Positions 1 to 64,000 of a stretch of DNA of 64,000 bases are shown here, one piece after another. The notes under the pieces are model-generated. The model saw only the letters and a program-made list of their open reading frames with translations, was not told the origin of the DNA and ran no database searches. Every line of letters starts with the position of its first letter. The first letter of the stretch is position 1. The stretch is from Candidatus Stercoripulliclostridium merdipullorum (GTDB lineage Bacteria > Bacillota > Clostridia > Christensenellales > DTU072), in assembly GCA_018713745.1 (NCBI GenBank), contig DVOH01000038.1, positions 31,938 through 95,937 of the forward strand, written 5' to 3'. The translations under genes and the position numbers were made by a program.

Positions 1-2337
1 ATCGTTTACGGACTGAAACTCTCGACGTCGCGTATTACGGGCGGCAAAGTCGTGTTCGGACTCTCCGCGACCGAAGTGCAGGGTGTGTTCAGCTTCCTCG
101 AGCCCGACCGTAGCGACTTCAATGCCGGTCGGACGACCGTCCGCATGGTCTTTACGCCCACCAATGCAAACTTCAACGCCGCCGAGTTCGATTGTCCCAT
201 CGAAATTTTGCAAGCGACCGCTTCGATCGAATTCACCGGCGGTACGACGGCAATTTACAACGGCGCCCAACAGACGCCCGGATACGTTACGCAACCTGCG
301 GGAATCGACGTTGTCTTTACGTTCTATCAAGACAACGTACCCAAACAGGCGATCGCGGCAGGGACGTATCGCGCCGTTGCCACCATCAACAATCCCAATT
401 ACGTCGGCTCTGCCGAAGTGGAATTTACCATTCAGAAAGCTTCGGCGATCGATGTCGTCAATCCCAATGCCAGCAGCATTCGCTACGGACAGGCGTTGCA
501 AAACAGCACGCTGACGGGCGGAAGCGTCGTCTACGTCGCAGGTGCCGAGCCTGTCGTCGGTACGTTCGACTTTTACCGCAACCCGGGATCGCCTCTCGGC
601 GAAGTCGGCGTTTATGACGTCGAATACCGCTTCACCCCCCGCGATACGCAAAACTACGAGATTTATTACGGCGTCGTACCCGTGCGCGTCGAAAAGGCAA
701 GTGCGGAAATTACGGTTTCCAATACGAAGTTCGTCTACGGTCAGCCCGTGACGGCTCCCGTCTTTACGACCGATCGCGGCACCCTCGCCATCGACAACTC
801 GGAGTTTGACCAAAAGGGAATGCTCGGATCCTTGCCGAATTCGGGTGTGTATCAGTTCACGGCTACGATCGAGGACAAAAACTACGAGGGCAGCGTCGTT
901 TATCTCATCGAAGTCGATCGTAAAGAAGTTTCGGTTCGCTTTGTCGACGACGCCGCAAATCCCGTAACGCGCTATCTGACGCATTACGGAAGCGCTTCCC
1001 TTCTGTACGCCAAAGCCGAAATCCTGGTTGACTCGCTGATCGCGCAGGACAGACCGCTTCTGTCCGAACTCAACGGCTATCTCCAGTTCCGTTACGCGAA
1101 GAAGGGCGAACCGTTTACCAACGCAACCGAGCGCGTTCCCACGGCGGTGGGCGAATACGTCGTGTACGTCCTGATGCGTACCCATAACAATTACTTCATT
1201 ACCGAAGGCGCGGTGTCGATCGACTATATCGTGGAGCGCGGAACTATCAACGTCAACGATATCGTGTTGTCCAATCTGACGCAGACTTACGGATCGGTCG
1301 CGATGCCCGTCGTAACCGTTACGCCTTCCGGTGTCGAGTACGTCATATCCTTCCCCGGATACCTGACGATGCCCACGAGTGTCGGCACGCACAGCGTCAA
1401 AGTGACGGTGACCGATCCCAACTATCTGCCCGTCGAAAAGGACGGAGCCTTCCGGATTCTGCCCAAAGAGATCTCGGTGGAAAATCTGAAAGTGTACGAC
1501 AAAGCCTTTGACGGTACGCCCAATATCAAAGTTACGGGCAACCTGAAAGGGGTTTTGCCTTCGGACGAGGTCTACCTTACCCTGACCGCCGTGACCGAAA
1601 ACAAACGTTCGGAAGCAGGAAAGCATAACGTTATTCTGACTTCGTGGGACATCTCGGGTCTGCATGCCGGAAATTACATCGTCGTCGAACCGATTTACAG
1701 CCTCAATGCAACGATTCTGCGCAAAACCGTATCCGATCCCGTGTCCGGGTCGTATATTTCGAGCGACTCCGGCTTCTCGGCAAACGTTACCGTCGAATTC
1801 GACGAGGTATACGACGCCCGCAATCAGACAAACTTCTTTACGTCCCTGTTCGGGCAGAAGGCAACGGTGCAGAAGTTCAGCATCAAAGAAAACGGCATTA
1901 CGACGGTGCTGGACGGCAAAGTCAAGTTCTTCGTCAAAATACCCGATAAGTACCTGAACGCCGAAAATCTGGTGGTGGAAGGGATGGACGAACTTGCCGA
2001 TCAAAATATTCAGTTCACCCGCGAAGGAGATTATATCGTCTTTTACGCCGATACTTCGGGATCGATCGTGTTCTATACCAACGATTTCCCGTACTGGATT
2101 ATTATCGTGGTGGCGGTTGTTCTGATGCTGATCATCGGGACGGTCTGCGTCGTTTTGCTCAGCCCCGTTCAGCGCAGAAAACGGACTTCCCGCAGACTGC
2201 GCAAGGCGTATGAAGCCGAGCAAAAAGCCCGTTCGGCTTCCGTTGCCAAACAGCGCAACGACCGTGCCGCCGCGGCATACCGTCAGTCGAGCGGATACTG
2301 GAAAGGTCCCTCGGAAAGAAAATCAAAAAGGAGATGA
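1..2337 (+). CDS. Cell-surface repeat protein (MBG/Ig-like repeats) with a C-terminal TM anchor; the 5' end lies outside the window
   Basis: The frame is open from base 1, with no stop before the ATG at 52, so the N-terminus is cut by the window edge. Modules of roughly 80-90 aa recur, with Y-G-x and T-P-x-D/N-x-N-Y type motifs (FTPTNANF, FTPRDTQNY, NNPNYVGS, EDKNYEGS, TDPNYLPV). The protein ends with the hydrophobic helix WIIIVVAVVLMLIIGTVCVVLL and an Arg/Lys-rich tail. There is no LPXTG. Confidence 0.7.
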   Translation: MVYGLKLSTSRITGGKVVFGLSATEVQGVFSFLEPDRSDFNAGRTTVRMVFTPTNANFNAAEFDCPIEILQATASIEFTGGTTAIYNGAQQTPGYVTQPAGIDVVFTFYQDNVPKQAIAAGTYRAVATINNPNYVGSAEVEFTIQKASAIDVVNPNASSIRYGQALQNSTLTGGSVVYVAGAEPVVGTFDFYRNPGSPLGEVGVYDVEYRFTPRDTQNYEIYYGVVPVRVEKASAEITVSNTKFVYGQPVTAPVFTTDRGTLAIDNSEFDQKGMLGSLPNSGVYQFTATIEDKNYEGSVVYLIEVDRKEVSVRFVDDAANPVTRYLTHYGSASLLYAKAEILVDSLIAQDRPLLSELNGYLQFRYAKKGEPFTNATERVPTAVGEYVVYVLMRTHNNYFITEGAVSIDYIVERGTINVNDIVLSNLTQTYGSVAMPVVTVTPSGVEYVISFPGYLTMPTSVGTHSVKVTVTDPNYLPVEKDGAFRILPKEISVENLKVYDKAFDGTPNIKVTGNLKGVLPSDEVYLTLTAVTENKRSEAGKHNVILTSWDISGLHAGNYIVVEPIYSLNATILRKTVSDPVSGSYISSDSGFSANVTVEFDEVYDARNQTNFFTSLFGQKATVQKFSIKENGITTVLDGKVKFFVKIPDKYLNAENLVVEGMDELADQNIQFTREGDYIVFYADTSGSIVFYTNDFPYWIIIVVAVVLMLIIGTVCVVLLSPVQRRKRTSRRLRKAYEAEQKARSASVAKQRNDRAAAAYRQSSGYWKGPSERKSKRR

Positions 2338-2341
2338 TTGC

Positions 2342-4138
2342 GTGAAACCGATTTCCCGCATTCAAAAACGGATTGTTTTGCTTCTCGTCATCGCCGCGGT
2401 TGCGGCGATCGGCGTTGCCGCATCCCCGGGGCTTCCGGCGTTTGCCGACAGCGCGGGGGATATCGGGAGCAACGAAGAGCTGTATGTTAATATTACCTGT
2501 CCGACGGGATCGGCTTATCAAAGCCCCGCCGTCGGAGTCGAACTTCTGATCAACACACCCACCGATATCAAAAAGCTGGAGTATATTTATTCCACCGACG
2601 AAGAGGACACCAAGTATACCGTCGACGTAGCCGATCATGAGGTGGTCGAAGGGCGAAACGGAAGGGATCGCTGGCAGTTCAGCGTCAAAATCGGTTATTT
2701 CGAAGGGGACGGCGAAACGCCCGATCATCCCACGCACAACGGCGAGATGGTAGCGATCGCCTATGTCGACAACGGAGAAGACGCTTTGTTGCCCCTCGAA
2801 AGCGATATTTATCAGGTTCGCCAGATCGACTATGCGCCTCCCGTCCTGCAGTACGGCGCCGACGAAACGCTGTGGTACTTCGAGGCGGGGGTTCTGAAAC
2901 TGAAAGTCAAAGCGACCGATCATCGCACGCTTCCGATGTTTTCCGCAACCAGCGGCCTGCGCGGCGTATGGGTCTTTTATGCCGAGAATGACGGAATCGA
3001 AATCGGGGACGGCGAACAGGCGGGCGAGGACTTCGATCCCGACGATATTCTGATCGACAATTTTGTTCTGATCCACGAAAAGCGCTTCGATACCGCGTCG
3101 GGCGGACAACAGACCAACGAATACGCAACCGAAATTACCGTTGACAAAAACGGTACTTATTATGTCATGATGACCGATATGGTCAACAACCTCGGCTTGA
3201 CTCGTTTGTTCCGCTACGACGACGCGCCGCAATACAAGATCGACGTCAACGGAACGACCGTCAATCTGGATGCCGTATTGGATCAGGCTGCCGATCAGAT
3301 CGAACGGGGAAAAGATTATTATCACCCCAGCGTAATCGAATCGTTGCAACAGGCGCGCGACGACGTGCTGTATGCTTTCATGACCGGGCAAAGCGACGAG
3401 AAAAAGAAAGAAGCCTATCTTGCTTTGGTTCACGCTCAGAACTTTTATAACAATGCTACCGTCACGTTTACCTTGAAGATCAACAACGAAGAGTTTTTGG
3501 ACGGTGCAATGAAACTTTACGGGTTTGATATAACGATCGCATCGGATTTGCTGAACGGCGAAACGCTGATGGCGACGGTCGATGTCTTGCGCTATGCCGA
3601 GCGGGATAAATTCGACGAGGAGGCAATCCGTACGGCAGACTTCCCTTCGGTTGATCTGATGTTCCGCCTCCGCTATCGGTTGACGCGCAACGATCTTGCC
3701 TTCGAGCCCGAAGGACCGTTCCGTTTGCGGATGGAAGTTCCGGATACCTATCGTGCCGTGCGCATCGTTCGGGTCGATCCCGAGAGCGGTGCTTATACCG
3801 CGGTGGACTGTGACTTCGGCGGCGCTTGGCTGGAGTTTGAGATCGCCGACGGAAAGAGCGATTATTTTGTCCTGGTCAGCCGGGACGAGCAAGGAGGCAA
3901 TCTTGCCCTTTGGATCGGGCTCGGCGTCGGCGGCGGGGTGCTGATCGCGGCGATCGTCGTGCTGATTATCCTGAAAAAGAAAGGGATTCTCGATCGGAAG
4001 TCCGGCAAGAGAAAAGGACAAAAAGCAAGCGAACAGGGTGCTGAACTTTCCGATTCGGATGCCCGTTTGTCCACGGGAGAGGGCGGGGCGGAAAAGCCGA
4101 AGCCTGCCAACAAATCAAAAAAGAAAAAGAAGAAATAG
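2342..4138 (+). CDS. Secreted surface protein with a C-terminal TM anchor and poly-Lys tail (unknown family)
   Basis: A GTG at 2342 lies 4 nt after the upstream stop and gives a signal-peptide-like N-terminus (VKPISRIQKRIVLLLVIAAVAAIGVAASPGLPAFA). The ATG at 2210 would overlap the previous gene by 128 nt. The C-terminus has the TM helix LALWIGLGVGGGVLIAAIVVLIIL followed by a charged tail ending KSKKKKKK. Confidence 0.65.
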   Translation: MKPISRIQKRIVLLLVIAAVAAIGVAASPGLPAFADSAGDIGSNEELYVNITCPTGSAYQSPAVGVELLINTPTDIKKLEYIYSTDEEDTKYTVDVADHEVVEGRNGRDRWQFSVKIGYFEGDGETPDHPTHNGEMVAIAYVDNGEDALLPLESDIYQVRQIDYAPPVLQYGADETLWYFEAGVLKLKVKATDHRTLPMFSATSGLRGVWVFYAENDGIEIGDGEQAGEDFDPDDILIDNFVLIHEKRFDTASGGQQTNEYATEITVDKNGTYYVMMTDMVNNLGLTRLFRYDDAPQYKIDVNGTTVNLDAVLDQAADQIERGKDYYHPSVIESLQQARDDVLYAFMTGQSDEKKKEAYLALVHAQNFYNNATVTFTLKINNEEFLDGAMKLYGFDITIASDLLNGETLMATVDVLRYAERDKFDEEAIRTADFPSVDLMFRLRYRLTRNDLAFEPEGPFRLRMEVPDTYRAVRIVRVDPESGAYTAVDCDFGGAWLEFEIADGKSDYFVLVSRDEQGGNLALWIGLGVGGGVLIAAIVVLIILKKKGILDRKSGKRKGQKASEQGAELSDSDARLSTGEGGAEKPKPANKSKKKKKK

Positions 4139-4147
4139 GGGAAATTT

Positions 4148-4978
4148 ATGAAGTATCTCAAACAGACATTTGCATATCTGTTCTTGATCGAGCGCGGCAA
4201 GCGCGTGTTGCTGTTGTATCTCTTGTCGATTCCCGTCGGGATCTCTTTGGCAATGATGTTTCCGTCGTATCCCTTTTTGCAATGGGTTTTGCGCGCGGAT
4301 GCCGAGGCAAGCGGATTCTGGAGCAACTTCACTTACGGCATTAACGGTTATGTCTATTGGATCGGAGCGGGCGCGTTGCTTTTGACCTTTGTCGTTTTCG
4401 TCGCGTTGGCGTCCACCGTCGTCAGTCGATCGATGCGTATGGGAAAGTTCAGAATCGTATCGGTGCTTGCCGATATCAACGACGGATTTTTCCCCGCGGC
4501 GTACATGGCACTGACGGTCATCGCGGCGGTTACGTTGCTGAAAACGGCGTCCTCGCTGGTGGTCGGACTGTGGTTCAGACTGTCCAATCCCGTCCTTGTG
4601 TCCATTCTGAACGGAGCCTTTACGGTAGCGATCGGCGTGGTGGCAATGTATCTTGCCACCGTATTGGTTGCATATTTTCCGCTGATGATCGTCAACGGAC
4701 TGAAGCCGTATTCCGCGTTTATCAATTCCGTCCGCAAATGCGTGCGGCACAAAAAGCATCTCTTTGTCGGCATCTTCCTCCCCGTTGCGACGGTTACGGT
4801 CGGCGGTATCCTGGTCAGCCTTGCGGCAAATCCGCTTGCGTCGGTTCTGTTTGACAGCTTTACATACGCGTTCCTCGTTGCCTACTTTATCCCGTTTGTC
4901 CTGATCGCGTATTACGAAATCGAAGGAATCGGAAGAGAAGACTTTACCAGAGAATATTTCTTCCGAAAATCCAAATAG
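4148..4978 (+). CDS. Polytopic integral membrane protein (unknown function)
   Basis: 276 aa ORF that starts 9 nt after the previous stop. It has several long hydrophobic segments (for example GAGALLLTFVVFVALASTVV and AFTVAIGVVAMYLATVLVAYFPLMIV). No family was recognised. Confidence 0.6.
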   Translation: MKYLKQTFAYLFLIERGKRVLLLYLLSIPVGISLAMMFPSYPFLQWVLRADAEASGFWSNFTYGINGYVYWIGAGALLLTFVVFVALASTVVSRSMRMGKFRIVSVLADINDGFFPAAYMALTVIAAVTLLKTASSLVVGLWFRLSNPVLVSILNGAFTVAIGVVAMYLATVLVAYFPLMIVNGLKPYSAFINSVRKCVRHKKHLFVGIFLPVATVTVGGILVSLAANPLASVLFDSFTYAFLVAYFIPFVLIAYYEIEGIGREDFTREYFFRKSK

Positions 4979-4987
4979 GAGATTGTT

Positions 4988-5890
4988 ATGATCTTTAAAA
5001 ACGCCGGAGCGTTGCTCCTCGGGAGCGTCAACCTCTTGTACAAAGTTTTGATATACGCCGTTATCCTGTCGCTTTTGTTTGCGGGGCTTTTTTCGGCAAT
5101 TCTGCAGCCCGTCGCCGAAGCCGCAGGGAAAGACTTCAATCTTGTCGCGGCATGGAATACCGCCGTCGATACCTTGCTAAAAGCCGGGACGGAGACCGGT
5201 GCCGGCGTCTACGGATTGTTTGATCGTCTTACCCTCTTTATACAAGAAAACAGTACATTGATCTGGCAAGCAGTCGGGTTCAGCGCTTTGCTGTTGTTTT
5301 TGTTTACGTTCGGCTACTCCTTGCTGACCATTCCCGCCGCTTCGATTGTTTACAGTAAAATGGCAAGCGGTTACAACCCCAAGTTCGGCAACGCATTTGT
5401 CGCAAATCTCGGGAAATCCGCGCTGTATGCCTTGATTTTTTCCTTGATCACCGTTCCGTGCAACGTCGCAATCGGACTGGCTGCCTTTTTCGTCGCGCAA
5501 TGGCTCTTCCCTTCCCTCGGCGTGATCGCTTTGACCATCGCCGCGTTTGTCCTCATTCTGCTCGGCGCCCTTCGGATTGCCGCGTTCAGTCAATGGGTGC
5601 CGTTGATCGTCATCGAAAAAATTTCGGTCGCCAAGGCGTTTTGCCGTTCCTTTGCCGCAACCCGCAAGGTGTTTTTCCGCATCCTGCCGTCGCTGTTTAC
5701 GCTGTCGGCAACAATGTTTGCATTGTTCACCACAACCATGATCACGACGTTCGGCGTCGTGCCGCTGCTCATTTTCCCCGCATGTCTGTTGCTGACGATC
5801 AATATCGGATTTGTCGCGTATTTTGAAAATCATCAGATGAAATTTTATCTTGACGAAAACAACATCGTCACCCATACCCTTCAGGAATAA
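4988..5890 (+). CDS. Polytopic integral membrane protein (unknown function)
   Basis: 300 aa ORF with a TAGGAG RBS upstream of the ATG and multiple TM segments. It is tightly coupled to the preceding membrane protein. Confidence 0.6.
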   Translation: MIFKNAGALLLGSVNLLYKVLIYAVILSLLFAGLFSAILQPVAEAAGKDFNLVAAWNTAVDTLLKAGTETGAGVYGLFDRLTLFIQENSTLIWQAVGFSALLLFLFTFGYSLLTIPAASIVYSKMASGYNPKFGNAFVANLGKSALYALIFSLITVPCNVAIGLAAFFVAQWLFPSLGVIALTIAAFVLILLGALRIAAFSQWVPLIVIEKISVAKAFCRSFAATRKVFFRILPSLFTLSATMFALFTTTMITTFGVVPLLIFPACLLLTINIGFVAYFENHQMKFYLDENNIVTHTLQE

Positions 5891-5942
5891 TTTCGTTCCT
5901 TACGTCGATTCGATCATTTTTTAAGCTGTTAAGGTAAATTGC

Positions 5943-5970
5943 TTGACAGCTTTTTTCTTTCGGGTATAAT
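5943..5970 (+). promoter_or_regulatory. Sigma-A type promoter for the ylxM-ffh operon
   Basis: TTGACA (5943-5948), a 16 nt spacer, then TATAAT (5965-5970), about 30 nt upstream of ylxM. Confidence 0.5.
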
Positions 5971-6001
5971 AATACTGTAAATCAATTATCCTTCACATCA
6001 T

Positions 6002-6331
6002 ATGGAACGGGAAAAAGACATCCGGATCGGGATCCTCAACGACTATTACGGCTCGATGCTGACCGATTATCAGCGCGAAATGGTTCGACTTTATTACGAC
6101 CGCGACCTTTCGCTTGCCGAAATCGCAGAGCAATACGGCGTGTCCCGTCAGGCGGTTCGCGAAGTTCTGGTGCGCAGTCGTCAAAAACTTCTCGAGTGGG
6201 AAGATCGCCTGCATCTGCTGGCAAAACTCGCCTCGGTCGCAGATAAGATCGAAGCATTGATCGATCGTACCGACGATCCCGTTCTGACAACGGCGTTACA
6301 AGCCATTCTTGCGGAGGTCAAAGATATCTGA
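6002..6331 (+). CDS. ylxM: YlxM/p13-like putative DNA-binding protein (UPF0122)
   Basis: 109 aa with an HTH segment (LSLAEIAEQYGVSRQAVREVL). It sits immediately upstream of ffh and overlaps it, as in Bacillus. Confidence 0.85.
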   Translation: MEREKDIRIGILNDYYGSMLTDYQREMVRLYYDRDLSLAEIAEQYGVSRQAVREVLVRSRQKLLEWEDRLHLLAKLASVADKIEALIDRTDDPVLTTALQAILAEVKDI

Positions 6332-7647
6332 TGGCGATACTTGGTAATTTATCCGAAAAAATTTCGCACGCATTCGCAAAGCTCAAAAACCGCGGTGCGC
6401 TGACCGAACTCGAAATCAAAGAGGCCATGCGCGAAGTGCGCATTGCGCTTCTCGAAGCCGACGTCAACTTCGTCGTGGTCAAAAACTTTATCAAATCGGT
6501 TTCCGACCGCGCGCTCGGCGAAAACATTCTGAAGGGACTCGACGCCTCTCAGCAGGTGATCAAAATCGTCAACGAAGAGCTGATCGCGCTGATGGGATCC
6601 AAACACGCCAAACTTGCCGTCAGCGACCGTCCGCCGACCGTGATCATGATGTGCGGATTGCAGGGCGCGGGCAAAACGACGATGTGCGGCAAACTTGCGA
6701 CCATCCTCAAAAAGGACAACAAGAAGGTTTTGCTTGCCGCAGGCGACATCTATCGTCCCGCGGCAATCAAACAGCTGCAAATCGTGGGCGAAAAGGCGGG
6801 GGTCGAAGTCTTTGAAATGGGACAGACTGATCCCGTCAAAATTGCCCGCGAAGCAGTGGATTATGCGACCAAACAGGGGTTTGACACCGTCATTGTCGAT
6901 ACGGCGGGACGCTTGCATATCGACGAGCAGCTGATGGAAGAGCTTCGCAAAATCAAGCAAACCGTCAATCCGACCGAAATTCTTTTGGTTGTCGACGCAA
7001 TGCTGGGGCAGGATTCGGTCAACGTAGCCGAAACCTTTAACCGTCAGCTGGATATTTCGGGCGTGATTCTGACCAAACTGGACGGCGACACCCGCGGAGG
7101 CGCCGCGCTTTCGATCCGCGCCATCTGCGGCAAACCGATCAAGTACGTCGGCGTCGGCGAAAAAATGACCGATCTCGAGGCGTTCCATCCCGATCGGATG
7201 GCGAGCCGAATCCTCGGCATGGGAGACGTATTGACGCTGATCGAAAAAGCGCAGAACGCCATCTCCGAAGAAGACGCCATCCGCATGACCAAAAAGCTCA
7301 AGGATCGCACCTTCGATCTCAACGATTATCTCGAGCAGCTTTCCTCGGTTAAAAAAATGGGGAATCTCAGCGAGATGGTCGGGATGATCCCCGGACTTGC
7401 CGGCAAGCTGAAAGGAGCCGACCTCAACATCGACGAAAAACAGATCGAACGCACCAAAGCGATCATCTGCAGTATGACGCCATCCGAACGCGCCCATCCC
7501 GAAATTATCAAGGGCAGCCGCCGCAAACGGATTGCCAAAGGGTCGGGGACGCAGATTCAGGACGTCAACCGTTTGCTGAATCAGTTTGAGCAGACCAAAA
7601 ATATGATGAAAATGTTCGGTTCGGGCAAACGCAAGTTGCCGTTCTGA
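6331..7647 (+). CDS. ffh: Signal recognition particle protein Ffh
   Basis: GTPase motifs GLQGAGKTT, DTAGR and TKLDGD, plus a Met-rich M domain (MGNLSEMVGMIPGL). Confidence 0.97.
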   Translation: MAILGNLSEKISHAFAKLKNRGALTELEIKEAMREVRIALLEADVNFVVVKNFIKSVSDRALGENILKGLDASQQVIKIVNEELIALMGSKHAKLAVSDRPPTVIMMCGLQGAGKTTMCGKLATILKKDNKKVLLAAGDIYRPAAIKQLQIVGEKAGVEVFEMGQTDPVKIAREAVDYATKQGFDTVIVDTAGRLHIDEQLMEELRKIKQTVNPTEILLVVDAMLGQDSVNVAETFNRQLDISGVILTKLDGDTRGGAALSIRAICGKPIKYVGVGEKMTDLEAFHPDRMASRILGMGDVLTLIEKAQNAISEEDAIRMTKKLKDRTFDLNDYLEQLSSVKKMGNLSEMVGMIPGLAGKLKGADLNIDEKQIERTKAIICSMTPSERAHPEIIKGSRRKRIAKGSGTQIQDVNRLLNQFEQTKNMMKMFGSGKRKLPF

Positions 7648-7723
7648 CAAACAGCTTCATGCAAATTACCTTTTTTAAGGGATAAAATATCAAAAAATAC
7701 TTATACAACCGGAGGTTACAACA

Positions 7724-8056
7724 ATGGCAGTAAAAATCAGACTTACCAGAATGGGTGCAAAAAAGAATCCTTTCTACCGCATCGTGGCGATCGACTCCCG
7801 CAAAGCGCGTGACGGCGAATACATCGAGCAAATCGGCTACTACAACCCCGTCAAACAGCCCGCAGAAGTCAAAATCAACGCCGACATCGCCAAAAAATGG
7901 CTTTCTAACGGCGCCCAACCCACCGATACCGTCCGTGATCTTTTCGTAAAAGAAGGGATTCTCGAAGGCAAAGCCGTCAAAGCGGCGGAAAAGACCGAAG
8001 CCGAGGCGGTTGAAGAAGCGACGCTTGCCGCTGCCGCCGAAAAAATCGAGGACTAA
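7724..8056 (+). CDS. rpsP: 30S ribosomal protein S16
   Basis: The N-terminus [22 protein letters not shown] is canonical S16. A GGAGG RBS lies upstream. Confidence 0.95.
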
Positions 8057-8061
8057 TCGTT

Positions 8062-8292
8062 ATGCGCGAACTGGTAGATTTTCTCGTCAGACAGATCGTG
8101 GAGGACGGCGCATATGAAATCGTTATGCTCGAGGATCACGACAACGTCGAAATCAAAGTGTTTGTGGACAAAAACCGCGTTGCCAAGCTGATCGGTAAAT
8201 CGGGCAGAATTGCCAAAGCAATCCGTACGATCGTCAAAGCCGCCGCGCAGAACAGCGACAAACACTACGATATTTTTATCGAAGAACGCTGA
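8062..8292 (+). CDS. KH-domain RNA-binding protein (YlqC family)
   Basis: 76 aa with the KH motif LIGKSGRIAKAIRTIV. It occupies the conserved position between rpsP and rimM. Confidence 0.85.
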   Translation: MRELVDFLVRQIVEDGAYEIVMLEDHDNVEIKVFVDKNRVAKLIGKSGRIAKAIRTIVKAAAQNSDKHYDIFIEER

Positions 8293-8783
8293 TGAAAGCA
8301 GGCGTTGTCCTTAAAGCGCAGGGGATCCGCGGCGAGATAAAAGTCCGGCCGTTGACCGACGCGCCCGAAGATTTCGGATCCGTCGACCGCTTTGCGGTCG
8401 GCGGGCGGGAATATGCCGTCGAACGCATACGCGTCGACGGCGATTTCGTTTATCTCAAACTGAAAGGGATTGACGACCGTAATGCCGCAGAAGCAATGGC
8501 GGGTCAAGAGATCTGCTTCCCGGACGGAGTACGTCCCGCGCTTCCCGAAGGGCGCTATTATATCGAAGATATTGTCGGTTGCGACGCGTATGCGGGCGAC
8601 CGTTATCTCGGCGTGGTCAGCGACGTCTTGCAGTACGGCGCCGCCGACATCTGGTGCATTGACGGCGAAACGTCGCTGATGGTGCCTCTTGCCGAGGGCG
8701 TATTGCTCGGTGTCGATCTCGAAGGACACGTCGTCCGATTCGAACCCGTTCGCCTGGAGGAGGTCGCCGTCCGTGAAGATTGA
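8292..8783 (+). CDS. rimM: 16S rRNA processing protein RimM
   Basis: GIRGEIKVRPLTD N-terminal barrel motif, in rpsP-rimM-trmD synteny. Confidence 0.9.
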   Translation: MKAGVVLKAQGIRGEIKVRPLTDAPEDFGSVDRFAVGGREYAVERIRVDGDFVYLKLKGIDDRNAAEAMAGQEICFPDGVRPALPEGRYYIEDIVGCDAYAGDRYLGVVSDVLQYGAADIWCIDGETSLMVPLAEGVLLGVDLEGHVVRFEPVRLEEVAVRED

Positions 8784-9444
8784 CGTTTTGACGTTGTTTC
8801 CGTCCATGTACCGCGTACTGGACGAAAGTATCATCGGCAAAGCCCTGCAAAAGGGTTTGTTCGCGGTCAATGTGGTCAATATCCGCGACTATTCTCTTGA
8901 CAAACACAAAAAAGTCGATGATTATCCTTATGGCGGAGGCGCGGGGATGGTGATGATGCCGGGTCCGCTGCACGACGCCATCCGTGCCGTCGATCCCGAA
9001 CATCGGGCGGTACGCATTTATCTCAGTCCCAAAGGAAAACGCCTCGATCAGAAAACGGTCATCGAGCTTGCCGGCGCCGAACGTCTGCTGTTGGTCAACG
9101 GCAGTTATGAAGGGATTGACGAGCGGGTGATTCAGCTTGACATCGATCTCGAACTGTCGATCGGCGACTATGTGCTGACCTCGGGCGATTATGCCTCGCT
9201 TGTTCTGATCGACGCCGTTGCACGCTATTTGCCCGACGTGCTGGGCTCGGAAAGCTCGACCGAAGAGGAAAGTTTTTCGGCAGGGCTTTTGGAATATCCG
9301 CATTATACCCGCCCGCGCGAATTCGAGGGGCTGTCCGTTCCCGAAGTTCTGGTCAACGGCAACCATCAGCTGATTGCCGCCTGGCGAAAAGCCGAAAGCG
9401 AACGGCTGACGCGGGAGCGTCGCCCCGATCTTTTGGAGCGTTAG
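8773..9444 (+). CDS. trmD: tRNA (guanine37-N1)-methyltransferase TrmD
   Basis: A GTG at 8773 gives VKIDVLTLFPSMY, the typical TrmD start, followed by YPYGGGAGMVM. The ATG at 8689 would overlap rimM by 95 nt. Confidence 0.93.
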   Translation: MKIDVLTLFPSMYRVLDESIIGKALQKGLFAVNVVNIRDYSLDKHKKVDDYPYGGGAGMVMMPGPLHDAIRAVDPEHRAVRIYLSPKGKRLDQKTVIELAGAERLLLVNGSYEGIDERVIQLDIDLELSIGDYVLTSGDYASLVLIDAVARYLPDVLGSESSTEEESFSAGLLEYPHYTRPREFEGLSVPEVLVNGNHQLIAAWRKAESERLTRERRPDLLER

Positions 9445-9447
9445 CCT

Positions 9448-10299
9448 ATGCATATCCATTGGTTTCCGGGTCATATGACCAAAGCCATCCGCATGATGGA
9501 ACGCGAAATCGCGCTGGTTGACAGCGTGATTTATGTATTGGACGCGCGTGCGCCGCTTGCCTGTATCAACGAGGCGTTTGACGCCGTGATCGGTATGAAG
9601 CCCGTCTTATATGTTCTCAACAAAGCCGATCGCGTCCGACCCGAAGATTGCAAGGCGTGGCTGGATCGGTTTGCTTCGGAGGGGAAACGGTGTATCGCAA
9701 CCGACAGTGTGTCCAAAAAGGACGCGCCCGCGATCGTCAAGGGGCTGTTGGAACTGAACGCGGCGTTGCTGGAGCGATACCGTCTGAAAGGCGTCAACAA
9801 AACCCTGCGCGCCATGGTGATCGGCGTACCCAACTGCGGCAAATCGACATTGATCAACAGCCTTTTGCGGCAGAAAAAGGCAACAACCGGCAATCGACCC
9901 GGCGTAACGCGGGGCAAACAGTGGGTTGCAATCGACCGCTATATCGAATTGCTGGACAGTCCGGGCGTTACATATCCCGACTTCCGCGATCAGGACAAAG
10001 CCTTGAGGCTTGCGCTGATCGGCAGTATCAAGGACGAAGTCGTCGATCCCGTCGAGCTTGCCGATGCGGCGTTATCGTTTTTGTCGGCGCACGATCCGGA
10101 GGCGCTGAAGGCGCGTTACGGGATCGAAGCGCTGCCGACGTCAGCCGCCGATCGGATGGAAGCGGTGGGGCAGAGGCGCGGCATGATGCTGAAAGGCGGA
10201 GAAGTCGATCTGCTCCGTACGGCAAATGCCGTGATCACGGACTTCCGGAAAGGTGCTTTCGGCAAAATTATACTGGAGTCGGCAAGGGATGGAATTTGA
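9448..10299 (+). CDS. rbgA: Ribosome biogenesis GTPase A (YlqF/RbgA)
   Basis: MHIHWFPGHM start and circularly permuted GTPase motifs (LNKADRV, then GVPNCGKSTLIN). Confidence 0.9.
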   Translation: MHIHWFPGHMTKAIRMMEREIALVDSVIYVLDARAPLACINEAFDAVIGMKPVLYVLNKADRVRPEDCKAWLDRFASEGKRCIATDSVSKKDAPAIVKGLLELNAALLERYRLKGVNKTLRAMVIGVPNCGKSTLINSLLRQKKATTGNRPGVTRGKQWVAIDRYIELLDSPGVTYPDFRDQDKALRLALIGSIKDEVVDPVELADAALSFLSAHDPEALKARYGIEALPTSAADRMEAVGQRRGMMLKGGEVDLLRTANAVITDFRKGAFGKIILESARDGI

Positions 10300-10900
10300 C
10301 CGTTACGAAGGTGCTTATCTGAAGCAAAGTGTTCGCTTGATCTGCGGTGTGGACGAAGCGGGCAGGGGACCCCTGGCGGGTCCTGTCGCCGTCGGCGCCG
10401 TAATCCCCGATCTTGCGCGTCTGATCGCCGCGGTCAACGACAGCAAAAAGCTGTCCGACAAAAAGCGGCGTATCATATATCCGCAAATTATCGAAAACGC
10501 GATTGCCTACAAAACCGTTTTTGCAGAACCCGACGAGATCGACCGCGTCAATATTCTCAATGCGACAAAGGCATGCATGTATGACGCCGTGACGAGCCTG
10601 TTTCCGCTCCCCGAGATGGTGTTGATCGACGCCGTCAAAATCGAACTGCCGTATCCCGTCCGCGCGTTGATACACGGCGACGCGTTGAGCTACTGCATTG
10701 CCGCGGCGAGTATTCTTGCCAAGGTCGAGCGGGACGACAAGATGATCGCGTATGCCGAGCAATACCCCGAATACGGATTTGAAGAACACAAGGGGTACGG
10801 CACGGCGCATCACATCGCGATGCTGAAAAAATACGGACCGTGTCCCATCCATCGCCGCTCGTTTATCAAAAACTTTTTTCCCGATGAATCCTTCCGATAA
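10289..10900 (+). CDS. rnhB: Ribonuclease HII
   Basis: GVDEAGRGPLAGPV active-site motif. The start was chosen at ATG 10289; the alternative at 10253 overlaps rbgA more. Confidence 0.9.
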   Translation: MEFDRYEGAYLKQSVRLICGVDEAGRGPLAGPVAVGAVIPDLARLIAAVNDSKKLSDKKRRIIYPQIIENAIAYKTVFAEPDEIDRVNILNATKACMYDAVTSLFPLPEMVLIDAVKIELPYPVRALIHGDALSYCIAAASILAKVERDDKMIAYAEQYPEYGFEEHKGYGTAHHIAMLKKYGPCPIHRRSFIKNFFPDESFR

Positions 10901-11249
10901 GATAAAAGGGGGTGCCGAGGCGGAATACCGCGCCCTCGAATATTTAAGACAAAAAGGCTACCGCATCCTCGATCGCAACGTCAATTATCCGAAGGTCGGG
11001 GAGATCGATCTTGTTGCCAAAACGGGCGACACCTTGGTATTTGTCGAAGTGCGTTATCGCGCGACAAAGGACTTTGGGGATCCGATCGAGTCGGTTACGA
11101 ATTCCAAAGTAAAAAAATTGCTACGCGCCGCCGAACGCTATCTTGCCGCTTTGCCGGTCAAGTTCGAGTCCGTACGCTTCGATCTGATCGCCGTGGACGA
11201 CTGCGGCATCGATCACGTCGAAGACGCATTTTACGGCTACTGGCACTAA
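10884..11249 (+). CDS. yraN: YraN-family endonuclease (UPF0102)
   Basis: 121 aa with the motifs GYRILDRN and GEIDLVA...LVFVEVRYR. Confidence 0.85.
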   Translation: MNPSDKIKGGAEAEYRALEYLRQKGYRILDRNVNYPKVGEIDLVAKTGDTLVFVEVRYRATKDFGDPIESVTNSKVKKLLRAAERYLAALPVKFESVRFDLIAVDDCGIDHVEDAFYGYWH

Positions 11250-11353
11250 ACGACGAAAAGCAAATTTTTTGCGCTGCGAACCCCGGCTTCGGCAAGAATC
11301 CGGGCTTTTGTGTATATTATGGTATTTATATTTAAGAAGTTGGGCAAAATCGC

Positions 11354-11382
11354 TTGAAAAATCCCTTTCGATTTGGTAACAT
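11354..11382 (+). promoter_or_regulatory. Promoter for rplS with an extended -10
   Basis: TTGAAA (11354-11359), a 17 nt spacer, then TGgTAACAT (-10 hexamer at 11377-11382). Confidence 0.45.
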
Positions 11383-11468
11383 ATTAGAGACTTTGTAGCG
11401 GACCTATGCGGGAAGCGTCAGCAAATTCCAAGACCCGTACGTACGCTATGTATCAGTTGGAGGTAAGT

Positions 11469-11813
11469 ATGAACATTATCGACATCATCGAACAAGAAGG
11501 CCTGAGAAAAGATCTTCCCGATTTCCGCGTAGGCGACAACGTCAAAGTTTTCGTCAAGGTCGTCGAAGGGACCCGCGAAAGACTGCAGGCGTTTGAAGGC
11601 ACCGTCATCGCCCGCAAAAACGGCAGCATCCGTGAGACGTTTACCGTCCGCCGTCTTTCCTTCGGCGTCGGCGTCGAACGTACGTTCCCGCTTCATTCGC
11701 CCAAGATCGACCACATCGAGATTACCCGTCGCGGTAAGGTCAGAAGAGCCAAACTTTACTACCTCAGAGGACGCACCGGCAAAGCTGCCAAAGTCAAACA
11801 GCTCGGCCGCTAA
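11469..11813 (+). CDS. rplS: 50S ribosomal protein L19
   Basis: ATG 11469 follows a [18 protein letters not shown]...FRVGDNVKV...RLQAFEG is canonical L19. The upstream ATG at 11406 adds a non-homologous extension. Confidence 0.95.
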
Positions 11814-11831
11814 GTCCCGCCTTTCCCTGTG

Positions 11832-11866
11832 CCCCGTCTTTCGGACGGGGTCGGGGGCTATCCCCC
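11832..11866 (+). terminator. Tandem GC hairpins downstream of rplS
   Basis: CCCCGTC-tttcg-GACGGGG (11832-11850), then GGGGG-ctat-CCCCC (11853-11866). A T-run follows only about 10 nt later, so terminator strength is uncertain. Confidence 0.4.
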
Positions 11867-11893
11867 GAATTATCCTTTTTACCGTTTTTCGGA

Positions 11894-14155
11894 GTGAAAA
11901 TGAAAAAAGTTTTGATCCTTTTGCTCGTCGTCGCATTGTCGGTAGCGATCCTTGCAGGGTGCGAATCGGCAGGTTCTTCCAAGTATAACGTCGACCTGAC
12001 CAAAGGCGGCGAACTCGGCGCCTTCGACTTCGACACCTTGACCGAATTGCAAAAAACCTGGATCTTGAAGTCCGGCGGCACTTCGGGCAATGTTTTCAGT
12101 ATCTGGAACAGCAACAACAGCACCGTCGCCAACGGCATTACCGTCGATACCTCTTCGGCAGGCTGGGCGTCGATTTCGCAAAAACTCGTACTGCGTCCCA
12201 ATTCGTACTATAAAGTTTCGTACCGCTTCACGACTTCGTCGATGGCGGCGTTCGAAGAGGACAAACCCTTTGTCGGTCTTTATGTCGGCTTTGCCGAAAA
12301 TCCCGACTTCAATATTCTCGACGACAAACCGACCGAACAACGGACTTCCACCAACAACGGTTCGGCTGAATATTATTTCAAAACCACCAATATCCGCGAA
12401 GTGACGCTCTCGGTCAACGTCGGGACCGAAGAACTTCCCGTCGTCGCCAAAAACGTGACGATCAAAGATCTTTCGATCGAACGCGTTTCCCGCGTGGCGG
12501 CAGAAGAGGGGGGTGCCGTTTCCGCGCTTTACACCCTGACTTCCACCGTCTACGGCGCCACCAGCTATATCAATCTCGTTTACGTCGTGATCGGTGCGGT
12601 TATGACGTTGGTCGCGGCTTATATCGCGTATATTCTCCGCGCCCGCAACGCTTACCTCATCAACGTTCGCACCCATACCAAGTTCTATGACGCGATTCTC
12701 AACGGAAAATCGGCAGGCGTACTGCTCGCCGCGGGGATTGCCTTGCTGGCGCGTTTGATCATTGTACTGATTCAGACCGCCTTGGCGGGTGCTTCCGATA
12801 TCCGTACCGTCTACTTCGGCTTCGATATCGAGCAGCTCGCGACGCAGGGACTTTGGATCGCCACCAACGGTACGCCGTATTTCTTCGAGTACAATACCGC
12901 CGCGTCGATGATGCCCGGGTCGCTTTATCTTGCTACGATTGCGGGATTGTTCGGTCGCTTGATCGGTCTGATCAACGGCACGACCGACGCCACCGTCTTG
13001 CTGACGACCGTTGCCGTCATCAAGCTCTTGACCGTACTTGCCGATATCGGTACCGTTATTATTATCTATAAGTGGATTGCCCGCCGCTACGATCGCGTTA
13101 CCGCAACCGTTATGGCGTCGTTCTATTCCGTCGTGCCCGCAGTGCTGTCGATGAGTGCCGCGTGGGGATCGATGGAGTCGGTGACCGCCTTCTTCGTCGT
13201 GCTGGCGTTCTACATGATTTCCCGCCGCGATTATATCGGTATGGCGGCTTCCTACTTCACTGCCTGCCTGTTTACCGTTTCGGCGCTTTACGTCGTGCCG
13301 TTTGTCTTGTTCTATACCGCGGCGGAAATTTACGTCGGAATTAAAGAGGGCGTCAAATCCAAGTGGATTATGCCCGCCGTCGCAATTCCCGCAGGTTTGG
13401 TGGCGTATATCCTGATCGCGCTTCCGTTCTCCGTCAATCAGATGGCGGCCGAGCCCTTCTTTGCCTACAACGCTCTCATCGCCGCCGTGCGCGCCGCAAA
13501 CGTTTATACCGCCAATGCCTTTAACTTCCAGGCTCTGCTCGGCAACAACTTCGCCGAAGTGACGACGCAGTCGACGTTTGTCACCATCGTCTTCGTCGTC
13601 TTTATCCTCGCCATCCTCGGCGTCGTGTATTTCCGCAAACGGAATCGCACCGACCTTCTCGCGCTTGCGGGCGGATTTGTCGTCGTGTACTGGCTGTTCG
13701 GCAACAATATGACCCAGGCTTCCCTGTTTATCGCGTTGCCGCTTCTCTTCCTGTACGCCGTTCTTTCCAACGACAAACGCCTTTACGCCGCGTTTGCGAT
13801 GTACGCTTCGCTGATGTTTATCAACGCTGCCTATATCTATCTCCTCGGCGGCTATACCTCGGACGGTATCGTTCACCTGACCTACGACACGCCGGTGATG
13901 TATGTGATCGGTGCTTTCCACCTCGCATTGATCATTTACTTCGTCATCGTCGGATATGACGTACTCGTCAACCGTAAGATCGTTGAGTTCAACGAGATGG
14001 ATTGCAGTTATGCCGATTACGTCAAAGCGACGGCAAGAGGGTGGCAGTACCGTTTGCAACGGGTCGGCGCCAAGACCTCCGGTACCATCTCGGCAATCGG
14101 AAAAATGATCAAAAGCGAAAGAAAGTCCAAAAACGATTCGGACGAAGAGAATTAA
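11894..14155 (+). CDS. Lipobox-bearing membrane protein: an N-terminal beta-rich ectodomain plus a large polytopic (GT-C-like) domain
   Basis: The N-terminus MKMKKVLILLLVVALSVAILAGC is a signal plus lipobox. It is followed by about 190 aa of hydrophilic Ser/Thr/Asn-rich domain, then 12 or more hydrophobic helices. The start could instead be the ATG at 11900. Confidence 0.7.
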   Translation: MKMKKVLILLLVVALSVAILAGCESAGSSKYNVDLTKGGELGAFDFDTLTELQKTWILKSGGTSGNVFSIWNSNNSTVANGITVDTSSAGWASISQKLVLRPNSYYKVSYRFTTSSMAAFEEDKPFVGLYVGFAENPDFNILDDKPTEQRTSTNNGSAEYYFKTTNIREVTLSVNVGTEELPVVAKNVTIKDLSIERVSRVAAEEGGAVSALYTLTSTVYGATSYINLVYVVIGAVMTLVAAYIAYILRARNAYLINVRTHTKFYDAILNGKSAGVLLAAGIALLARLIIVLIQTALAGASDIRTVYFGFDIEQLATQGLWIATNGTPYFFEYNTAASMMPGSLYLATIAGLFGRLIGLINGTTDATVLLTTVAVIKLLTVLADIGTVIIIYKWIARRYDRVTATVMASFYSVVPAVLSMSAAWGSMESVTAFFVVLAFYMISRRDYIGMAASYFTACLFTVSALYVVPFVLFYTAAEIYVGIKEGVKSKWIMPAVAIPAGLVAYILIALPFSVNQMAAEPFFAYNALIAAVRAANVYTANAFNFQALLGNNFAEVTTQSTFVTIVFVVFILAILGVVYFRKRNRTDLLALAGGFVVVYWLFGNNMTQASLFIALPLLFLYAVLSNDKRLYAAFAMYASLMFINAAYIYLLGGYTSDGIVHLTYDTPVMYVIGAFHLALIIYFVIVGYDVLVNRKIVEFNEMDCSYADYVKATARGWQYRLQRVGAKTSGTISAIGKMIKSERKSKNDSDEEN

Positions 14156-14170
14156 AAAAGCAACCACTAT

Positions 14171-14197
14171 GGGCTGTCGGATGACAGCCCTTTCTTT
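14171..14197 (+). terminator. Rho-independent terminator
   Basis: GGGCTGTC-ggat-GACAGCCC followed by TTTCTTT. Confidence 0.6.
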
Positions 14198-14211
14198 CGG
14201 TTGGGGGTACT

Positions 14212-15741
14212 ATGCTGATTAAACTGAAAAGTTATGCGTTGGAGGGACTTGACGGTTATCCCGTCGACGTCGAAACCGATACGCAAGGCGGGATTGCCGC
14301 ATTCGACATTGTGGGACTCCCCAGTTCTTCGGTCAAAGAGGCAAGAAACCGTGTGCGTTCCGCCATCAAAAATTCTTCCTTTGACTTTATGCCCAAGCGC
14401 GTGACCGTCAATCTTGCGCCGGCAGACACCAAAAAGGACGGATCGCTGTACGACTTCCCGATGGCAATCGGGTTTCTTGCAAGCACGGGGCAGATCGCAA
14501 CCGAACGACTGAAAGATTATGTAATGATCGGCGAACTCAGTCTGGACGGCGGGATCCGACGCGTCAACGGCGTGTTGCCCCTGCTGATCGGGGCGTTTCA
14601 GGACGGTTATCGGAAATTTCTGATTCCTGCCGAAAACGCCAAGGAAGCGAGTTATATCGAAGGGATCGAAGTGTATCCCGTCAAAACACTGTCGGATGCC
14701 GCGGCGTTTCTCGGCGGATACCTTGCGATCGAACCCGTTCGGCATACGGTGTACGACAAAGCCAAAACCGCCAAGCGATACGCCTTCGATCTCAAGGACG
14801 TAAAAGGGCAGGCGGCGGCAAAGCGCGCGTTGGAAATCGCGGTCGCAGGCGGGCATAATCTGCTGATGTGCGGGTCGCCCGGTGCGGGTAAAACGTTGCT
14901 TGCAAAATGCGTTCCCGGCGTTATGCCCGATATGAGCTTCGAGGAAGCGATCGAAACGACCAAAATTCACAGCGTTGCGGGACTGTTGGACGGAGAAGAA
15001 GGGATGGTGTCGGTCCGACCGTTCCGATCGCCGCATCATACCGCGACGTTACTCAGCCTGACGGGCGGCGGCAACCGAAGCACGCCCGGAGAAATCAGCC
15101 TTGCGCACAACGGCGTTTTGTTTTTGGACGAAATGCCGGAGTATGCCAAAAAGACGCTCGAAACGTTGCGTCAGCCCTTGGAAGACGGTGTGATTTCGGT
15201 CGCGCGCGTTGCGCGTTCGGTCGAGTATCCGGCAAGGTTTATGCTGATTGCCAGTATGAATCCTTGTCCTTGCGGCTATCTGAACAGTCGTCTGAAAGAT
15301 TGTACTTGCAGTGAGCAGGAGATCCGCAAATACCGCGCCCGTATTTCGGGACCCTTGATGGATCGGATCGACCTGTATGTCGAAGTCGACGGCGTCGAGT
15401 ACCGCGAACTGCGCGGGTCGCGCGAAGAAGAAAGCAGCAGCGTCGTAAAAGCGCGGGTAGAAGCCGCCCGCGAGATTCAGGCAAAACGGTTTGCCGACGC
15501 GCCGATGTTTGTCAATGCGGCGATGGGCAATGCCGAAATCAAACGATACTGTCGTCTGGACGAGGCGTCGGAAGCGTTGTTGCAGCGCTCGTTTGACGCA
15601 TATCGGCTGACGGCGCGGGGCGCGACGCGTATCCTGAAGGTTGCGCGCACCATTGCCGACCTTGCGGGAAGAGCCGAAATCGGCGTCGGAGATCTCTCCG
15701 AAGCGATTGCGTACCGTACGCGGCTGACGGGGGAATTATGA
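14212..15741 (+). CDS. comM: YifB/ComM-family Mg-chelatase-like AAA+ ATPase
   Basis: N-terminal Lon-protease-like domain, Walker A GSPGAGKT, Walker B VLFLDE, and a zinc-ribbon-like CPCG...C-C insertion. Confidence 0.92.
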   Translation: MLIKLKSYALEGLDGYPVDVETDTQGGIAAFDIVGLPSSSVKEARNRVRSAIKNSSFDFMPKRVTVNLAPADTKKDGSLYDFPMAIGFLASTGQIATERLKDYVMIGELSLDGGIRRVNGVLPLLIGAFQDGYRKFLIPAENAKEASYIEGIEVYPVKTLSDAAAFLGGYLAIEPVRHTVYDKAKTAKRYAFDLKDVKGQAAAKRALEIAVAGGHNLLMCGSPGAGKTLLAKCVPGVMPDMSFEEAIETTKIHSVAGLLDGEEGMVSVRPFRSPHHTATLLSLTGGGNRSTPGEISLAHNGVLFLDEMPEYAKKTLETLRQPLEDGVISVARVARSVEYPARFMLIASMNPCPCGYLNSRLKDCTCSEQEIRKYRARISGPLMDRIDLYVEVDGVEYRELRGSREEESSSVVKARVEAAREIQAKRFADAPMFVNAAMGNAEIKRYCRLDEASEALLQRSFDAYRLTARGATRILKVARTIADLAGRAEIGVGDLSEAIAYRTRLTGEL

Positions 15742-16817
15742 TCGGAGAAAACGCTTATGCGGCGTTGTGGCTCAACGCCGTCGTCGGATTTGAAAGCCGC
15801 AAGATCGCAAGGTTCTCGGCACTGGGTTATCCGCCCGAGCGGATCCGATACGAAACGCGTGACTTTGTCAAAAAGTTTGCCAAAGTCATCGATGCGGATG
15901 CCGAAAGGGAGCTTTTGGACGGGCTTGACCGCGGTCAGATCGAGCGGATCTCGGAGGATCTCGATCAGCTGGATATGGGGTTTGTCGTCGCCGAAGACTT
16001 TGCTTTTCCCGAGCGGCTCAGGCAGATTGCCGATCCGCCGGCGTGCTTGTACTATCGCGGCGATCTTGCCTTGCTGAAGAGTAAGTCCCTTGCCGTCGTC
16101 GGGACGCGCAATCCCACCCGTTACGGCAAAGAGGTGACCGAGAACTTCGTCAAAGCCTTGTCCGGGTTGTATACGATCGTCAGCGGCATGGCGCGCGGCA
16201 TCGACGCGATCGCGCATCGCGAAGCGTTGCGCTCGGGCGGCAAGACGATTGCCGTACTCGGAAGCGGGATTGACCGTCCGTATCCGTCCGAGCATGTCGA
16301 TTTGTATCACGAAATCGCGAAGCGCGGGCTGGTTGTTTCGGAGTACGGACTGAATACGGGCGTACAACAATATCGGTTTCCGCAACGCAACCGTATCATC
16401 AGCGGATTGTCCCGCGGTGTGCTGGTGACCGAAGCGGGCGAGAAAAGCGGATCGCTGATTACGGCGGAATATGCCGTCGAGCAGGGCAAGGAGTTGTTTG
16501 TCGTCCCGTCCGCCGTCACAAATCCCCGCGGAACGGGAACCAACCGGCTGTTGGTCAAATATCCTGCCGCGATTACGATCACGCCCGACGCCGTTGCCGA
16601 AGGATTGGGCGACGCGCCCTGCACGAAGCCGCCCGCACCGATGCAGCTGGACTACAACGAGGCAATGATCCGCGAAGCGTTGGTTTACCGCGAAATGCAC
16701 TTCGAGGAACTCTTGATGCTGACGGGACTCGGCGTATCGGCGCTGACTTCCCTCTTGACACAAATGGAAATGTTGGGTATTATCAAAAAACTGGACCATA
16801 ATTATTACGGAGTATAA
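15738..16817 (+). CDS. dprA: DNA-processing protein DprA
   Basis: VVGTRNPTRYG and SGMARGIDAIAH Rossmann motifs. The start overlaps the comM stop (ATGA). Confidence 0.92.
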   Translation: MIGENAYAALWLNAVVGFESRKIARFSALGYPPERIRYETRDFVKKFAKVIDADAERELLDGLDRGQIERISEDLDQLDMGFVVAEDFAFPERLRQIADPPACLYYRGDLALLKSKSLAVVGTRNPTRYGKEVTENFVKALSGLYTIVSGMARGIDAIAHREALRSGGKTIAVLGSGIDRPYPSEHVDLYHEIAKRGLVVSEYGLNTGVQQYRFPQRNRIISGLSRGVLVTEAGEKSGSLITAEYAVEQGKELFVVPSAVTNPRGTGTNRLLVKYPAAITITPDAVAEGLGDAPCTKPPAPMQLDYNEAMIREALVYREMHFEELLMLTGLGVSALTSLLTQMEMLGIIKKLDHNYYGV

Positions 16818-16823
16818 CAGGCA

Positions 16824-18938
16824 ATGAAGTTAGTCATCGTAGAATCGCCTTCCAAGGCAAAAACCATCCAGAAGTATCTCGGCGCGGGGTATCGGGTGAT
16901 GGCGTCGTGCGGACACGTCAGCGATCTGCCCGAAAAGACACTCGGGATCGATCTCGAACACAATTTCAAACCCGAATACGTCAGCAACCCCAAGCAGCGC
17001 GAAATTATCAAGAAACTCAAGGCCGCCGTCAAAGAGAGCGAGGACGTATATCTTGCGACCGACCCGGACCGCGAAGGGGAAGCGATCAGCTGGCATCTTG
17101 CGCAGAATCTCGGGCTGACGGACACGAAAAACAGGATCGAGTTCAACGAAATCAGCTCCAAAGCCGTACAGCAGGCAATCGGCAAACCGCGCCCGCTGAA
17201 CATGCAACTGGTTGACGCGCAGCAGGCAAGGCGCGTCCTCGATCGTCTGGTCGGATATAAGATCAGTCCCATTCTGAGCCGCAAAATCCGCTCGGGACTT
17301 TCGGGCGGCAGAGTGCAGTCTGCGGCGCTGAAAATGATCGTCGACCGCGAACGCGAAATCAAAGCGTTCGTACCCGAAGAATACTGGAACATTACCGCCA
17401 TCCTTCTGAAGCCCGGCGTGCGCGCTCCGCAGATCAAAGCGGCATTTGTCGACATCAACGGCAAAAAGAAAAAGCTCGGCAACGAAGCGGAGGCAAAAGC
17501 CGTTCTCGACGCGCTGGGCAGCGCACAGTGGAAGGTTGACAGCGTTAAGCGCGGGATTTCGCATTTCCGACCGACGGCGCCGTTTACGACTTCGACGTTG
17601 CAGCAGGACGGTTCGCAGAAGCTGGGGCTTTCTTCTCCGCGCGTCATGCAAATTGCGCAGCAACTTTACGAGGGGATCGACCTGCCCGGCGAGGGACAGA
17701 CGGCGTTTGTCACTTATATCCGTACCGACTCCGTCCGTGTTTCGGCGGAAATGCAACAGGCGACCCTGCAATTCATCCGCGAAAAATACGGACCCGATTA
17801 CGCGCCCGCCCGTCCCAACGTTTACGCCGCAAAAGGGCAAAACGTGCAGGACGCGCACGAAGCCATCCGTCCCATTTCGTTAGAGCGCACGCCCGAAAGC
17901 GTCAAGGACAAAATTCCCCGCGATCATTATCGTCTTTACAAGCTGATTTACGACCGCTTTGTCGCCAGTCAGATGACGGATGCCGTTTACAACACGCTGA
18001 CGGTGCGCGTCGAAGGCTTGCAGGGCGGAACGGTTTACGGATTCAAAGCGACGGGAAAAGCCATCGCGTTCAAGGGATACACCGTTGCGTACGAAACCGA
18101 AAAAAACGACGAGGAAGAGATGCCCGACGGCATCAATATCCCCGATCTGACCGATGGGGAGGCGTTGAATCTCAAAGAACTCAAGCCCGAACAGAAATTC
18201 ACCAAACCGCCGTCACGTTATACCGAGGCGACGCTGATCAAATCGATGGAGGAAGCAGGGATCGGGCGTCCGTCGACTTACGCGACGGTTATTTCGGTTC
18301 TTGCCAAGCGCGAATACATGGCGAAGGAGCAAAAATTCCTTAAGCCCACCAATCTCGGAGAAACGGTTACCGAGTTTATGGAAACGTTTTTTGCCAACAT
18401 CGTCGATCTGAAGTTTACCGCCAATATGGAAGTCAAGCTCGACGAAATCGAACACGGTTCGGAGTGGCAAAAGATTATCCGCGACTTCTATCCCGCTTTC
18501 AGCAAAGAAGTTTCCGCCGCTTACAATAACGACAAAAAACTGACCGTTGCCGACGAAGTCAGCGACGTGATTTGCGAAAAATGCGGCGCGCACATGGTGG
18601 TCAGGGAAGGGCAGTACGGCAAGTTTTTGGCGTGTCCCAACTATCCGCGCTGCAAGAACATCAAAAACATCATCGAGCCCGTTGCGGTCTGTCCCGACTG
18701 CGGCGGTCCCATTACCAAACGTCGGAGCAAAACCGGCAAGACCTTTTACGGATGCGGCAATTATCCCAAATGCAAGTTTATGTCCTGGGAAATCCCCGCG
18801 CCGATCTATTGCCCCGCATGCGGTAGCGTTATGCGGATCGTAGAGGAAGGCGACGTCAAAAAATACGTCTGTACCAAGCGAACCTGCGGACACGTCGTCG
18901 CGGCACCTTCGGAGCCCGAAGGCAAAGAGGAGGCATAA
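16824..18938 (+). CDS. topA: DNA topoisomerase I
   Basis: Toprim start MKLVIVESPSKAKTIQKYLG, a catalytic domain, and three C-terminal CxxC...CxxC zinc ribbons. Confidence 0.97.
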   Translation: MKLVIVESPSKAKTIQKYLGAGYRVMASCGHVSDLPEKTLGIDLEHNFKPEYVSNPKQREIIKKLKAAVKESEDVYLATDPDREGEAISWHLAQNLGLTDTKNRIEFNEISSKAVQQAIGKPRPLNMQLVDAQQARRVLDRLVGYKISPILSRKIRSGLSGGRVQSAALKMIVDREREIKAFVPEEYWNITAILLKPGVRAPQIKAAFVDINGKKKKLGNEAEAKAVLDALGSAQWKVDSVKRGISHFRPTAPFTTSTLQQDGSQKLGLSSPRVMQIAQQLYEGIDLPGEGQTAFVTYIRTDSVRVSAEMQQATLQFIREKYGPDYAPARPNVYAAKGQNVQDAHEAIRPISLERTPESVKDKIPRDHYRLYKLIYDRFVASQMTDAVYNTLTVRVEGLQGGTVYGFKATGKAIAFKGYTVAYETEKNDEEEMPDGINIPDLTDGEALNLKELKPEQKFTKPPSRYTEATLIKSMEEAGIGRPSTYATVISVLAKREYMAKEQKFLKPTNLGETVTEFMETFFANIVDLKFTANMEVKLDEIEHGSEWQKIIRDFYPAFSKEVSAAYNNDKKLTVADEVSDVICEKCGAHMVVREGQYGKFLACPNYPRCKNIKNIIEPVAVCPDCGGPITKRRSKTGKTFYGCGNYPKCKFMSWEIPAPIYCPACGSVMRIVEEGDVKKYVCTKRTCGHVVAAPSEPEGKEEA

Positions 18939-20233
18939 TGCGCTTAACCGTTGTCGGCGGAGGGCTTGCGGGAGTCGAAGCGGCATATCAGATGCTCAAG
19001 CGCGGATACGCCGTCGATCTGTACGAAATGCGTCCGTCCAAAACGACGCCCGCGCACCGTACGGGCGATCTTGCCGAACTGATTTGCAGCAACAGTCTGA
19101 AAAGCGAAGCCCCCGACACCGCGCAAGGCGCCTTGAAAGCCGAAATGCGGATGGCGGACTCTCTGATTCTGAAAGCCGCCGATCTCAGCCGCGTCCCGGC
19201 AGGGGGTGCGCTTGCCGTTGACAGAGGGTTGTTTTCGCAAAGTGTAGGCAAACTGTTGAAGCAATTTTCAAACCTTGCTATAATAAGGGATGAAGTAACG
19301 GAAATTCCTTCCGAAGCTGTCGTCGCGCCGGGACCTCTCGCCTCCGACGCCATCGCCCGCGCGATTGCCGAGCGGACGGGAAAGGACGGTTTGCATTTTT
19401 TTGACGCAGTCGCTCCCATCGTCACGGCAGAGTCGGTCGATATGCGATATGCGTTCTACGGTGCGCGTTACGGCAAAGGGACGCCCGACTATCTCAACTG
19501 TCCGATGTCCGAAGCCGAGTATCTTGCCTTCCGCGAAGCGTTGGTTTCCGCCGAAACCGTCGTCTTGCACAGCTTCGAAAAGGGCGACGTCTTCGAAGGC
19601 TGTATGCCCGTCGAGGTCATGGCAAAACGCGGCGTCGATACGTTGCGCTTCGGTCCCCTTCGTCCCGTCGGAATTTACGACGCCGACGGAAAACGCGCTT
19701 ACGCCGTCGTTCAGCTGCGCAAAGAGGACAACCACGACGGCTTACTCAATCTTGTCGGATTTCAGACCAATCTGAAGTTCGGCGAACAAAAAAGAGTGTT
19801 TTCGATGATTCCCGCCCTGCGCGACGCGGAGTTCGTCCGTTACGGCGTGATGCATCGCAATACATATCTCGACAGTCCCGGGTTTCTCGACGCCGCGTTC
19901 GGCGTCATCGGCAGTCCGACGACGTTTTTCGCGGGGCAGATTACCGGTGTCGAAGGCTATATGGAGAGCGCGATGAGCGGTATGATCGCCGGGATCAACC
20001 TCGTCCGCAGGCTGGAAGGAAAACCCGATTTCCTCCCGCCCCCGACGACGATGTGCGGCAGTCTTGCCCGCTATGTCGCCGCTCCCAATACCGCGTTTCA
20101 GCCCATGCACGTTTCGTTTTCGCTCCTTCCGCCCCTCGGATTTAAGGCGGGCGGCAAAGCCGAACGCAAACGCGCTTATGCCGAACGCGCGGTAAAAGAC
20201 TTTCAAAAATATATCGAAGAGGTGCAATTATGA
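18938..20233 (+). CDS. trmFO: Methylenetetrahydrofolate--tRNA-(uracil54-C5)-methyltransferase TrmFO
   Basis: FAD motif [14 protein letters not shown] and the Gid/TrmFO family pattern. It is located after topA, as in Bacillus. Confidence 0.95.
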
Positions 20234-20760
20234 TGAAAGCTACGACCATTTGCGCCGTCAAACGCAACGGCGTGACCGCAATCGCCGGAGACGGACAGGT
20301 TACGATGGGCGAAAGCATTATCCTCAAAGGCAACGCCGTCAAAGTCAAACGCATCTACGACGACAAGGTTGTCGTCGGATTTGCGGGTTCTGTCAGCGAC
20401 GCCTTTACGCTCAGCGAAAAATTTGAAGAAATGCTCCAAAAATACAGCGGCAATCTGATGCGGAGCGCCGTCGAACTTGCCGAGGAATGGCGTAAAGGCA
20501 GTATGATGCGCAACCTCGAAGCGATGTTGATCATTGCCGACAAAGACAATTTGCTGATCGTATCCGGCAACGGCAACGTGATCGATCCCGAAGAGGGGGT
20601 CTGCGCCATCGGAAGCGGCGGAAATTACGCCCTTGCCGCGGCGCGGGCATTGCTCGAAAACACCGATCTCTCGGCAAAGGAGATCGTATTGCGCGCGATG
20701 AAAATCGCCGCCGATCTCTGTGTGTTCACCAACCACAACTTCACGGTGGAAACGGTATAA
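20230..20760 (+). CDS. hslV: ATP-dependent protease subunit HslV
   Basis: [11 protein letters not shown]-terminal Thr nucleophile region and [14 protein letters not shown]. Confidence 0.95.
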
Positions 20761-20773
20761 GGAGGCAGAAGGT

Positions 20774-22087
20774 ATGGAACTGAGTCCCAAGCAAATCGTA
20801 ACCGAACTCAACCGTTATGTAATCGGACAGGATGCCGCCAAAAAAGCGGTGGCGATTGCCCTCCGCAACCGCTATCGCCGCAGTCAGCTTCCGCCCGAAG
20901 TCCGCGACGAAATCACGCCCAAAAACATTATCATGAAAGGTCCGACGGGCGTCGGCAAAACCGAAATCGCAAGACGGCTCGCCAAGCTCGTCAAAGCGCC
21001 GTTTGTCAAAGTCGAAGCGACCAAATTTACCGAAGTCGGCTATGTCGGGCGCGACGTCGAATCGATGATCCGCGATCTCGTCGAAGTCGCCATCCGCTTG
21101 GTCAAAGAAGAAAAAATCGCCGAAGTCGAACCCAAAGCAAAAGCCGCCGCCGAAAAGAAAATTATCGACGCCTTGCTTCCCGTCAAGAAGAAAGCGCATC
21201 CCGACGTTCCCGAGCCCGAACTGCGTTCGCAGCTGATGATCGAGTTTGAAAACGGCAATCTCGATAAGATTCCGCTGGAGATCGAGGTGGAAGAAGCGCC
21301 GAAGAGTCTGCAACTGGGACCGATGGGCGGCGGAAACGACAACAACGTAGGGGACTTTTTCGGTTCGCTTTTCCCAAAAAAGCGTAAAAAACGCAAAATG
21401 ACGGTTGGGGAAGCGACCAAATATTTCACCAACGAAGAGGCAGACAAGCTGATCGATACCGACGCCATCAACGCCGAAGGACTGCGCCGCGCCGAGCAGG
21501 AAGGCATCGTCTTTATCGACGAAATGGACAAAATCGCCAGCCGTTCCAATTCTTCGGGACCCGACGTTTCGAGAGAGGGCGTTCAGCGCGATATTCTGCC
21601 CATTGTCGAAGGTTGCACCGTCAATACCAAGTACGGCAACATCAAGACCGACTACATCTTGTTTATCGCGGCAGGGGCGTTTCATATCAGTAAAGTCAGC
21701 GATCTGATTCCCGAATTGCAAGGGCGTTTCCCCGTCATTGTCGATCTGCTCAGCCTGACCGAAGAGGATTTCAAAAAGATTCTCAAAGAACCCGACAACG
21801 CCATCATCATGCAGTATGCCGCCCTTCTCAGAGTCGATCAGATCGAACTGAAGTTCACCGACGACGCCATTGCCGAAATGGCGCGCATCGCCTTCAGCGA
21901 AAACGAAAGTCACGAAAACATCGGGGCAAGACGGCTTCACTCGGTGATGGAAGCGCTTCTCGAAGATATCAGCTTTAACGCATGCGGCGGTCACGACCCC
22001 GTCGAGTTGATTATCGATCGCAAATACGTCGAAGAACACCTCGAAAAAGCTCTGAAATCCAAAAATCTGAAAAAATATATTCTGTAA
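20774..22087 (+). CDS. hslU: ATP-dependent protease ATPase subunit HslU
   Basis: The start [19 protein letters not shown] follows a GGAGG RBS. Walker [16 protein letters not shown] and Walker [10 protein letters not shown] are present. Confidence 0.95.
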
Positions 22088-22095
22088 TCCGACCT

Positions 22096-23349
22096 ATGAT
22101 CAGCATTCCGAAAGGCACAAAGGACGTAACGCCTTACGAAAGTTACAAATGGCATTATGTAGAAGATACGGCGCGACGCGTCGCCGCCACGTTCGGCTAC
22201 TCCGAAATCCGTACGCCGACGTTCGAGCATACCGAGCTTTTTTTGCGCGGCGTCGGGGAAACGACCGATATCGTCAATAAAGAAATGTATACCTTCCTCG
22301 ACAAAGGCAATCGTTCGATGACGCTGAAGTGCGAGGGGACGGCAGGGGTTGCGCGTTCGTTCATCGAAAACGGGATCGGAGCTTTGCCGCAACCCACCAA
22401 GATGTACTATATCACGCCGGTGTTCCGTTACGAACGTCCGCAATCGGGCAGACTGCGCGAGCATCACCAGTTCGGGGTTGAGCTGTACGGCAGTACCTCT
22501 CCCTTTGCCGACGCCGAAGTCATTTTGCTTGCCAAACGCCTGATCGAAACCCTCGGCATCACCGAACTGGAACTCAACCTCAACAGCATCGGATGCGGAA
22601 CTTGCCGCAAAGGATACAACGCCGCGCTCAAAGACTATTTCCGCGCTCGCGCGGAGGAGCTTTGCCCCGTCTGCAGAGAACGGCTGGACAAAAACCCCTT
22701 GCGCATCCTCGACTGCAAAGAAGAGCGTTGCGCCGCGATTGCAAAAGACGCACCCGTCGTCACCGATTATCTCTGCGACGACTGCAGGACGCATTTCGAG
22801 GCGTTGCAGACAATTCTCAAGAATGAAGGAGTTTCCTTTGCCGTCAATCCCAAAATCGTACGCGGACTCGACTATTATACCGGTACGGTGTTTGAATTTA
22901 TTTCCACTTCGATCGGAGCCAAAGGCACGGTCTGCGGCGGCGGCAGATACAATCGTCTTGTCGAAGAAGTGGGCGGAAAACCCACGCCCGCCGTCGGATT
23001 CGGTATGGGGCTCGAACGGCTGATCATGGTGCTGGAAGCGCTGGGGCTTTCGCTCGGCAGTCCCGAGACGCCCGCCGTTTATGTGGCGCCGCTGTCCGAA
23101 GCGTTGAGAGGGCAGGCGTTTTCGCTGGTCGGAAAACTTCGCCTGGCAGGTGTTTCCGCCGATACCGACCTTGCCGATCGCAGCTTTAAGGCGCAGATGA
23201 AGTACGCCAACAAAAAAGGTTACCGCTATCTGATCGCACTCGGCGAAGACGAGTTGCGCTCGGGTACCGTACAACTCAAAGAGATGGCAAGCGGCACCGA
23301 ACGCGCCGTCGCCATCGTCGATTTACCCAAGACTTTAGGAGAACTCTGA
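22096..23349 (+). CDS. hisS: Histidine--tRNA ligase
   Basis: MISIPKGTKDV start and class II motifs (YYITPVFRYERPQSGRLREHHQFG, GGGRYN). Confidence 0.95.
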   Translation: MISIPKGTKDVTPYESYKWHYVEDTARRVAATFGYSEIRTPTFEHTELFLRGVGETTDIVNKEMYTFLDKGNRSMTLKCEGTAGVARSFIENGIGALPQPTKMYYITPVFRYERPQSGRLREHHQFGVELYGSTSPFADAEVILLAKRLIETLGITELELNLNSIGCGTCRKGYNAALKDYFRARAEELCPVCRERLDKNPLRILDCKEERCAAIAKDAPVVTDYLCDDCRTHFEALQTILKNEGVSFAVNPKIVRGLDYYTGTVFEFISTSIGAKGTVCGGGRYNRLVEEVGGKPTPAVGFGMGLERLIMVLEALGLSLGSPETPAVYVAPLSEALRGQAFSLVGKLRLAGVSADTDLADRSFKAQMKYANKKGYRYLIALGEDELRSGTVQLKEMASGTERAVAIVDLPKTLGEL

Positions 23350-23350
23350 T

Positions 23351-25138
23351 ATGGCAGAATCGCTGAACGGAATGAAACGAACCAAACTCTGCGGAGAATT
23401 CCGCTTGTCCGACGTCGGCAAGACCGTTACCGCAACGGGCTTTGTCGCCAAATACCGCAACCTGGGATCGATTCAGTTTGTCGACCTCAGAGACCGTTCG
23501 GGAATTCTGCAGCTCAGCTTTTCCGAAGCCGACCACCCCGAAGTGTTTGCAAAGTCCACCGCAATCCGCAACGAATTTGTCCTTGCCGTGCGCGGTACGA
23601 TTGCCCCCCGCGGCGAAAAGAACGTCAACCCCAACCTTCCGACGGGTGAAATAGAGCTGATCGTCGAGGAACTTCGGATTCTTTCCGAAGCCGATACCAC
23701 ACCCTTCCACATCGTCGACGACTGCAAAGCCAACGAGCAGTTGCGCCTGAAATACCGTTATCTCGATCTGCGCCGTCCTTATTTGCAACATCGCCTGATC
23801 GTGCGCGATCAAATTGTGCGTACTACGGCGGAATATATGGCAAAGCAAGGGTTTTTGAACATCGAAACACCCTTTCTCGGCAAGTCCACCCCCGAAGGAG
23901 CAAGAGATTATCTTGTCCCCAGTCGCGTTAAGCAAGGTGCGTTTTACGCTTTGCCGCAGTCCCCGCAGCTTTATAAGCAGTTGCTGATGATTGCCGGGTT
24001 CGATCGCTATTATCAGATTGCCAAATGCTTCCGTGACGAAGATCTGCGCGCCAACCGCCAACCCGAATTTACGCAGATCGACATCGAAATGAGCTATGTC
24101 GAAGACATCGCAGACGTCATGAAAGTCGCAGAAGGGCTGATCCGCGAAATTTTCAAAAAAACCATCGGACTCGACCTGCCCAAACGCTTCCGCCGTCTGA
24201 AATACTCCGAAGCCATGGAGCGCTTCGGGAGCGACAAGCCCGATACCCGTTTCGGACTCGAACTGCAAGACGTCAGCAAAATCGTCAAAGGATGCGGCTT
24301 TTCGGTGTTTGACAACGCCGCGCGCAAAAAAGGCTTTTCCGTCCGCGGCATCAATGCCAAAGGGATGGCAAAGTTCACCCGCAAAGAAGTCGATGCCCTG
24401 CAAGACGTCGTCAAAGAGTACGGCGCAAAGGGACTTGCTTATATCAGCCTTAAGCCCGACGGAATTTCGTCGCCCATTGCAAAGTTTTTCAGCGAAGAGC
24501 GCTTCCGCGCTTTGATCGACGCGATGGGAGGGGAGACAGGCGACCTCTTGCTGTTTGTCGCCGACCGTGACAAAACCGTCTTTGACGCCCTCGGCGCACT
24601 GCGGCTTGCCGTCGCACGCAAAGAGGGGCTGATCGACGAAAGCACCTACGATATTTTGTGGGTGACGCACTTCCCGCTGTATGAGTACGACGAAGAAGAA
24701 AAACGCCTGGTCGCAATGCACCATCCCTTCACTTCCCCGCTGACCGAGGATCTGAAGTATCTCAAGGACAAGCCTTTGAAAGTCCGCGCCAAGGCGTACG
24801 ATCTTGTCATCAACGGACAGGAAGCCGGCGGCGGCTCTATCCGAATCCACAGCGCGGAATTGCAAGAGACGATGTTCGATCGCATCGGTCTGACCGAAAA
24901 GGATATCAAAGAACGCTTCGGCTTCTTTGTCGAAGCCTTCCGTTACGGCGTACCGCCGCACGGCGGACTTGCGTTCGGGCTTGACCGACTGGTCATGCTT
25001 CTGACGGGAACCGATAACATCAAAGACGTCATCGCCTTCCCCAAGAATCAGGCGGCGGCATGCCTGATGTCCGACGCCCCCGGCGAGGTAGAGGACAAAC
25101 AACTGATCGAATTGGGATTGCCCGTACCGCAGAAATAA
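23351..25138 (+). CDS. aspS: Aspartate--tRNA ligase
   Basis: OB-fold N-terminus, FRDEDLRANRQPEFTQID, GGGSIRIH and AFGLDRLVM motifs. Confidence 0.97.
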   Translation: MAESLNGMKRTKLCGEFRLSDVGKTVTATGFVAKYRNLGSIQFVDLRDRSGILQLSFSEADHPEVFAKSTAIRNEFVLAVRGTIAPRGEKNVNPNLPTGEIELIVEELRILSEADTTPFHIVDDCKANEQLRLKYRYLDLRRPYLQHRLIVRDQIVRTTAEYMAKQGFLNIETPFLGKSTPEGARDYLVPSRVKQGAFYALPQSPQLYKQLLMIAGFDRYYQIAKCFRDEDLRANRQPEFTQIDIEMSYVEDIADVMKVAEGLIREIFKKTIGLDLPKRFRRLKYSEAMERFGSDKPDTRFGLELQDVSKIVKGCGFSVFDNAARKKGFSVRGINAKGMAKFTRKEVDALQDVVKEYGAKGLAYISLKPDGISSPIAKFFSEERFRALIDAMGGETGDLLLFVADRDKTVFDALGALRLAVARKEGLIDESTYDILWVTHFPLYEYDEEEKRLVAMHHPFTSPLTEDLKYLKDKPLKVRAKAYDLVINGQEAGGGSIRIHSAELQETMFDRIGLTEKDIKERFGFFVEAFRYGVPPHGGLAFGLDRLVMLLTGTDNIKDVIAFPKNQAAACLMSDAPGEVEDKQLIELGLPVPQK

Positions 25139-25141
25139 GCG

Positions 25142-25633
25142 ATGAAAGAAGTCGGCACCGTTGCCAAGATCAGCCGTACGGGATTTGCTACCGTTCGCTT
25201 TCCCCGCAAAACGGCATGCGAGCACTGCAATATGTGTCTGAAGCCCAAAGACGAAATGTACGTTCAGCTTCGGCTCAAAAACAGCGTCGGCGCAAAAGAG
25301 GGGGACAAGGTCGAAGTAACCATGGGGGATCGTGCCGTTCTGACGGCATCCTTCCTGGTCTACATTATGCCGCTGATCCCGATGGCAATCGTGCTCGGGA
25401 CAACCTATCGCGTCAGCTTGGCGCTTGCTTACGGGCTTGCGGCGGCAACGCTGATACTCGGATTTGTCGCCGTCGCGCTGATCGATCGGAAGATCCGGGA
25501 AAAGTCGGAGTTTATGCCCAAGATTACGCGGATCGTCCCCGAGGACGAATCAAACCCGGACGAGCAGGCTTCCCGCCCCTCCGACAACGACGGGGAAGAT
25601 GCCGACGGAATCGGTACCGAAGACAAATGTTAA
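25142..25633 (+). CDS. RseC/SoxR-reducing-system family membrane protein
   Basis: N-terminal beta domain with a Cys pair (ACEHCNMC), two TM helices and an acidic C-terminal tail. Confidence 0.6.
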   Translation: MKEVGTVAKISRTGFATVRFPRKTACEHCNMCLKPKDEMYVQLRLKNSVGAKEGDKVEVTMGDRAVLTASFLVYIMPLIPMAIVLGTTYRVSLALAYGLAAATLILGFVAVALIDRKIREKSEFMPKITRIVPEDESNPDEQASRPSDNDGEDADGIGTEDKC

Positions 25634-25688
25634 TCCGTCGCCGCAAGGCGCACCAAAATACCAATCATCTATCATATAAGGAGTCATT

Positions 25689-26939
25689 ATGATCGATTTC
25701 AAAATCATTCAGCAGCAAGATCCCGAAGTCTACGACGCCCTTTGCAAAGAGCTCGACCGTCAGGAACGCAACATCGAACTGATCGCTTCCGAAAATTTTG
25801 TATCGGAACCCGTTATGGTTGCGGCAGGATCCCATCTGACCAATAAATATGCAGAAGGCTATCCCGGAAAGCGTTATTACGGGGGATGCCAGTTTGTCGA
25901 TATTGCCGAAAATCTTGCCATCGAACGCGCCAAAAAACTGTTTGGTGCGGAGTATGTCAACGTACAGCCACATTCCGGGAGCAGCGCAAACTTTCAGGTT
26001 TATTACAGCCTGCTTAACGTCGGCGACACCGTGCTCGGTATGAATCTGAACCACGGCGGACACCTGACGCACGGCGCAAAGGTCAGCATCAGCGGCAAAT
26101 ACTTTGACTTCCATGCATACGGCGTGGAAGAAGACGGCTATATCAATTATGACAACGTCGAAAAAATCGCGCTCGAATGCAAACCCAAGCTGATCGTGGC
26201 AGGGGCGTCGGCATATCCGCGCGCTTTGGATTTTGCCAAGTTCCGTGCGATTGCCGATAAGGTCGGCGCGTACCTGATGGTTGATATGGCGCATATTGCG
26301 GGACTTGTCGCGGCGGGATTGCACCAAAACCCCGTTCCGTACGCAGACGTCGTGACGACGACTACGCACAAGACGTTGCGCGGACCGCGCGGCGGGCTGA
26401 TCCTTGCCAAAAAAGAACTTGCCGCACAACTCAACAAAGCGGTATTCCCCGGGACCCAGGGCGGACCGCTGATGCACATCATTGCCGCCAAAGCCGTAGC
26501 CCTCGGCGAAGCGTTGACCGACGATTTCAAAGCCTATCAGACTCAGATTGTCAAAAACGCCAAAGTTCTTGCCGATACGTTGATGCAGGAAGGCATCAAA
26601 TTGTTCAGCAACGGAACGGACAATCACCTGATGCTGGTCGACCTGCGCGGTACGGGATGCAGCGGCAAAGAACTGGAGCATCTTCTGGACGAAGTCAATA
26701 TCACGACCAACAAGAACAGCATTCCGTTTGACAACGCAAGCCCGATGGATCCCAACGGACTGCGGATCGGGACGCCCGGCGTCACGACGCGCGGCATGAA
26801 AGAGGAACAGATGGTCGTCATCGGTCGTTGCATCGCCCGCATCATCCGCGAGAAGGAAGCCGCGTTCGACGACGTCCGCAAACAAATTGCGGCATTGACC
26901 GAAGCCTTCCCGCTCTATAAAGGAGTATTCGAATTATAA
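25689..26939 (+). CDS. glyA: Serine hydroxymethyltransferase
   Basis: The PLP lysine motif [14 protein letters not shown] and overall SHMT sequence. Confidence 0.97.
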
Positions 26940-28120
26940 TGAAAGTTTATCTGGACAACTCCGCGACGACGGCGGTTGACAGCCGCGTTCTGAAGGAAAT
27001 GTTGCCGTATTTCGATCGGATCTACGGCAATCCTTCGTCGTTGCACGCGTTCGGAAGAGAGGCGCTCAAGGCGGTGGACGAAGCGCGCAAGACGATTGCC
27101 GACTGCCTTAACGCCAAGCCGAGCGAAATTTATATTACGTCGGGCGGAACCGAAAGCGACAACTGGGCGCTGAAAGGTGCCGTCCGTGCGTCCAAAAACA
27201 AAGTCAAACATATCATCACCTCAAAGATCGAGCATCCCGCCATTCTCGAAACCTGTCGCGAACTTGAAAAAGACGGCGTCCGCGTGACATACGTCGGCGT
27301 CGACAAAGACGGTCGGGTTTCGGTAGAGGAGATCAAAAACGCGGTGACCGACGATACCGTGCTGATCAGCATTATGTTTGCCAACAACGAGATGGGCGCC
27401 ATCCAGCCGATTGCCGAAATCGGTGCGTTTGCGCGGGAAGAGGGGATTTTGTTCCACACCGACGCCGTGCAGGCGATTGACTCGCAGGAGATCGACGTTG
27501 ACAAGCTGAATCTCGACATGCTGTCGCTGTCGGCACACAAGTTTCACGGACCCAAAGGGATCGGATTGCTTTATGTCCGTTCGGGGGTCAAGATCGATCG
27601 CCTGATCGCAGGCGGACATCAGGAACGCGCAAAAAGGGGTGGGACGACCGATACCCCCTTGATCGTCGGGATGGCAAAAGCGATGGAGATTTCCAAAGCC
27701 GAACGCGCCGAAAATAACCTGCGCATCGCCCGACTGCGCGACCGTCTGATCGACCGCGCGCTTGCCGAAATTCCGTACTGCTATCTCAACGGCGGACGGG
27801 AGCATCGCTTGCCCAACAACGCAAACTTAAGTTTCGGTTTTATCGAAGGGGAAAGCATCTTATTTACCCTCGATCTCGAAGGGATTGCCGTCAGCAGCGG
27901 TTCGGCATGTTCGTCGGGATCGCTCGAACCCTCACACGTTATTCTGGCGTTGGGGACGCCCGTCGAACTCGCACACAGCTCCATCCGTTTCAGTCTGGGG
28001 AGAGAAACGACGGAAGAGGAAATCGATTACACCGTCGAAGTGCTCAAAAAGACGGTAGAACGTCTCAGAGCAATTTCGCCGTTATTCAATATGGAAAAAG
28101 GAACAGGCAGTTATGTATAA
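26939..28120 (+). CDS. nifS: Cysteine desulfurase (NifS/IscS type)
   Basis: SAHKFHGPKG PLP-lysine motif and the catalytic SSGSACSSG loop. Confidence 0.93.
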   Translation: MKVYLDNSATTAVDSRVLKEMLPYFDRIYGNPSSLHAFGREALKAVDEARKTIADCLNAKPSEIYITSGGTESDNWALKGAVRASKNKVKHIITSKIEHPAILETCRELEKDGVRVTYVGVDKDGRVSVEEIKNAVTDDTVLISIMFANNEMGAIQPIAEIGAFAREEGILFHTDAVQAIDSQEIDVDKLNLDMLSLSAHKFHGPKGIGLLYVRSGVKIDRLIAGGHQERAKRGGTTDTPLIVGMAKAMEISKAERAENNLRIARLRDRLIDRALAEIPYCYLNGGREHRLPNNANLSFGFIEGESILFTLDLEGIAVSSGSACSSGSLEPSHVILALGTPVELAHSSIRFSLGRETTEEEIDYTVEVLKKTVERLRAISPLFNMEKGTGSYV

Positions 28121-28481
28121 TGAAAGAGTGATCAACGAATTCAAAAACCCCAAAAACATCGGGGAAATCCCCGACGCCGACGGTGTCGGAACCATCGGCA
28201 ACGCAAGTTGCGGCGACATCATGCAGATTTTTTTGAAAATCGAAGATAACCGGATTGTCGACGCAAAATTCAAGACATTCGGATGCGCCGCCGCGATCGC
28301 ATCGAGTTCGGTTGCCACCGAGATGATTAAAGGTATGACGATAGAAGAAGCGCTTCAGGTCAAAAACGCCGACGTCGTCGAGCGGCTCGAAGGTCTGCCG
28401 CCTCAAAAAATTCATTGCTCGGTTTTGGCGGAAGAAGCCATCCACGCCGCGATCGACAATTATCGCGAAAAGACGAAATAA
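28113..28481 (+). CDS. nifU: Fe-S cluster scaffold NifU/IscU
   Basis: The three conserved Cys contexts (NASCGD, FGCAAAIASS, IHCSVLA). Confidence 0.93.
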   Translation: MYNERVINEFKNPKNIGEIPDADGVGTIGNASCGDIMQIFLKIEDNRIVDAKFKTFGCAAAIASSSVATEMIKGMTIEEALQVKNADVVERLEGLPPQKIHCSVLAEEAIHAAIDNYREKTK

Positions 28482-28502
28482 TCGTTTGCATCGTATCGAT
28501 CG

Positions 28503-28537
28503 ACAGCCGTTTCCAACCGGAAACGGCTGTTTTTTTG
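28503..28537 (+). terminator. Strong rho-independent terminator ending the long housekeeping run
   Basis: A 12 bp stem, ACAGCCGTTTCC-aacc-GGAAACGGCTGT, followed by TTTTTTT. Confidence 0.8.
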
Positions 28538-28614
28538 CTTTTTTCAAGCGAAAAAAAAGAAAATCCGCCTCAAAAAATTTTTCCGAGTTGTCCAAAAATT
28601 TTCACACCTCTCCC

Positions 28615-28644
28615 TTGACATCGGCAAATTTCGTTTGCTATACT
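28615..28644 (+). promoter_or_regulatory. Near-consensus sigma-A promoter in front of the phage-derived cluster
   Basis: TTGACA (28615-28620), an 18 nt spacer, then TATACT (28639-28644). An A/T-rich region lies upstream. Confidence 0.6.
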
Positions 28645-28688
28645 GATATCGAATCAGAACAAATGTTCGTAAATTCAACGGAGGGTGT

Positions 28689-29192
28689 ATGTTAGACAGT
28701 ATCTTTGCAAAAACGGCGTTGTCCGTCAGACCCGAAATTTCGTTCGGTCTCAACAGCTATCGCAAACGGATCGAAACGTTGACGGGTTATCGGTACAACA
28801 CGGCGGGGGAGTGCGCCGAGCTGACGTTTGCAAAAATCGAAGCGATTCAACGGGCGATGGAGCGGCTTTCGGTTTTGTCCAATGCCGTCGACGCGGCGGT
28901 GGCGTTGTTGAACGATCGGCAGAGGCGGCTCATCGACTTAGTATATTTCAAGGGACAGCCGCGCGAATCCGTCATGGCGGAAATGAAGCTTTCTCCCACG
29001 CAATACAAGTATCTCAAAAATGTTTCGGTCAAAAAAATAGCAGGGTATCTCAATATTCTCGGGTTTGACAACGAGCGGTTTCTCGCGTATTTCAATGCCG
29101 AACCCGCGGTCGTCAGAAATTACGAAATTCTGTTGCTGCGCCGTGCGGCTTGTTGCTTCGGAGGGGATGAAGATGTCGCCCGATCTGTATAA
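28689..29192 (+). CDS. Sigma-70 region-4-like HTH regulator (phage late-gene activator type)
   Basis: The 167 aa segment RQRRLIDLVYFKGQPRESVMAEMKLSPTQYKYLKNVSVKKIAGYL resembles sigma region 4 / ArpU-RinA-like activators. A GGAGGG RBS lies upstream. Confidence 0.5.
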   Translation: MLDSIFAKTALSVRPEISFGLNSYRKRIETLTGYRYNTAGECAELTFAKIEAIQRAMERLSVLSNAVDAAVALLNDRQRRLIDLVYFKGQPRESVMAEMKLSPTQYKYLKNVSVKKIAGYLNILGFDNERFLAYFNAEPAVVRNYEILLLRRAACCFGGDEDVARSV

Positions 29193-29454
29193 AACTTTGC
29201 TCAAAAAAGCGGTTGGTTATTCCGTCAAAGAAACGGTGACCGAGTATGTCGTCGAAGAGGACGGAACGCGCCGCGCCGTGCGGGAAAAGACGCAAAAGAA
29301 ATATGTTCCGCCCGATATCGCCGCCTTAAAAACCTACCTCGAACTGGTCGAAAGCAAGCAGCGCGGAGAGTTGTCGGCAATGTCGGACGAAGCCCTCGAA
29401 GCAGAACGCCTTCGCTTGCTGAAAGAATTGGAAGCGATTTCTCACTCGTCGTAA
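29167..29454 (+). CDS. Small phage protein; terminase small subunit candidate
   Basis: About 95 aa. The motif KKYVPPDIAALKTYLE resembles the conserved ...PPD..A..F.L.N segment of several Firmicute-phage small terminases. The start could be 29167 or 29173, after a GGAGGGG RBS. Confidence 0.4.
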   Translation: MKMSPDLYKTLLKKAVGYSVKETVTEYVVEEDGTRRAVREKTQKKYVPPDIAALKTYLELVESKQRGELSAMSDEALEAERLRLLKELEAISHSS

Positions 29455-30149
29455 AAGCGTTTGCGTTTTCCTTTGGGGCGGAACAGCAAAAAGATAACCG
29501 CGACGGCAGGGACGGCAAGCCCGACGATGACAATGATGCGCAGATCTCTGCGGTCAAGTCCCGAAGGCGGGTCGGTATCTTCGACGGAGGGATCGGTCGG
29601 ATCGACGACTTCTTGCGGGATTTCTTCGGGTACGAATACGGGAAAATCGGTTTCGGGCATCGTCGTACGGTCGGCTTTGAGATATCCGTAATACTGATTG
29701 TACTGAACATAGTACCACACCGCGTCGGCGGCAGGATGTTCGCCGAGGAAGGTAAAAGGCTGCTCGACGGGGATTTCGACAACGTCGCTTGCCGAGAGAT
29801 CGGGGCGGCTTTTTAATTTGATGGCGGCAAACTCGGCGTATTCGGGCGCGATCGAAAGCTGACACATCGTTCCGGTTGCCGCGGTGTGATAGCCCGTGGT
29901 GCCGACAACGTTTTTGCTGACTTTTCCGCTGACGCCGTTGAACGTTACATAGTAGTACGCGTCGTCGAGATTGTTGATCCGCGCGTAATAGCTGTCGGGC
30001 AGCAAAAAGATTTTTTCGCCCATTTCGTTAAGCAGCCAGACTTCGCCGTCTACGACGATATGCGGCGTATCGGTTGCGGCAAATGCCGCATCGACGGGCT
30101 TCGACGCCAGCGTTGCGATTACAACGATAAGCAATAGGATCCGTTTCAT
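29442..30149 (-). CDS. Signal-peptide protein with two SH3b-like domains and a C-terminal TM anchor
   Basis: MKRILLLIVVIATLASKPVDAAFA signal peptide. Two SH3b-type segments end GVSGKVSKNVV and YYGYLKADRT. A Pro/Asp/Glu linker, the TM helix IIVIVGLAVPAVAVIFLLF and a basic tail follow. A GAGGT RBS is present, and TATAAT on the - strand corresponds to 30165-30170. Confidence 0.7.
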   Translation of the reverse strand: MKRILLLIVVIATLASKPVDAAFAATDTPHIVVDGEVWLLNEMGEKIFLLPDSYYARINNLDDAYYYVTFNGVSGKVSKNVVGTTGYHTAATGTMCQLSIAPEYAEFAAIKLKSRPDLSASDVVEIPVEQPFTFLGEHPAADAVWYYVQYNQYYGYLKADRTTMPETDFPVFVPEEIPQEVVDPTDPSVEDTDPPSGLDRRDLRIIVIVGLAVPAVAVIFLLFRPKGKRKRFYDE

Positions 30150-30241
30150 AGCTACCTCAACGGGATTATATCCTGTCGCAAAGGGAGTTAAAACGGAACC
30201 TTTGTAAAAAAATAAATAATTTCGTCAAAAGGAGAAGGGGT

Positions 30242-30565
30242 ATGGAGATCAGATCGGACGTATTCGATATTGCAAGGCGGCTGAAAGAGATCGATCCGAG
30301 GTATCGTTTGTATTATCGACCGGGCAAAGGATTTTCGCTCAAAACGGAAGGGGCGGCGGGTGAACTTCGATTGCCCTTCGATACGTTGGACGCAAGAACG
30401 GTCGAATATGTCAGAAAAACGCGGGTGGAGCGCAGCGACTGTTTGCGACGGGAGATCGAGGAGGACAATCGACGCGCGGAAGCCGCGGCGATGAAAGACG
30501 CCCTTCGATCGACCGAAGAGCAGATCGCGCTCAGCGTCGACAAGGTGAAACATGAACGCGCGTAA
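30242..30565 (+). CDS. Hypothetical protein immediately upstream of TerL (alternative TerS candidate)
   Basis: 107 aa with an AAGGAGAAGGGG RBS. It overlaps the TerL start by 14 nt and has a charged helical C-terminus. Confidence 0.5.
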   Translation: MEIRSDVFDIARRLKEIDPRYRLYYRPGKGFSLKTEGAAGELRLPFDTLDARTVEYVRKTRVERSDCLRREIEEDNRRAEAAAMKDALRSTEEQIALSVDKVKHERA

Positions 30566-31997
30566 ACAGCTGGAATCCGTCGTTGCCCGCTTGCGGGAGA
30601 TTGAAGCGGAACAAAAGATTCGGTATTCCAAAAACGCTATTTCAAGATACAATACCGGGGAAAAGGTGCATTTGAAACAAATGGAATTTCACCGTTCGCC
30701 CAAGCGCAACCGCTGGGTGTTCGGCGGCAACCGCAGCGGAAAAACCGAGTGCGGCGCCGTCGAAACGGTATGGCTTGCCCGCGGCATTCACCCATACCGC
30801 AAAAATCTGAAAGCGACGGATGGCTGGGTGGTGTCGGTCAGTTACGAAGTGCAGCGGGAGGTGGCGCAGGCAAAAATTCTCAATTATCTCAATCCCGACT
30901 GGATCGAAAAAATCGTCATGCACGAGGGGACGCGCGGATCGCCGTATTCGGGGATTATCGATACCATTTACGTTCGGTCGGCATTGGGCGGGATCTCCAA
31001 AATCGCCTTCAAATCGGCAGATCAGGGACGGGAAAAGTTTCAAGGGGCGTCGCTCGATTACGTCTGGTTTGACGAAGAGCCGCCCTTTGATATTTACGAG
31101 GAATGCCGTATGCGCGTACTGGACCGCAAGGGCGACATTTTCGGCACGATGACGCCGCTGAAGGGGTTGACTTGGGTGTATGACGAAATTTATCTCAATC
31201 CCGGCGGCAATCCCGAAATCTGGTATATCTTTATGGAATGGGCGGACAATCCTTATCTCGACCCCGAAGAAGTCGCGCTCTATGCCGCAACGCTTTCGTC
31301 CGAGTCGTCCGACAGCAGGCGTTACGGAAGATTCCGATCGGGCGAAGGGTTGGTATATCCCGAGTTCGATCCCTCGGTGCACGTGGTCGATCCCTTTCCC
31401 CTTCCGCCCGAGTGGCAAAGCAACATCAGCATCGACCCGGGGCTGAACAATCCGCTTTCCTGTCATTTTTATTACCAGGATTACGACGGCGTCGTTTACG
31501 TCGCCGAAGAGCATTACGAGCGGGGCAAACCCGTCGATTATCATGCCGAACGCATCAAGGAAATCGCCGATCGCCTGAACTGGCATCGCAATCACAACGG
31601 CATGATCGACGCCCTGATCGATTCTGCCGCCGCACAGCGCACCCTTGCCGCCGAAAAAAGCGTCGCCGAACTCTTTTACGATCACGGCATCGCCGCCGAT
31701 ACCAAGGTCAACAAAGATCTGTTCTCGGGCATCGCGACGGTCAGGGACTACTTTGTTGCGCGCCCGCCGCGCATCGTAATTTTCAGAAACTGCGTCAATC
31801 TGATCCGCGAACTCAAAGGGTACTGGTGGGGGCAAGGGGACGTTCCCCGCAAAAAAGACGATCACGCGCTGGACGAACTGCGCTATTATCTGATGACCAG
31901 ACCCCTCAACCGCGCCCCCGAGATCAAGGAGACGGGACGGGTATTGCGCCACAAAGAAAAATTGGCGCGCGCCCATCGACGCGATCAATACCGTTAA
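30552..31997 (+). CDS. Phage terminase large subunit
   Basis: Walker A FGGNRSGKTECG, Walker B DYVWFDEEP, the coupling motif TMTP, and the nuclease motifs ISIDPG and DDHALDELRY. Confidence 0.93.
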   Translation: MNARKQLESVVARLREIEAEQKIRYSKNAISRYNTGEKVHLKQMEFHRSPKRNRWVFGGNRSGKTECGAVETVWLARGIHPYRKNLKATDGWVVSVSYEVQREVAQAKILNYLNPDWIEKIVMHEGTRGSPYSGIIDTIYVRSALGGISKIAFKSADQGREKFQGASLDYVWFDEEPPFDIYEECRMRVLDRKGDIFGTMTPLKGLTWVYDEIYLNPGGNPEIWYIFMEWADNPYLDPEEVALYAATLSSESSDSRRYGRFRSGEGLVYPEFDPSVHVVDPFPLPPEWQSNISIDPGLNNPLSCHFYYQDYDGVVYVAEEHYERGKPVDYHAERIKEIADRLNWHRNHNGMIDALIDSAAAQRTLAAEKSVAELFYDHGIAADTKVNKDLFSGIATVRDYFVARPPRIVIFRNCVNLIRELKGYWWGQGDVPRKKDDHALDELRYYLMTRPLNRAPEIKETGRVLRHKEKLARAHRRDQYR

Positions 31998-32007
31998 AGG
32001 AGGAATT

Positions 32008-33852
32008 ATGTCAATCACAACGGTTTACGAGGAAGATCTCGTAAAAGAAGTAACCGCGGATTTTCAAAACCGCCGCGAGATGCGCCGCAACATCGAAAGC
32101 AAATGGTTGCTTAACATCAATTTTATGCTGGGCAATCAGTATTCGGGCATCTCTCCCGGGGGCGATATCGTCGACTACGGCAAGCAATATTATTGGCAGG
32201 AACGGGAGGTATTCAACCACATCGCGCCCCTGATCGAAACGCGACTTGCCAAGTTTGCCCGCGTCAACTGCTCGGTCAACGTTCGCCCCGCAACCGCGGA
32301 GGAAAACGACGTCCGCATCGCAAAACTTTCCACCAAGCTGATCGAAGCCACCCAGCGCGAAAACAACTTTATCCGTCTTTCGAACGAAGCCAACTATTGG
32401 GCGGAACTGACGGGGACGGTCTTTTACAAAATCGTCTGGGGCGGGGACAGCGAAGGGGTACGGCTTGCCGTCTGTCCCCCGTACGAAATTTATCCCGATA
32501 CTCTCGGCGCAAGCGGCTTGCAGGAGTGCCGATCGCTGATTCATGCCCGCGCCTATCCCGTCGAAACCATCCGCGAAATCTGGGGGAAGGAAGTCAAAGG
32601 CGGCTCCGTTTCGGTCATCAACATGGATACCTCCGAGGGGATCGGCGGCAACGGCTATACCGCAAGCAACTTCAAAGTCTTTTCGGACGAGAAAAAAGGC
32701 TATGCCGTCGTCATCGAACGCTACGAGCTTCCGACCGAACGCTATCCCGAAGGACGATTGGTTATCGTTGCGGGGGACGCTTTGTTGTACGAAGGTTCGT
32801 TGCCCTATGTCAACGGCGGGGGTGGCACGCGGACGTTCCCGTTTGTCCGTCAGGCGTCACTCGAGCAACCGGCAAGTTTTTACGGGATCAGTATCATCGA
32901 GCGTTTGATCCCCGTTCAGCGGGCGTACAATGCCGTCAAAAACCGTAAGCACGAGTTTCTCAACCGACTTGCCGCGGGCGTGATGATGGTCGAAGACGGT
33001 TCGATCGACGTCGACAGCCTGGAAGAGGAAGGGCTTTCTCCCGGCAAACTTCTGGTTTACCGCCGCGGCGCAACGCCGCCCGGGCTGATGAATGCGGGGA
33101 GCGTCCCGACAGAGTTCAGAGACGAAGAGGATCGCCTGCTTGCCGAATTCATCAATATTTCGGGAGCGTCCAACTTGAACGACGTCATGGTATCGTCGTC
33201 GGGACAGCTCAGCGGTTATGCGTTGTCGCTGATTATCGAACAGGATTACAGCCGTCTGAACGTGACGACCGAGAATATCCGCAATGCCGTGCGCGAAATG
33301 GCGGCGCAGATTCTCAGACTTTATCGGCAGTTTTCACCTTCGACGCGGATGATGCGCGTCAGCGGAGAAAACGGGGAGCTGGAAGTGGTTTCGTTCGAAG
33401 GCAGTCAGCTGACCTCGGACGATATCGTGACCGAAGCCGACGCCGAGATGGTCGAAACGCCCGCAACGCGAAAAACAATGGTGTTCGATCTGCTCAAATA
33501 CGGATTGCTGAACGACGCGACGGGTTCGATCAGCGAGTATAACAAGGTCAAAGTGCTCGAAATGCTGGGGTTCGGCAACTGGGAAAGCGCCAGAAGCCGC
33601 GACGAACTGCATCTGAAAAAAGCCGCCATCGAAAATGCCGAAATGGCGGAAGGCAAGGATCCCGGGATCGAGGAGTTTGACGATCACGACCTGCATGTGG
33701 GCGAACATATCGCGGCGCTGATTGCAGGACGGGACAGCTTGTCGGAAGAAGCCAAGACGCAACTCAATCGACATATCAAGCAGCACAAAGTTTACAAACG
33801 GCTGACAGCGGAAGCCGAAGCCGTCGGGACGGGTGTCCCGCGTCAAATTTAA
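32008..33852 (+). CDS. Phage portal protein (family not resolved)
   Basis: 614 aa, placed directly after TerL and before the scaffold and capsid genes. Its size and acidic helical C-terminal region are typical of portals. Confidence 0.8.
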   Translation: MSITTVYEEDLVKEVTADFQNRREMRRNIESKWLLNINFMLGNQYSGISPGGDIVDYGKQYYWQEREVFNHIAPLIETRLAKFARVNCSVNVRPATAEENDVRIAKLSTKLIEATQRENNFIRLSNEANYWAELTGTVFYKIVWGGDSEGVRLAVCPPYEIYPDTLGASGLQECRSLIHARAYPVETIREIWGKEVKGGSVSVINMDTSEGIGGNGYTASNFKVFSDEKKGYAVVIERYELPTERYPEGRLVIVAGDALLYEGSLPYVNGGGGTRTFPFVRQASLEQPASFYGISIIERLIPVQRAYNAVKNRKHEFLNRLAAGVMMVEDGSIDVDSLEEEGLSPGKLLVYRRGATPPGLMNAGSVPTEFRDEEDRLLAEFINISGASNLNDVMVSSSGQLSGYALSLIIEQDYSRLNVTTENIRNAVREMAAQILRLYRQFSPSTRMMRVSGENGELEVVSFEGSQLTSDDIVTEADAEMVETPATRKTMVFDLLKYGLLNDATGSISEYNKVKVLEMLGFGNWESARSRDELHLKKAAIENAEMAEGKDPGIEEFDDHDLHVGEHIAALIAGRDSLSEEAKTQLNRHIKQHKVYKRLTAEAEAVGTGVPRQI

Positions 33853-33864
33853 CGGGAGGGAAAC

Positions 33865-34365
33865 ATGGAAGAGATCAAAACGAAGGAACCAACGGCGGCG
33901 GAACTCGCCACAGGCGACAACTCTCAAGCCGAGTTCTACGGGAAATTCAAAAACAAAGAGGGGTTAATGGATGCTTACCGATCGCTGGAAGCCGAATTTA
34001 CGCGGCGCTCCCAGCGGCTGAAAGAGCTTGAAAGCGTCGAAAACCAACGTGCCGAAGCGGACAAATGGAGCCGCAAGGTGGACGAGTTGACGGCGAAATA
34101 CCCCGTCGCAGCCAATCTGACCGACGAAATCGCAGCGGTCCTCGAGAATCGCAAAGAGTTGCTGAGAGAGGAAAACTGTCTCGAAACGGCACTGCTGACG
34201 GTTCTGGCGGAAGGGTATGCGAAAAAACGGGACGAAGGCGGAGGGCGGACGCCGCCCAAGGTCAGCGTCAAAAAGGGCGAAATTCCGCTGGTTACCCCGG
34301 TACGGCCGACGTCGATCCGGGAAGCGGGCAAAATCGCCGAAAAAATCTTAAAATCCAACGGATAG
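33865..34365 (+). CDS. Capsid scaffolding protein
   Basis: 166 aa helical, charged protein between portal and MCP. The segment AYRSLEAEFTRRSQRLKELE is typical of scaffold proteins. Confidence 0.6.
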   Translation: MEEIKTKEPTAAELATGDNSQAEFYGKFKNKEGLMDAYRSLEAEFTRRSQRLKELESVENQRAEADKWSRKVDELTAKYPVAANLTDEIAAVLENRKELLREENCLETALLTVLAEGYAKKRDEGGGRTPPKVSVKKGEIPLVTPVRPTSIREAGKIAEKILKSNG

Positions 34366-34374
34366 GAGGAAAAC

Positions 34375-35547
34375 ATGGTCACTTTAAGCAGTGCGGACAA
34401 AGTCTTGAAAAACGTTTATCTCGGTGTGATCTGCGATCAGCTGAACAAACGGACCAATCCGTTCTACGCCGCCATTCAGCAGGGCAGCGAACTGGTCAAC
34501 GGAAAAAACGCCGTCGCGATCATCCGCAACGGAATCAACGGCGGGGTCGGCAGCGGAACGGAATCGGGAGCGTTGCCCGCAGCCAAGAACAGTACTTATT
34601 ACCAGCTGATTGCCGATCTCAAAAACATTTACGGCACGATCGAGATCAGCGACAAAGCCTTGCGCGCTTCGCAAAACTCCGCCAACGCGCTGGTTAATCT
34701 CCTCAATGACGAGATGGAAGCGTTGCTCGATTCGGCAAAATTCAATTTCGGCAGAATGCTTTGGCAAAACGGCTCGGGCGTTCTGACCAAGGTTGCGTCT
34801 TTGGAAGGACATTCGAGTACGTCCGAAATCCCCGTAGAGGACACGCGCAATCTGATGGAAGGGATGACGATCGACTTTGCCAACGGCAATATCGAGGTTT
34901 CGACGGGGCATACCGTCAGCGAGATTAACCGCGCCGACAAAATCATCCGGATCAGTCCCGCGCTCAGCGAACTGTCGGTGATTCAGGCGGGTACCAAGAT
35001 CTGCCTGCAAGGCTCCAACGAAAAAGAGATTTACGGATTGCCGTATCTCTTCGATCACACGATCTCGATGTTCTACAACACGCCGCGCAGTCTTGTGCCG
35101 GCAATTCTGCCCAAAACGACCACGGTCAGCGGCGAACTGTCTTCCGAAATGATGCAGACCGCCTTGGACGATCTCGAAATCGCTTCGGGCAACGAAACCG
35201 ATATGATTCTCGGTTCGCACGAAACGCGCAAAAAATACTTTGCCTATCTGCAGACAACCAGAACCAATATCGACTATATGAATCTCGACGGCGGCTTCAA
35301 AGCGCTGTCGTACAACGGGATTCCTTTTGTAGCCGATCGTTTCTGTCCCGACGGAGAAATGTACTTCGTCAACACCAAAGATTTCCGCCTCGCAAGTCTT
35401 TGCGACTGGCAGTGGATCGAAGGGGAAAACGGACGGATTCTGACGCAGATCGAAAAAACGCCTACTTACATGGCTACGTTGGTCAAATACGCCAACCTCA
35501 TCTGTGTCCGTCCCAAAGGTCAGGCTTGCATCAAGGGATTCAACTGA
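34375..35547 (+). CDS. Major capsid protein (HK97-fold expected)
   Basis: 390 aa following the scaffold gene. Composition and position are typical for an MCP, and a strong hairpin lies downstream. Confidence 0.75.
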   Translation: MVTLSSADKVLKNVYLGVICDQLNKRTNPFYAAIQQGSELVNGKNAVAIIRNGINGGVGSGTESGALPAAKNSTYYQLIADLKNIYGTIEISDKALRASQNSANALVNLLNDEMEALLDSAKFNFGRMLWQNGSGVLTKVASLEGHSSTSEIPVEDTRNLMEGMTIDFANGNIEVSTGHTVSEINRADKIIRISPALSELSVIQAGTKICLQGSNEKEIYGLPYLFDHTISMFYNTPRSLVPAILPKTTTVSGELSSEMMQTALDDLEIASGNETDMILGSHETRKKYFAYLQTTRTNIDYMNLDGGFKALSYNGIPFVADRFCPDGEMYFVNTKDFRLASLCDWQWIEGENGRILTQIEKTPTYMATLVKYANLICVRPKGQACIKGFN

Positions 35548-35559
35548 TCGCGATAACCC

Positions 35560-35584
35560 GGAGGGGCGGCTTTGCCGCCTCTCC
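35560..35584 (+). promoter_or_regulatory. Stable stem-loop immediately after the capsid gene (attenuator or mRNA stabiliser candidate)
   Basis: GGAGGGGCGGC-ttt-GCCGCCTCTCC, 11 bp with one G-T pair. No T-tract follows, and the RBS of the next gene starts 2 nt downstream. Confidence 0.4.
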
Positions 35585-35596
35585 GAAGGAGGGTGT

Positions 35597-36130
35597 ATGA
35601 AACTGAAAGACGCAATTTTGCGCTCGGTATATCTGCTCGGGATGGAAGAGGAAGTCGACCTTGCCGTCGACGGACTGAAGCGAAATCGCCTGATCGACTG
35701 CGGCAACAGCGTTTATGCCGAAATCGCAGGACAATACGTGCACCTCAAAACCGTCGAACCGATCGAATTCTCGGACGGACGGGCGTACTATACCGACTTC
35801 GGCTTTCCCGTCAGGGAAATCCTGTCCGTCAAGGACAACCGCGGCGAAGTTCCGTTTGAGATGACGCCGACTTATGTTGCGGCAAAGACGGCGGGCACGG
35901 TCGAAGTCCGCTATGTCTATCACCCTTTGCCGGCAGGATTGGAGGACGACTTGCTGCTCCCGCCGCAGTATACCGAGCATATTGTGGCGCAGGGGATTGC
36001 CGCGGAGTATTGCTACCGTACGGGACTGGTGGACGAAGCGATATTCTATCAGGCGCGGTTTGAGAGCGCGGTGACCAACATCGCCCGACGCATCCGTCCC
36101 GCCAATCTGCCTGCGAGGAAACTGCTATGA
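35597..36130 (+). CDS. Hypothetical virion protein (head-completion or adaptor candidate)
   Basis: 177 aa with a GGAGGG RBS. It is the first gene after the MCP, and the next gene overlaps its end by 4 nt (start 36127, stop 36130). Confidence 0.5.
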   Translation: MKLKDAILRSVYLLGMEEEVDLAVDGLKRNRLIDCGNSVYAEIAGQYVHLKTVEPIEFSDGRAYYTDFGFPVREILSVKDNRGEVPFEMTPTYVAAKTAGTVEVRYVYHPLPAGLEDDLLLPPQYTEHIVAQGIAAEYCYRTGLVDEAIFYQARFESAVTNIARRIRPANLPARKLL

Positions 36131-37620
36131 GGACGCCGAGAGTAGAAAAACTGCCTACATTAAGTCGCCTTAACTACAAAATTTCACGGTTCAACAACAT
36201 TGACGGGCGTGAAGCGGGCGGGGAAATTCCGCTCAATATATGTAGCTATGGCTACAATATAAAGTTCAGGTCGGGTATGTTGTGCGGCGGCATGGGGATT
36301 GATCAACCCGTCGTTACGCTGGAGGACGGAAGCCAACGCGAGATCCCCAATCTTTCCAAGTTTGCGCGGGCGATGCACCGCATCGCGCTGTATCGCCGCA
36401 AGGATCCCGTCACCGGGGCGCGCGACGACAGACTGCTTGCGTTCAGCGACGTCGAAAACAACGTCTACGAGACAAAGGTGGTCCGCGGCGACTATACCGT
36501 CAACGAGGCGATCAAGATCGAAGGCTATGACGCCGAGTGCATCAATTACTATACGGGCGGCAAAGACTGTCTGCTGGTATTTCTGCCGTACGGGGGGATG
36601 TATCTTTACGACGGCGATACCGCCGTTCTGCACGATACGCCGCCTCTGACTTCGGTCTGCATGCATTACGACCGCGTCTACGGCGTCGGCGCCGACGGCA
36701 CGTCCCTTCATTTCAGTGCGCCGCTCGAGCCGCACAATTTCGCCCCGGAATCGGGGGGCGGTACCATCCGGTTTATGGACGAGGGCGGAAAAGTCGAAAA
36801 GGTGGTATCTTTCAAAGACTATCTGCTTATTTTCCGCGAGCACGCCGTGCATCGGATGCGCGCTTATACCGATCCGTCCGAGTATACCGTGACGAAGATT
36901 TTCGAGAGCGACACCGTCATTCACGCCAATACCGTCGCGATTACCGACGACGTGATGATGTTTGTGATCGGGACGCATCTGATGATCTTCGACGGGTACA
37001 CCGTCAGGCGATACGCCGAAGGTCTTTCGGCACTGATCGATACCGTCGATCACGGAAGTGCCGTGTTTTTCGAAAACAAATATTATCTCGGCTGTCGCAT
37101 CAAAACGCGGGGAGAAATCGTGGGCGACGAAAAAATTCCCAGCGTCGACATCAACAACGCCTTGCTCGAAGTCGATCCGTATTCCGACGACGTTGCGGTT
37201 CTGCGCGGCACCGACGTGCGTCGTATGACGCCGGTTGTGCTCGGCAAACTGTCGTTTTTGTTGATTCTGTTCAACAATTACCGCCAGGCGTATTGCGCGC
37301 GCTTGTCGGATTCGGGCAGGATCATGGGTAATGTGCTTGAAAAACTTTGGATCAGTCCCACAAGCGATCTCGGCGAGCGGGGACGCGTCAAATCGCTCAA
37401 ACGCGTATACATTACGGCGGAAGGACCTTTGACGCTCGGGATCGGACAGGGGGGCGAATTGCAGACGCGCACGGTTTACGCTTCGCCGTCCGAGCAGGTG
37501 CTACCCTTCCGAACGAGGGGGAACGATCTTTATATCCGGATCGAGACGGAGGGGGACGGTTTCCGTGTATACGGGATGACGCTGGTGCTCGATCTGATCA
37601 GGAGGTACTATGCAAATTGA
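36127..37620 (+). CDS. Hypothetical beta-rich virion protein (tail hub/nozzle candidate)
   Basis: 497 aa with recurring blade-like hydrophobic-strand segments (LLVFLPYGGMYLYDG, RVYGVGADGTSLHFS, YLLIFREHAVHRM, MMFVIGTHLMIFDG, KYYLGCRIK). Confidence 0.5.
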   Translation: MRTPRVEKLPTLSRLNYKISRFNNIDGREAGGEIPLNICSYGYNIKFRSGMLCGGMGIDQPVVTLEDGSQREIPNLSKFARAMHRIALYRRKDPVTGARDDRLLAFSDVENNVYETKVVRGDYTVNEAIKIEGYDAECINYYTGGKDCLLVFLPYGGMYLYDGDTAVLHDTPPLTSVCMHYDRVYGVGADGTSLHFSAPLEPHNFAPESGGGTIRFMDEGGKVEKVVSFKDYLLIFREHAVHRMRAYTDPSEYTVTKIFESDTVIHANTVAITDDVMMFVIGTHLMIFDGYTVRRYAEGLSALIDTVDHGSAVFFENKYYLGCRIKTRGEIVGDEKIPSVDINNALLEVDPYSDDVAVLRGTDVRRMTPVVLGKLSFLLILFNNYRQAYCARLSDSGRIMGNVLEKLWISPTSDLGERGRVKSLKRVYITAEGPLTLGIGQGGELQTRTVYASPSEQVLPFRTRGNDLYIRIETEGDGFRVYGMTLVLDLIRRYYAN

Positions 37621-37732
37621 AACGCTTGCGACGTTACTGAATGAAGTAATCGTCAAACTGATGGCGCTGTCGGTCAAGACGGACGCTATCCTCAAAAAGC
37701 TCCAATCGACTTCGGAACACACGGAGGTGTAA
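37610..37732 (+). CDS. Small 40-codon ORF, absent from the ORF track
   Basis: An ATG 4 nt after a GGAGG (37601-37605), encoding MQIETLATLLNEVIVKLMALSVKTDAILKKLQSTSEHTEV. It fills the gap between two genes and overlaps the upstream gene by 11 nt. Confidence 0.3.
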   Translation: MQIETLATLLNEVIVKLMALSVKTDAILKKLQSTSEHTEV

Positions 37733-37733
37733 G

Positions 37734-38780
37734 ATGGCAAACTGGATCGAAAAAGCCGAAGAACGGGTGGAGAGCACGATTCAGAAACTGAAGGACGCCC
37801 TCAACAAAAAGAACACCCCATCGGCATCCGAGACCGTCGACGCCGATCTGAAAAAGAAGGGGGAATCGCTGGTTCAGGCACTCGAAACGATGGAGCGGGA
37901 ATACGAAAAATCCTTGTTTCCGGATTTTGCGGCAGAGGTTCCGGAAAGCACGGGAATGGAGCAGATCGAGTATACGCCGCCGACGGACGAGGAACTGAAG
38001 AAGCAGGCGGAAACGGCGTTGCTGCCCGATTATACCGAAGGCGTTGCCAAAGCGGAAGAAACGTACTTGGAGACGTCGGGCGACATTGCGGCAGATCGGG
38101 CGGAAGCGACGGAAGAGGAGCGAATCCGCTATGACGATCTGTCGGCATTGCTGGACGATATGCGTTTGCAACATCAGTCCGATATGATCCGGCAGGGGTT
38201 GGTGCACTCGACGATCAACACCGAAGGGCAGGCGGCGACCGAGCGATACGGGGAGCAGGAGCGGCAGGCGATCGAAAACCGCTATAAGGCGACCTATGAC
38301 GCGCTGGATCAGAAAGCGGAAGAGGCGCGGCTGAAATACGACAACGCCATCCGCTCGTACGATCTGAAGTACGCTGCCGATCTCGAAAAGAGAATCGCCG
38401 ATCTGACGGCGGAGCGGGACAAGCAGACCGAAAAGATCAACGCATACAATCAAAAAGTAGCCGAAGCCGAGCTGAAATATCAGGAAGAGCGGCAGAAAAA
38501 ACTTGCCGAACTCGAGCAGAAAGCCTGGGAGGACTACCGCAAAAACAACGCGCAGCGGCTGGCAGAAGCCGAAGCGGGGCGGTATACGCCCGAGGAAGCC
38601 GCCGACCGCGACAAGCGGCTGGAAGAAGCGAGGTCGTTTTTCGGAGAAATGAGTGCGGAAGACGCACTGAAACTGTTTTCGGCAAACAATGCGTCGCTGT
38701 CCGACCTCTTGGGGGTTGAACGGTATCAGACGCTGTTCGGCGAACTGTTTGTCCGCGCGATTGCGGAAGGGAGGCAATGA
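37734..38780 (+). CDS. Acidic coiled-coil protein (needle, plug or internal protein candidate)
   Basis: 348 aa, very rich in Glu/Ala/Lys/Arg, with long heptad-like stretches (EKINAYNQKVAEAELKYQEERQKKLAELEQKAWEDY). It has no TM segment. Confidence 0.6.
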   Translation: MANWIEKAEERVESTIQKLKDALNKKNTPSASETVDADLKKKGESLVQALETMEREYEKSLFPDFAAEVPESTGMEQIEYTPPTDEELKKQAETALLPDYTEGVAKAEETYLETSGDIAADRAEATEEERIRYDDLSALLDDMRLQHQSDMIRQGLVHSTINTEGQAATERYGEQERQAIENRYKATYDALDQKAEEARLKYDNAIRSYDLKYAADLEKRIADLTAERDKQTEKINAYNQKVAEAELKYQEERQKKLAELEQKAWEDYRKNNAQRLAEAEAGRYTPEEAADRDKRLEEARSFFGEMSAEDALKLFSANNASLSDLLGVERYQTLFGELFVRAIAEGRQ

Positions 38781-39028
38781 GAATGAAAACGCAACTGATT
38801 CCGCTGACGGTCAAAACGCAATGTGACAACGGCAGGTGTCGCAACCGTGCCGAATATATAGTCGCACGCGAAGATACGCCCGTGTATATGCAACTGCACT
38901 TGTGCGGGGAGTGTCTCAAAACGATCGCGGCGCTGGCGAAGGAGACGCAGGCAAAATCATCGCCGCGGTCGAACAAAACAAAAAAAGGAGAGGAAAATGT
39001 GGGAGCAGATTCTGGAAGCCGCCGCTAA
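38777..39028 (+). CDS. Small Cys-rich (zinc-ribbon-like) protein
   Basis: 83 aa with C-x4-C ... C-x2-C (CDNGRC ... CGEC). It has an ATGA overlap with the upstream gene, and its 3' end overlaps the holin gene by 32 nt. Confidence 0.4.
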   Translation: MRMKTQLIPLTVKTQCDNGRCRNRAEYIVAREDTPVYMQLHLCGECLKTIAALAKETQAKSSPRSNKTKKGEENVGADSGSRR

Positions 39029-39248
39029 CAGCGGCTTGTGGGCAATGTTGTTTGTGACACTGTTTGTCATACAGCTGAAAGACAGCAAGGAGCGAGAAGG
39101 AAAGTATCAGGAAACCATCGCTTCGCTGGGCGACAAGCTGAAAGTCGTTGCCGAAATCAAGGCAACCGTCGATACCATTCGCGAAAAAATCGAAAGCGGT
39201 ACGGCGCTGAAGTCCTCGGTGACGACACAGACTGAAAAATCCGATTAA
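38997..39248 (+). CDS. BhlA/UviB-family holin-like protein
   Basis: 83 aa with a single N-terminal TM helix (LWAMLFVTLFVIQL), then KDSKEREGKYQETI and a coiled C-terminus, matching the BhlA/UviB pattern. An AAGGAGAGG RBS lies upstream. Confidence 0.65.
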   Translation: MWEQILEAAANSGLWAMLFVTLFVIQLKDSKEREGKYQETIASLGDKLKVVAEIKATVDTIREKIESGTALKSSVTTQTEKSD

Positions 39249-39255
39249 ACGGAAA

Positions 39256-39282
39256 AACGGGCGGAAATTCCGCCCGTTTTTT
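39256..39282 (+). terminator. Rho-independent terminator closing the phage-derived cluster
   Basis: CGGGCGG-aaatt-CCGCCCG followed by TTTTTT. Confidence 0.8.
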
Positions 39283-39369
39283 GCTTTCGCGCGTGTATCG
39301 TGCGCCCGTACAGACGAGGTTAAGCGACGGTTTGACGATTTTGTTGTCGAAATTTTCCGCCGAAATCGC

Positions 39370-39398
39370 TTGCATTTTTCGGATACGAGGCGTATGAT
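39370..39398 (+). promoter_or_regulatory. Promoter of the atp operon
   Basis: TTGCAT (39370-39375), a 17 nt spacer, then TATGAT (39393-39398). Confidence 0.5.
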
Positions 39399-39474
39399 AG
39401 GACACATTAACGGAGAGTATAATAGGATTCCTATTGTAGTAATCCCGTTCTCCCCAAGTGCAGGAGTTCAGACT

Positions 39475-40209
39475 ATGCCTTCGATGACAGCAGCAAATTT
39501 TATCGACAGCCTGCGGGACGCCTTCCGGGACGCCTTCGGCGGCGGTATGGGCGAGTCCGTTCAGGAGGCGCTCAATCCCGAACCCGTCAATTTGTTCGGA
39601 CTGGAAGTCAATCCTTCGCTGATTGCCGCCTTTTTCGGGACGATCGTCATTCTGCTGGCTTGCGTCGTCATTCGGTTGTTCGTCATTCCGCGCTTCCGCA
39701 ATCAGCCCAAAGGACTTCAGCTTCTCCTCGAAGGCATTGTCGGATACTTTGACAAAACCGCTTCCGCAACCCATCGCCACGCAAGTTTCGTCGGTCCTTA
39801 TATTGCGGCGGCTTCTATTTTTATCTGCATCACCACCCTCGCCGAATTGGTCGGCATCCGTCCCGCTTTTGCAAGCATCAATACCTGCCTTGCGTTCGGT
39901 TTGTCAACGTTTTTCGTCATCAATTTCTGCGGTCTGAGAGAAAAAGGTCTTTGGGGCAGAGCCAAACGCTATCTCAACAATCCCATCAATATCATCACCG
40001 ATCTTGCCGTTCCGCTTTCCCTTTCCTTCCGCCTGTTCGGCGCGATTATGAGCGGCTTTATCATTATGGAACTCGTTTACAGCGTTCTCTTTCTCAGTTT
40101 CGTCGTGCCCGCCATCGTTTCGGTCGTCACGACGCTGTTCCACGCGCTGATTCAGTCCTTCCTGTTTGCCACATTGTCCACGCTGTTTATCGGCGAGGCG
40201 ATCGAATAA
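39475..40209 (+). CDS. atpB: F0F1 ATP synthase subunit a
   Basis: The start at ATG 39475 follows an AGGAG RBS. The polytopic protein carries the conserved LSLSFRLFGAIMSG (essential Arg) region. Confidence 0.9.
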   Translation: MPSMTAANFIDSLRDAFRDAFGGGMGESVQEALNPEPVNLFGLEVNPSLIAAFFGTIVILLACVVIRLFVIPRFRNQPKGLQLLLEGIVGYFDKTASATHRHASFVGPYIAAASIFICITTLAELVGIRPAFASINTCLAFGLSTFFVINFCGLREKGLWGRAKRYLNNPINIITDLAVPLSLSFRLFGAIMSGFIIMELVYSVLFLSFVVPAIVSVVTTLFHALIQSFLFATLSTLFIGEAIE

Positions 40210-40236
40210 AAATTTGTTAATTTTGTGAGGTGTCTT

Positions 40237-40476
40237 ATGAATCTGATGTTTCTCGCTTCCGATCTCGCCGCGCTCGGCGCAGCACTTGCCATCGGTCTGA
40301 CCGGTCTCGGCGCCGCGCTTGCCATGGGATTTTCCATCAGCAAAGCCATGGAAGGGATTGCCCGTCAGCCCGAAGCCGACAACAAAATCCGTTCCACTCT
40401 GATCCTCGGTCTTGCCTTCTGCGAAACCCTTGCGATTTACGGATTGCTGGTTGCAATTCTGCTGCTGACGATGTAG
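40237..40476 (+). CDS. atpE: F0F1 ATP synthase subunit c
   Basis: A hairpin of two TM helices with a Gly-rich helix 1, the ARQPEA loop and the carboxylate in [10 protein letters not shown]. Confidence 0.93.
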
Positions 40477-40487
40477 GGTAGGGCGTT

Positions 40488-41159
40488 ATGGCGGTATGGA
40501 TGACGGCGGCGGAAATGCCGCTGGGGCTGAATCCGATCGAAATCCTCCTGCATATTTTCAATTTTGCGGTGCTGATTATCGGCGTTCGGTTTTTGCTGTA
40601 TAAGCCCATCAAAAAATTTATGGACAAGCGCGCGGCGGGGTATGCCGAAGCCGAAGAAGAGCGCAAAAAACTCGACGAAGCGGCAAATGCCGACCGTGAA
40701 GCGGCGCGCAAAACTTTGGAAGAGGCGGAAAGAAGCGCGGTAAAAATCGAAGAAGAAGCCAACGCCGCGGCGATGGTGGAAGCCGACGCGATCATGGAGA
40801 ATGCCCGCAAAGAAGCGCGTGAAATGATCGAAAAGGCCGAAGCCGATCTTGCCGTACGCGAAGAACGGCAGCGCATTGCGATGAGCCGCGAAGTAACCGC
40901 GCTTGCGCTGACGATGTCGACCAAGATTCTCGAACGCGAAGTCAAAGCCGAAGACAACGACGCCGTAATCGGACCTTTGATCGAGCAATTCCGCACCGTG
41001 CAGTCGACGGCGCCCGCGCGCACGAGAAAGCGCGATCCCAAAGCGGAAGTGACGGGACTTGCCGTCGAGATTGCCGAAAAGATTCTGGAGCGCGAAGTCA
41101 GACCCGAGGACAACGATTCGGCGATCGACGAGACGATTAGAGAATTCAAGAAGAAATAA
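40488..41159 (+). CDS. atpF: F0F1 ATP synthase subunit b, with a duplicated C-terminal segment
   Basis: N-terminal TM helix plus the KPIKKFMDKR motif and a long charged helix. At 223 aa it is unusually long because the C-terminal repeat of about 38 aa occurs twice. Start codon choice (40488, 40500 or 40515) is uncertain. Confidence 0.85.
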   Translation: MAVWMTAAEMPLGLNPIEILLHIFNFAVLIIGVRFLLYKPIKKFMDKRAAGYAEAEEERKKLDEAANADREAARKTLEEAERSAVKIEEEANAAAMVEADAIMENARKEAREMIEKAEADLAVREERQRIAMSREVTALALTMSTKILEREVKAEDNDAVIGPLIEQFRTVQSTAPARTRKRDPKAEVTGLAVEIAEKILEREVRPEDNDSAIDETIREFKKK

Positions 41160-41161
41160 GT

Positions 41162-42916
41162 ATGCGCGAAATTATTGTCAAGTCGGCGATTGCGCTGACA
41201 GAAGAGCAAAAAGCCAAGCTGGAAGCGGGGCTCCGTGCGGCGGACCCGCAGTCCGAACTGCGCTTCCGTTATCAGATCGACCGGATTGTCGGCGGGATCG
41301 TCGTGGTTGACGGCGAGGACGTTTACGACGCATCGATTGCGGCGGAACTCCGCAAGCTGAAAAAGAGCAGCGACCGTCTGGTGCATCACGGCAAAGACGG
41401 CAAGGGGATTGCCGTACAGGACATTCCGGCTTTGCTGAAGAGCAAGCTCGACGAAATGATCGATCACAAGCACGATTACGAGGTGTGCGGCAAGGTAATT
41501 GCGGCGGCGGACGGCGTCATTCGCATCGAAGGATTGCAGGATTGCCGTTACGGCGAATTGCTGTTGGTCGGCACGCACGGATTCGCGCTGGCGATGAACC
41601 TCGAAGAAACCGAAGTCGGCGCCATTCTGCTCAGCGAAATCGATACGGCGGAATACGGCGATTTCGTTTATACGACGGGCAAAATCGTTGAAGTTCCCGT
41701 CGGAGACGAGCTGTTGGGCAGGGTGGTCAATCCGCTGGGACAGCCGATGGACGGCGGCGACGCCATCAAAGGCGAAACGACGCGTTGCGTCGAAAGTCCC
41801 GCTCCCGCGATTATCGACCGTCAAAAAGTTTCGGAACCGTTGCAGACGGGGATTCTTGCCGTCGATGCGATGATTCCGATCGGCAAAGGTCAGCGCGAAC
41901 TGATCATCGGCGACCGTCAGACGGGCAAAACTTCTCTTGCCATCGACACCATTCTCAATCAGAAGGGGAAGGACGTTCTTTGCATTTACGTTGCCGTCGG
42001 GCAGCGCGCTTCGAGCGTCGGCAAAATCGTGCGTACGCTTAAAGCGCACGGCGCAATGGATTACACGACCATCGTTTTGTCGACTGCCGACGACTCCGCT
42101 CCTTTGCAATATCTGGCTCCCTATACCGGCGCCGCGATCGGCGAACATTGGATGGAAGAGGGAAAGGACGTTCTGATCGTCTATGACGACCTCTCCAAAC
42201 ATGCCGTGGCATATCGCGCGATTTCCCTGTTGCTTAAGCGCCCCGCGGGCAGAGAAGCATATCCGGGCGACGTCTTTTATATTCATTCCCGGCTTCTCGA
42301 GCGTGCGGCAAGGATGGCGGACGAAAAGGGCGGCGGTTCGATGACCGCGCTGCCGATCATCGAAACGCTTGCGGGCGACATCTCGGCGTATATCCCGACC
42401 AACGTGATCAGCATTACGGACGGGCAGATTTATCTCGAGAGCGAATTGTTCCATTCGGGCGTTCGTCCCGCAATCAACGTGGGACTTTCGGTCAGCCGTG
42501 TCGGCGGGCAGGCGCAGATCCCGTATATCCGCAAGATCAGCTCGGCGTTACGCCTGAAAATCGCCCATTACCGCGAGCTTGCCGTATTTTCGCAATTCGG
42601 TTCCTCTCTCGGCGACGCGACCAAGGAAATCCTGGACGACGGCGCCAAAACCGTCGAGGCGCTCAAACAGGGCGAAGGACAGCCGATGTCGGCGTTTCGC
42701 GAAGCGGTTTCGCTGTACGCGACCGTCAAAGGGCATCTTAAGAGCATTCCCGTATCCAAAGTCAATGCCTTTCTCGAAGGATTGTATCGGTATATTTCGA
42801 CGACGATGCCCGAGTTGCAGCGTTCGCTGAAAGACCGCGGAACCTTCGATCATCGCGAGGAAGCCCGCCTCGAAACCGCCGTTTCGGCATTTGCAAAACA
42901 GTTCGGGGCACAATAA
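41162..42916 (+). CDS. atpA: F0F1 ATP synthase alpha subunit carrying an N-terminal delta (OSCP) C-terminal-domain fusion
   Basis: Residues 1 to about 72 match the delta C-terminal domain pattern (LTEEQKAKL...IDRIVGGIVVVDGEDVYDASIAAELRKLKK). From about residue 88 onward the protein is canonical alpha (GDRQTGKT Walker A and onward). No separate atpH gene lies between atpF and atpA. Confidence 0.93.
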   Translation: MREIIVKSAIALTEEQKAKLEAGLRAADPQSELRFRYQIDRIVGGIVVVDGEDVYDASIAAELRKLKKSSDRLVHHGKDGKGIAVQDIPALLKSKLDEMIDHKHDYEVCGKVIAAADGVIRIEGLQDCRYGELLLVGTHGFALAMNLEETEVGAILLSEIDTAEYGDFVYTTGKIVEVPVGDELLGRVVNPLGQPMDGGDAIKGETTRCVESPAPAIIDRQKVSEPLQTGILAVDAMIPIGKGQRELIIGDRQTGKTSLAIDTILNQKGKDVLCIYVAVGQRASSVGKIVRTLKAHGAMDYTTIVLSTADDSAPLQYLAPYTGAAIGEHWMEEGKDVLIVYDDLSKHAVAYRAISLLLKRPAGREAYPGDVFYIHSRLLERAARMADEKGGGSMTALPIIETLAGDISAYIPTNVISITDGQIYLESELFHSGVRPAINVGLSVSRVGGQAQIPYIRKISSALRLKIAHYRELAVFSQFGSSLGDATKEILDDGAKTVEALKQGEGQPMSAFREAVSLYATVKGHLKSIPVSKVNAFLEGLYRYISTTMPELQRSLKDRGTFDHREEARLETAVSAFAKQFGAQ

Positions 42917-42918
42917 CG

Positions 42919-43782
42919 ATGCAGTCACTTCACGACATCAAAAAGCGGATTCAGAGCATCGGCGAAACAGGGCAGATCACCAAGGCGATGCAACTGATCA
43001 GCGTTGCCAAAATGCGGAAGGCAAACGAAAAATACGAGCTGAACGCCCGGTATTTCGATCGCGTCCGCGCGACGCTCGAAGATATTCTTGCCCATACGGG
43101 GACACTCGAGCATCCTTATCTCGTTCCGCGTAAAACCGATCGCGCCGCATACGTCGTTATCGCTTCGGACACGGGCATGGCGGGAGAATACAATCATCGC
43201 GTTCTCAATTTCGCGCTGGAAGAAGTCCGAAAAGGCAATCCCGAAAAAATCTATACCATCGGATTTATGGCGCGGGATTTTTTCGAGCGGAACGGGTTGC
43301 CGCCCGACGCGCAGTTTCTGTACAGCGCGCAGGATCCGACGTTGTCGGACGCAAGACGGATCATGATGTATCTCGTCGATCTGTTCGACAGCAAAAAAGT
43401 CGACCGCGTATATATCATTTATACCCGCCACGAAAAGACGGGCAACCGCGCCGCAAAACTCAAATTATTGCCCCTCGAAGCGAGCGACTTCGACGACATC
43501 CGACCCGTCCGGCATTCGCAGGAAACATGGGACTTCGAACCCGATCCCAAGACGGTTTTCGATCTTTTGGTTCCGCAATGCGTTCTGGGGTTGGTGTACA
43601 GCACGTTGACGCAGTCGGTTCGGTGCGAACATGCCGAACGGCAGGCGGCAATGCAGCACGCTTCGGACAATGCGTCCGAGATGCTTAACAAACTCGAACT
43701 CGAATTCCACCGCGCAAGACAAGCGGCGATTACGACCGAAATCGCAGAAATCAGTGCGGCGGGAATCAATCGGGAGGATTAG
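42919..43782 (+). CDS. atpG: F0F1 ATP synthase gamma subunit
   Basis: The N-terminus IKKRIQSIGETGQITKAMQLISVAKMRKA and the C-terminus RQAAITTEIAEI. Confidence 0.93.
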   Translation: MQSLHDIKKRIQSIGETGQITKAMQLISVAKMRKANEKYELNARYFDRVRATLEDILAHTGTLEHPYLVPRKTDRAAYVVIASDTGMAGEYNHRVLNFALEEVRKGNPEKIYTIGFMARDFFERNGLPPDAQFLYSAQDPTLSDARRIMMYLVDLFDSKKVDRVYIIYTRHEKTGNRAAKLKLLPLEASDFDDIRPVRHSQETWDFEPDPKTVFDLLVPQCVLGLVYSTLTQSVRCEHAERQAAMQHASDNASEMLNKLELEFHRARQAAITTEIAEISAAGINRED

Positions 43783-45577
<1,795 letters not shown>

Positions 45578-45588
45578 AGATTGTTCGG

Positions 45589-45611
45589 ACGCGCCTTTCG
45601 GGCGCGTTTTT
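45589..45611 (+). terminator. Rho-independent terminator of the atp operon
   Basis: ACGCGCC-tttcg-GGCGCGT followed by TTTTT. Confidence 0.8.
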
Positions 45612-45668
45612 ACATTGCGAACGGGCGGAAAAATTGTCGATTTGTCCCCTCAACGCTTCCGAAAAGGG

Positions 45669-45698
45669 TTGCGCGGTATTTAATATTTATGCTATAAT
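45669..45698 (+). promoter_or_regulatory. Promoter upstream of aconitase (extended -10)
   Basis: TTGCGC (45669-45674), an 18 nt spacer, then TGcTATAAT (-10 hexamer at 45693-45698). Confidence 0.45.
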
Positions 45699-45727
45699 AC
45701 TGTCAACAACTTTCGGGAGTTTTCAGA

Positions 45728-47968
45728 ATGATCAAATTGACAGATCACGGCGTGTTTTATCACAACGGAACGTTTTACGATTCCGCCGCCGCGTTCGGGA
45801 TGTCCGAGTGCGACGCCGCCAACGCCTATCGCAACACCATCGCTTATCGCATTATTTCCGCCCATAACACCGCCCCTTCGACCGAGAAGGGCGCTACGGT
45901 GCGCTTGAAGTTCGACGCAATCGCTTCGCACGATATCACCTATGTCGGGATTATTCAGACCGCAAAAGCCATCGGGCTCGAACGTTTCCCCATCCCGTAC
46001 GTTCTGACCAACTGCCACAACAGCCTTTGTGCCGTCGGCGGTACCATCAACGAGGACGACCACGTCTTCGGATTGTCCGCCGCCAAAAAATACGGCGGAA
46101 TTTACGTTCCCGCACACCAGGCGGTTATCCATACCTACATGCGCGAAAAAATGGCGGGCGGCGGCAAAATGATTCTCGGATCGGATTCCCATACCCGCTA
46201 CGGCGCCCTCGGCACGATGGCGGTCGGAGAGGGCGGTCCCGAACTGGTCAAGCAAATCATCGGCAAAACCTATGACGTTCGATACCCCGACGTCGTTGCC
46301 GTTCGGTTGAGCGGCAGACTTCGCAAAGGCGTCGGACCGCAGGACGTTGCGCTTGCCATCATCGGCAAAGTGTTCAAAAACGGATTTGTCAAAAACAAAG
46401 TGATGGAGTTTGTCGGCGAAGGCATTCGCTCCTTGCCCGTCGAATACCGCAACGGGATCGACGTCATGACGACCGAAACAACCTGCCTTTCTTCGGTATG
46501 GGAGACCGACGACGCCGTCCTGAACTATCTGACCGTACACGGCAGACCCGAGGATTATCGCGAACTGCATCCCGCGGACGGCGCGTATTACGATGCCTTG
46601 ATCGACGTCGATCTTTCCGCCGTCGAGCCGATGATCGCGCTTCCCTTCCATCCCTCCAACGTTTATCCGCTCCGCGAAGTAATCGAGCATCCCGTCGAAA
46701 TTCTTTCGGAATGCGAGCGGAAAGGGCGCGAACTGCTTAAAAACGACAGCTTTTCGCTGACCGACAAAATTACGCCCGACGGCAAAATCGTCGTCGATCA
46801 GGCGATTATCGCAGGTTGCGCGGGCGGGACGTACGACAACCTTTTCGAAGCGGCAAGAATCCTCGACGGAAAATCCGTGGGCGATACGCTGTCGATGAGC
46901 GTTTATTGCGGATCTCAACCCATTTATCTCGATCTGATGAAAAAAGGCGCGCTTTCGGCGCTTGCCGCGGCGGGCGCCAACATCAAGACGTCCTTCTGCG
47001 GACCCTGCTTCGGCGCGGGGGACGTTCCGCAGAACAACGGATTTTCCATCCGTCACACCACGCGTAATTTCGAGTCGCGCGAAGGCAGCAAGCCCGGGGA
47101 AGGGCAGATCGCTTCGGTTGCGCTGATGGACGCGCGCAGTATCGCGGCTACGGCGGCAAACGGCGGCGTGTTGACTTCGGCGCTCGACGTCGACTACGAT
47201 GCCGAACTTCCCGCGTTTGAGTTTGACGCGCGTGTTTACGAGCATCGCGTCTATCAAGGGTTCGGGAAGCCCGACGCGGATGCAAGACTGGTGTACGGCC
47301 CCAATATCGCCGACTGGCCCGAGCAGATCGCCCTGAAAGACAATCTGATCCTGCAGGTTGCCTCCGTCATCGACGATCCCGTTACGACGACGGACGAGCT
47401 GATTCCTTCGGGCGAAACGTCGAGCTATCGCTCCAATCCCCTTCGTCTTGCCGAATTCGCTTTGTCGCGCAAGGATCCCGCATACGTCGGTCGTGCCAAA
47501 CAGATCAAACAGTCCGAAGCCGATCGCAGAAGCGGCGTCGCAGTCGACTCCGACATCGTGGTCGTCGCCGAACAGATGGGGTTTGACGACTACGAAATCG
47601 GCAGTGTCATCTACGCCAACAAGCCGGGCGACGGCAGTGCGCGCGAGCAGGCGGCAAGCTGTCAGCGCGTCTTGGGCGGGCTTGCCAATATCGCCAAAGA
47701 ATACGCGACCAAGCGGTATCGCTCCAATCTGATCAACTGGGGGATGATTCCTTTCCTGTTCGACGGGGGCGCAAAGACCTTCGAGCCGGGCGATCTGATC
47801 GCCGTACCGGGCGCCTTTGCCGCATTGGAGACGGGCAAAGTCCAAGCCAAACTTTTCAGTAAAGGACGCCTTATTCCCGTTACGCTGACGATCGATCCCT
47901 TGACCGACGCCGAAAAAGCGATTATCCGGGCAGGGTGCCTGATCAATTATAACCGCGACAACAAGTAA
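45728..47968 (+). CDS. Aconitate hydratase family protein
   Basis: Aconitase Fe-S ligand motifs GSDSHT and CGPCFG, plus a C-terminal swivel domain; 746 aa. Confidence 0.85.
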
Positions 47969-47980
47969 CGAGAGGATATT

Positions 47981-49279
47981 ATGATTTTCGACAAAAAACA
48001 CGAGACGATGTCCGTTGAAGAAATGCGCGCGTTACAGTTGGAACGCTTGCGTCATATCGTGCGTTACGCATACGACCACGTCCCGTTTTACAAAAAGAAG
48101 TACGACGAAGCGGGCTTCGATCCCGACAGCATCCGCACCTTGGACGATATCCGCAGGATTCCGTTTACGGTCAAGAGCGACCTCAGGGACAATTATCCTT
48201 ACGGTCTGATCTCCACCGAAAAAAAGAATCTGATGCGCATCCATGCTTCCAGCGGAACAAGCGGAAAGCCGACCGTCGTGTGTTATACCAAAAAGGATAT
48301 GAAAATCTGGACCGAGTGCTGTGCGCGCCTTGCCGCGGCGGCAGGGGTACGCAAAAGCGATATCGTACAGATTTCGTTCGGGTACGGTCTGTTTACGGGC
48401 GCACTCGGGATGCATCAGGGATGCGAACGCCTGGGTGCCGCCATCATTCCCGCCAGTGCCGGCAACACCGAGCGTCAGGTGATGCTTCTGAAAGATCTGC
48501 AGGCGACCGTACTGGTCTGCACGCCGTCGTATGCCTTGTATATCGGCGAAATGATCGAAAAATTGGGTTACGACATCAAAGATTTCAAGTTGCGACTGGG
48601 ACTGTTCGGCTCCGAAGCCAGCACCGAGGAAATGCACCGCGAAATCGCGCGAAAACTCAATATTTTCACCAATGACAATTACGGGCTCAGCGAGATCATC
48701 GGACCCGGCGTTTCGGGCGAGTGCAGCGAGAAATGCGGGATGCACATCAACGAGGATCATTTTTATCCCGAAGTTCTCGATCCCGAAACCTTCGAACCCG
48801 TCCCCGACGGAACCTACGGCGAACTGGTTCTGACCACGTTGACCAAAGAAGGGATGCCGGTAATCCGCTATCGTACCAAAGACATTACGACGCTCGATCA
48901 TACCCCCTGTAAATGCGGCAGAACGACGGTTCGTATGGCAAAACTCAGGGGACGCACCGACGATATGCTGATTATCCGCGGCGTCAACGTCTTCCCGTCC
49001 CAGATCGAAGGCGTGCTGATGAACATGCCCGAAGTGGGCGGTCAGTACGAAATCGTCGTGACGCGCGAAGGTTACATGGACAAAATCGAAGTGAAGGTCG
49101 AAGTGGCGGACGGATCGCTTTTGGTCGATTACGACAATCTGATCAAATTGCGGGAGAAGATACGGCACAATCTGAAAACCGTACTGCAACTGGACGCGCA
49201 GGTCAAGCTGGTCGAGCCGTTGACGCTCCAGCGGTTTGAAGGCAAAAGCAAGCGCGTGACCGATCTCAGAAAATTATAA
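47981..49279 (+). CDS. paaK: Phenylacetate--CoA ligase family protein (PaaK-like), copy 1
   Basis: AMP-binding motif SSGTSGKPTV and the PaaK-type N-terminus KKHETMSVEEMRALQLERL. Confidence 0.9.
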   Translation: MIFDKKHETMSVEEMRALQLERLRHIVRYAYDHVPFYKKKYDEAGFDPDSIRTLDDIRRIPFTVKSDLRDNYPYGLISTEKKNLMRIHASSGTSGKPTVVCYTKKDMKIWTECCARLAAAAGVRKSDIVQISFGYGLFTGALGMHQGCERLGAAIIPASAGNTERQVMLLKDLQATVLVCTPSYALYIGEMIEKLGYDIKDFKLRLGLFGSEASTEEMHREIARKLNIFTNDNYGLSEIIGPGVSGECSEKCGMHINEDHFYPEVLDPETFEPVPDGTYGELVLTTLTKEGMPVIRYRTKDITTLDHTPCKCGRTTVRMAKLRGRTDDMLIIRGVNVFPSQIEGVLMNMPEVGGQYEIVVTREGYMDKIEVKVEVADGSLLVDYDNLIKLREKIRHNLKTVLQLDAQVKLVEPLTLQRFEGKSKRVTDLRKL

Positions 49280-49296
49280 CCGACAAAGGAGAGACT

Positions 49297-51003
49297 ATGA
49301 AACAACTGATGCTGACCAATCAGGCGGTGGCGCGGGGCGCGTACGAAGCGGGCGTAAAAGTGGTATCGTCCTATCCCGGAACGCCGTCGACCGAAATCAC
49401 CGAGTTTATCGCAAAGTACGACGAAATTTACAGCGAATGGGCGCCGAACGAGAAGGTTGCCGTCGAAGTCGCGGTGGGCGCGAGTTTTGCGGGCGTGCGC
49501 AGTATGGCGTGTATGAAGCACGTCGGCGTCAACGTTGCGGCGGATCCGCTGTTTACGGCGTCATACACGGGCGTCAACGGGGGAATGGTGTTGGTGGTTG
49601 CCGACGATCCCGCGATGCACTCCTCCCAAAACGAACAGGACAGCCGCCTTTATGCGCGGAGCGCGCACGTTCCGATGCTGGAACCTGCCGGCAGCGGAGA
49701 AGCGAAAGAATACGTCAAGCGTGCCTACGAAATTTCGGAAGCCTACGATACGCCCGTAATGTTGCGATTGACGACGCGGATTGCGCACAGCCAAAGTTTT
49801 GTCGAAACGCAAGAGCGCGTCGAGCCGGCGCCGAAACCCTACGTCAAAAACGTTGACAAATACGTTATGATGCCCGCAATGGCAAAAGGACGGCATCTGG
49901 TTGTCGAAGCGCGCGAAAAACGCCTTGCCGCCGACGCCGAAACGTCCGATCTCAACCGCGTCGAACGCAGAAGCAATCAACTCGGCATCGTGACGGCGGG
50001 GGCATGCTATCAATATGTCAAAGAAGCGACCGACGCTTCGATCTTCAAACTCGGGATGGTCTATCCTCTCCCGATCGAAGCGATCCGCAAGTTTGCCGCT
50101 ACCGTCGATCGTCTGTTGATCGTCGAGGAACTCGAACCGTTTATCGAAAATCAGCTGAAAGCGCACGGCATCGCCTGCGAGGGCAAATCGATCTTCGGGC
50201 TGCAAGGGGAGTTTTCCGTCGCGTTTTTGCGCGAAAAACTGTACGGGACGCCTGCGCCCGCATCCGAAGTCAAAGTGCCGGGGCGTCCGCCCGTTATGTG
50301 TGCGGGATGCCCGCACCGCGGCGTCTTTTACGTTCTCAAAAAGTTGGGTTGCACCGTTTCGGGCGACATCGGTTGTTATACGCTCGGCGCATTGCAGCCC
50401 CTTGCCGCGCTCGATCTTTGCGTTTGTATGGGCGCAAGCGTCGGCATGGCGCACGGGTTCGATAAAGCGGGATCGGAGCGGACGCGCAAAATGGTTGCCG
50501 TCATCGGCGACTCGACCTTTGTGCACAGCGGAATTACGGGGATCATCAACGCCGTTTACAATCAAGGTACGTCGACGACGATTATCCTGGACAACTCGAT
50601 CACCGGCATGACCGGCCATCAGCAGAACCCTGCGACGGGCAAAACGATCAAAGGCGACATTACCGCAAAACTCGACCTCGAGGCGCTGATGAAAGCCTGC
50701 GGCGTTCCGAGCGTGCGCGTCGTAGACGCTTACGATCTTGCCGCCGTCGAAGCCGTCGTCAAGGAAGAAATCGCGCGCGAAGCGGTCAGCGTAATTATTG
50801 CGCGCCGTCCCTGCGCGTTGCTGGACAAGCATTATCCCGCGCCGCTTTCGATCGATCGGGACAAATGCAGAAAGTGCAAAATGTGTCTTAAAATCGGGTG
50901 TCCCGCCATCGAACATATCGGCGGCGTCGTGCGGATCAACAAAGAGCTTTGCGTCGCGTGCGGCGTCTGTACCGAACTGTGCAAGTTCGACGCGATCAAA
51001 TAG
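49297..51003 (+). CDS. iorA: Indolepyruvate:ferredoxin oxidoreductase subunit alpha
   Basis: TPP-binding 2-oxoacid:ferredoxin oxidoreductase core with a C-terminal 2x[4Fe-4S] motif (CRKCKMC...C and CVACGVCTELC). Confidence 0.92.
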   Translation: MKQLMLTNQAVARGAYEAGVKVVSSYPGTPSTEITEFIAKYDEIYSEWAPNEKVAVEVAVGASFAGVRSMACMKHVGVNVAADPLFTASYTGVNGGMVLVVADDPAMHSSQNEQDSRLYARSAHVPMLEPAGSGEAKEYVKRAYEISEAYDTPVMLRLTTRIAHSQSFVETQERVEPAPKPYVKNVDKYVMMPAMAKGRHLVVEAREKRLAADAETSDLNRVERRSNQLGIVTAGACYQYVKEATDASIFKLGMVYPLPIEAIRKFAATVDRLLIVEELEPFIENQLKAHGIACEGKSIFGLQGEFSVAFLREKLYGTPAPASEVKVPGRPPVMCAGCPHRGVFYVLKKLGCTVSGDIGCYTLGALQPLAALDLCVCMGASVGMAHGFDKAGSERTRKMVAVIGDSTFVHSGITGIINAVYNQGTSTTIILDNSITGMTGHQQNPATGKTIKGDITAKLDLEALMKACGVPSVRVVDAYDLAAVEAVVKEEIAREAVSVIIARRPCALLDKHYPAPLSIDRDKCRKCKMCLKIGCPAIEHIGGVVRINKELCVACGVCTELCKFDAIK

Positions 51004-51017
51004 GAGGTAGGAGCGCA

Positions 51018-51602
51018 ATGAAAAACGTCAACATTCTGATCGTAGGCGTAGGCGGACAAGGCACCTTGCTGGCAAGTCGTGTTTTGGGCGCGCTGGCGTC
51101 GATCGAAGGAAAGGATTGCAAACTCAGCGAAGTCCACGGCATGAGCCAACGGGGCGGAAGCGTGGTAACGCATGTTCGCATCGGCGACAACGTTTTGTCC
51201 CCCGTGATTACCGAAGGGGAAGCCGATTATATTCTCGCGTTCGAAAAGCTGGAAGCCCTCCGTTGGTGCCACTATCTCCGCAAGGACGGCACGATTCTGA
51301 TCAACGATCAGGAAATCATGCCGATGCCCGTCATTACGGGCAATGCCGAATATCCGCAGGGCATCTACGAAGTTTTGGACGGACTCGGCAAACGTTACGT
51401 CAAAATCGACGGACTGGGACTGAGCGGAAAGGCAGGCAGTACCAAAGCGGTCAACGTTGTGATGATCGGTGCGCTGACGCGATTGATCGGCGTGTCGGAG
51501 GAGAGCGGCTTGCAGGCGGTCGAGCGTTGCGTCCCGCAGAAACTACTGGAAATCAACCGAAAAGCCTACAATTTCGGATATCACGATACGGAGGAGGCAT
51601 AA
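51018..51602 (+). CDS. iorB: Indolepyruvate:ferredoxin oxidoreductase subunit beta
   Basis: The start MKNVNILIVGVGGQGTLLASRVLG follows a GGAGG RBS; 194 aa. Confidence 0.9.
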   Translation: MKNVNILIVGVGGQGTLLASRVLGALASIEGKDCKLSEVHGMSQRGGSVVTHVRIGDNVLSPVITEGEADYILAFEKLEALRWCHYLRKDGTILINDQEIMPMPVITGNAEYPQGIYEVLDGLGKRYVKIDGLGLSGKAGSTKAVNVVMIGALTRLIGVSEESGLQAVERCVPQKLLEINRKAYNFGYHDTEEA

Positions 51603-51604
51603 CC

Positions 51605-52909
51605 GTGTATATATATGACAAAAAAACGGAATGTATGTCCGTTGAAGAAAAAAAGATTCTGCAGTCCGAACGCCTGAAAGAAGTCGTCAAGCGCGTTTAC
51701 GACAATGTTCCGACCTATCGGCGTAAAATGGACGATATCAAACTGAAGCCGTCCGATATCCGTTCGATCGACGATATTTCCAAGTTGCCGTTCACGACCA
51801 AATACGATCTCAGAAGCAATTATCCTTTCGGGATGTTTGCTTCTCCGATGAAAGATATCGTTCGGGTGCATGCTTCGAGCGGAACGACGGGCAAGCTGAC
51901 CGTCGTCGGTTATACCCAACACGATCTGGACGTCTGGGCGGAGTGCTGTGCGAGAGCACTCGGCGGCGTGGGCGCAACGCGCGAGTCGATCGTGCATGTT
52001 GCGTACGGCTACGGCTTGTTTACGGGCGGATTGGGGATGCACTACGGCGGCGAACGGATGGGCGCTACGGTGATTCCCGTTTCGTCGGGCAACACGGCGC
52101 GGCAGATTATGCTGATGAAAGATTTCGGCGCGGACACCATCTGCTGTACCCCGTCTTACGCGATTTACCTTGCGGACGAACTCAAAAAGATGGGCATTTC
52201 TCCCGACGAACTCAATCTGAAGCGCGGTTTGTTCGGGGCAGAACCCTGGACGGACGAAATGCGCCGCAAAATCGAAGAAGGTTTGGGACTGAAAGCATAC
52301 GATATATACGGACTGAGTGAAATTTCGGGTCCCGGCGTGGCGTGTGAATGCGAAATGCAGGACGGACCTCACGTTCAGGACGACTACTTCTATCCCGAAA
52401 TCGTCGACGTCGATACGTTGGAACCGCTTCCCCTCGGCGAATCGGGCGAGTTGGTATTCACGACGCTCAGCAAAGAGGGGATTCCGCTGATTCGCTATCG
52501 CACGCGCGATATTTGTTCCTTGCGGAAAGATCCCTGCAAGTGCGGAAGAACTTCGGTTCGGCTTGCCCGCATTACGGGGCGTTCGGACGACATGCTGATT
52601 ATCCGCGGCGTCAACGTATTCCCGTCGCAGATCGAAAGCGTTCTGATTTCGTCCGACCCCAGAATTTCGCCGCATTATCATATCACGGTCGATCGAATCA
52701 ACAATCTCGACACGATGACCATCGAAGTCGAGCTCGACCGTTCGGTTGCGTTTGACGAGATCAAAACGGTCGAAGCGCTGACCAAAAAACTTGCGGGCGA
52801 TATCGCTTCGGCAATCGGTGTTTCGGCAAATGTAAGACTGGTATCGAGCGGCAGCATCAAGCGCAGCGAAGGCAAGGCGCAAAATGTTACCGATCTCAGA
52901 AAACTATAA
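51605..52909 (+). CDS. paaK: Phenylacetate--CoA ligase family protein (PaaK-like), copy 2
   Basis: The GTG start at 51605, 7 nt after GGAGGAGG, gives VYIYDKKTECMSVEEKK, which aligns with the N-terminus of copy 1. SSGTTGKLTV motif is present. The track ORF from 51116 overlaps iorB. Confidence 0.9.
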   Translation: MYIYDKKTECMSVEEKKILQSERLKEVVKRVYDNVPTYRRKMDDIKLKPSDIRSIDDISKLPFTTKYDLRSNYPFGMFASPMKDIVRVHASSGTTGKLTVVGYTQHDLDVWAECCARALGGVGATRESIVHVAYGYGLFTGGLGMHYGGERMGATVIPVSSGNTARQIMLMKDFGADTICCTPSYAIYLADELKKMGISPDELNLKRGLFGAEPWTDEMRRKIEEGLGLKAYDIYGLSEISGPGVACECEMQDGPHVQDDYFYPEIVDVDTLEPLPLGESGELVFTTLSKEGIPLIRYRTRDICSLRKDPCKCGRTSVRLARITGRSDDMLIIRGVNVFPSQIESVLISSDPRISPHYHITVDRINNLDTMTIEVELDRSVAFDEIKTVEALTKKLAGDIASAIGVSANVRLVSSGSIKRSEGKAQNVTDLRKL

Positions 52910-52924
52910 ACGGAGGTAACCGGT

Positions 52925-53347
52925 ATGTTAGTCAATCAGATTGCAGTGTTTCTCGAAAACAGAAGCGGCAGAATTTGCGACTTTTCGCGCGTACTGAAGG
53001 AAGCCGGCGTCAACATTCAGGCAATGTCGATCGCGGACACGACGGAGTACGGTATTTTGCGCGCCATCACCGACGACAATCAGAAAGCGCTTGCCGCACT
53101 GAAAGCCAACGGCTTCAATACGGCGGCAACCGATCTGATCGGATTCCAGGTAGACGATAAGCCCGGCGAAATGTATCACGTCCTCAAAATTCTCGAGGAC
53201 GCGGGGATCAACATCGGCTATCTTTATTCCTTCGCGCGTACCGCCAAAAAAAGCGCGGTGATCCTGATTAAGGTGGACGACAACGACGCCGCAGTCAAAA
53301 TCCTGTCCGATCACGGGATCGATCTGGTCGGCGAGGGAATTCTGTAG
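52925..53347 (+). CDS. ACT-domain protein
   Basis: 140 aa with a tandem ACT-like pattern (VFLENRSGRICDF..., FQVDDKPGEMYHVL). It follows paaK, as commonly seen. Confidence 0.85.
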   Translation: MLVNQIAVFLENRSGRICDFSRVLKEAGVNIQAMSIADTTEYGILRAITDDNQKALAALKANGFNTAATDLIGFQVDDKPGEMYHVLKILEDAGINIGYLYSFARTAKKSAVILIKVDDNDAAVKILSDHGIDLVGEGIL

Positions 53348-53376
53348 GATTCCGTATCCGTTCGTTCGGGAACCTT

Positions 53377-53910
53377 ATGAACAAAAAAGAGCAAAGAGCG
53401 TCGGTTCGCGGGATTGTTCCCGCCGACCGCGCCGCGCGCTCGGCGCGCATTGCCGAAGCGCTGTTTTCGAGCGATCTTTATCGCGAGGCTCAAGTCATAT
53501 ATGCCTTTTGTTCGGCAGGGCAGGAGCCCGATACGCAGGCGATCGTTCGGCGCGCCCTTCGGGACGGTAAGCAAATTTTTCTGCCCGTCGTGCAAGGGGA
53601 CGAAATGCGGTTTTTTTCCTATGAAACGGGCGATCCGATGACCCGAGGCGCATTCGGTATTTCCGAGCCCGTTTTGCGCCGCACGGCTTCGGCAAACCCC
53701 GATCTCATTCTTGTGCCGATGGTGGCGTTTGACGCCGCTTGCAACCGCCTCGGGCACGGCAAAGGATATTACGACCGCTATCTCGGTCAAAGCGGCTTGA
53801 AGACGGTCGGCATCGCTTTTTCGGAGTTTCGGCTGGATGCCGTCGCCGTCGAACCCCATGACGTAAAGTTAGACGTTATCATTACCGATCGTGAGGTGTT
53901 TCGGAAATGA
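53377..53910 (+). CDS. 5-formyltetrahydrofolate cyclo-ligase
   Basis: The LVPMVAFD...RLGHGKGYYDRYL motif. Confidence 0.85.
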   Translation: MNKKEQRASVRGIVPADRAARSARIAEALFSSDLYREAQVIYAFCSAGQEPDTQAIVRRALRDGKQIFLPVVQGDEMRFFSYETGDPMTRGAFGISEPVLRRTASANPDLILVPMVAFDAACNRLGHGKGYYDRYLGQSGLKTVGIAFSEFRLDAVAVEPHDVKLDVIITDREVFRK

Positions 53911-54926
53911 GAATCATTGCCGGTAAATTCAAAGGCAGAACCTTGGACGGCGGGCCCGACCGCTCCATCCGTCCGACGACCGACCGCGTCAAAGAGTCGA
54001 TGTTCAATCTGATTCAAGGCAGGACGGAAGGCGCGGCGGTATTGGATCTGTTCGCCGGAAGCGGCGCGCTCGGGATCGAAGCGTTGTCGCGCGGTGCCGA
54101 CAGCGTGACGTTTTGCGACCGACAACCTTCTTCCGTTGCCGTTCTCCGAAAGAATCTCCAAAAAGTCGACGGAAATCTTCGCATCCTGCAACGGGATTGG
54201 CGCGCTTCGCTTGCCGAATTCGGCAGGGCGGGCGATCGGTTCGATCTGATTTTTCTCGATCCGCCCTATGACGTCATCGAGCCCGCCGATTTGCTGTCCG
54301 AAATCGTCGATCGCAAAGTCCTCAAAGAGGACGGATTGATTGTTTTCGAGCGTCCGAGAGGGGGCAAACCACCTGTTTTTCCCGCAGGCACGGGGCTGAT
54401 CGACAGCCGCGATTACGGCGCGACAACCCTCGATCTGATCGGATTTGTCAGTAAGGTTGCGGTTACCGGGACGTTCGATCCGTTTACCAAAGGGCATCTC
54501 GAAATCGTGCGGGAAGCCTGCCGTGCGTTTGATGAAGTCCACGTCGTCGTCCTGGTCAATCCAGACAAAAAGACATGGCTTTCGCCCGAGAAACGGATTC
54601 AGGTGATCGAAGCCGCCGTCAAAACGCTGAAGCGCAGGATTACGGTTGCCTACTCCGAAGGGCTTGCAATCGATTACTGCAAGGCGCACGATATCGGCTA
54701 TATTATGCGAGGCGTGCGCAACGAAAACGATTTCGCATACGAAAAAGAAATGGCGGAATGGAATCTGAAGCACGGCGGAATCAAAACGCTTTTTGTTCAA
54801 ACGGATTTACCCGAGATCAGCAGTACGGCAGTGCGCGAAGCGTTGGCAAAAGGCGAGGGCGTCGGAGAATATCTGGTGCCGCAAACGATAAAACTCATTA
54901 CGGAGGGAGCGGAATGGAAGACGTAG
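53907..54926 (+). CDS. Bifunctional fusion: 16S rRNA (guanine966-N2)-methyltransferase RsmD plus phosphopantetheine adenylyltransferase CoaD
   Basis: The N-terminal half carries RsmD motifs (RIIAGKFKGR, RPTTDRVKESMFN, DLFAGSGALGIEALSRGA, FLDPPY). The C-terminal half carries CoaD motifs (VAVTGTFDPFTKGHLEIV and ISSTAVRE). It is a single ORF with no internal stop or start at the junction. Confidence 0.9.
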   Translation: MRIIAGKFKGRTLDGGPDRSIRPTTDRVKESMFNLIQGRTEGAAVLDLFAGSGALGIEALSRGADSVTFCDRQPSSVAVLRKNLQKVDGNLRILQRDWRASLAEFGRAGDRFDLIFLDPPYDVIEPADLLSEIVDRKVLKEDGLIVFERPRGGKPPVFPAGTGLIDSRDYGATTLDLIGFVSKVAVTGTFDPFTKGHLEIVREACRAFDEVHVVVLVNPDKKTWLSPEKRIQVIEAAVKTLKRRITVAYSEGLAIDYCKAHDIGYIMRGVRNENDFAYEKEMAEWNLKHGGIKTLFVQTDLPEISSTAVREALAKGEGVGEYLVPQTIKLITEGAEWKT

Positions 54927-55360
54927 AAGATCTGTTGCTGCAGCTGGAGCAGGAGTTGAACGAAGGCAAAAAGTCACTGTTCGGCGGTGGCGTGACCGTT
55001 GATGCCGAAACGATGTACGGGATCATCGATCGGATCCGTGCGGCGTTGCCGGAGATGATACGGGAAGCAAAATATATCGTGCAGACCAACGAAAAACGTC
55101 GGCAGGAAGAAACGCTACGCGCCCAGAATCTGATTCAGGCGGCGCAGGCGCGCGCCGACGAAATGCTCAACGAGCATGCGATCATCCAACAGGCGCAGCG
55201 CGAAGCCGATGCCATCCGCGCGCAGGCGATGGACTATAAAGTTCAGGTGGAACGGAAGATTCGTCAGGAGCTTACCGACTTACTTGCCGAAACCGAATCG
55301 GTATTGTCTGACGCGCTGAATATCATTCATCGGTCGCAACTGAAGTACGACAACCGTTAG
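54914..55360 (+). CDS. Coiled-coil protein (unknown function)
   Basis: 148 aa with a GGAGGGAG RBS. It is helical and charged (QAAQARADEMLNEHAIIQQAQREADAIRAQA). The track ORF from 54575 overlaps coaD in another frame. Confidence 0.6.
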   Translation: MEDVEDLLLQLEQELNEGKKSLFGGGVTVDAETMYGIIDRIRAALPEMIREAKYIVQTNEKRRQEETLRAQNLIQAAQARADEMLNEHAIIQQAQREADAIRAQAMDYKVQVERKIRQELTDLLAETESVLSDALNIIHRSQLKYDNR

Positions 55361-55362
55361 GA

Positions 55363-56328
55363 TCAAAACACGAGCGCGCTTAAGGCAAACGCAATTAAAA
55401 AAGTAATCACGGCATGGGATATTTTGGTGCAGAAAAAATATCCTGCCGTGATTTTGCATTTAGAAAGAAACGCGAGGGACTGGAAGGCGATGCTTGCGCC
55501 GCCGAAGGACACGAGAGCGGCGGCAAGCGGAACGGAAAGCAACAGATCGGGCGTCCCGGCAAGCAGGAGGGTGCCGCGGGTCACTTCGATCAGCCCGAGC
55601 AGAACGCCGCCGCAAAGCCCTTCGGAGATGCCGAGGGGGGCAAGCAGTCTGCCGACGGCGTCGACCGCCCCGATATGGACGAAAGCGGTTGCAATCATAT
55701 TGAACAGCGTTATGTATGCTCCGATCAACAGGATGGAGCGAACGCTCGAGGAAACCGCGTCGGCAAGCACGTCGTCGTAGGATCCTTCGGGGCGGGGGAG
55801 GGAGGTTTCGGGCGTTTTGGAAGATGGACGTCTTTTGAATACGATTCCGTTGAGGATCGTCGCCAGGTAGTGCGCGACCAGGATTACGACGCCCGTGCGG
55901 GTGTCGCCGAACATTCCGCTTCCCACCGTTCCCAGCACAAACAACGGACCCGAAGTCGAGGTGAATGCAACGAGAGACTTTGCTTCCTCCTCGGTGCAAA
56001 GACCGAGCTGTACGGAATCGGATACCAATTTTGCGCCGACAGGATACCCGCACATCACACTCATGGCAAAAATATAACCTCCGATCTCGGGCGCGCCGAA
56101 GAGATAGCGGACGGGTTTGCGGACGAGGCGGGATAGAGATGCGGCAACGTCGAGCGAGGTTAAAAGACGCGAAAAAAAGAAGAACGGAAACATTGCCGGC
56201 AGAACGGACACGCAGAAAAGGCGCAGTCCGTCGCTGACTGCCTGCATATAGACCGCAGGGAATACGATCAGAAGAGCCATAAAAAACGCCACCGTCACGA
56301 CGGTGGCGATGCGTACCGTTTTCGACAC
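55363..56328 (-). CDS. ylbJ: YlbJ-like nucleoside-recognition-domain membrane protein
   Basis: Polytopic protein with the motifs LPAMFPFFFFS and CGYPVGAKL, typical of YlbJ/gate-domain proteins. Confidence 0.7.
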   Translation of the reverse strand: MSKTVRIATVVTVAFFMALLIVFPAVYMQAVSDGLRLFCVSVLPAMFPFFFFSRLLTSLDVAASLSRLVRKPVRYLFGAPEIGGYIFAMSVMCGYPVGAKLVSDSVQLGLCTEEEAKSLVAFTSTSGPLFVLGTVGSGMFGDTRTGVVILVAHYLATILNGIVFKRRPSSKTPETSLPRPEGSYDDVLADAVSSSVRSILLIGAYITLFNMIATAFVHIGAVDAVGRLLAPLGISEGLCGGVLLGLIEVTRGTLLLAGTPDLLLSVPLAAALVSFGGASIAFQSLAFLSKCKITAGYFFCTKISHAVITFLIAFALSALVF

Positions 56329-56363
56329 GATACATTATATGCGTTCGGTATCGTCAAAAGTCG

Positions 56364-57569
56364 TCAGTTTTCGGATGAAGCATCGACAAACAACATTTTT
56401 TTGTTGTAGCAGTTGGTTTTGTTGATGATGTTCAGCGTCCCTTGCGCGGTGAAGTCCAGTTTGATCAGCGGGCGCAAGGATTTGTCGACCTTCCCGACGT
56501 CGCTGTAGCGGGTCACGACGTTTTTGCAGGATGCGTGGAGATCGGACAAAAGTTGCTTGCGATCGGCGCGCATGGCAAGGACGGTCAGATAGGCGGGACA
56601 CGCCGCCGCTTCGCGGTAGAACTCCGCCGTGATATCGAACAAGGCATACAGGCAGATCCGTTTGAGGCGCGCCATCGTATATGCTTTGGTTTTGGCGGCT
56701 TCGAGCATCTGCTCGTAAGTGTGAGATCGGTCGGCGGCGATTTTGATGCGGTTGTGAATGCCGCCCGAAACGTCGTAGTAATGTTCGAGGTCGTAGCCCG
56801 ACATACTTTTCAGCTTAAACAATACCATATCGCCGAAGGAGTCGGCGGGGCGGATGGCTTTCAGACTTTCGTAGACGGGGGCGGGGATGCTTTTGCGGAT
56901 TCCGTCAAAGTCTTCGCGCTGAAGCGCCGCGCGGACGGCGGACGCAGAAGGATAGGGTGCGTCCAGGCTTTGGTCATGGAAATCCCCGATTCGTTTGACG
57001 GTATGAAACCCGATCGACAGTCCCGCTTTTTTGGCGGCGATCATATACGCGATCCCCAGCACGTTATTGGGCTGATCGAGCAGCCCTTTGAGCGCGGCGC
57101 GTTCGGGCGAGCGGTCGGCGTAAGCGTCAAACGCCGCGGCGCGCGCTTTGGGGAAGGATAATCCGTTGTCGAGGTTTTGGCGCAATAAGGTGCGGAACTC
57201 TTCGGGTTCGTCGGCAAGCAGGGCGGCGGCTTGTTCGAGTAAGGCAATATCGCCGCATTCGCTGCCGAAACTGATGTACGCGACGTCGGGGAAGGCGGCA
57301 ATCGTTTTGATCGCGCCGTAAGCAAAATTATCGGCGGGCGATATGGCATATACCGTCGGTAGCTCGACGACAATGTCGGCGCCCAGACGAACCGCCGCTT
57401 CGGCGCGGACATATTTGTCGAGAACGGCGGCTTCGCCGCGTTGCGTAAAACTTCCGCTCATCACGCACAGCACGATTTCGGCGCCCGTTTCGGCTCGGGC
57501 AAGTTCGAGGTGGCGGACGTGACCCAGTGTCATCGGGTTGTATTCGCAGATGATGGCGGTTGTTTTCAT
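56364..57569 (-). CDS. tmcAL: tRNA(Met) cytidine acetate ligase (TmcAL/YlbM, nucleotidyltransferase)
   Basis: The start MKTTAIICEYNPMTLGHVRHL (HxGH-type motif), then SGSFTQRGE. The upstream Met at 57665 adds a non-homologous extension. Confidence 0.85.
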   Translation of the reverse strand: MKTTAIICEYNPMTLGHVRHLELARAETGAEIVLCVMSGSFTQRGEAAVLDKYVRAEAAVRLGADIVVELPTVYAISPADNFAYGAIKTIAAFPDVAYISFGSECGDIALLEQAAALLADEPEEFRTLLRQNLDNGLSFPKARAAAFDAYADRSPERAALKGLLDQPNNVLGIAYMIAAKKAGLSIGFHTVKRIGDFHDQSLDAPYPSASAVRAALQREDFDGIRKSIPAPVYESLKAIRPADSFGDMVLFKLKSMSGYDLEHYYDVSGGIHNRIKIAADRSHTYEQMLEAAKTKAYTMARLKRICLYALFDITAEFYREAAACPAYLTVLAMRADRKQLLSDLHASCKNVVTRYSDVGKVDKSLRPLIKLDFTAQGTLNIINKTNCYNKKMLFVDASSEN

Positions 57570-57699
57570 AGATTTCTCTCCCAATTTCCGCAAACGCTTG
57601 CTTTCCGTGCGGTAAAGTTGTAAACTGATTCCGTAATTAAATACGTTATAACAATTATATCTCATTACACAAAAATTTCAAGAGATTTCGGAGGTTATT

Positions 57700-58689
57700 A
57701 TGTCAGTATTTATGGACGCCGTTCTGGCGGAGGCAAAAAAGCGCGGCAAGACCGTCGTTTTGCCCGAAGGGGAGGAGATCCGCATCATCGAGGCGACCCA
57801 AAAGATCGTTGCCGGGCAAATCGCCAAAGTCATTCTGTTGGGCGATCCCGCCGTTATCGAAGAGAAAGCGGGCGGCAAACTCGAAGGCGTCACGATCATC
57901 GATCCCAAAACGTCTTCCAAGACGGCAGATTATGCCAACCTTCTTTACGAACTCCGCAAAGAAAAAGGAATGACGCCCGAAAAGGCAAAGTCCCTTGCCC
58001 TCGATCCCCTTTATTTCGGGTGCCTGATGGTCAAGGCGGGCGACGCCGACGGAATGGTCGCGGGGTCGGTGCATGCAACGGGTGACGTTTTGCGTCCCGC
58101 ATTGCAAATTATCAAAACAAAACCCGGGATCAGTACCGTTTCGGCTTGTTTCGTGCTGGCAATGCCCGAAGGCAGTCCCTTCGGCGAAAACGGTGTCATG
58201 GTGTTCGGCGACTGCGCGGTTATGCCTTGCCCCACCTCCGAACAGCTGGTCGATATTGCCAACGCGAGTGTCGACAGCGCGCGCCGCATCGCAAGAATGA
58301 GCGATCCTAAGGTAGCAATGCTGTCGTTTTCGACGCGCGGCAGTGCCAAACACGAATTGGTCGACAAGGTCAAAAAAGCGGTCGATCTGATGAAAGAGCA
58401 GGGCGTCGATTACAAATTCGACGGCGAAATTCAGCTTGACGCCGCGCTGGTGCCCGAAGTCGCCGCGCTTAAAGCGCCCTGCAGCCCCATCGGCGGCAAC
58501 GCCAATATTTTGATTTTCCCCGATCTGCAGGCGGGCAATATCGGCTACAAACTCGTTCAGCGATTCGGCAATGCCGAAGCATACGGTCCGATCTGTCAGG
58601 GGCTTGCCGCTCCCGTCAACGATCTGTCCCGCGGTTGCTGCTGCAACGACGTCGTCGGCGTTGTTGCGATCACCGCTTTGCAGGCATAA
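57700..58689 (+). CDS. pta: Phosphate acetyltransferase
   Basis: 329 aa in Pta short form, with the motifs VVLPEGEE, GMVAGSVH and ILIFPDLQAGNIGYKL. Confidence 0.93.
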   Translation: MSVFMDAVLAEAKKRGKTVVLPEGEEIRIIEATQKIVAGQIAKVILLGDPAVIEEKAGGKLEGVTIIDPKTSSKTADYANLLYELRKEKGMTPEKAKSLALDPLYFGCLMVKAGDADGMVAGSVHATGDVLRPALQIIKTKPGISTVSACFVLAMPEGSPFGENGVMVFGDCAVMPCPTSEQLVDIANASVDSARRIARMSDPKVAMLSFSTRGSAKHELVDKVKKAVDLMKEQGVDYKFDGEIQLDAALVPEVAALKAPCSPIGGNANILIFPDLQAGNIGYKLVQRFGNAEAYGPICQGLAAPVNDLSRGCCCNDVVGVVAITALQA

Positions 58690-58700
58690 GGAGGCGATCG

Positions 58701-59894
58701 ATGAAAGTACTGGTCATCAATGCGGGAAGCTCCTCGCTGAAATATCAGCTGATCGATATGGACAACGAAAAGATGCTCGGCAAGGGCATCGTCGAGCGGA
58801 TCGGAAGTGCAGACAGCAACCTCGAACAAAAACGCGGGGACGACGTCATCGAAATCAAGCAACCCCTCAAAGATCATACCGAAGCGTTTCGGTTGGTGAT
58901 GCAGGCGTTGACCGATTCCGAGAAGGGGCTGATCGCCGACGTAGCCGAGATCGGCGCCATCGGACACCGCGTTCTGCATAGCGGGGAAGATTTTGACCGT
59001 AGCGTCGTGATCGACGACGAAGTGCTTGCAATCTGCAAGCGCAACGCCGTTTTGGGACCCCTCCACATGCCTGCGAATATCGCTTGTATCGAAAGCTGCC
59101 GTCAACTGATGCCCGACACGCCGATGGTTGCGGTATTCGACACGGTATTCCACGCGACCATGCCCGATTATGCCTATATGTATGCCATCAAGTACGAAGA
59201 TTATCAGGCGTACAAAGCGCGTAAATACGGCTTCCACGGTACTTCGCACAAATACGTTACGGGCGAAGCCGTCCGTTATCTCGGCAAAAAAGACAGCAAA
59301 ATCATCACTTGTCATCTCGGCAACGGCAGTTCGATCGCCGCGGTCAAAGACGGTAAGTGCATCGATACGACCATGGGTCTGACCCCCCTCGAAGGATTGG
59401 TCATGGGGACGCGGAGCGGAGACGTCGACGCCGCTTTGGTCGGTTATCTTGCCGAACACAAAAATATGTCGGCAGCAGACGTCGTGACCTATCTGAACAA
59501 AGAAAGCGGTTTCAAAGGAATTGCCGGCGTATCGGACTTCCGCGATCTGACCAAGCGTTGCAAAGAAGGTGACGATCGCGCCCGCCTTGCCGTCGATATG
59601 TTTGCCTATCGCATCCGCAAATATATCGGCAGCTATGTCGCAGCGCTCGGCGGACTGGACTGCATCGTTCTGACGGGCGGAATCGGCGAAAACGCTTCGT
59701 TTGCCCGCGAAAAAATAATGCAAGGACTCGAAGTGTTCGGCGTTGCGTTCGATTTCGACAAAAATGAGACTGCGCCCCGCGGCGAATTTGTCGAATTGCA
59801 TAAGCCCGAAAGCAAAGTCAAGGTCGTCGTCATCCCCACCAACGAAGAACTGGTCATCGCACGGGACGCCGTCGAACTGGTCGGAAGAAGATAA
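58701..59894 (+). CDS. ackA: Acetate kinase
   Basis: MKVLVINAGSSSLKYQL start, with the motifs HRVLHSG and GFHGTSH. Confidence 0.96.
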   Translation: MKVLVINAGSSSLKYQLIDMDNEKMLGKGIVERIGSADSNLEQKRGDDVIEIKQPLKDHTEAFRLVMQALTDSEKGLIADVAEIGAIGHRVLHSGEDFDRSVVIDDEVLAICKRNAVLGPLHMPANIACIESCRQLMPDTPMVAVFDTVFHATMPDYAYMYAIKYEDYQAYKARKYGFHGTSHKYVTGEAVRYLGKKDSKIITCHLGNGSSIAAVKDGKCIDTTMGLTPLEGLVMGTRSGDVDAALVGYLAEHKNMSAADVVTYLNKESGFKGIAGVSDFRDLTKRCKEGDDRARLAVDMFAYRIRKYIGSYVAALGGLDCIVLTGGIGENASFAREKIMQGLEVFGVAFDFDKNETAPRGEFVELHKPESKVKVVVIPTNEELVIARDAVELVGRR

Positions 59895-59926
59895 TCGGAT
59901 ATTTTTCCGAAATCGCTTCAAAAAAA

Positions 59927-59955
59927 TTGACACGCCGTCAATTATCCATTATAAT
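59927..59955 (+). promoter_or_regulatory. Consensus sigma-A promoter for rpmF-plsX-rnc
   Basis: TTGACA (59927-59932), a 17 nt spacer, then TATAAT (59950-59955). Confidence 0.65.
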
Positions 59956-59986
59956 AAATTAGCTATTCTAACGTAGGAGGTGCAAA

Positions 59987-60178
59987 ATGGCGGTTCCGAA
60001 GAGCAAAGTGTCCAAACAGAGAGGAAACACCAGATTCGCGCAATGGAAGCTGACCGCTCCCAATCTGGTCGAGTGCTCCCAATGTCACGAACTGATTCAA
60101 AGCCACGTCGTATGCCCGAATTGCGGATATTACGACGGCAAACAGGTTGTCGTAAAAAAAGAAAAGAAAGAGGACTAA
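59987..60178 (+). CDS. rpmF: 50S ribosomal protein L32
   Basis: MAVPKSKVSKQRGNTRFAQWKL plus a CxxC...CxxC zinc ribbon. Confidence 0.93.
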   Translation: MAVPKSKVSKQRGNTRFAQWKLTAPNLVECSQCHELIQSHVVCPNCGYYDGKQVVVKKEKKED

Positions 60179-60197
60179 TTCCGATTTCCGAATGCTA

Positions 60198-60221
60198 AGG
60201 GAGGCTGGGGTCTCCCTTTTT
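60198..60221 (+). terminator. Weak terminator or attenuator after rpmF
   Basis: GGGAG-gctggggt-CTCCC followed by TTTTTT. Confidence 0.5.
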
Positions 60222-60235
60222 TCTTAAAGGCAGGA

Positions 60236-61252
60236 ATGATGATGAAAATTGCAATCGACGCATTCGGCGGCGATCACGCCCCGACCGAAATTATCAAAGG
60301 GGTTGTCGATGCGGTCAACGCCGAACCCGGATTTACCGCCGTCTTATTCGGGGCGGAGGAGACTGTCCGTGCCGAACTGTCCCGATACGCTTATCCCGCC
60401 GATCGGATCGAGGTGGTTGACGCGCCCGAAGTGATCGGCAACGACGAGTCGCCCACCGAAGGCGTGCGGAAAAAGAAAAACAGTTCGATCGTCAAAGCGT
60501 TTCACGCACTGAATACCGACGACGCATACGGTGCGTTTGTATCGGCAGGAAGTACGGGCGCGGTGCTGACGGGGGCGGTCCTGTTGCTGAAGCGCATCCG
60601 CGGGATCAACCGACCCGCATTGGCTCCCGTATTGCCCACGGTCAACGGGGGGCAGGTCGTACTGGTCGACTGCGGCGCAAACGCCGATTGTAAGCCCCTC
60701 AATCTCGTACAGTTTGCCCGGATGGGAAAAGCCTATGCCAATACTTTGGGTATCTCCGATCCCAAAATCGGGCTTCTTTCCAACGGAACCGAGGACAAAA
60801 AGGGGAACGAACTCAACAAAGAAACGTTCCCGTTGCTGAAAGAGGACGCATCTCTCAATTTTGTCGGCAACATCGAAGGCCGCGATATTCTCGGCGGCGC
60901 GGTAGACGTCGTCGTTACGGACGGGTTCAGCGGCAACGTCGCGCTGAAGTCCTGCGAGGGGACGGCTTTGACCATGTTCGAGGTCATCAAGCAGAACATT
61001 CTCGGCGGCGGCTTGCGCGCCAAAATCGGGTATCTTTTGCTGAAACCCGCTTTCAGGCGTGTAAAAAACGTGATGGATTACAATAATAAAGGCGGGGCGG
61101 TCTTGCTGGGACTTCAGAAAATCGTCGTCAAATCGCACGGAAGTTCCAAGGCGAAGTCGATTACCGCATCGGTTTTGCAAGCATACAATCTGTGCCGCGC
61201 GGGGATTGTCGATGCCATTGCGGGCGCAATGGTTACGGCGTCCGAAGAATAG
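60236..61252 (+). CDS. plsX: Phosphate acyltransferase PlsX
   Basis: KIAIDAFGGDHAP start and the motifs VSAGSTGA and VDCGAN. Three consecutive ATGs make the exact start ambiguous by up to 6 nt. Confidence 0.95.
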   Translation: MMMKIAIDAFGGDHAPTEIIKGVVDAVNAEPGFTAVLFGAEETVRAELSRYAYPADRIEVVDAPEVIGNDESPTEGVRKKKNSSIVKAFHALNTDDAYGAFVSAGSTGAVLTGAVLLLKRIRGINRPALAPVLPTVNGGQVVLVDCGANADCKPLNLVQFARMGKAYANTLGISDPKIGLLSNGTEDKKGNELNKETFPLLKEDASLNFVGNIEGRDILGGAVDVVVTDGFSGNVALKSCEGTALTMFEVIKQNILGGGLRAKIGYLLLKPAFRRVKNVMDYNNKGGAVLLGLQKIVVKSHGSSKAKSITASVLQAYNLCRAGIVDAIAGAMVTASEE

Positions 61253-61261
61253 GAGAATACG

Positions 61262-61945
61262 GTGGATCAGTTCGACGTCGTTGATATCAGAAACAGAATC
61301 GGTTATACGTTCAAGGACGGTTCTTTGTTGCTGTGCGCGTTCACGCACAGTTCGTTTGCCAACGAACACGGCGTCAAGAGCAACGAGCGACTGGAGTTTC
61401 TCGGCGACAGTATCGTCAATATGGTCGTCGCCGAAGCACTGTTCCTGCGCTATCCCGATCGGGACGAAGGGTTTTTGAGCAAAGCGCGGGCGCAGATCGT
61501 ATCCACGCGGTCGCTTGCCCGTACCGTCGAGCGGATCGGAATTTCGCGCTATCTCCGATGCGGCGGCGGAAATGCCGGCGCTTCCATCCGCAACAACGCC
61601 GCCGTCAAAGCCGACTTGTTCGAGTCCGTTGTCGGCGCGATGATGATCGACGCGGGCGATATCGCCGTCTGCAAATCGTTTATCACGGATAAGCTGAAAG
61701 ACGCCCTGCAGTACGATTATACCGGGGACAACGTGACCGATTTCAAGTCAAAGCTGATCGAGCATTGTGCGCAGAAGGGACGCAGTGTACGGTTTGTTAC
61801 CGTTCCGACACCCGACGCACCGTCGCCCGATTTTACCTCCGAAGTCGTTGTCGACGACCGAGTCCTGGGCAAGGGACGCGCCGCAAGCAAAAAGAAAGCC
61901 GAGCAAGCCGCTGCAAAATGCGCCGCGGAATCCCTGAAATTATAG
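61262..61945 (+). CDS. rnc: Ribonuclease III
   Basis: RNase III signature ERLEFLGDS and a C-terminal dsRBD (KKAEQAAA). It has a GTG start. Confidence 0.93.
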   Translation: MDQFDVVDIRNRIGYTFKDGSLLLCAFTHSSFANEHGVKSNERLEFLGDSIVNMVVAEALFLRYPDRDEGFLSKARAQIVSTRSLARTVERIGISRYLRCGGGNAGASIRNNAAVKADLFESVVGAMMIDAGDIAVCKSFITDKLKDALQYDYTGDNVTDFKSKLIEHCAQKGRSVRFVTVPTPDAPSPDFTSEVVVDDRVLGKGRAASKKKAEQAAAKCAAESLKL

Positions 61946-61974
61946 TTGCAAAATTTTAATAACCGTTGTATAAT
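61946..61974 (+). promoter_or_regulatory. Promoter for tRNA-Gly (extended -10)
   Basis: TTGCAA (61946-61951), a 17 nt spacer, then TGTATAAT (-10 hexamer at 61969-61974), 18 nt upstream of the tRNA 5' end. Confidence 0.6.
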
Positions 61975-61992
61975 GAATTTACAAGAGAAGAT

Positions 61993-62067
61993 GCGGAAAT
62001 AGTTCAACGGTAGAGCCCCGCCTTCCCAAGGCGGTTGTTGCGAGTTCGAATCTCGTTTTCCGCTCCA
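61993..62067 (+). tRNA. tRNA-Gly (anticodon CCC), with encoded CCA
   Basis: It folds by hand: acceptor GCGGAAA/TTTCCGC, D arm GTTC...GAGC, anticodon stem CCGCC/GGCGG with loop TTCCCAA, T arm GCGAG-TTCGAAT-CTCGT, discriminator T plus CCA. Confidence 0.9.
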
Positions 62068-62072
62068 ATCCG

Positions 62073-62096
62073 AAGCCGACGTTTGTCGGCTTTTTT
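62073..62096 (+). terminator. Rho-independent terminator after tRNA-Gly
   Basis: AAGCCGAC-gttt-GTCGGCTT followed by TTTT. Confidence 0.8.
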
Positions 62097-62112
62097 GTTC
62101 GGAAGTTCGGGA

Positions 62113-62141
62113 TTGCCGTCTCGGGCGCGGTGTGGTACAAT
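62113..62141 (+). promoter_or_regulatory. Candidate promoter for the SDR gene
   Basis: TTGCCG (62113-62118), a 17 nt spacer, then TGgTACAAT (-10 hexamer at 62136-62141). Confidence 0.4.
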
Positions 62142-62190
62142 CGGAGTAGAACGATTTGGCGGTTTTGTTAGGACTGCAAAGGGAGGCGTT

Positions 62191-62973
62191 ATGAAAGTTG
62201 CCGTTGTGACGGGGGCGACCGGCGGGATCGGAGAGCGGATCGCCGCGGGGTTGGTCAAGAAGGGATACGTCGTTTACAGCCTTGCGCGTTCAAGGAAGAA
62301 CGCGGAGGGCGTCAGATATCGTTTAGTCGATTTGTCCGATTTCGAAGCGGCAGGGGAAGCCGTTCGGCAGATTGCGGAGGAAGCGGGGCGGATCGATCTG
62401 TTGGTCAACAATGCGGGGATCGGGATCGGCGGCGCGGTTGAAACGCACACGGACGAAGAAATCGCGCGTCTGATGACCGTCAATTTTACGGCGGCGGTTG
62501 CGTTGACCAATCGGGTGATTCCGTATCTCAGACAAACGAAGGGCAGGATCGTCAACATCGGAAGCGTCGCGGGCGAACTGCCCATTCCGTTTCAGACGAT
62601 GTATTCGGCGAGCAAAAGCGCGATTCATGCTTATTCCGCCGCGTTGGCAGGGGAACTGCACCCCTTCGGAATCAAAGTCAGTTGCGTGATTCCGGGCGAT
62701 ACCCGCACGCCGTTTACGGCAAATCGTCAAATGGCAAAGCACGACGATCTTTATGCCGACCGCGCCGAGCGGTCGATCCGCAGGATGGAGCGGGACGAGC
62801 AAAACGGGACTTCGCCCGATCGCGTGGCGGAAGTCGTCGTGCGTTGCGCAACGCAAAAGCGTCCGCCCCTTCGCGTTGCGGTGGGCGCAAAATACAAGCT
62901 GTTTCTGATCATCGGCAAGCTGCTGCCGTTTGGGATCGTCGGCGCGATTCTCAACAAACTGTATGCCGAGTAA
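62191..62973 (+). CDS. Short-chain dehydrogenase/reductase family oxidoreductase
   Basis: The start MKVAVVTGATGGIGERI (TGxxxGxG) follows a GGGAGG RBS. The NNAG and YSASK catalytic motifs are present. The track ORF from 62035 runs through the tRNA. Confidence 0.85.
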   Translation: MKVAVVTGATGGIGERIAAGLVKKGYVVYSLARSRKNAEGVRYRLVDLSDFEAAGEAVRQIAEEAGRIDLLVNNAGIGIGGAVETHTDEEIARLMTVNFTAAVALTNRVIPYLRQTKGRIVNIGSVAGELPIPFQTMYSASKSAIHAYSAALAGELHPFGIKVSCVIPGDTRTPFTANRQMAKHDDLYADRAERSIRRMERDEQNGTSPDRVAEVVVRCATQKRPPLRVAVGAKYKLFLIIGKLLPFGIVGAILNKLYAE

Positions 62974-62987
62974 GCGGAGGAGAGGAC

Positions 62988-64000
62988 TATGAAAAAACGT
63001 CGGGTAAAAATCATCGGAGGGATAACGCTTTCGATTTTGCTTGCGGTAGCGGTGCTTTTGTCGGGGTGTGCGGATGATACGCCGCCGACGGATCCCGGCG
63101 ATGAGTCGGGCGCACCGTCAAGCGATTACGTCTACGATCCGAGAGTCAATCGGGGCAAACTGATCCGTCGTCCCGACGGATATCTGTCGGTCGGGGGAGA
63201 GGGGACGCCCCTGATGTTGCGAGGGGTCAATCTCGGCGGATGGCTGATTCAGGAAAACTGGATGTGTCCCATTGAGGGCGCCGACAACGAATGGGCAAAC
63301 CTCAATACCGTCGAGGTATTGGAAGAGCGCGGTTTTTCCGCAGGGGAGATCGAAGCGCTGTTCGGGATTTACCGCGACAACTGGCTGACCGAAGCCGATC
63401 TCGATCGGATTGCGGCGGCGGGGTGCAATGTCGTTCGGGTGCCGTTTTGGTATCGGAATTTTATGAAGAACGAGCAAGGGGATTGGATTGACGACAATCT
63501 CGACGCGATTGACGGATTCCGGAGGCTGGACTGGGTGATCGCCGAAGCGAAAGAGCGCGGAATGTACGTGATTTTGGATATGCACGGCGTCCCCGGGGGA
63601 CAAAGCTTCAATCACAGTTGCGGAACGCTCGGCAGCAACAAAATTTACAGTGACCCGACTTGTCGGCAAGCGATGAAAAAGCTGTGGGTTACGATTGCCG
63701 AGCGCTACAAAAACGAAAGCGCGGTCGCGGCATACGACATCATGAACGAGCCGCACAACAACGACGAAGCTTATCGGGAGGATCCTGCCTGGCGCGATAT
63801 CTGGTCGCCGCAAAGTTGGGAGGAGTACAACGCGGTATACGACGAGATGATCGAGGCGATTCGCGCCGTCGATCCCGTACACGTCATTACGGTGGAAGGA
63901 ATCTGGCGGATAGGAAACCTGCCCGATCCCGAAAAAGCGGGGTGGAGCAATATGATGTATCAAGTGCATCTTTACGACGATACCACGACGTTCCGCGGGT
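62988..64000 (+). CDS. Glycoside hydrolase family 5 lipoprotein; the 3' end lies outside the window
   Basis: This ORF is not in the track because it has no stop in the window. Hand translation gives MKKRRVKIIGGITLSILLAVAVLLSGCADD (lipobox), then the GH5 motifs RGVNLGGWL, NVVRVPFWY, ILDMHGVPGGQS and DIMNEP (acid/base Glu). The 63118-63969 minus-strand ORF is its shadow. Confidence 0.85.

What the first reader, a model, noticed from the sequence alone, without database searches (positions are those of the whole stretch)
28615..39282. Compact phage-derived capsid/packaging cluster with no mobility, replication, tail-fibre or lysin genes, embedded between nifSU and the atp operon: candidate GTA-like or capsid-forming satellite system
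Directly seen: a block of about 10.7 kb is bounded by a strong terminator plus near-consensus sigma-A promoter (28503-28644) and by a strong terminator (39256-39282). It encodes a sigma-region-4-like regulator, a small-terminase-like ORF, a clear TerL (Walker A/B and nuclease motifs), a 614 aa portal, a scaffold, a 390 aa capsid protein, three post-capsid proteins (177 aa; 497 aa beta-rich; 348 aa acidic coiled coil), a Zn-ribbon ORF and a BhlA-like holin. The + strand genes from 30242 to 39248 are packed with overlapping or abutting stops and starts. Not seen anywhere in the block: integrase or recombinase, repressor/antirepressor, replication genes, tape measure, tail tube, baseplate, tail fibre or spike, or endolysin. 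Both flanks are core genes, so nothing is hidden next door. Codon signature also matters. TerL, MCP and the coiled-coil gene carry full-length codon-aligned antisense ORFs (30642-32018, 34384-35706, 37692-38777). This means they lack in-frame TTA/CTA/TCA codons, exactly like the host housekeeping genes (atpD, aspS, aconitase). That argues for long residence and amelioration rather than recent acquisition. Inference: this is not a normal inducible prophage. It could be a domesticated particle-producing locus (gene transfer agent-like, possibly podovirus-derived), a capsid-forming satellite that hijacks a helper's remaining parts, or a decaying remnant. All ORFs appear intact, which weighs against simple decay.
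Basis: partly seen in the sequence, partly recalled or inferred. Interest (0 to 1): 0.85.

Follow-up and report, generated by a model that had tools for sequence, protein, structure and literature searches.

The report
Domesticated short-tailed phage particle gene cluster
A chicken-gut Clostridia bacterium carries a compact, long-resident set of phage head and short-tail genes with no means to replicate or move, and this set most likely makes gene-transfer-agent-like particles of the kind recently shown in Faecalibacterium.

Summary
Window 28.6-39.3 kb is a 10.7 kb block between nifSU and the atp operon. It encodes a late regulator, a short TerS-like protein, TerL, portal, scaffold, podovirus-type capsid protein, adaptor-like protein, a tail nozzle (confirmed by fold), a helical DUF7934 protein, a Zn-ribbon protein and a BhlA holin. 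I found no integrase, replication, lysogeny, fibre or endolysin genes, no att-like repeats and no nearby tRNA.

Two corrections. The TerS-like gene is the 93 aa ORF at 29173-29454, not the 107 aa ORF. A conserved minus-strand membrane/SH3 gene (29442-30149) was missed.

The same roughly 12-gene set occurs once each in at least 80 (probably about 600) species genomes of Christensenellales-like Clostridia. Its flanks are housekeeping genes that differ between clades. Core genes are nearly always intact. TerL and capsid diverge in step with neighbouring housekeeping genes. Codon usage matches the host.

The best reading is a vertically inherited, podovirus-derived GTA-like locus. Its nearest known analogue is FpGTA of Faecalibacterium (Nat Commun 2026), whose paper also saw GTA-like packaging in Christensenellaceae without naming a locus. 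Direct homology to FpGTA could not be tested, and particle production and DNA transfer are inferred. This is a new member of a known kind.

The parts
28502..28531 (+). Intrinsic terminator after nifU; upstream boundary of the block
   Evidence: 13 bp stem followed by a T run (sequence)
28615..28644 (+). Sigma-A-type promoter in front of the regulator gene
   Evidence: TTGACA-18-TATACT, 11 of 12 matches, with an upstream TG. Function not tested.
28689..29192 (+). 167 aa late-gene regulator, sigma-70 region 4 / ArpU / RinA-like
   Evidence: phrog_36 transcriptional regulator 1e-9 and phrog_248 activator. Weak ArpU, RinA and sigma-70 matches. Equivalent regulators (families f11, f39) open the cluster in related loci.
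29173..29454 (+).
   Evidence: phrog_309 terminase small subunit 1e-5, matching only profile positions 200-242 of 319. 19 of 25 family members hit phrog_309, best 9e-9. Family length is 85-105 aa throughout. It lies next to TerL in most loci.
29442..30149 (-). 235 aa membrane-anchored protein with signal peptide, SH3_3 domain and C-terminal membrane helix; divergently transcribed
   Evidence: SH3_3 8.5e-5. Sequence features. Conserved at this place in 38 loci. dN/dS 0.2-0.4. Role unknown.
30242..30565 (+). 107 aa conserved protein of unknown role; probably a virion or assembly protein, not TerS
   Evidence: No family hit. In most loci it lies between the capsid and adaptor genes. FpGTA has a small particle-associated unknown at the same place.
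30552..31997 (+). Large terminase TerL, 481 aa
   Evidence: Terminase_6N 2e-9, Terminase_6C 3e-4, phrog_2 2e-33. 57-70% identical across the clade.
32008..33852 (+). Portal protein, 614 aa, P22/SU10 type
   Evidence: P22_portal 4e-18, SU10_portal 1e-5, phrog_156 1.5e-33
33865..34365 (+). 166 aa scaffolding-like protein
   Evidence: Position between portal and capsid genes, conserved family in 65 loci. Assignment is by position only. No prohead protease is present.
34375..35547 (+). Major capsid protein, 390 aa, podovirus type
   Evidence: NCBIfam NF033394 capsid_maj_Podo 4e-64, above its cut-off. phrog_14242 6e-48. 3248 homologues.
35597..36130 (+). 177 aa adaptor-like protein (head-to-tail)
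   Evidence: Weak SU10_adaptor match 0.0036, below the Pfam cut-off. Weak colinear hhalign match to the 'tail tube' protein of phage Shocker, E 0.02. Sits directly before the nozzle gene. Assignment is tentative.
36127..37620 (+). 497 aa tail nozzle / hub
   Evidence: AlphaFold2 model with pLDDT 84.7 and pTM 0.87. Foldseek hits: Pa223 tail 9nwi_Y 4e-21 (TM 0.68), VP1 8zkk_O, P22 gp10 8eap_D 1e-13, SU10 and T7 gp12 nozzles. A sequence profile also hits the SU10 chain 7z47_G at 0.005.
37734..38780 (+). 348 aa acidic all-helical DUF7934 protein; probably an internal virion (ejection) protein
   Evidence: DUF7934 2e-36. The model shows a long helical hairpin, pLDDT 80. Fold hits are weak only: 'internal virion protein' entries and proteins of phages Jasmine and Shocker. 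It sits where the internal proteins sit in T7-like gene order, and phage Shocker has the same order. The role is inferred.
38777..39028 (+). 81-83 aa Zn-ribbon protein, role unknown
   Evidence: Cys pairs in the sequence. Conserved family in 30 loci, placed between TerS and portal in most.
38997..39248 (+). 83 aa BhlA-family holin
   Evidence: Holin_BhlA 9e-16. A holin closes the cluster in about 20 loci, and some loci carry a Phage_holin_1 type next to or instead of it.
39256..39282 (+). Terminator-like hairpin; downstream boundary before atpB
   Evidence: ACGGGCGG-AAATT-CCGCCCGT followed by TTTTTTG, read from the sequence. The scan did not report it.

Best explanation
This is a domesticated, vertically inherited, podovirus-derived particle locus of the gene-transfer-agent kind. 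The host is Candidatus Stercoripulliclostridium merdipullorum.

Proposed mechanism:
1. The ArpU/RinA/sigma-like regulator (28689-29192) is made from a sigma-A promoter under host control. It switches on the structural genes in a fraction of cells.
2. Portal, scaffold and capsid protein build a small procapsid without a protease.
3. The short TerS-like protein and TerL fill the procapsid by the headful with host DNA and no strong sequence preference.
4. The adaptor and nozzle close the portal to form a short tail. DUF7934 is carried inside the particle as an ejection protein.
5. The BhlA holin releases the particles, helped by a lysin encoded elsewhere or by host autolysins.
6. The particles cannot carry the whole locus and have no replication or integration functions. 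They move pieces of host DNA between related cells and do not spread themselves.

Shown here by computation: gene identities, absence of mobility genes, wide single-copy distribution, intactness, co-divergence with host genes, and ameliorated codon usage. Inferred: regulation, packaging of random DNA, the roles of DUF7934, p107, the Zn-ribbon protein and the SH3 protein, lysis, and transfer.
For: Nothing in or beside the block points to mobility.
- No integrase, replication, lysogeny, fibre or lysin gene is present, and the flanks are housekeeping genes.
- There are no att-like border repeats and no adjacent tRNA.

The distribution is wide and single-copy.
- The best 80 matches come from 80 different assemblies, mostly Christensenellales.
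- The same gene set appears in two gene orders across these loci.

A census of 140 flanking ORFs shows only host-type families recurring: gyrase, ABC transporters, PhoH, ThyA and DHFR.

The genes are maintained by selection.
- Among loci not cut by a contig end, TerL is intact in 90 of 96, portal in 113 of 120 and capsid in 131 of 134.
- Pairwise identity of capsid and TerL equals that of the neighbouring phosphoglucomutase (0.77 against 0.77, r 0.87) and RNase J.
- dN/dS is 0.05-0.5 for every gene.
- RSCU correlation with host genes is 0.935, and GC3 is equal.

No close phage relative exists in 50,697 phage records. The best are actinophages at 22-28% identity.

Published precedent is PMC12946183.
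- The Faecalibacterium FpGTA I operon is 10.5 kb. It encodes a TerS without a DNA-binding domain, then TerL, portal, an unknown protein, capsid, a small unknown, adaptor, nozzle (PDB 8eap) and an abundant acidic protein annotated 'TolA'.
- It makes particles of about 40 nm that hold 8.4-8.9 kb of host DNA.
- The same study saw GTA-like packaging of 4-7 kb fragments in Christensenellaceae MAGs and did not identify a locus for it.
Against: - No experiment bears on this locus. Particles, packaged DNA and transfer are all unobserved.
The FpGTA capsid is annotated 'N4-gp56 family', whereas this one is capsid_maj_Podo. The two may be separate domestications.
- No receptor-binding protein or endolysin is in the window. 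A holin alone does not lyse a Gram-positive cell.
- dS is saturated in almost all pairs, so the dN/dS values are rough.
- The chromosomal position differs between clades. This could reflect rearrangement, but past mobility is not excluded.
- The TerS assignment rests on a 45-residue match. Which TerS domain is retained is not known.
Confidence: 0.68

Rival explanations
1. The locus is a domesticated particle with a use other than gene transfer. Examples are a killing particle in the manner of PBSX, a device for releasing DNA or proteins, or a programmed-lysis module. The capsid and packaging genes are kept because the particle itself, or the lysis that goes with it, benefits the population.
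For: The conservation and purifying selection show that a function is kept but do not say which. The window lineage has no fibre or receptor-binding gene. The holin belongs to a family annotated as bacteriocin-related (phrog_2429). The FpGTA authors themselves leave open whether their particles deliver DNA.
Against: Keeping TerS, TerL with its nuclease domain, portal and a nozzle points to DNA packaging and ejection. A 10.7 kb head-plus-short-tail set has no contractile or long tail of the kind that known killing particles use. Packaged host DNA was observed for the Faecalibacterium analogue and in Christensenellaceae.
Confidence: 0.17
2. The locus is a capsid-forming satellite (cf-PICI-like) that builds its own heads. 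It would rely on a helper phage for induction, tail fibres and lysis, and would package itself.
For: It encodes its own terminase, portal, scaffold and capsid but no fibre or lysin, as capsid-forming satellites do. At 10.7 kb its size is in the satellite range.
Against: There is no integrase, excisionase, replication or primase gene, AlpA-type regulator, att repeats or tRNA site. It is single-copy in every genome seen and diverges in step with housekeeping neighbours. It encodes its own adaptor and nozzle. Codon usage matches the host.
Confidence: 0.05
3. The locus is an inert remnant of a podovirus prophage that lost its early, replication and fibre genes and has not yet decayed.
For: The gene content is a subset of a podovirus late region. 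Distant full phages with the same module exist: locus L133 carries a replication initiator and a tailspike, and phage Shocker shares the gene order.
Against: The same subset recurs in at least 80 species with intact reading frames, dN/dS below 1 and divergence equal to housekeeping genes. A remnant would be sporadic and broken. The only apparent TerL break, in L081, is an assembly gap of 1336 N.
Confidence: 0.05

Closest known systems
FpGTA of Faecalibacterium prausnitzii (Borodovich et al., Nat Commun 2026, PMC12946183)
   Same: Both are about 10.5 kb chromosomal operons in gut Clostridia. Both encode a TerS without an evident DNA-binding domain, then TerL, portal, a scaffold-position protein, capsid protein, a small unknown, adaptor and nozzle. 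The authors' structural match for their nozzle is P22 gp10, PDB 8eap, which is also among the top hits for the nozzle here. Both end with an abundant or conserved acidic helical protein. Both lack integrase and replication genes and are near-ubiquitous in their host clade.
   Different: The host order differs: Christensenellales-like here, Oscillospirales there. The capsid protein is annotated to a different NCBI family (capsid_maj_Podo here, 'N4-gp56 family' there). This cluster carries its own regulator, an SH3 membrane protein, a Zn-ribbon protein and a holin. No second locus with fibres and endolysin could be looked for beyond the window. Sequence homology was not tested. No experimental data exist for this locus.
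RcGTA-type gene transfer agents of Alphaproteobacteria
   Same: Both are chromosomal head and packaging clusters that are vertically inherited and under purifying selection. Both have host-like codon usage, a TerS lacking the DNA-binding part, accessory genes possibly elsewhere, and no replication or integration genes.
   Different: RcGTA derives from a siphovirus (HK97-type head with protease, long tail, tape measure). This locus derives from a podovirus (scaffold, no protease, adaptor plus nozzle). The host phylum is different and no sequence relationship was seen.
Podoviruses with P22/SU10/T7-type tails, including Microbacterium phage Shocker and the uncultured phage in locus L133
   Same: They share the portal family, the capsid family (22-29% identity), the nozzle fold and the gene order terminase, portal, scaffold, capsid, then adaptor, nozzle and a helical protein.
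   Different: Those are complete phages of 45-60 kb with replication, tailspike or fibre and lysis genes. This locus keeps only about 12 genes and sits among housekeeping genes.
Capsid-forming PICIs (cf-PICI satellites)
   Same: Both are small chromosomal elements that encode their own terminase, portal and capsid.
   Different: cf-PICIs have integrase, att sites, a replication module and helper-responsive regulators. They make HK97-type heads that join helper tails. None of these features is present here.

Membership tests
Gene transfer agent (viriform) in the general sense | Phage-derived structural and packaging gene cluster fixed in the host chromosome and inherited vertically | tested here: met
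   80 single-copy loci in 80 species assemblies, with 596 matches in all. Synteny is clade-specific. Capsid and TerL identity tracks phosphoglucomutase and RNase J.
Gene transfer agent (viriform) in the general sense | No replication, integration or lysogeny functions of its own | tested here: met
Gene transfer agent (viriform) in the general sense | Genes kept under purifying selection and adapted to the host | tested here: met
   Core genes are intact in more than 93% of loci. dN/dS is 0.05-0.5, though dS is saturated. RSCU correlation with host genes is 0.935.
Gene transfer agent (viriform) in the general sense | Particles package essentially random host DNA in pieces smaller than the encoding locus | not testable with these tools
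   Only indirect evidence exists. Fragments of 4-7 kb were seen for Christensenellaceae MAGs and 8.4-8.9 kb for FpGTA in PMC12946183.
Gene transfer agent (viriform) in the general sense | Delivery of packaged DNA to recipient cells | not testable with these tools
   No data. This has not been shown for FpGTA either.
FpGTA family | Gene content and order of operon I | tested here: met
   The paper's text and proteomics table were compared. The most common order in this clade is TerL, TerS, portal, scaffold, capsid, small unknown, adaptor, nozzle, acidic helical protein.
FpGTA family | Sequence homology of capsid, portal, TerL and nozzle to the FpGTA proteins (RCH50844-RCH50852) | not testable with these tools
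   No FpGTA sequence could be obtained. Cluster look-ups of 20 TerL relatives returned no Faecalibacterium names. The capsid annotation differs.
FpGTA family | Second, unlinked operon with fibres, receptor-binding protein, holin and endolysin | tested here: inconclusive
   No such operon was found in the 64 kb window. The rest of the genome was not available. Some related clades carry a fibre-like gene inside the cluster.
Capsid-forming PICI satellites | Integrase, att sites and a replication module | tested here: not met
Inducible prophage | Complete set of lysogeny, replication, morphogenesis and lysis genes | tested here: not met
   Only about 12 late-type genes are present, bounded by nifU and atpB.
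Podovirus tail nozzle / hub proteins (P22 gp10, T7 gp12, SU10 nozzle) | Beta-propeller nozzle fold | tested here: met
   The model has pTM 0.87. Foldseek E-values are 4e-21 to 1e-9 against ten or more podovirus tail structures.

The most novel reading that the evidence does not exclude
This could be the unidentified locus behind the GTA-like packaging reported in Christensenellaceae. In that reading it is an anciently domesticated, clade-wide podovirus-derived gene transfer agent family. It would be present in several hundred species of Christensenellales-like Clostridia and distinct from, or only distantly related to, FpGTA. Its minimal conserved set would be about 12 genes, including a roughly 95 aa TerS and a divergently transcribed SH3 membrane protein. 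That would make short-tailed GTAs a general feature of gut Clostridia and not a Faecalibacterium peculiarity.
Probability: 0.45. Interest if true: 0.75.

Novelty: new member of a known kind. Interest (0 to 1): 0.6.

Why it matters
Until the 2026 Faecalibacterium report, gene transfer agents were known mainly from Alphaproteobacteria and a few scattered cases. That report saw GTA-like DNA packaging in several gut Clostridia families but tied it to genes only in Faecalibacterium.

A conserved, vertically inherited, single-copy podovirus-type head and short-tail locus across hundreds of Christensenellales-like species gives a concrete candidate for the Christensenellaceae signal. It defines a small gene set that can be tested in culture. 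It also suggests that particle-mediated exchange of host DNA may be common in gut Firmicutes.

There is a practical point for viromics as well. IMG/VR files at least 50 of these loci as viral contigs, so they probably inflate counts of gut 'phages'.

Tried and rejected
- I tried to link the locus to FpGTA by sequence. A whole-library TerL search followed by cluster look-ups of 20 relatives gave no Faecalibacterium names.
- Word-index searches with the nozzle and DUF7934 proteins returned only 17 and 4 relatives. That was enough for structure prediction but not for taxonomy.
- PDB sequence-profile searches were uninformative for the capsid, adaptor and TerS families.
- The DUF7934 model has no significant structural match in the PDB and only weak ones among viral models. 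Its proposed role as an internal virion protein therefore rests on gene position and weak hits.
- Profile comparison with phage Shocker's adaptor, nozzle and helical proteins gave only weak colinear matches, with E 0.02, 0.02 and 0.14.
- The apparent TerL break in L081 is an assembly gap and not decay.
- dN/dS could not be measured well because dS exceeds 1 in nearly all available pairs.
- My first ORF caller picked the antisense ORFs and had to be replaced by a codon-usage-scored caller. The replacement under-calls genes in loci of different G+C, so family counts are lower bounds.
- A possible TTTGTA motif in front of the first late gene was not tested statistically, and I make no claim about it.
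- I rejected the encapsulin reading because portal and terminase are present. I rejected the satellite, intact-prophage and remnant readings for the reasons given under the rival explanations.

Full report
**What is in the window**

It begins with a strong terminator after nifU (28502-28531) and a near-consensus sigma-A-type promoter (28615-28644). The genes that follow are listed in order.

- **28689-29192:** a 167 aa regulator. It hits phrog_36 at 1e-9 and has weak sigma-70 region 4, ArpU and RinA matches.
- **29173-29454:** a 93 aa ORF that hits the terminase small subunit family phrog_309.
- **29442-30149, minus strand:** a 235 aa protein with a signal peptide, an SH3_3 domain and a C-terminal membrane anchor.
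- **30242-30565:** a 107 aa ORF with no family.
- **30552-31997:** TerL (Terminase_6N and 6C, phrog_2 at 2e-33).
- **32008-33852:** a P22/SU10-type portal.
- **33865-34365:** a 166 aa protein in the scaffold position.
- **34375-35547:** the capsid protein. It scores 4e-64 against NCBIfam capsid_maj_Podo, above the cut-off, and 6e-48 against phrog_14242.
- **35597-36130:** a 177 aa protein with a weak SU10_adaptor match.
- **36127-37620:** a 497 aa beta-rich protein.
- **37734-38780:** a 348 aa DUF7934 protein (2e-36).
- **38777-39028:** a Zn-ribbon protein.
- **38997-39248:** a BhlA-family holin (9e-16).

A hairpin with a T run at 39256-39282 closes the block.

Precomputed Pfam annotation of the same contig in public assemblies shows that the rest of the 64 kb window is housekeeping. 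It holds ffh, rpsP, trmD, rplS, comM, dprA, topA, hslUV, hisS, aspS, glyA and nifSU on one side. On the other side it holds the atp operon, aconitase, pta-ackA, plsX and rnc. The organism is Candidatus Stercoripulliclostridium merdipullorum, a chicken-gut Clostridia MAG.

**The tail proteins**

An AlphaFold2 model of the 497 aa protein has pLDDT 84.7 and pTM 0.87. It matches podovirus tail nozzles and hubs:
- Pseudomonas phage Pa223, E 4e-21, TM 0.68;
- Vibrio phage VP1;
- P22 gp10 (8eap), E 1e-13;
- SU10, GP4 and T7 gp12.

So the cluster encodes a short tail, not merely a head.

The DUF7934 model is all-helical with a long hairpin. It has no significant match in the PDB. Its weak hits among viral models are to 'internal virion protein' entries and to proteins of Arthrobacter phage Jasmine and Microbacterium phage Shocker. 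These are the same cultured phages whose capsid proteins are the nearest in the phage collection, at 22-28% identity.

Shocker has the order terminase, portal, scaffold-position protein and capsid. Later it has a 'tail tube' protein, a 514 aa protein, a small ORF and a 244 aa helical protein. I therefore read DUF7934 as an internal or ejection protein by position and weak similarity. This is an inference.

The 107 aa ORF is not a small terminase. It has no terminase match, and in most related loci it lies after the capsid gene.

The TerS-like gene is the 93 aa ORF. Of 25 family members, 19 hit phrog_309. All are only 85-105 aa and cover about 45 of the 319 profile positions. This fits a small terminase that has lost a large part of the usual protein, as reported for RcGTA and FpGTA. 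Which domain is retained was not established.

The minus-strand SH3 membrane gene was overlooked. It is conserved inside the cluster in 38 loci.

**Distribution**

The capsid protein has 3248 relatives in the protein collection. Many lie on contigs of hundreds of kilobases to 2.4 Mb.

The best 80 come from 80 different assemblies, nearly all labelled Christensenellales, Christensenellaceae, Borkfalkia or unclassified Clostridia.

tblastn and ORF clustering show the same gene set everywhere: regulator, SH3 membrane protein, TerL, short TerS, Zn-ribbon protein, portal, scaffold, capsid, p107, adaptor, nozzle, DUF7934 and often a holin. It occurs in two arrangements.
- The window and its nearest relatives (L003, L008, L055, L081) have TerS and p107 ahead of TerL, and the Zn-ribbon gene near the end.
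- Most others have TerL, TerS, Zn-ribbon, portal, scaffold, capsid, p107, adaptor, nozzle and DUF7934.

Some clades add a 290-390 aa gene between nozzle and DUF7934. It has an N-terminal coiled coil and a beta-rich body, which looks fibre-like. The window lacks it.

**Not mobile, not decaying**

Flanking genes differ between clades but are host genes: RNase J, PhoH, YqfD, phosphoglucomutase, ABC transporters, gyrase, ThyA and DHFR. Among 140 flanking ORFs scanned against PHROGs, none of the 25 most frequently matched families (the only ones the tool lists, each hit by 2-3 ORFs) is an integrase, tail or lysis family.

The nifU-atpB position is conserved only within the species (L083-L085). Within clades the flanks are syntenic.

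The window shows no att-like direct repeats at the borders and no nearby tRNA.

Among loci not cut by contig ends, TerL is intact in 90 of 96, portal in 113 of 120 and capsid in 131 of 134. The one apparent TerL break that I checked is an assembly gap.

For loci that share flanking genes, capsid and TerL identities equal those of the neighbouring phosphoglucomutase (mean 0.77 against 0.77, r 0.87) and RNase J (0.70 against 0.71-0.78). The head genes therefore evolve as slowly as housekeeping enzymes and in step with them.

dN/dS is 0.05-0.5 for all genes, but dS is saturated, so these values are rough.

In the window, GC, GC3 and the scarcity of TTA, CTA and TCA codons match the host. RSCU correlates at 0.935, against 0.97 between two halves of the host set.

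**Relatives among real phages**

IMG/VR holds 54 related loci. Those with 42-47% capsid identity are mostly short contigs carrying the same compact module. They are probably these chromosomal loci mis-filed as viruses.

More distant loci look like true podophages. L133, for example, is on a 60 kb contig with capsid 29% and portal 40% identical, and it carries a replication initiator and a tailspike. This shows the likely ancestry.

**Comparison with what is known**

The held literature has one directly relevant paper, PMC12946183. It describes FpGTA in Faecalibacterium.

- Operon I is 10.5 kb. It encodes a TerS without an evident DNA-binding domain, TerL, portal, an unknown protein in the scaffold position, capsid, a small unknown, an adaptor and a nozzle whose structural match is PDB 8eap. 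It also encodes an acidic protein annotated 'TolA' that ranks third in abundance in purified particles.
- A second operon, 125 kb away, encodes fibres, a receptor-binding protein, a holin and an endolysin.
- The particles measure about 40 nm and hold 8.4-8.9 kb of host DNA.

The gene order and the nozzle's structural match are the same as here. The paper also reports GTA-like packaging of 4-7 kb fragments in Christensenellaceae MAGs but did not look for a locus in them.

I could not obtain any FpGTA sequence, so homology is untested. The capsid annotation differs ('N4-gp56 family' against capsid_maj_Podo), which leaves open an independent domestication.

**Verdict**

The satellite and remnant alternatives are not.

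It is a new member of a recently established kind, podovirus-like GTA-like elements of gut Clostridia. Its conservation is unusually broad and it is a plausible candidate for an unexplained published signal.

What remains inferred is everything downstream of gene identity: induction by the regulator, packaging of random host DNA, particle release without a linked endolysin, and transfer.

Noticed in passing
L050:1918-4479 (-), L016:1162-2991 (-); compare window 29442-30149 (-): In about 20 related loci a 600-900 aa secreted protein lies just upstream of the cluster's regulator on the opposite strand. It has a signal peptide, beta-propeller-like repeats, SH3 domains and a C-terminal membrane anchor. 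The window's 235 aa SH3 protein has the same end architecture. The role is unknown; it could be an envelope anchor or a receptor.
   Followed up: partly
L009:13315-14178, L012:4831-5955, L068:9771-10916: Some clades carry an extra 290-390 aa gene between nozzle and DUF7934. It has an N-terminal coiled coil and a beta-rich body, so it looks like a fibre or needle. It has no Pfam or PHROG family, and the window lineage lacks it.
   Followed up: partly
L017, L018, L030, L080 capsid genes; protein P0085: One clade has a capsid protein of 456-468 aa with a C-terminal Flg_new / TIGR02543 repeat domain. This may be a built-in decoration domain.
   Followed up: no
IMG/VR loci L086-L132: IMG/VR lists about 50 of these compact chromosomal clusters as viral contigs. 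Most are on short contigs with the same gene set. They are probably GTA-like loci mis-filed as viruses.
   Followed up: partly
Proteins P0146, P0201, P0204, P0209, P0210, P0228, P0254; loci L102, L108, L130: Several TerL relatives are 780-900 aa and match in two stretches. In three long IMG/VR contigs only the C-terminal part of TerL matched. These may be inteins, insertions or fusions.
   Followed up: no
window 14212-18938: comM, dprA and topA lie about 10 kb upstream of the cluster. DprA and ComM are the kind of recipient-side functions that RcGTA uptake uses (this comparison is from my own knowledge). I expect the arrangement to be ordinary for Firmicutes, but I did not check this, and no link to the cluster was tested.
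   Followed up: no
window 30203-30210 and the equivalent place in L055, L081, L062, L004: A TTTGTA(A/G)A motif recurs shortly upstream of the first late gene in several loci. It may be part of a late promoter. It was not tested against chance.
   Followed up: no
window 52-2337, 2210-4138, 4148-5890 and 11894-14155: The window holds a 761 aa MBG/YDG-domain surface protein and several large or mid-size proteins without any family, including a 753 aa one. They appear unrelated to the cluster.
   Followed up: partly
window 37610-37732: Public gene calls include a 40 aa ORF that overlaps the end of the nozzle gene, just before DUF7934. Whether it is real is unknown.
   Followed up: no

Follow-up and report, generated by a model that had tools for sequence, protein, structure and literature searches.

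The number of peripheral stalks and of a subunits sets the ion-to-ATP ratio, a basic bioenergetic parameter, and to our knowledge the number of stalks in F-type enzymes was thought to be fixed at one until 2025. In that year Ueno et al. (Nat Commun 2025) described an engineered Bacillus PS3 FoF1 of a type termed deltaΔN-alpha (PDB 9JC1), in which residues 2-104 of the delta subunit were deleted and residues 105-178 fused to alpha (PMC12229609). The argument of these authors was that the N-domain of delta, lying on the pseudo-threefold axis, is what limits the enzyme to one stalk. Their engineered enzyme carried up to three b2-a stalks and about two a subunits on average, with many particles having one stalk only. 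[quoted passage not shown]

Nature has produced such fusions too. The same paper points out that Acidaminococcus fermentans and two other UniProt entries have deltaΔN-alpha fusions of natural origin, the accessions G4Q3K6 and A0A1I2C5T3 being given (PMC12229609), and a phylogenomic survey by Mulkidjanian et al. (bioRxiv 2026) reports delta-alpha fusions together with short deltas in CPR bacteria, Verrucomicrobiota, Chloroflexota and Bacillota (10.64898/2026.10.01.756066). Two peripheral stalks are present in the F1Fo of Chloroflexus aurantiacus (PNAS 2025; PDB 9ITJ series), the delta of which is a separate protein of 157 aa whose short, dimerising four-helix N-domain fixes the number of stalks at two (PMC12002316). 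How many stalks do the enzymes with natural deltaΔN-alpha fusions have in their native state? It is a valuable question, and one such fusion is considered here.

The fused frame and its operon

The window (the whole stretch of 64,000 nucleotides that was analysed) contains a complete F-type ATPase operon on the + strand in the order a, c, b, delta C-terminal domain (delta-CTD)::alpha, gamma, beta, epsilon, with all seven of its genes intact (Table 1), and this is the only F-type ATPase operon of the organism. The fusion lies in the canonical F1Fo slot between b and gamma. For the c subunit the ATG start was adopted, its Shine-Dalgarno (SD) pairing being -9.4 kcal/mol versus +1.0 for a possible upstream GTG at 40225.

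Table 1. Positions in the window of the ATPase genes and of the parts of the fused frame
Feature	Position	Strand	Basis and remarks
atpB, Fo subunit a	39370..40209	+	PF00119 ATP-synt_A, E 1.5e-26, residues 93-274; start codon uncertain
atpE, c subunit, 79 aa from ATG	40237..40476	+	PF00137, E 3.3e-21
atpF, b subunit, 223 aa	40488..41159	+	PF00430, TIGR01144; TAA stop 41157-41159
atpF, delta-binding module, first copy	40887..40991	+	residues 134-168
atpF, delta-binding module, second copy	41043..41147	+	residues 186-220
deltaCTD-alpha fusion ORF, 584 aa	41162..42916	+	ATG start, no stop in frame
delta (OSCP) C-terminal domain, fusion residues 1-75	41162..41386	+	PF00213; TIGR01145 positions 103-170; AF2 fold; dN/dS
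flexible linker, fusion residues 76-84 (HGKDGKGIA)	41387..41413	+	AF2 pLDDT <50 at 76-81; variable in homologues
retained alpha N-terminal helix, fusion residues 85-101 (VQDIPALLKSKLDEMID)	41414..41464	+	alignment with PS3 alpha; AF2
alpha core (beta-barrel, nucleotide-binding, C-terminal domains) and stop codon	41465..42916	+	PF00006, PF00306, TIGR00962
atpG, gamma	42919..43782	+	PF00231, E 1.5e-76
atpD, beta	43783..45183	+	PF00006 and PF02874
atpC, epsilon, 133 aa	45176..45577	+	PF02823, E 1.3e-21; 8 nt overlap with atpD

The OSCP family profile PF00213 (cut-off 22.3 bits) matches residues 4-68 of the whole fused protein at 37.1 bits and, with the first 103 residues taken alone, residues 3-68 at 41.5 bits (E 2e-10), the latter corresponding to positions 104-170 of the 172 in the profile. 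Residues 85-581 then match positions 4-501 of the 503 of the atpA model TIGR00962 with 710.5 bits, a full-length match above the cut-off of 484.45 bits, with PF00006 (E 9e-81) and PF00306 (E 5.5e-33) in the alpha core. The sequence-only reading, that delta is here reduced to its C-terminal domain and fused to the N-terminus of alpha, is borne out by this succession of a partial OSCP domain and a full atpA; its placing of the alpha N-terminus near residue 88 needs slight amendment, as the alpha part begins a little earlier, at about residue 81-85. The N-terminal helical bundle of delta (about positions 1-100 of PF00213) is absent from the fusion, where the match begins at position 104 with only 3 residues upstream of it.

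Nor is a delta to be found beside the fusion or elsewhere, which bears out the claim that free atpH is lacking. The ORFs at the locus leave no room for a delta gene between atpF and alpha, the ATG at 41162 coming 2 nt after the atpF stop, and when PF00213 was run against the whole genome (1.73 Mb in 60 contigs, 96% complete) the fusion was the sole OSCP match at E <= 10. A delta N-domain hidden elsewhere in the genome was considered and rejected on that same search, which a very divergent one might escape. At the level of the gene, then, the delta part is not a separate polypeptide but lies in frame with alpha, and it has the putatively b-binding C-terminal alpha/beta domain of a delta by both PF00213 score and predicted fold. 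With its N-domain absent, its C-domain joined through a linker to alpha and no full-length delta in addition, the frame belongs to the deltaΔN-alpha class.

In an AF2 model built from 35 fused homologues (mean pLDDT 73), residues 2-75 fold as beta-alpha-beta-beta-beta-alpha with pLDDT 76-84, which is the fold of four strands and two helices reported for delta-C in the Chloroflexus enzyme (PMC12002316). The last delta helix ends in SSDRLVH, directly before the linker; residues 76-84 are disordered, and there follow a helix at 85-101 and, from residue 107, the beta-barrel. In alignments that helix falls on residues 3-20 of PS3 alpha and on its counterpart in the fused chain 9jc1_I. The linker differs in both length and sequence among fused homologues, and when sister operons with separate genes are aligned with the fusions the gene boundary falls exactly at the linker. 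The resemblance to the engineered chain (9jc1_I, named 'ATP synthase delta subunit, ATP synthase subunit alpha') extends over nearly all of the protein: phmmer aligns residues 7-581 with its residues 9-576 in one colinear stretch, and a Foldseek search with the model places the three 9jc1 fused chains at ranks 1, 2 and 4, aligned over 577-581 columns versus some 470-510 for plain alphas.

The b subunit has a peculiarity of its own. Its unusual length of 223 aa is due to tandem duplication of the C-terminal delta-binding module, the two copies being 54% identical (E 2e-12); the b of close relatives is 188-192 aa long and is without the second module. As to the c subunit, comparison by eye with known motifs gives a glycine motif of G-x-G-x-A-x-A-x-G, with Met and Leu standing where Ilyobacter tartaricus has its Na+ ligands Q32 and T67, and these residues suggest H+ coupling and a ring larger than c10. 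The genome also codes for a V/A-type ATPase, which is a second rotary ATPase, and for an Rnf complex, a low-energy ion pump.

Distribution of shortened and fused deltas

The close relatives are labelled Ca. Stercoripulliclostridium and uncultured Clostridia and come from gut samples, and one more distant fused homologue is labelled a 'Christensenella sp.' MAG. In a survey of the Christensenellales-like order (251 genomes including the window's own, each at least 90% complete) an OSCP match was present in 143 genomes and absent from 108. Relatives had been proposed as the place to look for the same fusion, and the proposal was a rewarding one: alpha fusions make up 61 of the 150 listed OSCP matches in the order, free delta-CTD genes of 71-136 aa another 62 and full-length deltas only 20, with five longer frames of 733-796 aa (b-delta-alpha type) and two frames, of 184 and 231 aa, outside all of these classes. 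Nine genomes with a full-length delta have a short or fused one besides, a hint of a second operon. To judge by these 150 listed matches, a delta without its N-terminal domain is the norm in the order.

One of the longer frames (L019) joins b, deltaCTD and alpha in a triple fusion, upstream of which lies a separate b' gene, and triple fusions of this kind form 268 clusters in a large protein collection. Their AF2 model runs from a transmembrane helix through long stalk helices and the delta-CTD to alpha; as modelled, triple fusions put a membrane-anchored stalk arm on every alpha.

On a tree of the alpha core the window falls within a clade of which all sampled members are fused, and fused members, scattered among free-short forms, occupy three or more distinct positions on the tree. 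Full-length delta prevails among 300 genomes sampled across the class, with only scattered fusions. Apparent fusions in Verrucomicrobia/Lentisphaerae (L040, L041 and L043, from tblastn) were discarded, since their ORFs show a separate delta of about 130 aa just upstream of alpha. A phmmer search with the first 103 residues against a representative library of 1.84 billion proteins gave 34 matches, mostly free delta-CTDs of 71-98 aa together with full-length deltas, and is too insensitive to serve as a census.

Error, remnant or selected architecture

The source genome being a MAG in 60 contigs, could an indel or a lost stop have falsely joined a short atpH to atpA? The same frame recurs in independent material. 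A partial copy that is 99% identical and comes from a separate ENA assembly (P0001) crosses the delta-alpha junction, and dozens of fused homologues with 37-75% identity are present in NCBI, ENA, JGI and Logan assemblies. These form dozens of 90%-identity clusters, are 553-620 aa long and have both PF00213 and the alpha domains; one (P0081) lies on a 2.85-Mb metagenome contig with the same operon order. Their alignment keeps the linker in frame throughout, and on the alpha tree the fused clade holds together.

The rates of substitution tell the same way. A usable dN/dS was obtained only for the pair L036 and L039 (less reliably for the window and L039), giving 0.084 for the delta-CTD, 0.051 for the alpha core and about 0.6 for the linker; the window's own estimate is limited by saturation of dS against all relatives at hand. 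As these ratios indicate, the delta part is under purifying selection and the linker evolves much faster. Because of the dozens of independent fused homologues and the selection on their delta part, assembly error is very unlikely as the source of the fusion, and the delta-alpha fusion is, to go by the genomic sequences, a real and selected gene architecture.

A different kind of doubt concerns function: the N-terminal extension might be a functionless remnant of delta, the F-ATPase being on its way out and the V/A-type enzyme taking its place. The presence of the latter in the genome, and the many genomes of the order that have no OSCP match at all, would accord with such loss. Decay is nevertheless hard to reconcile with a delta-CTD held nearly as tightly as the alpha core beside a linker left free to evolve, with seven operon genes all intact and with strong family scores, or with a b subunit whose delta-binding module is conserved, even duplicated; we accord it scarcely any credence.

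One chain or two

The sequence-only reading had it that neither an in-frame stop nor a plausible internal start divides the two parts, and so it has proved, the ORF being open over 41162-42916 and the starts in the linker having weak SD pairing and unconserved positions. The standard start codons in the linker stretch of the window are just GTG at codon 74, TTG at 91 and ATG at 99, none with SD pairing stronger than -4.0 kcal/mol. Comparison of 15 fused homologues revealed no conserved internal start with an SD, and in three of the 15 the stretch lacks ATG, GTG and TTG altogether. An internal start giving plain alpha is in consequence unsupported in the window and in these homologues alike.

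Internal initiation is not the sole means by which a free delta-CTD of about 8 kDa and an ordinary alpha might be had from the one gene. The linker is disordered and exposed in the AF2 model, so that proteolysis there is possible, and sister clades work with separate delta-CTD genes of 74 aa whose boundary coincides with the linker. Separation by either means is all the same improbable in our estimation, given the weak and unconserved starts, their complete lack in some homologues, and the keeping of the fusion across a whole clade. We infer that the whole fused chain enters the enzyme.

Anchor function and the number of stalks

What would the intact chain do? The delta retained here has lost the N-terminal helical bundle, the part that on the threefold axis would restrict alpha3beta3 to one peripheral stalk. 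[quoted passage not shown] Each alpha would then bring its own b2-docking module and, because every alpha carries one, there would be three to an F1 with its axis unblocked. We regard it as probable, with good confidence, that the delta-CTD on alpha is a real and functional built-in stalk anchor. That the covalent link takes the place of anchoring by the missing bundle had been surmised from the letters, and it agrees with both the rationale and the result of the PS3 work (PMC12229609); the substitution is not a simple replacement of a contact, however, the alpha N-helix (85-101) being retained and still adjoining the delta domain. A consequence that goes beyond the sequence-only reading is that each alpha3beta3 head would have three docking domains and be rid of the domain that limits it to one stalk.

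By analogy with the engineered enzyme, we infer that this one would be able to bind more than one b2-a stalk, with H+/ATP raised and the pmf needed for ATP synthesis lowered. Ability is one thing and habitual use another. That the native enzyme usually has two or three stalks, matched by an equal number of a subunits, can be put forward only tentatively, as something appreciably below an even prospect. In a wider version, native F-ATPases with several stalks would occur here and in much of the order: loss of the N-terminal domain would have come first and be ancestral, with the NTD-less delta made stable on several independent occasions through fusion, whether with alpha or with b and alpha; each alpha bearing a delta-CTD would hold a b2-a unit, giving two or three proton channels on one c-ring, and the duplicated delta-binding module of b would be a further stalk adaptation. 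This wider version is doubtful, though well worth entertaining.

Against it may be set an arrangement that leaves the fusion intact and the anchor functional, and so opposes the claim about stoichiometry alone: one delta-CTD binds b2-a, the others being idle or serving assembly or regulation, and H+/ATP is ordinary. The a and b genes of the operon are single, stand in the usual order and show nothing to suggest raised expression, which counts against several stalks; many engineered particles had one stalk and the average was about two (PMC12229609); sister lineages with free delta-CTD genes have no need of one delta per alpha; and there is the second rotary ATPase. Yet the engineered fusion drew in its extra stalks and a subunits from an operon that had not been altered (PMC12229609), in the related b-delta-alpha triple fusions no alpha can be without a stalk arm, and in the window's enzyme all three delta-CTDs are necessarily made, the domain being under purifying selection. 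The single-stalk arrangement is a substantial possibility, a little short of an even chance.

The stakes are considerable. If the enzyme does work with several stalks, its H+/ATP would lie between twice and three times c/3, and a very low pmf, as from Rnf, could suffice for ATP synthesis or could be the level at which the enzyme builds a gradient. If natural deltaΔN-alpha enzymes in general are of this kind, energy conservation in a large group of gut anaerobes could extend below the membrane potentials that a textbook ATP synthase needs. An enzyme of this kind would suit an anaerobe with Rnf, but the V/A-type ATPase weakens any physiological argument: because the genome encodes it, the F-type enzyme need not be the main synthase, and it may act as a pump, so far as can be judged with no physiological constraint on how many stalks it has.

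Comparison with known systems

Some relations of the delta part are with partners other than alpha. The N-ATPase b model TIGR03321 matches residues 3-70 with its positions 178-245 (E 6e-4), and in the b of N-ATPases, as in the b-delta fusion of mycobacteria, delta sequence is likewise joined to a neighbouring stator subunit; in N-ATPases, as here, it is only the C-terminal part of delta that survives. The partner in those cases is b, present in one or two copies per enzyme, whereas here it is alpha, of which there are three. Membership of the N-ATPases is ruled out by scores of 577.4 for alpha (TIGR03324, cut-off 750.5) and 31.3 for b (TIGR03321, cut-off 224.7), as well as by an operon order that is canonical F-type.

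Chloroflexus has a natural F-type enzyme that, owing to an altered delta, can hold stalks and a subunits in numbers above one, and its delta-C, which there connects b to F1, has the same fold of four strands and two helices (PMC12002316). The window's delta part is not a separate short delta with a dimerising N-domain of the Chloroflexus type; it has no N-domain, and its C-domain of 75 residues sits covalently on alpha.

The engineered PS3 chain of 9JC1 is closer. Delta is cut at the same boundary in both (residue 105 in PS3, profile position 104-105 here), the C-terminus of delta leads into the N-terminus of alpha with the alpha N-helix kept, and the lengths are 580 aa and 584 aa. Unlike the construct, the window's fusion is natural, and in sequence the two are only distant relations; the linker here has some 5 residues more and is of a composition other than Gly-Ser, the C-terminal region of epsilon, deleted in the construct, is present, and b has a duplicated C-terminal module. 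The stalks (up to three) and the H+/ATP of 5.8 are measurements on the engineered enzyme.

Closest in kind are the fusions of Acidaminococcus and those of the Mulkidjanian survey, which by their description also have the C-part of delta at the N-terminus of alpha and no separate delta. They differ in lineage, the present case being from a family of chicken-gut Clostridia that stands near Ca. Stercoripulliclostridium and belongs to a Christensenellales-like order. As a kind, the natural deltaΔN-alpha fusion was already in print in 2025-2026, and the window provides another example of it and no new principle. The passages of Ueno et al. and Mulkidjanian et al. on which we draw contain no account of an order like this, in which deltas as a rule lack the NTD and occur by turns as free, fused and triple-fused forms. 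It is in this lineage-wide picture, with the domain now free, now fused to alpha and now to b and alpha together, that natural comparisons for the idea of several stalks are to be had.

Free-standing and fused forms of the reduced delta

Among the OSCP (PF00213) matches listed for the order, 61 genomes have a free-standing delta of 71-136 aa that consists of the C-domain alone (for instance at loci L013, L015, L017, L010, L012 and L018 of related genomes), these short subunits being without the N-domain and without any covalent link to F1. At another such locus, L011, the frame between b and alpha seems to encode two delta-CTDs in tandem, as a free-standing protein.

The fusion can also extend to b. 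The triple-fusion frame of locus L019 is preceded by a separate b' gene (144 aa), and the protein database has 268 clusters of chains (733-756 aa), drawn from many assemblies, that unite PF00430, PF00213 and alpha domains. For the triple fusion, AF2 predicts a TM helix followed by the helices of the stalk; the delta-CTD comes next, at pLDDT 80-94, and precedes alpha.

Features located in the window and in the genomes searched
Feature	Location	Strand	Description
atpF C-terminal module, two tandem copies	window 40887-40991 and 41043-41147		b subunit of 223 aa
ORF between b and alpha (L011)	G029:C1:389527-390051		184 aa; two matches resembling the OSCP C-terminus, both in the same frame
b-deltaCTD-alpha triple fusion (L019)	G008:C48	reverse	728-aa ORF
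OSCP C-terminal match	G174:C2:63551-63778		within a 231-aa open frame
V/A-type ATPase (A- and B-like subunits) and Rnf complex	G000 (window's genome), contig C11: 28203-33529 and 44212-45174		

The b subunit and possible operon turnover

When the window's b subunit is compared with itself, residues 134-168 and 186-220 are 54% identical (E 2e-12), and the duplicated segment is the putative delta-binding module of b. The b subunit at L027 (G016), of 228 aa, has the same C-terminal tandem duplication; that of the window's closest relatives (L036 and L039) is 188-192 aa long and lacks it.

Delta type can differ within a genus. L025 (G004) is of the fused delta-alpha type, whereas its congener L008 (G019) has a full-length delta operon with an alpha from a different alpha lineage; the contrast suggests operon replacement or acquisition.

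Genomic surroundings

The atp operon is immediately preceded by a phage-like structural gene cluster (window about 28600-39300). Elsewhere in the window's genome the V/A-type ATPase and the Rnf complex, whose RnfD is matched with an E of 1.4e-105, are separated by about 11 kb. An H+-pyrophosphatase was not found in this genome.

Other candidate delta fusions

In the class-wide sample seven genomes (G310, G520, G422, G372, G317, G457 and G285) have open frames of 668-691 aa in which the OSCP match runs from profile positions 10-35 up to 171-172, and these appear to be full-length delta-alpha fusions of other Clostridia families with the N-domain retained. Within the window's own order, the 231-aa frame of G174 may join b to a delta-CTD in the manner of N-ATPases.
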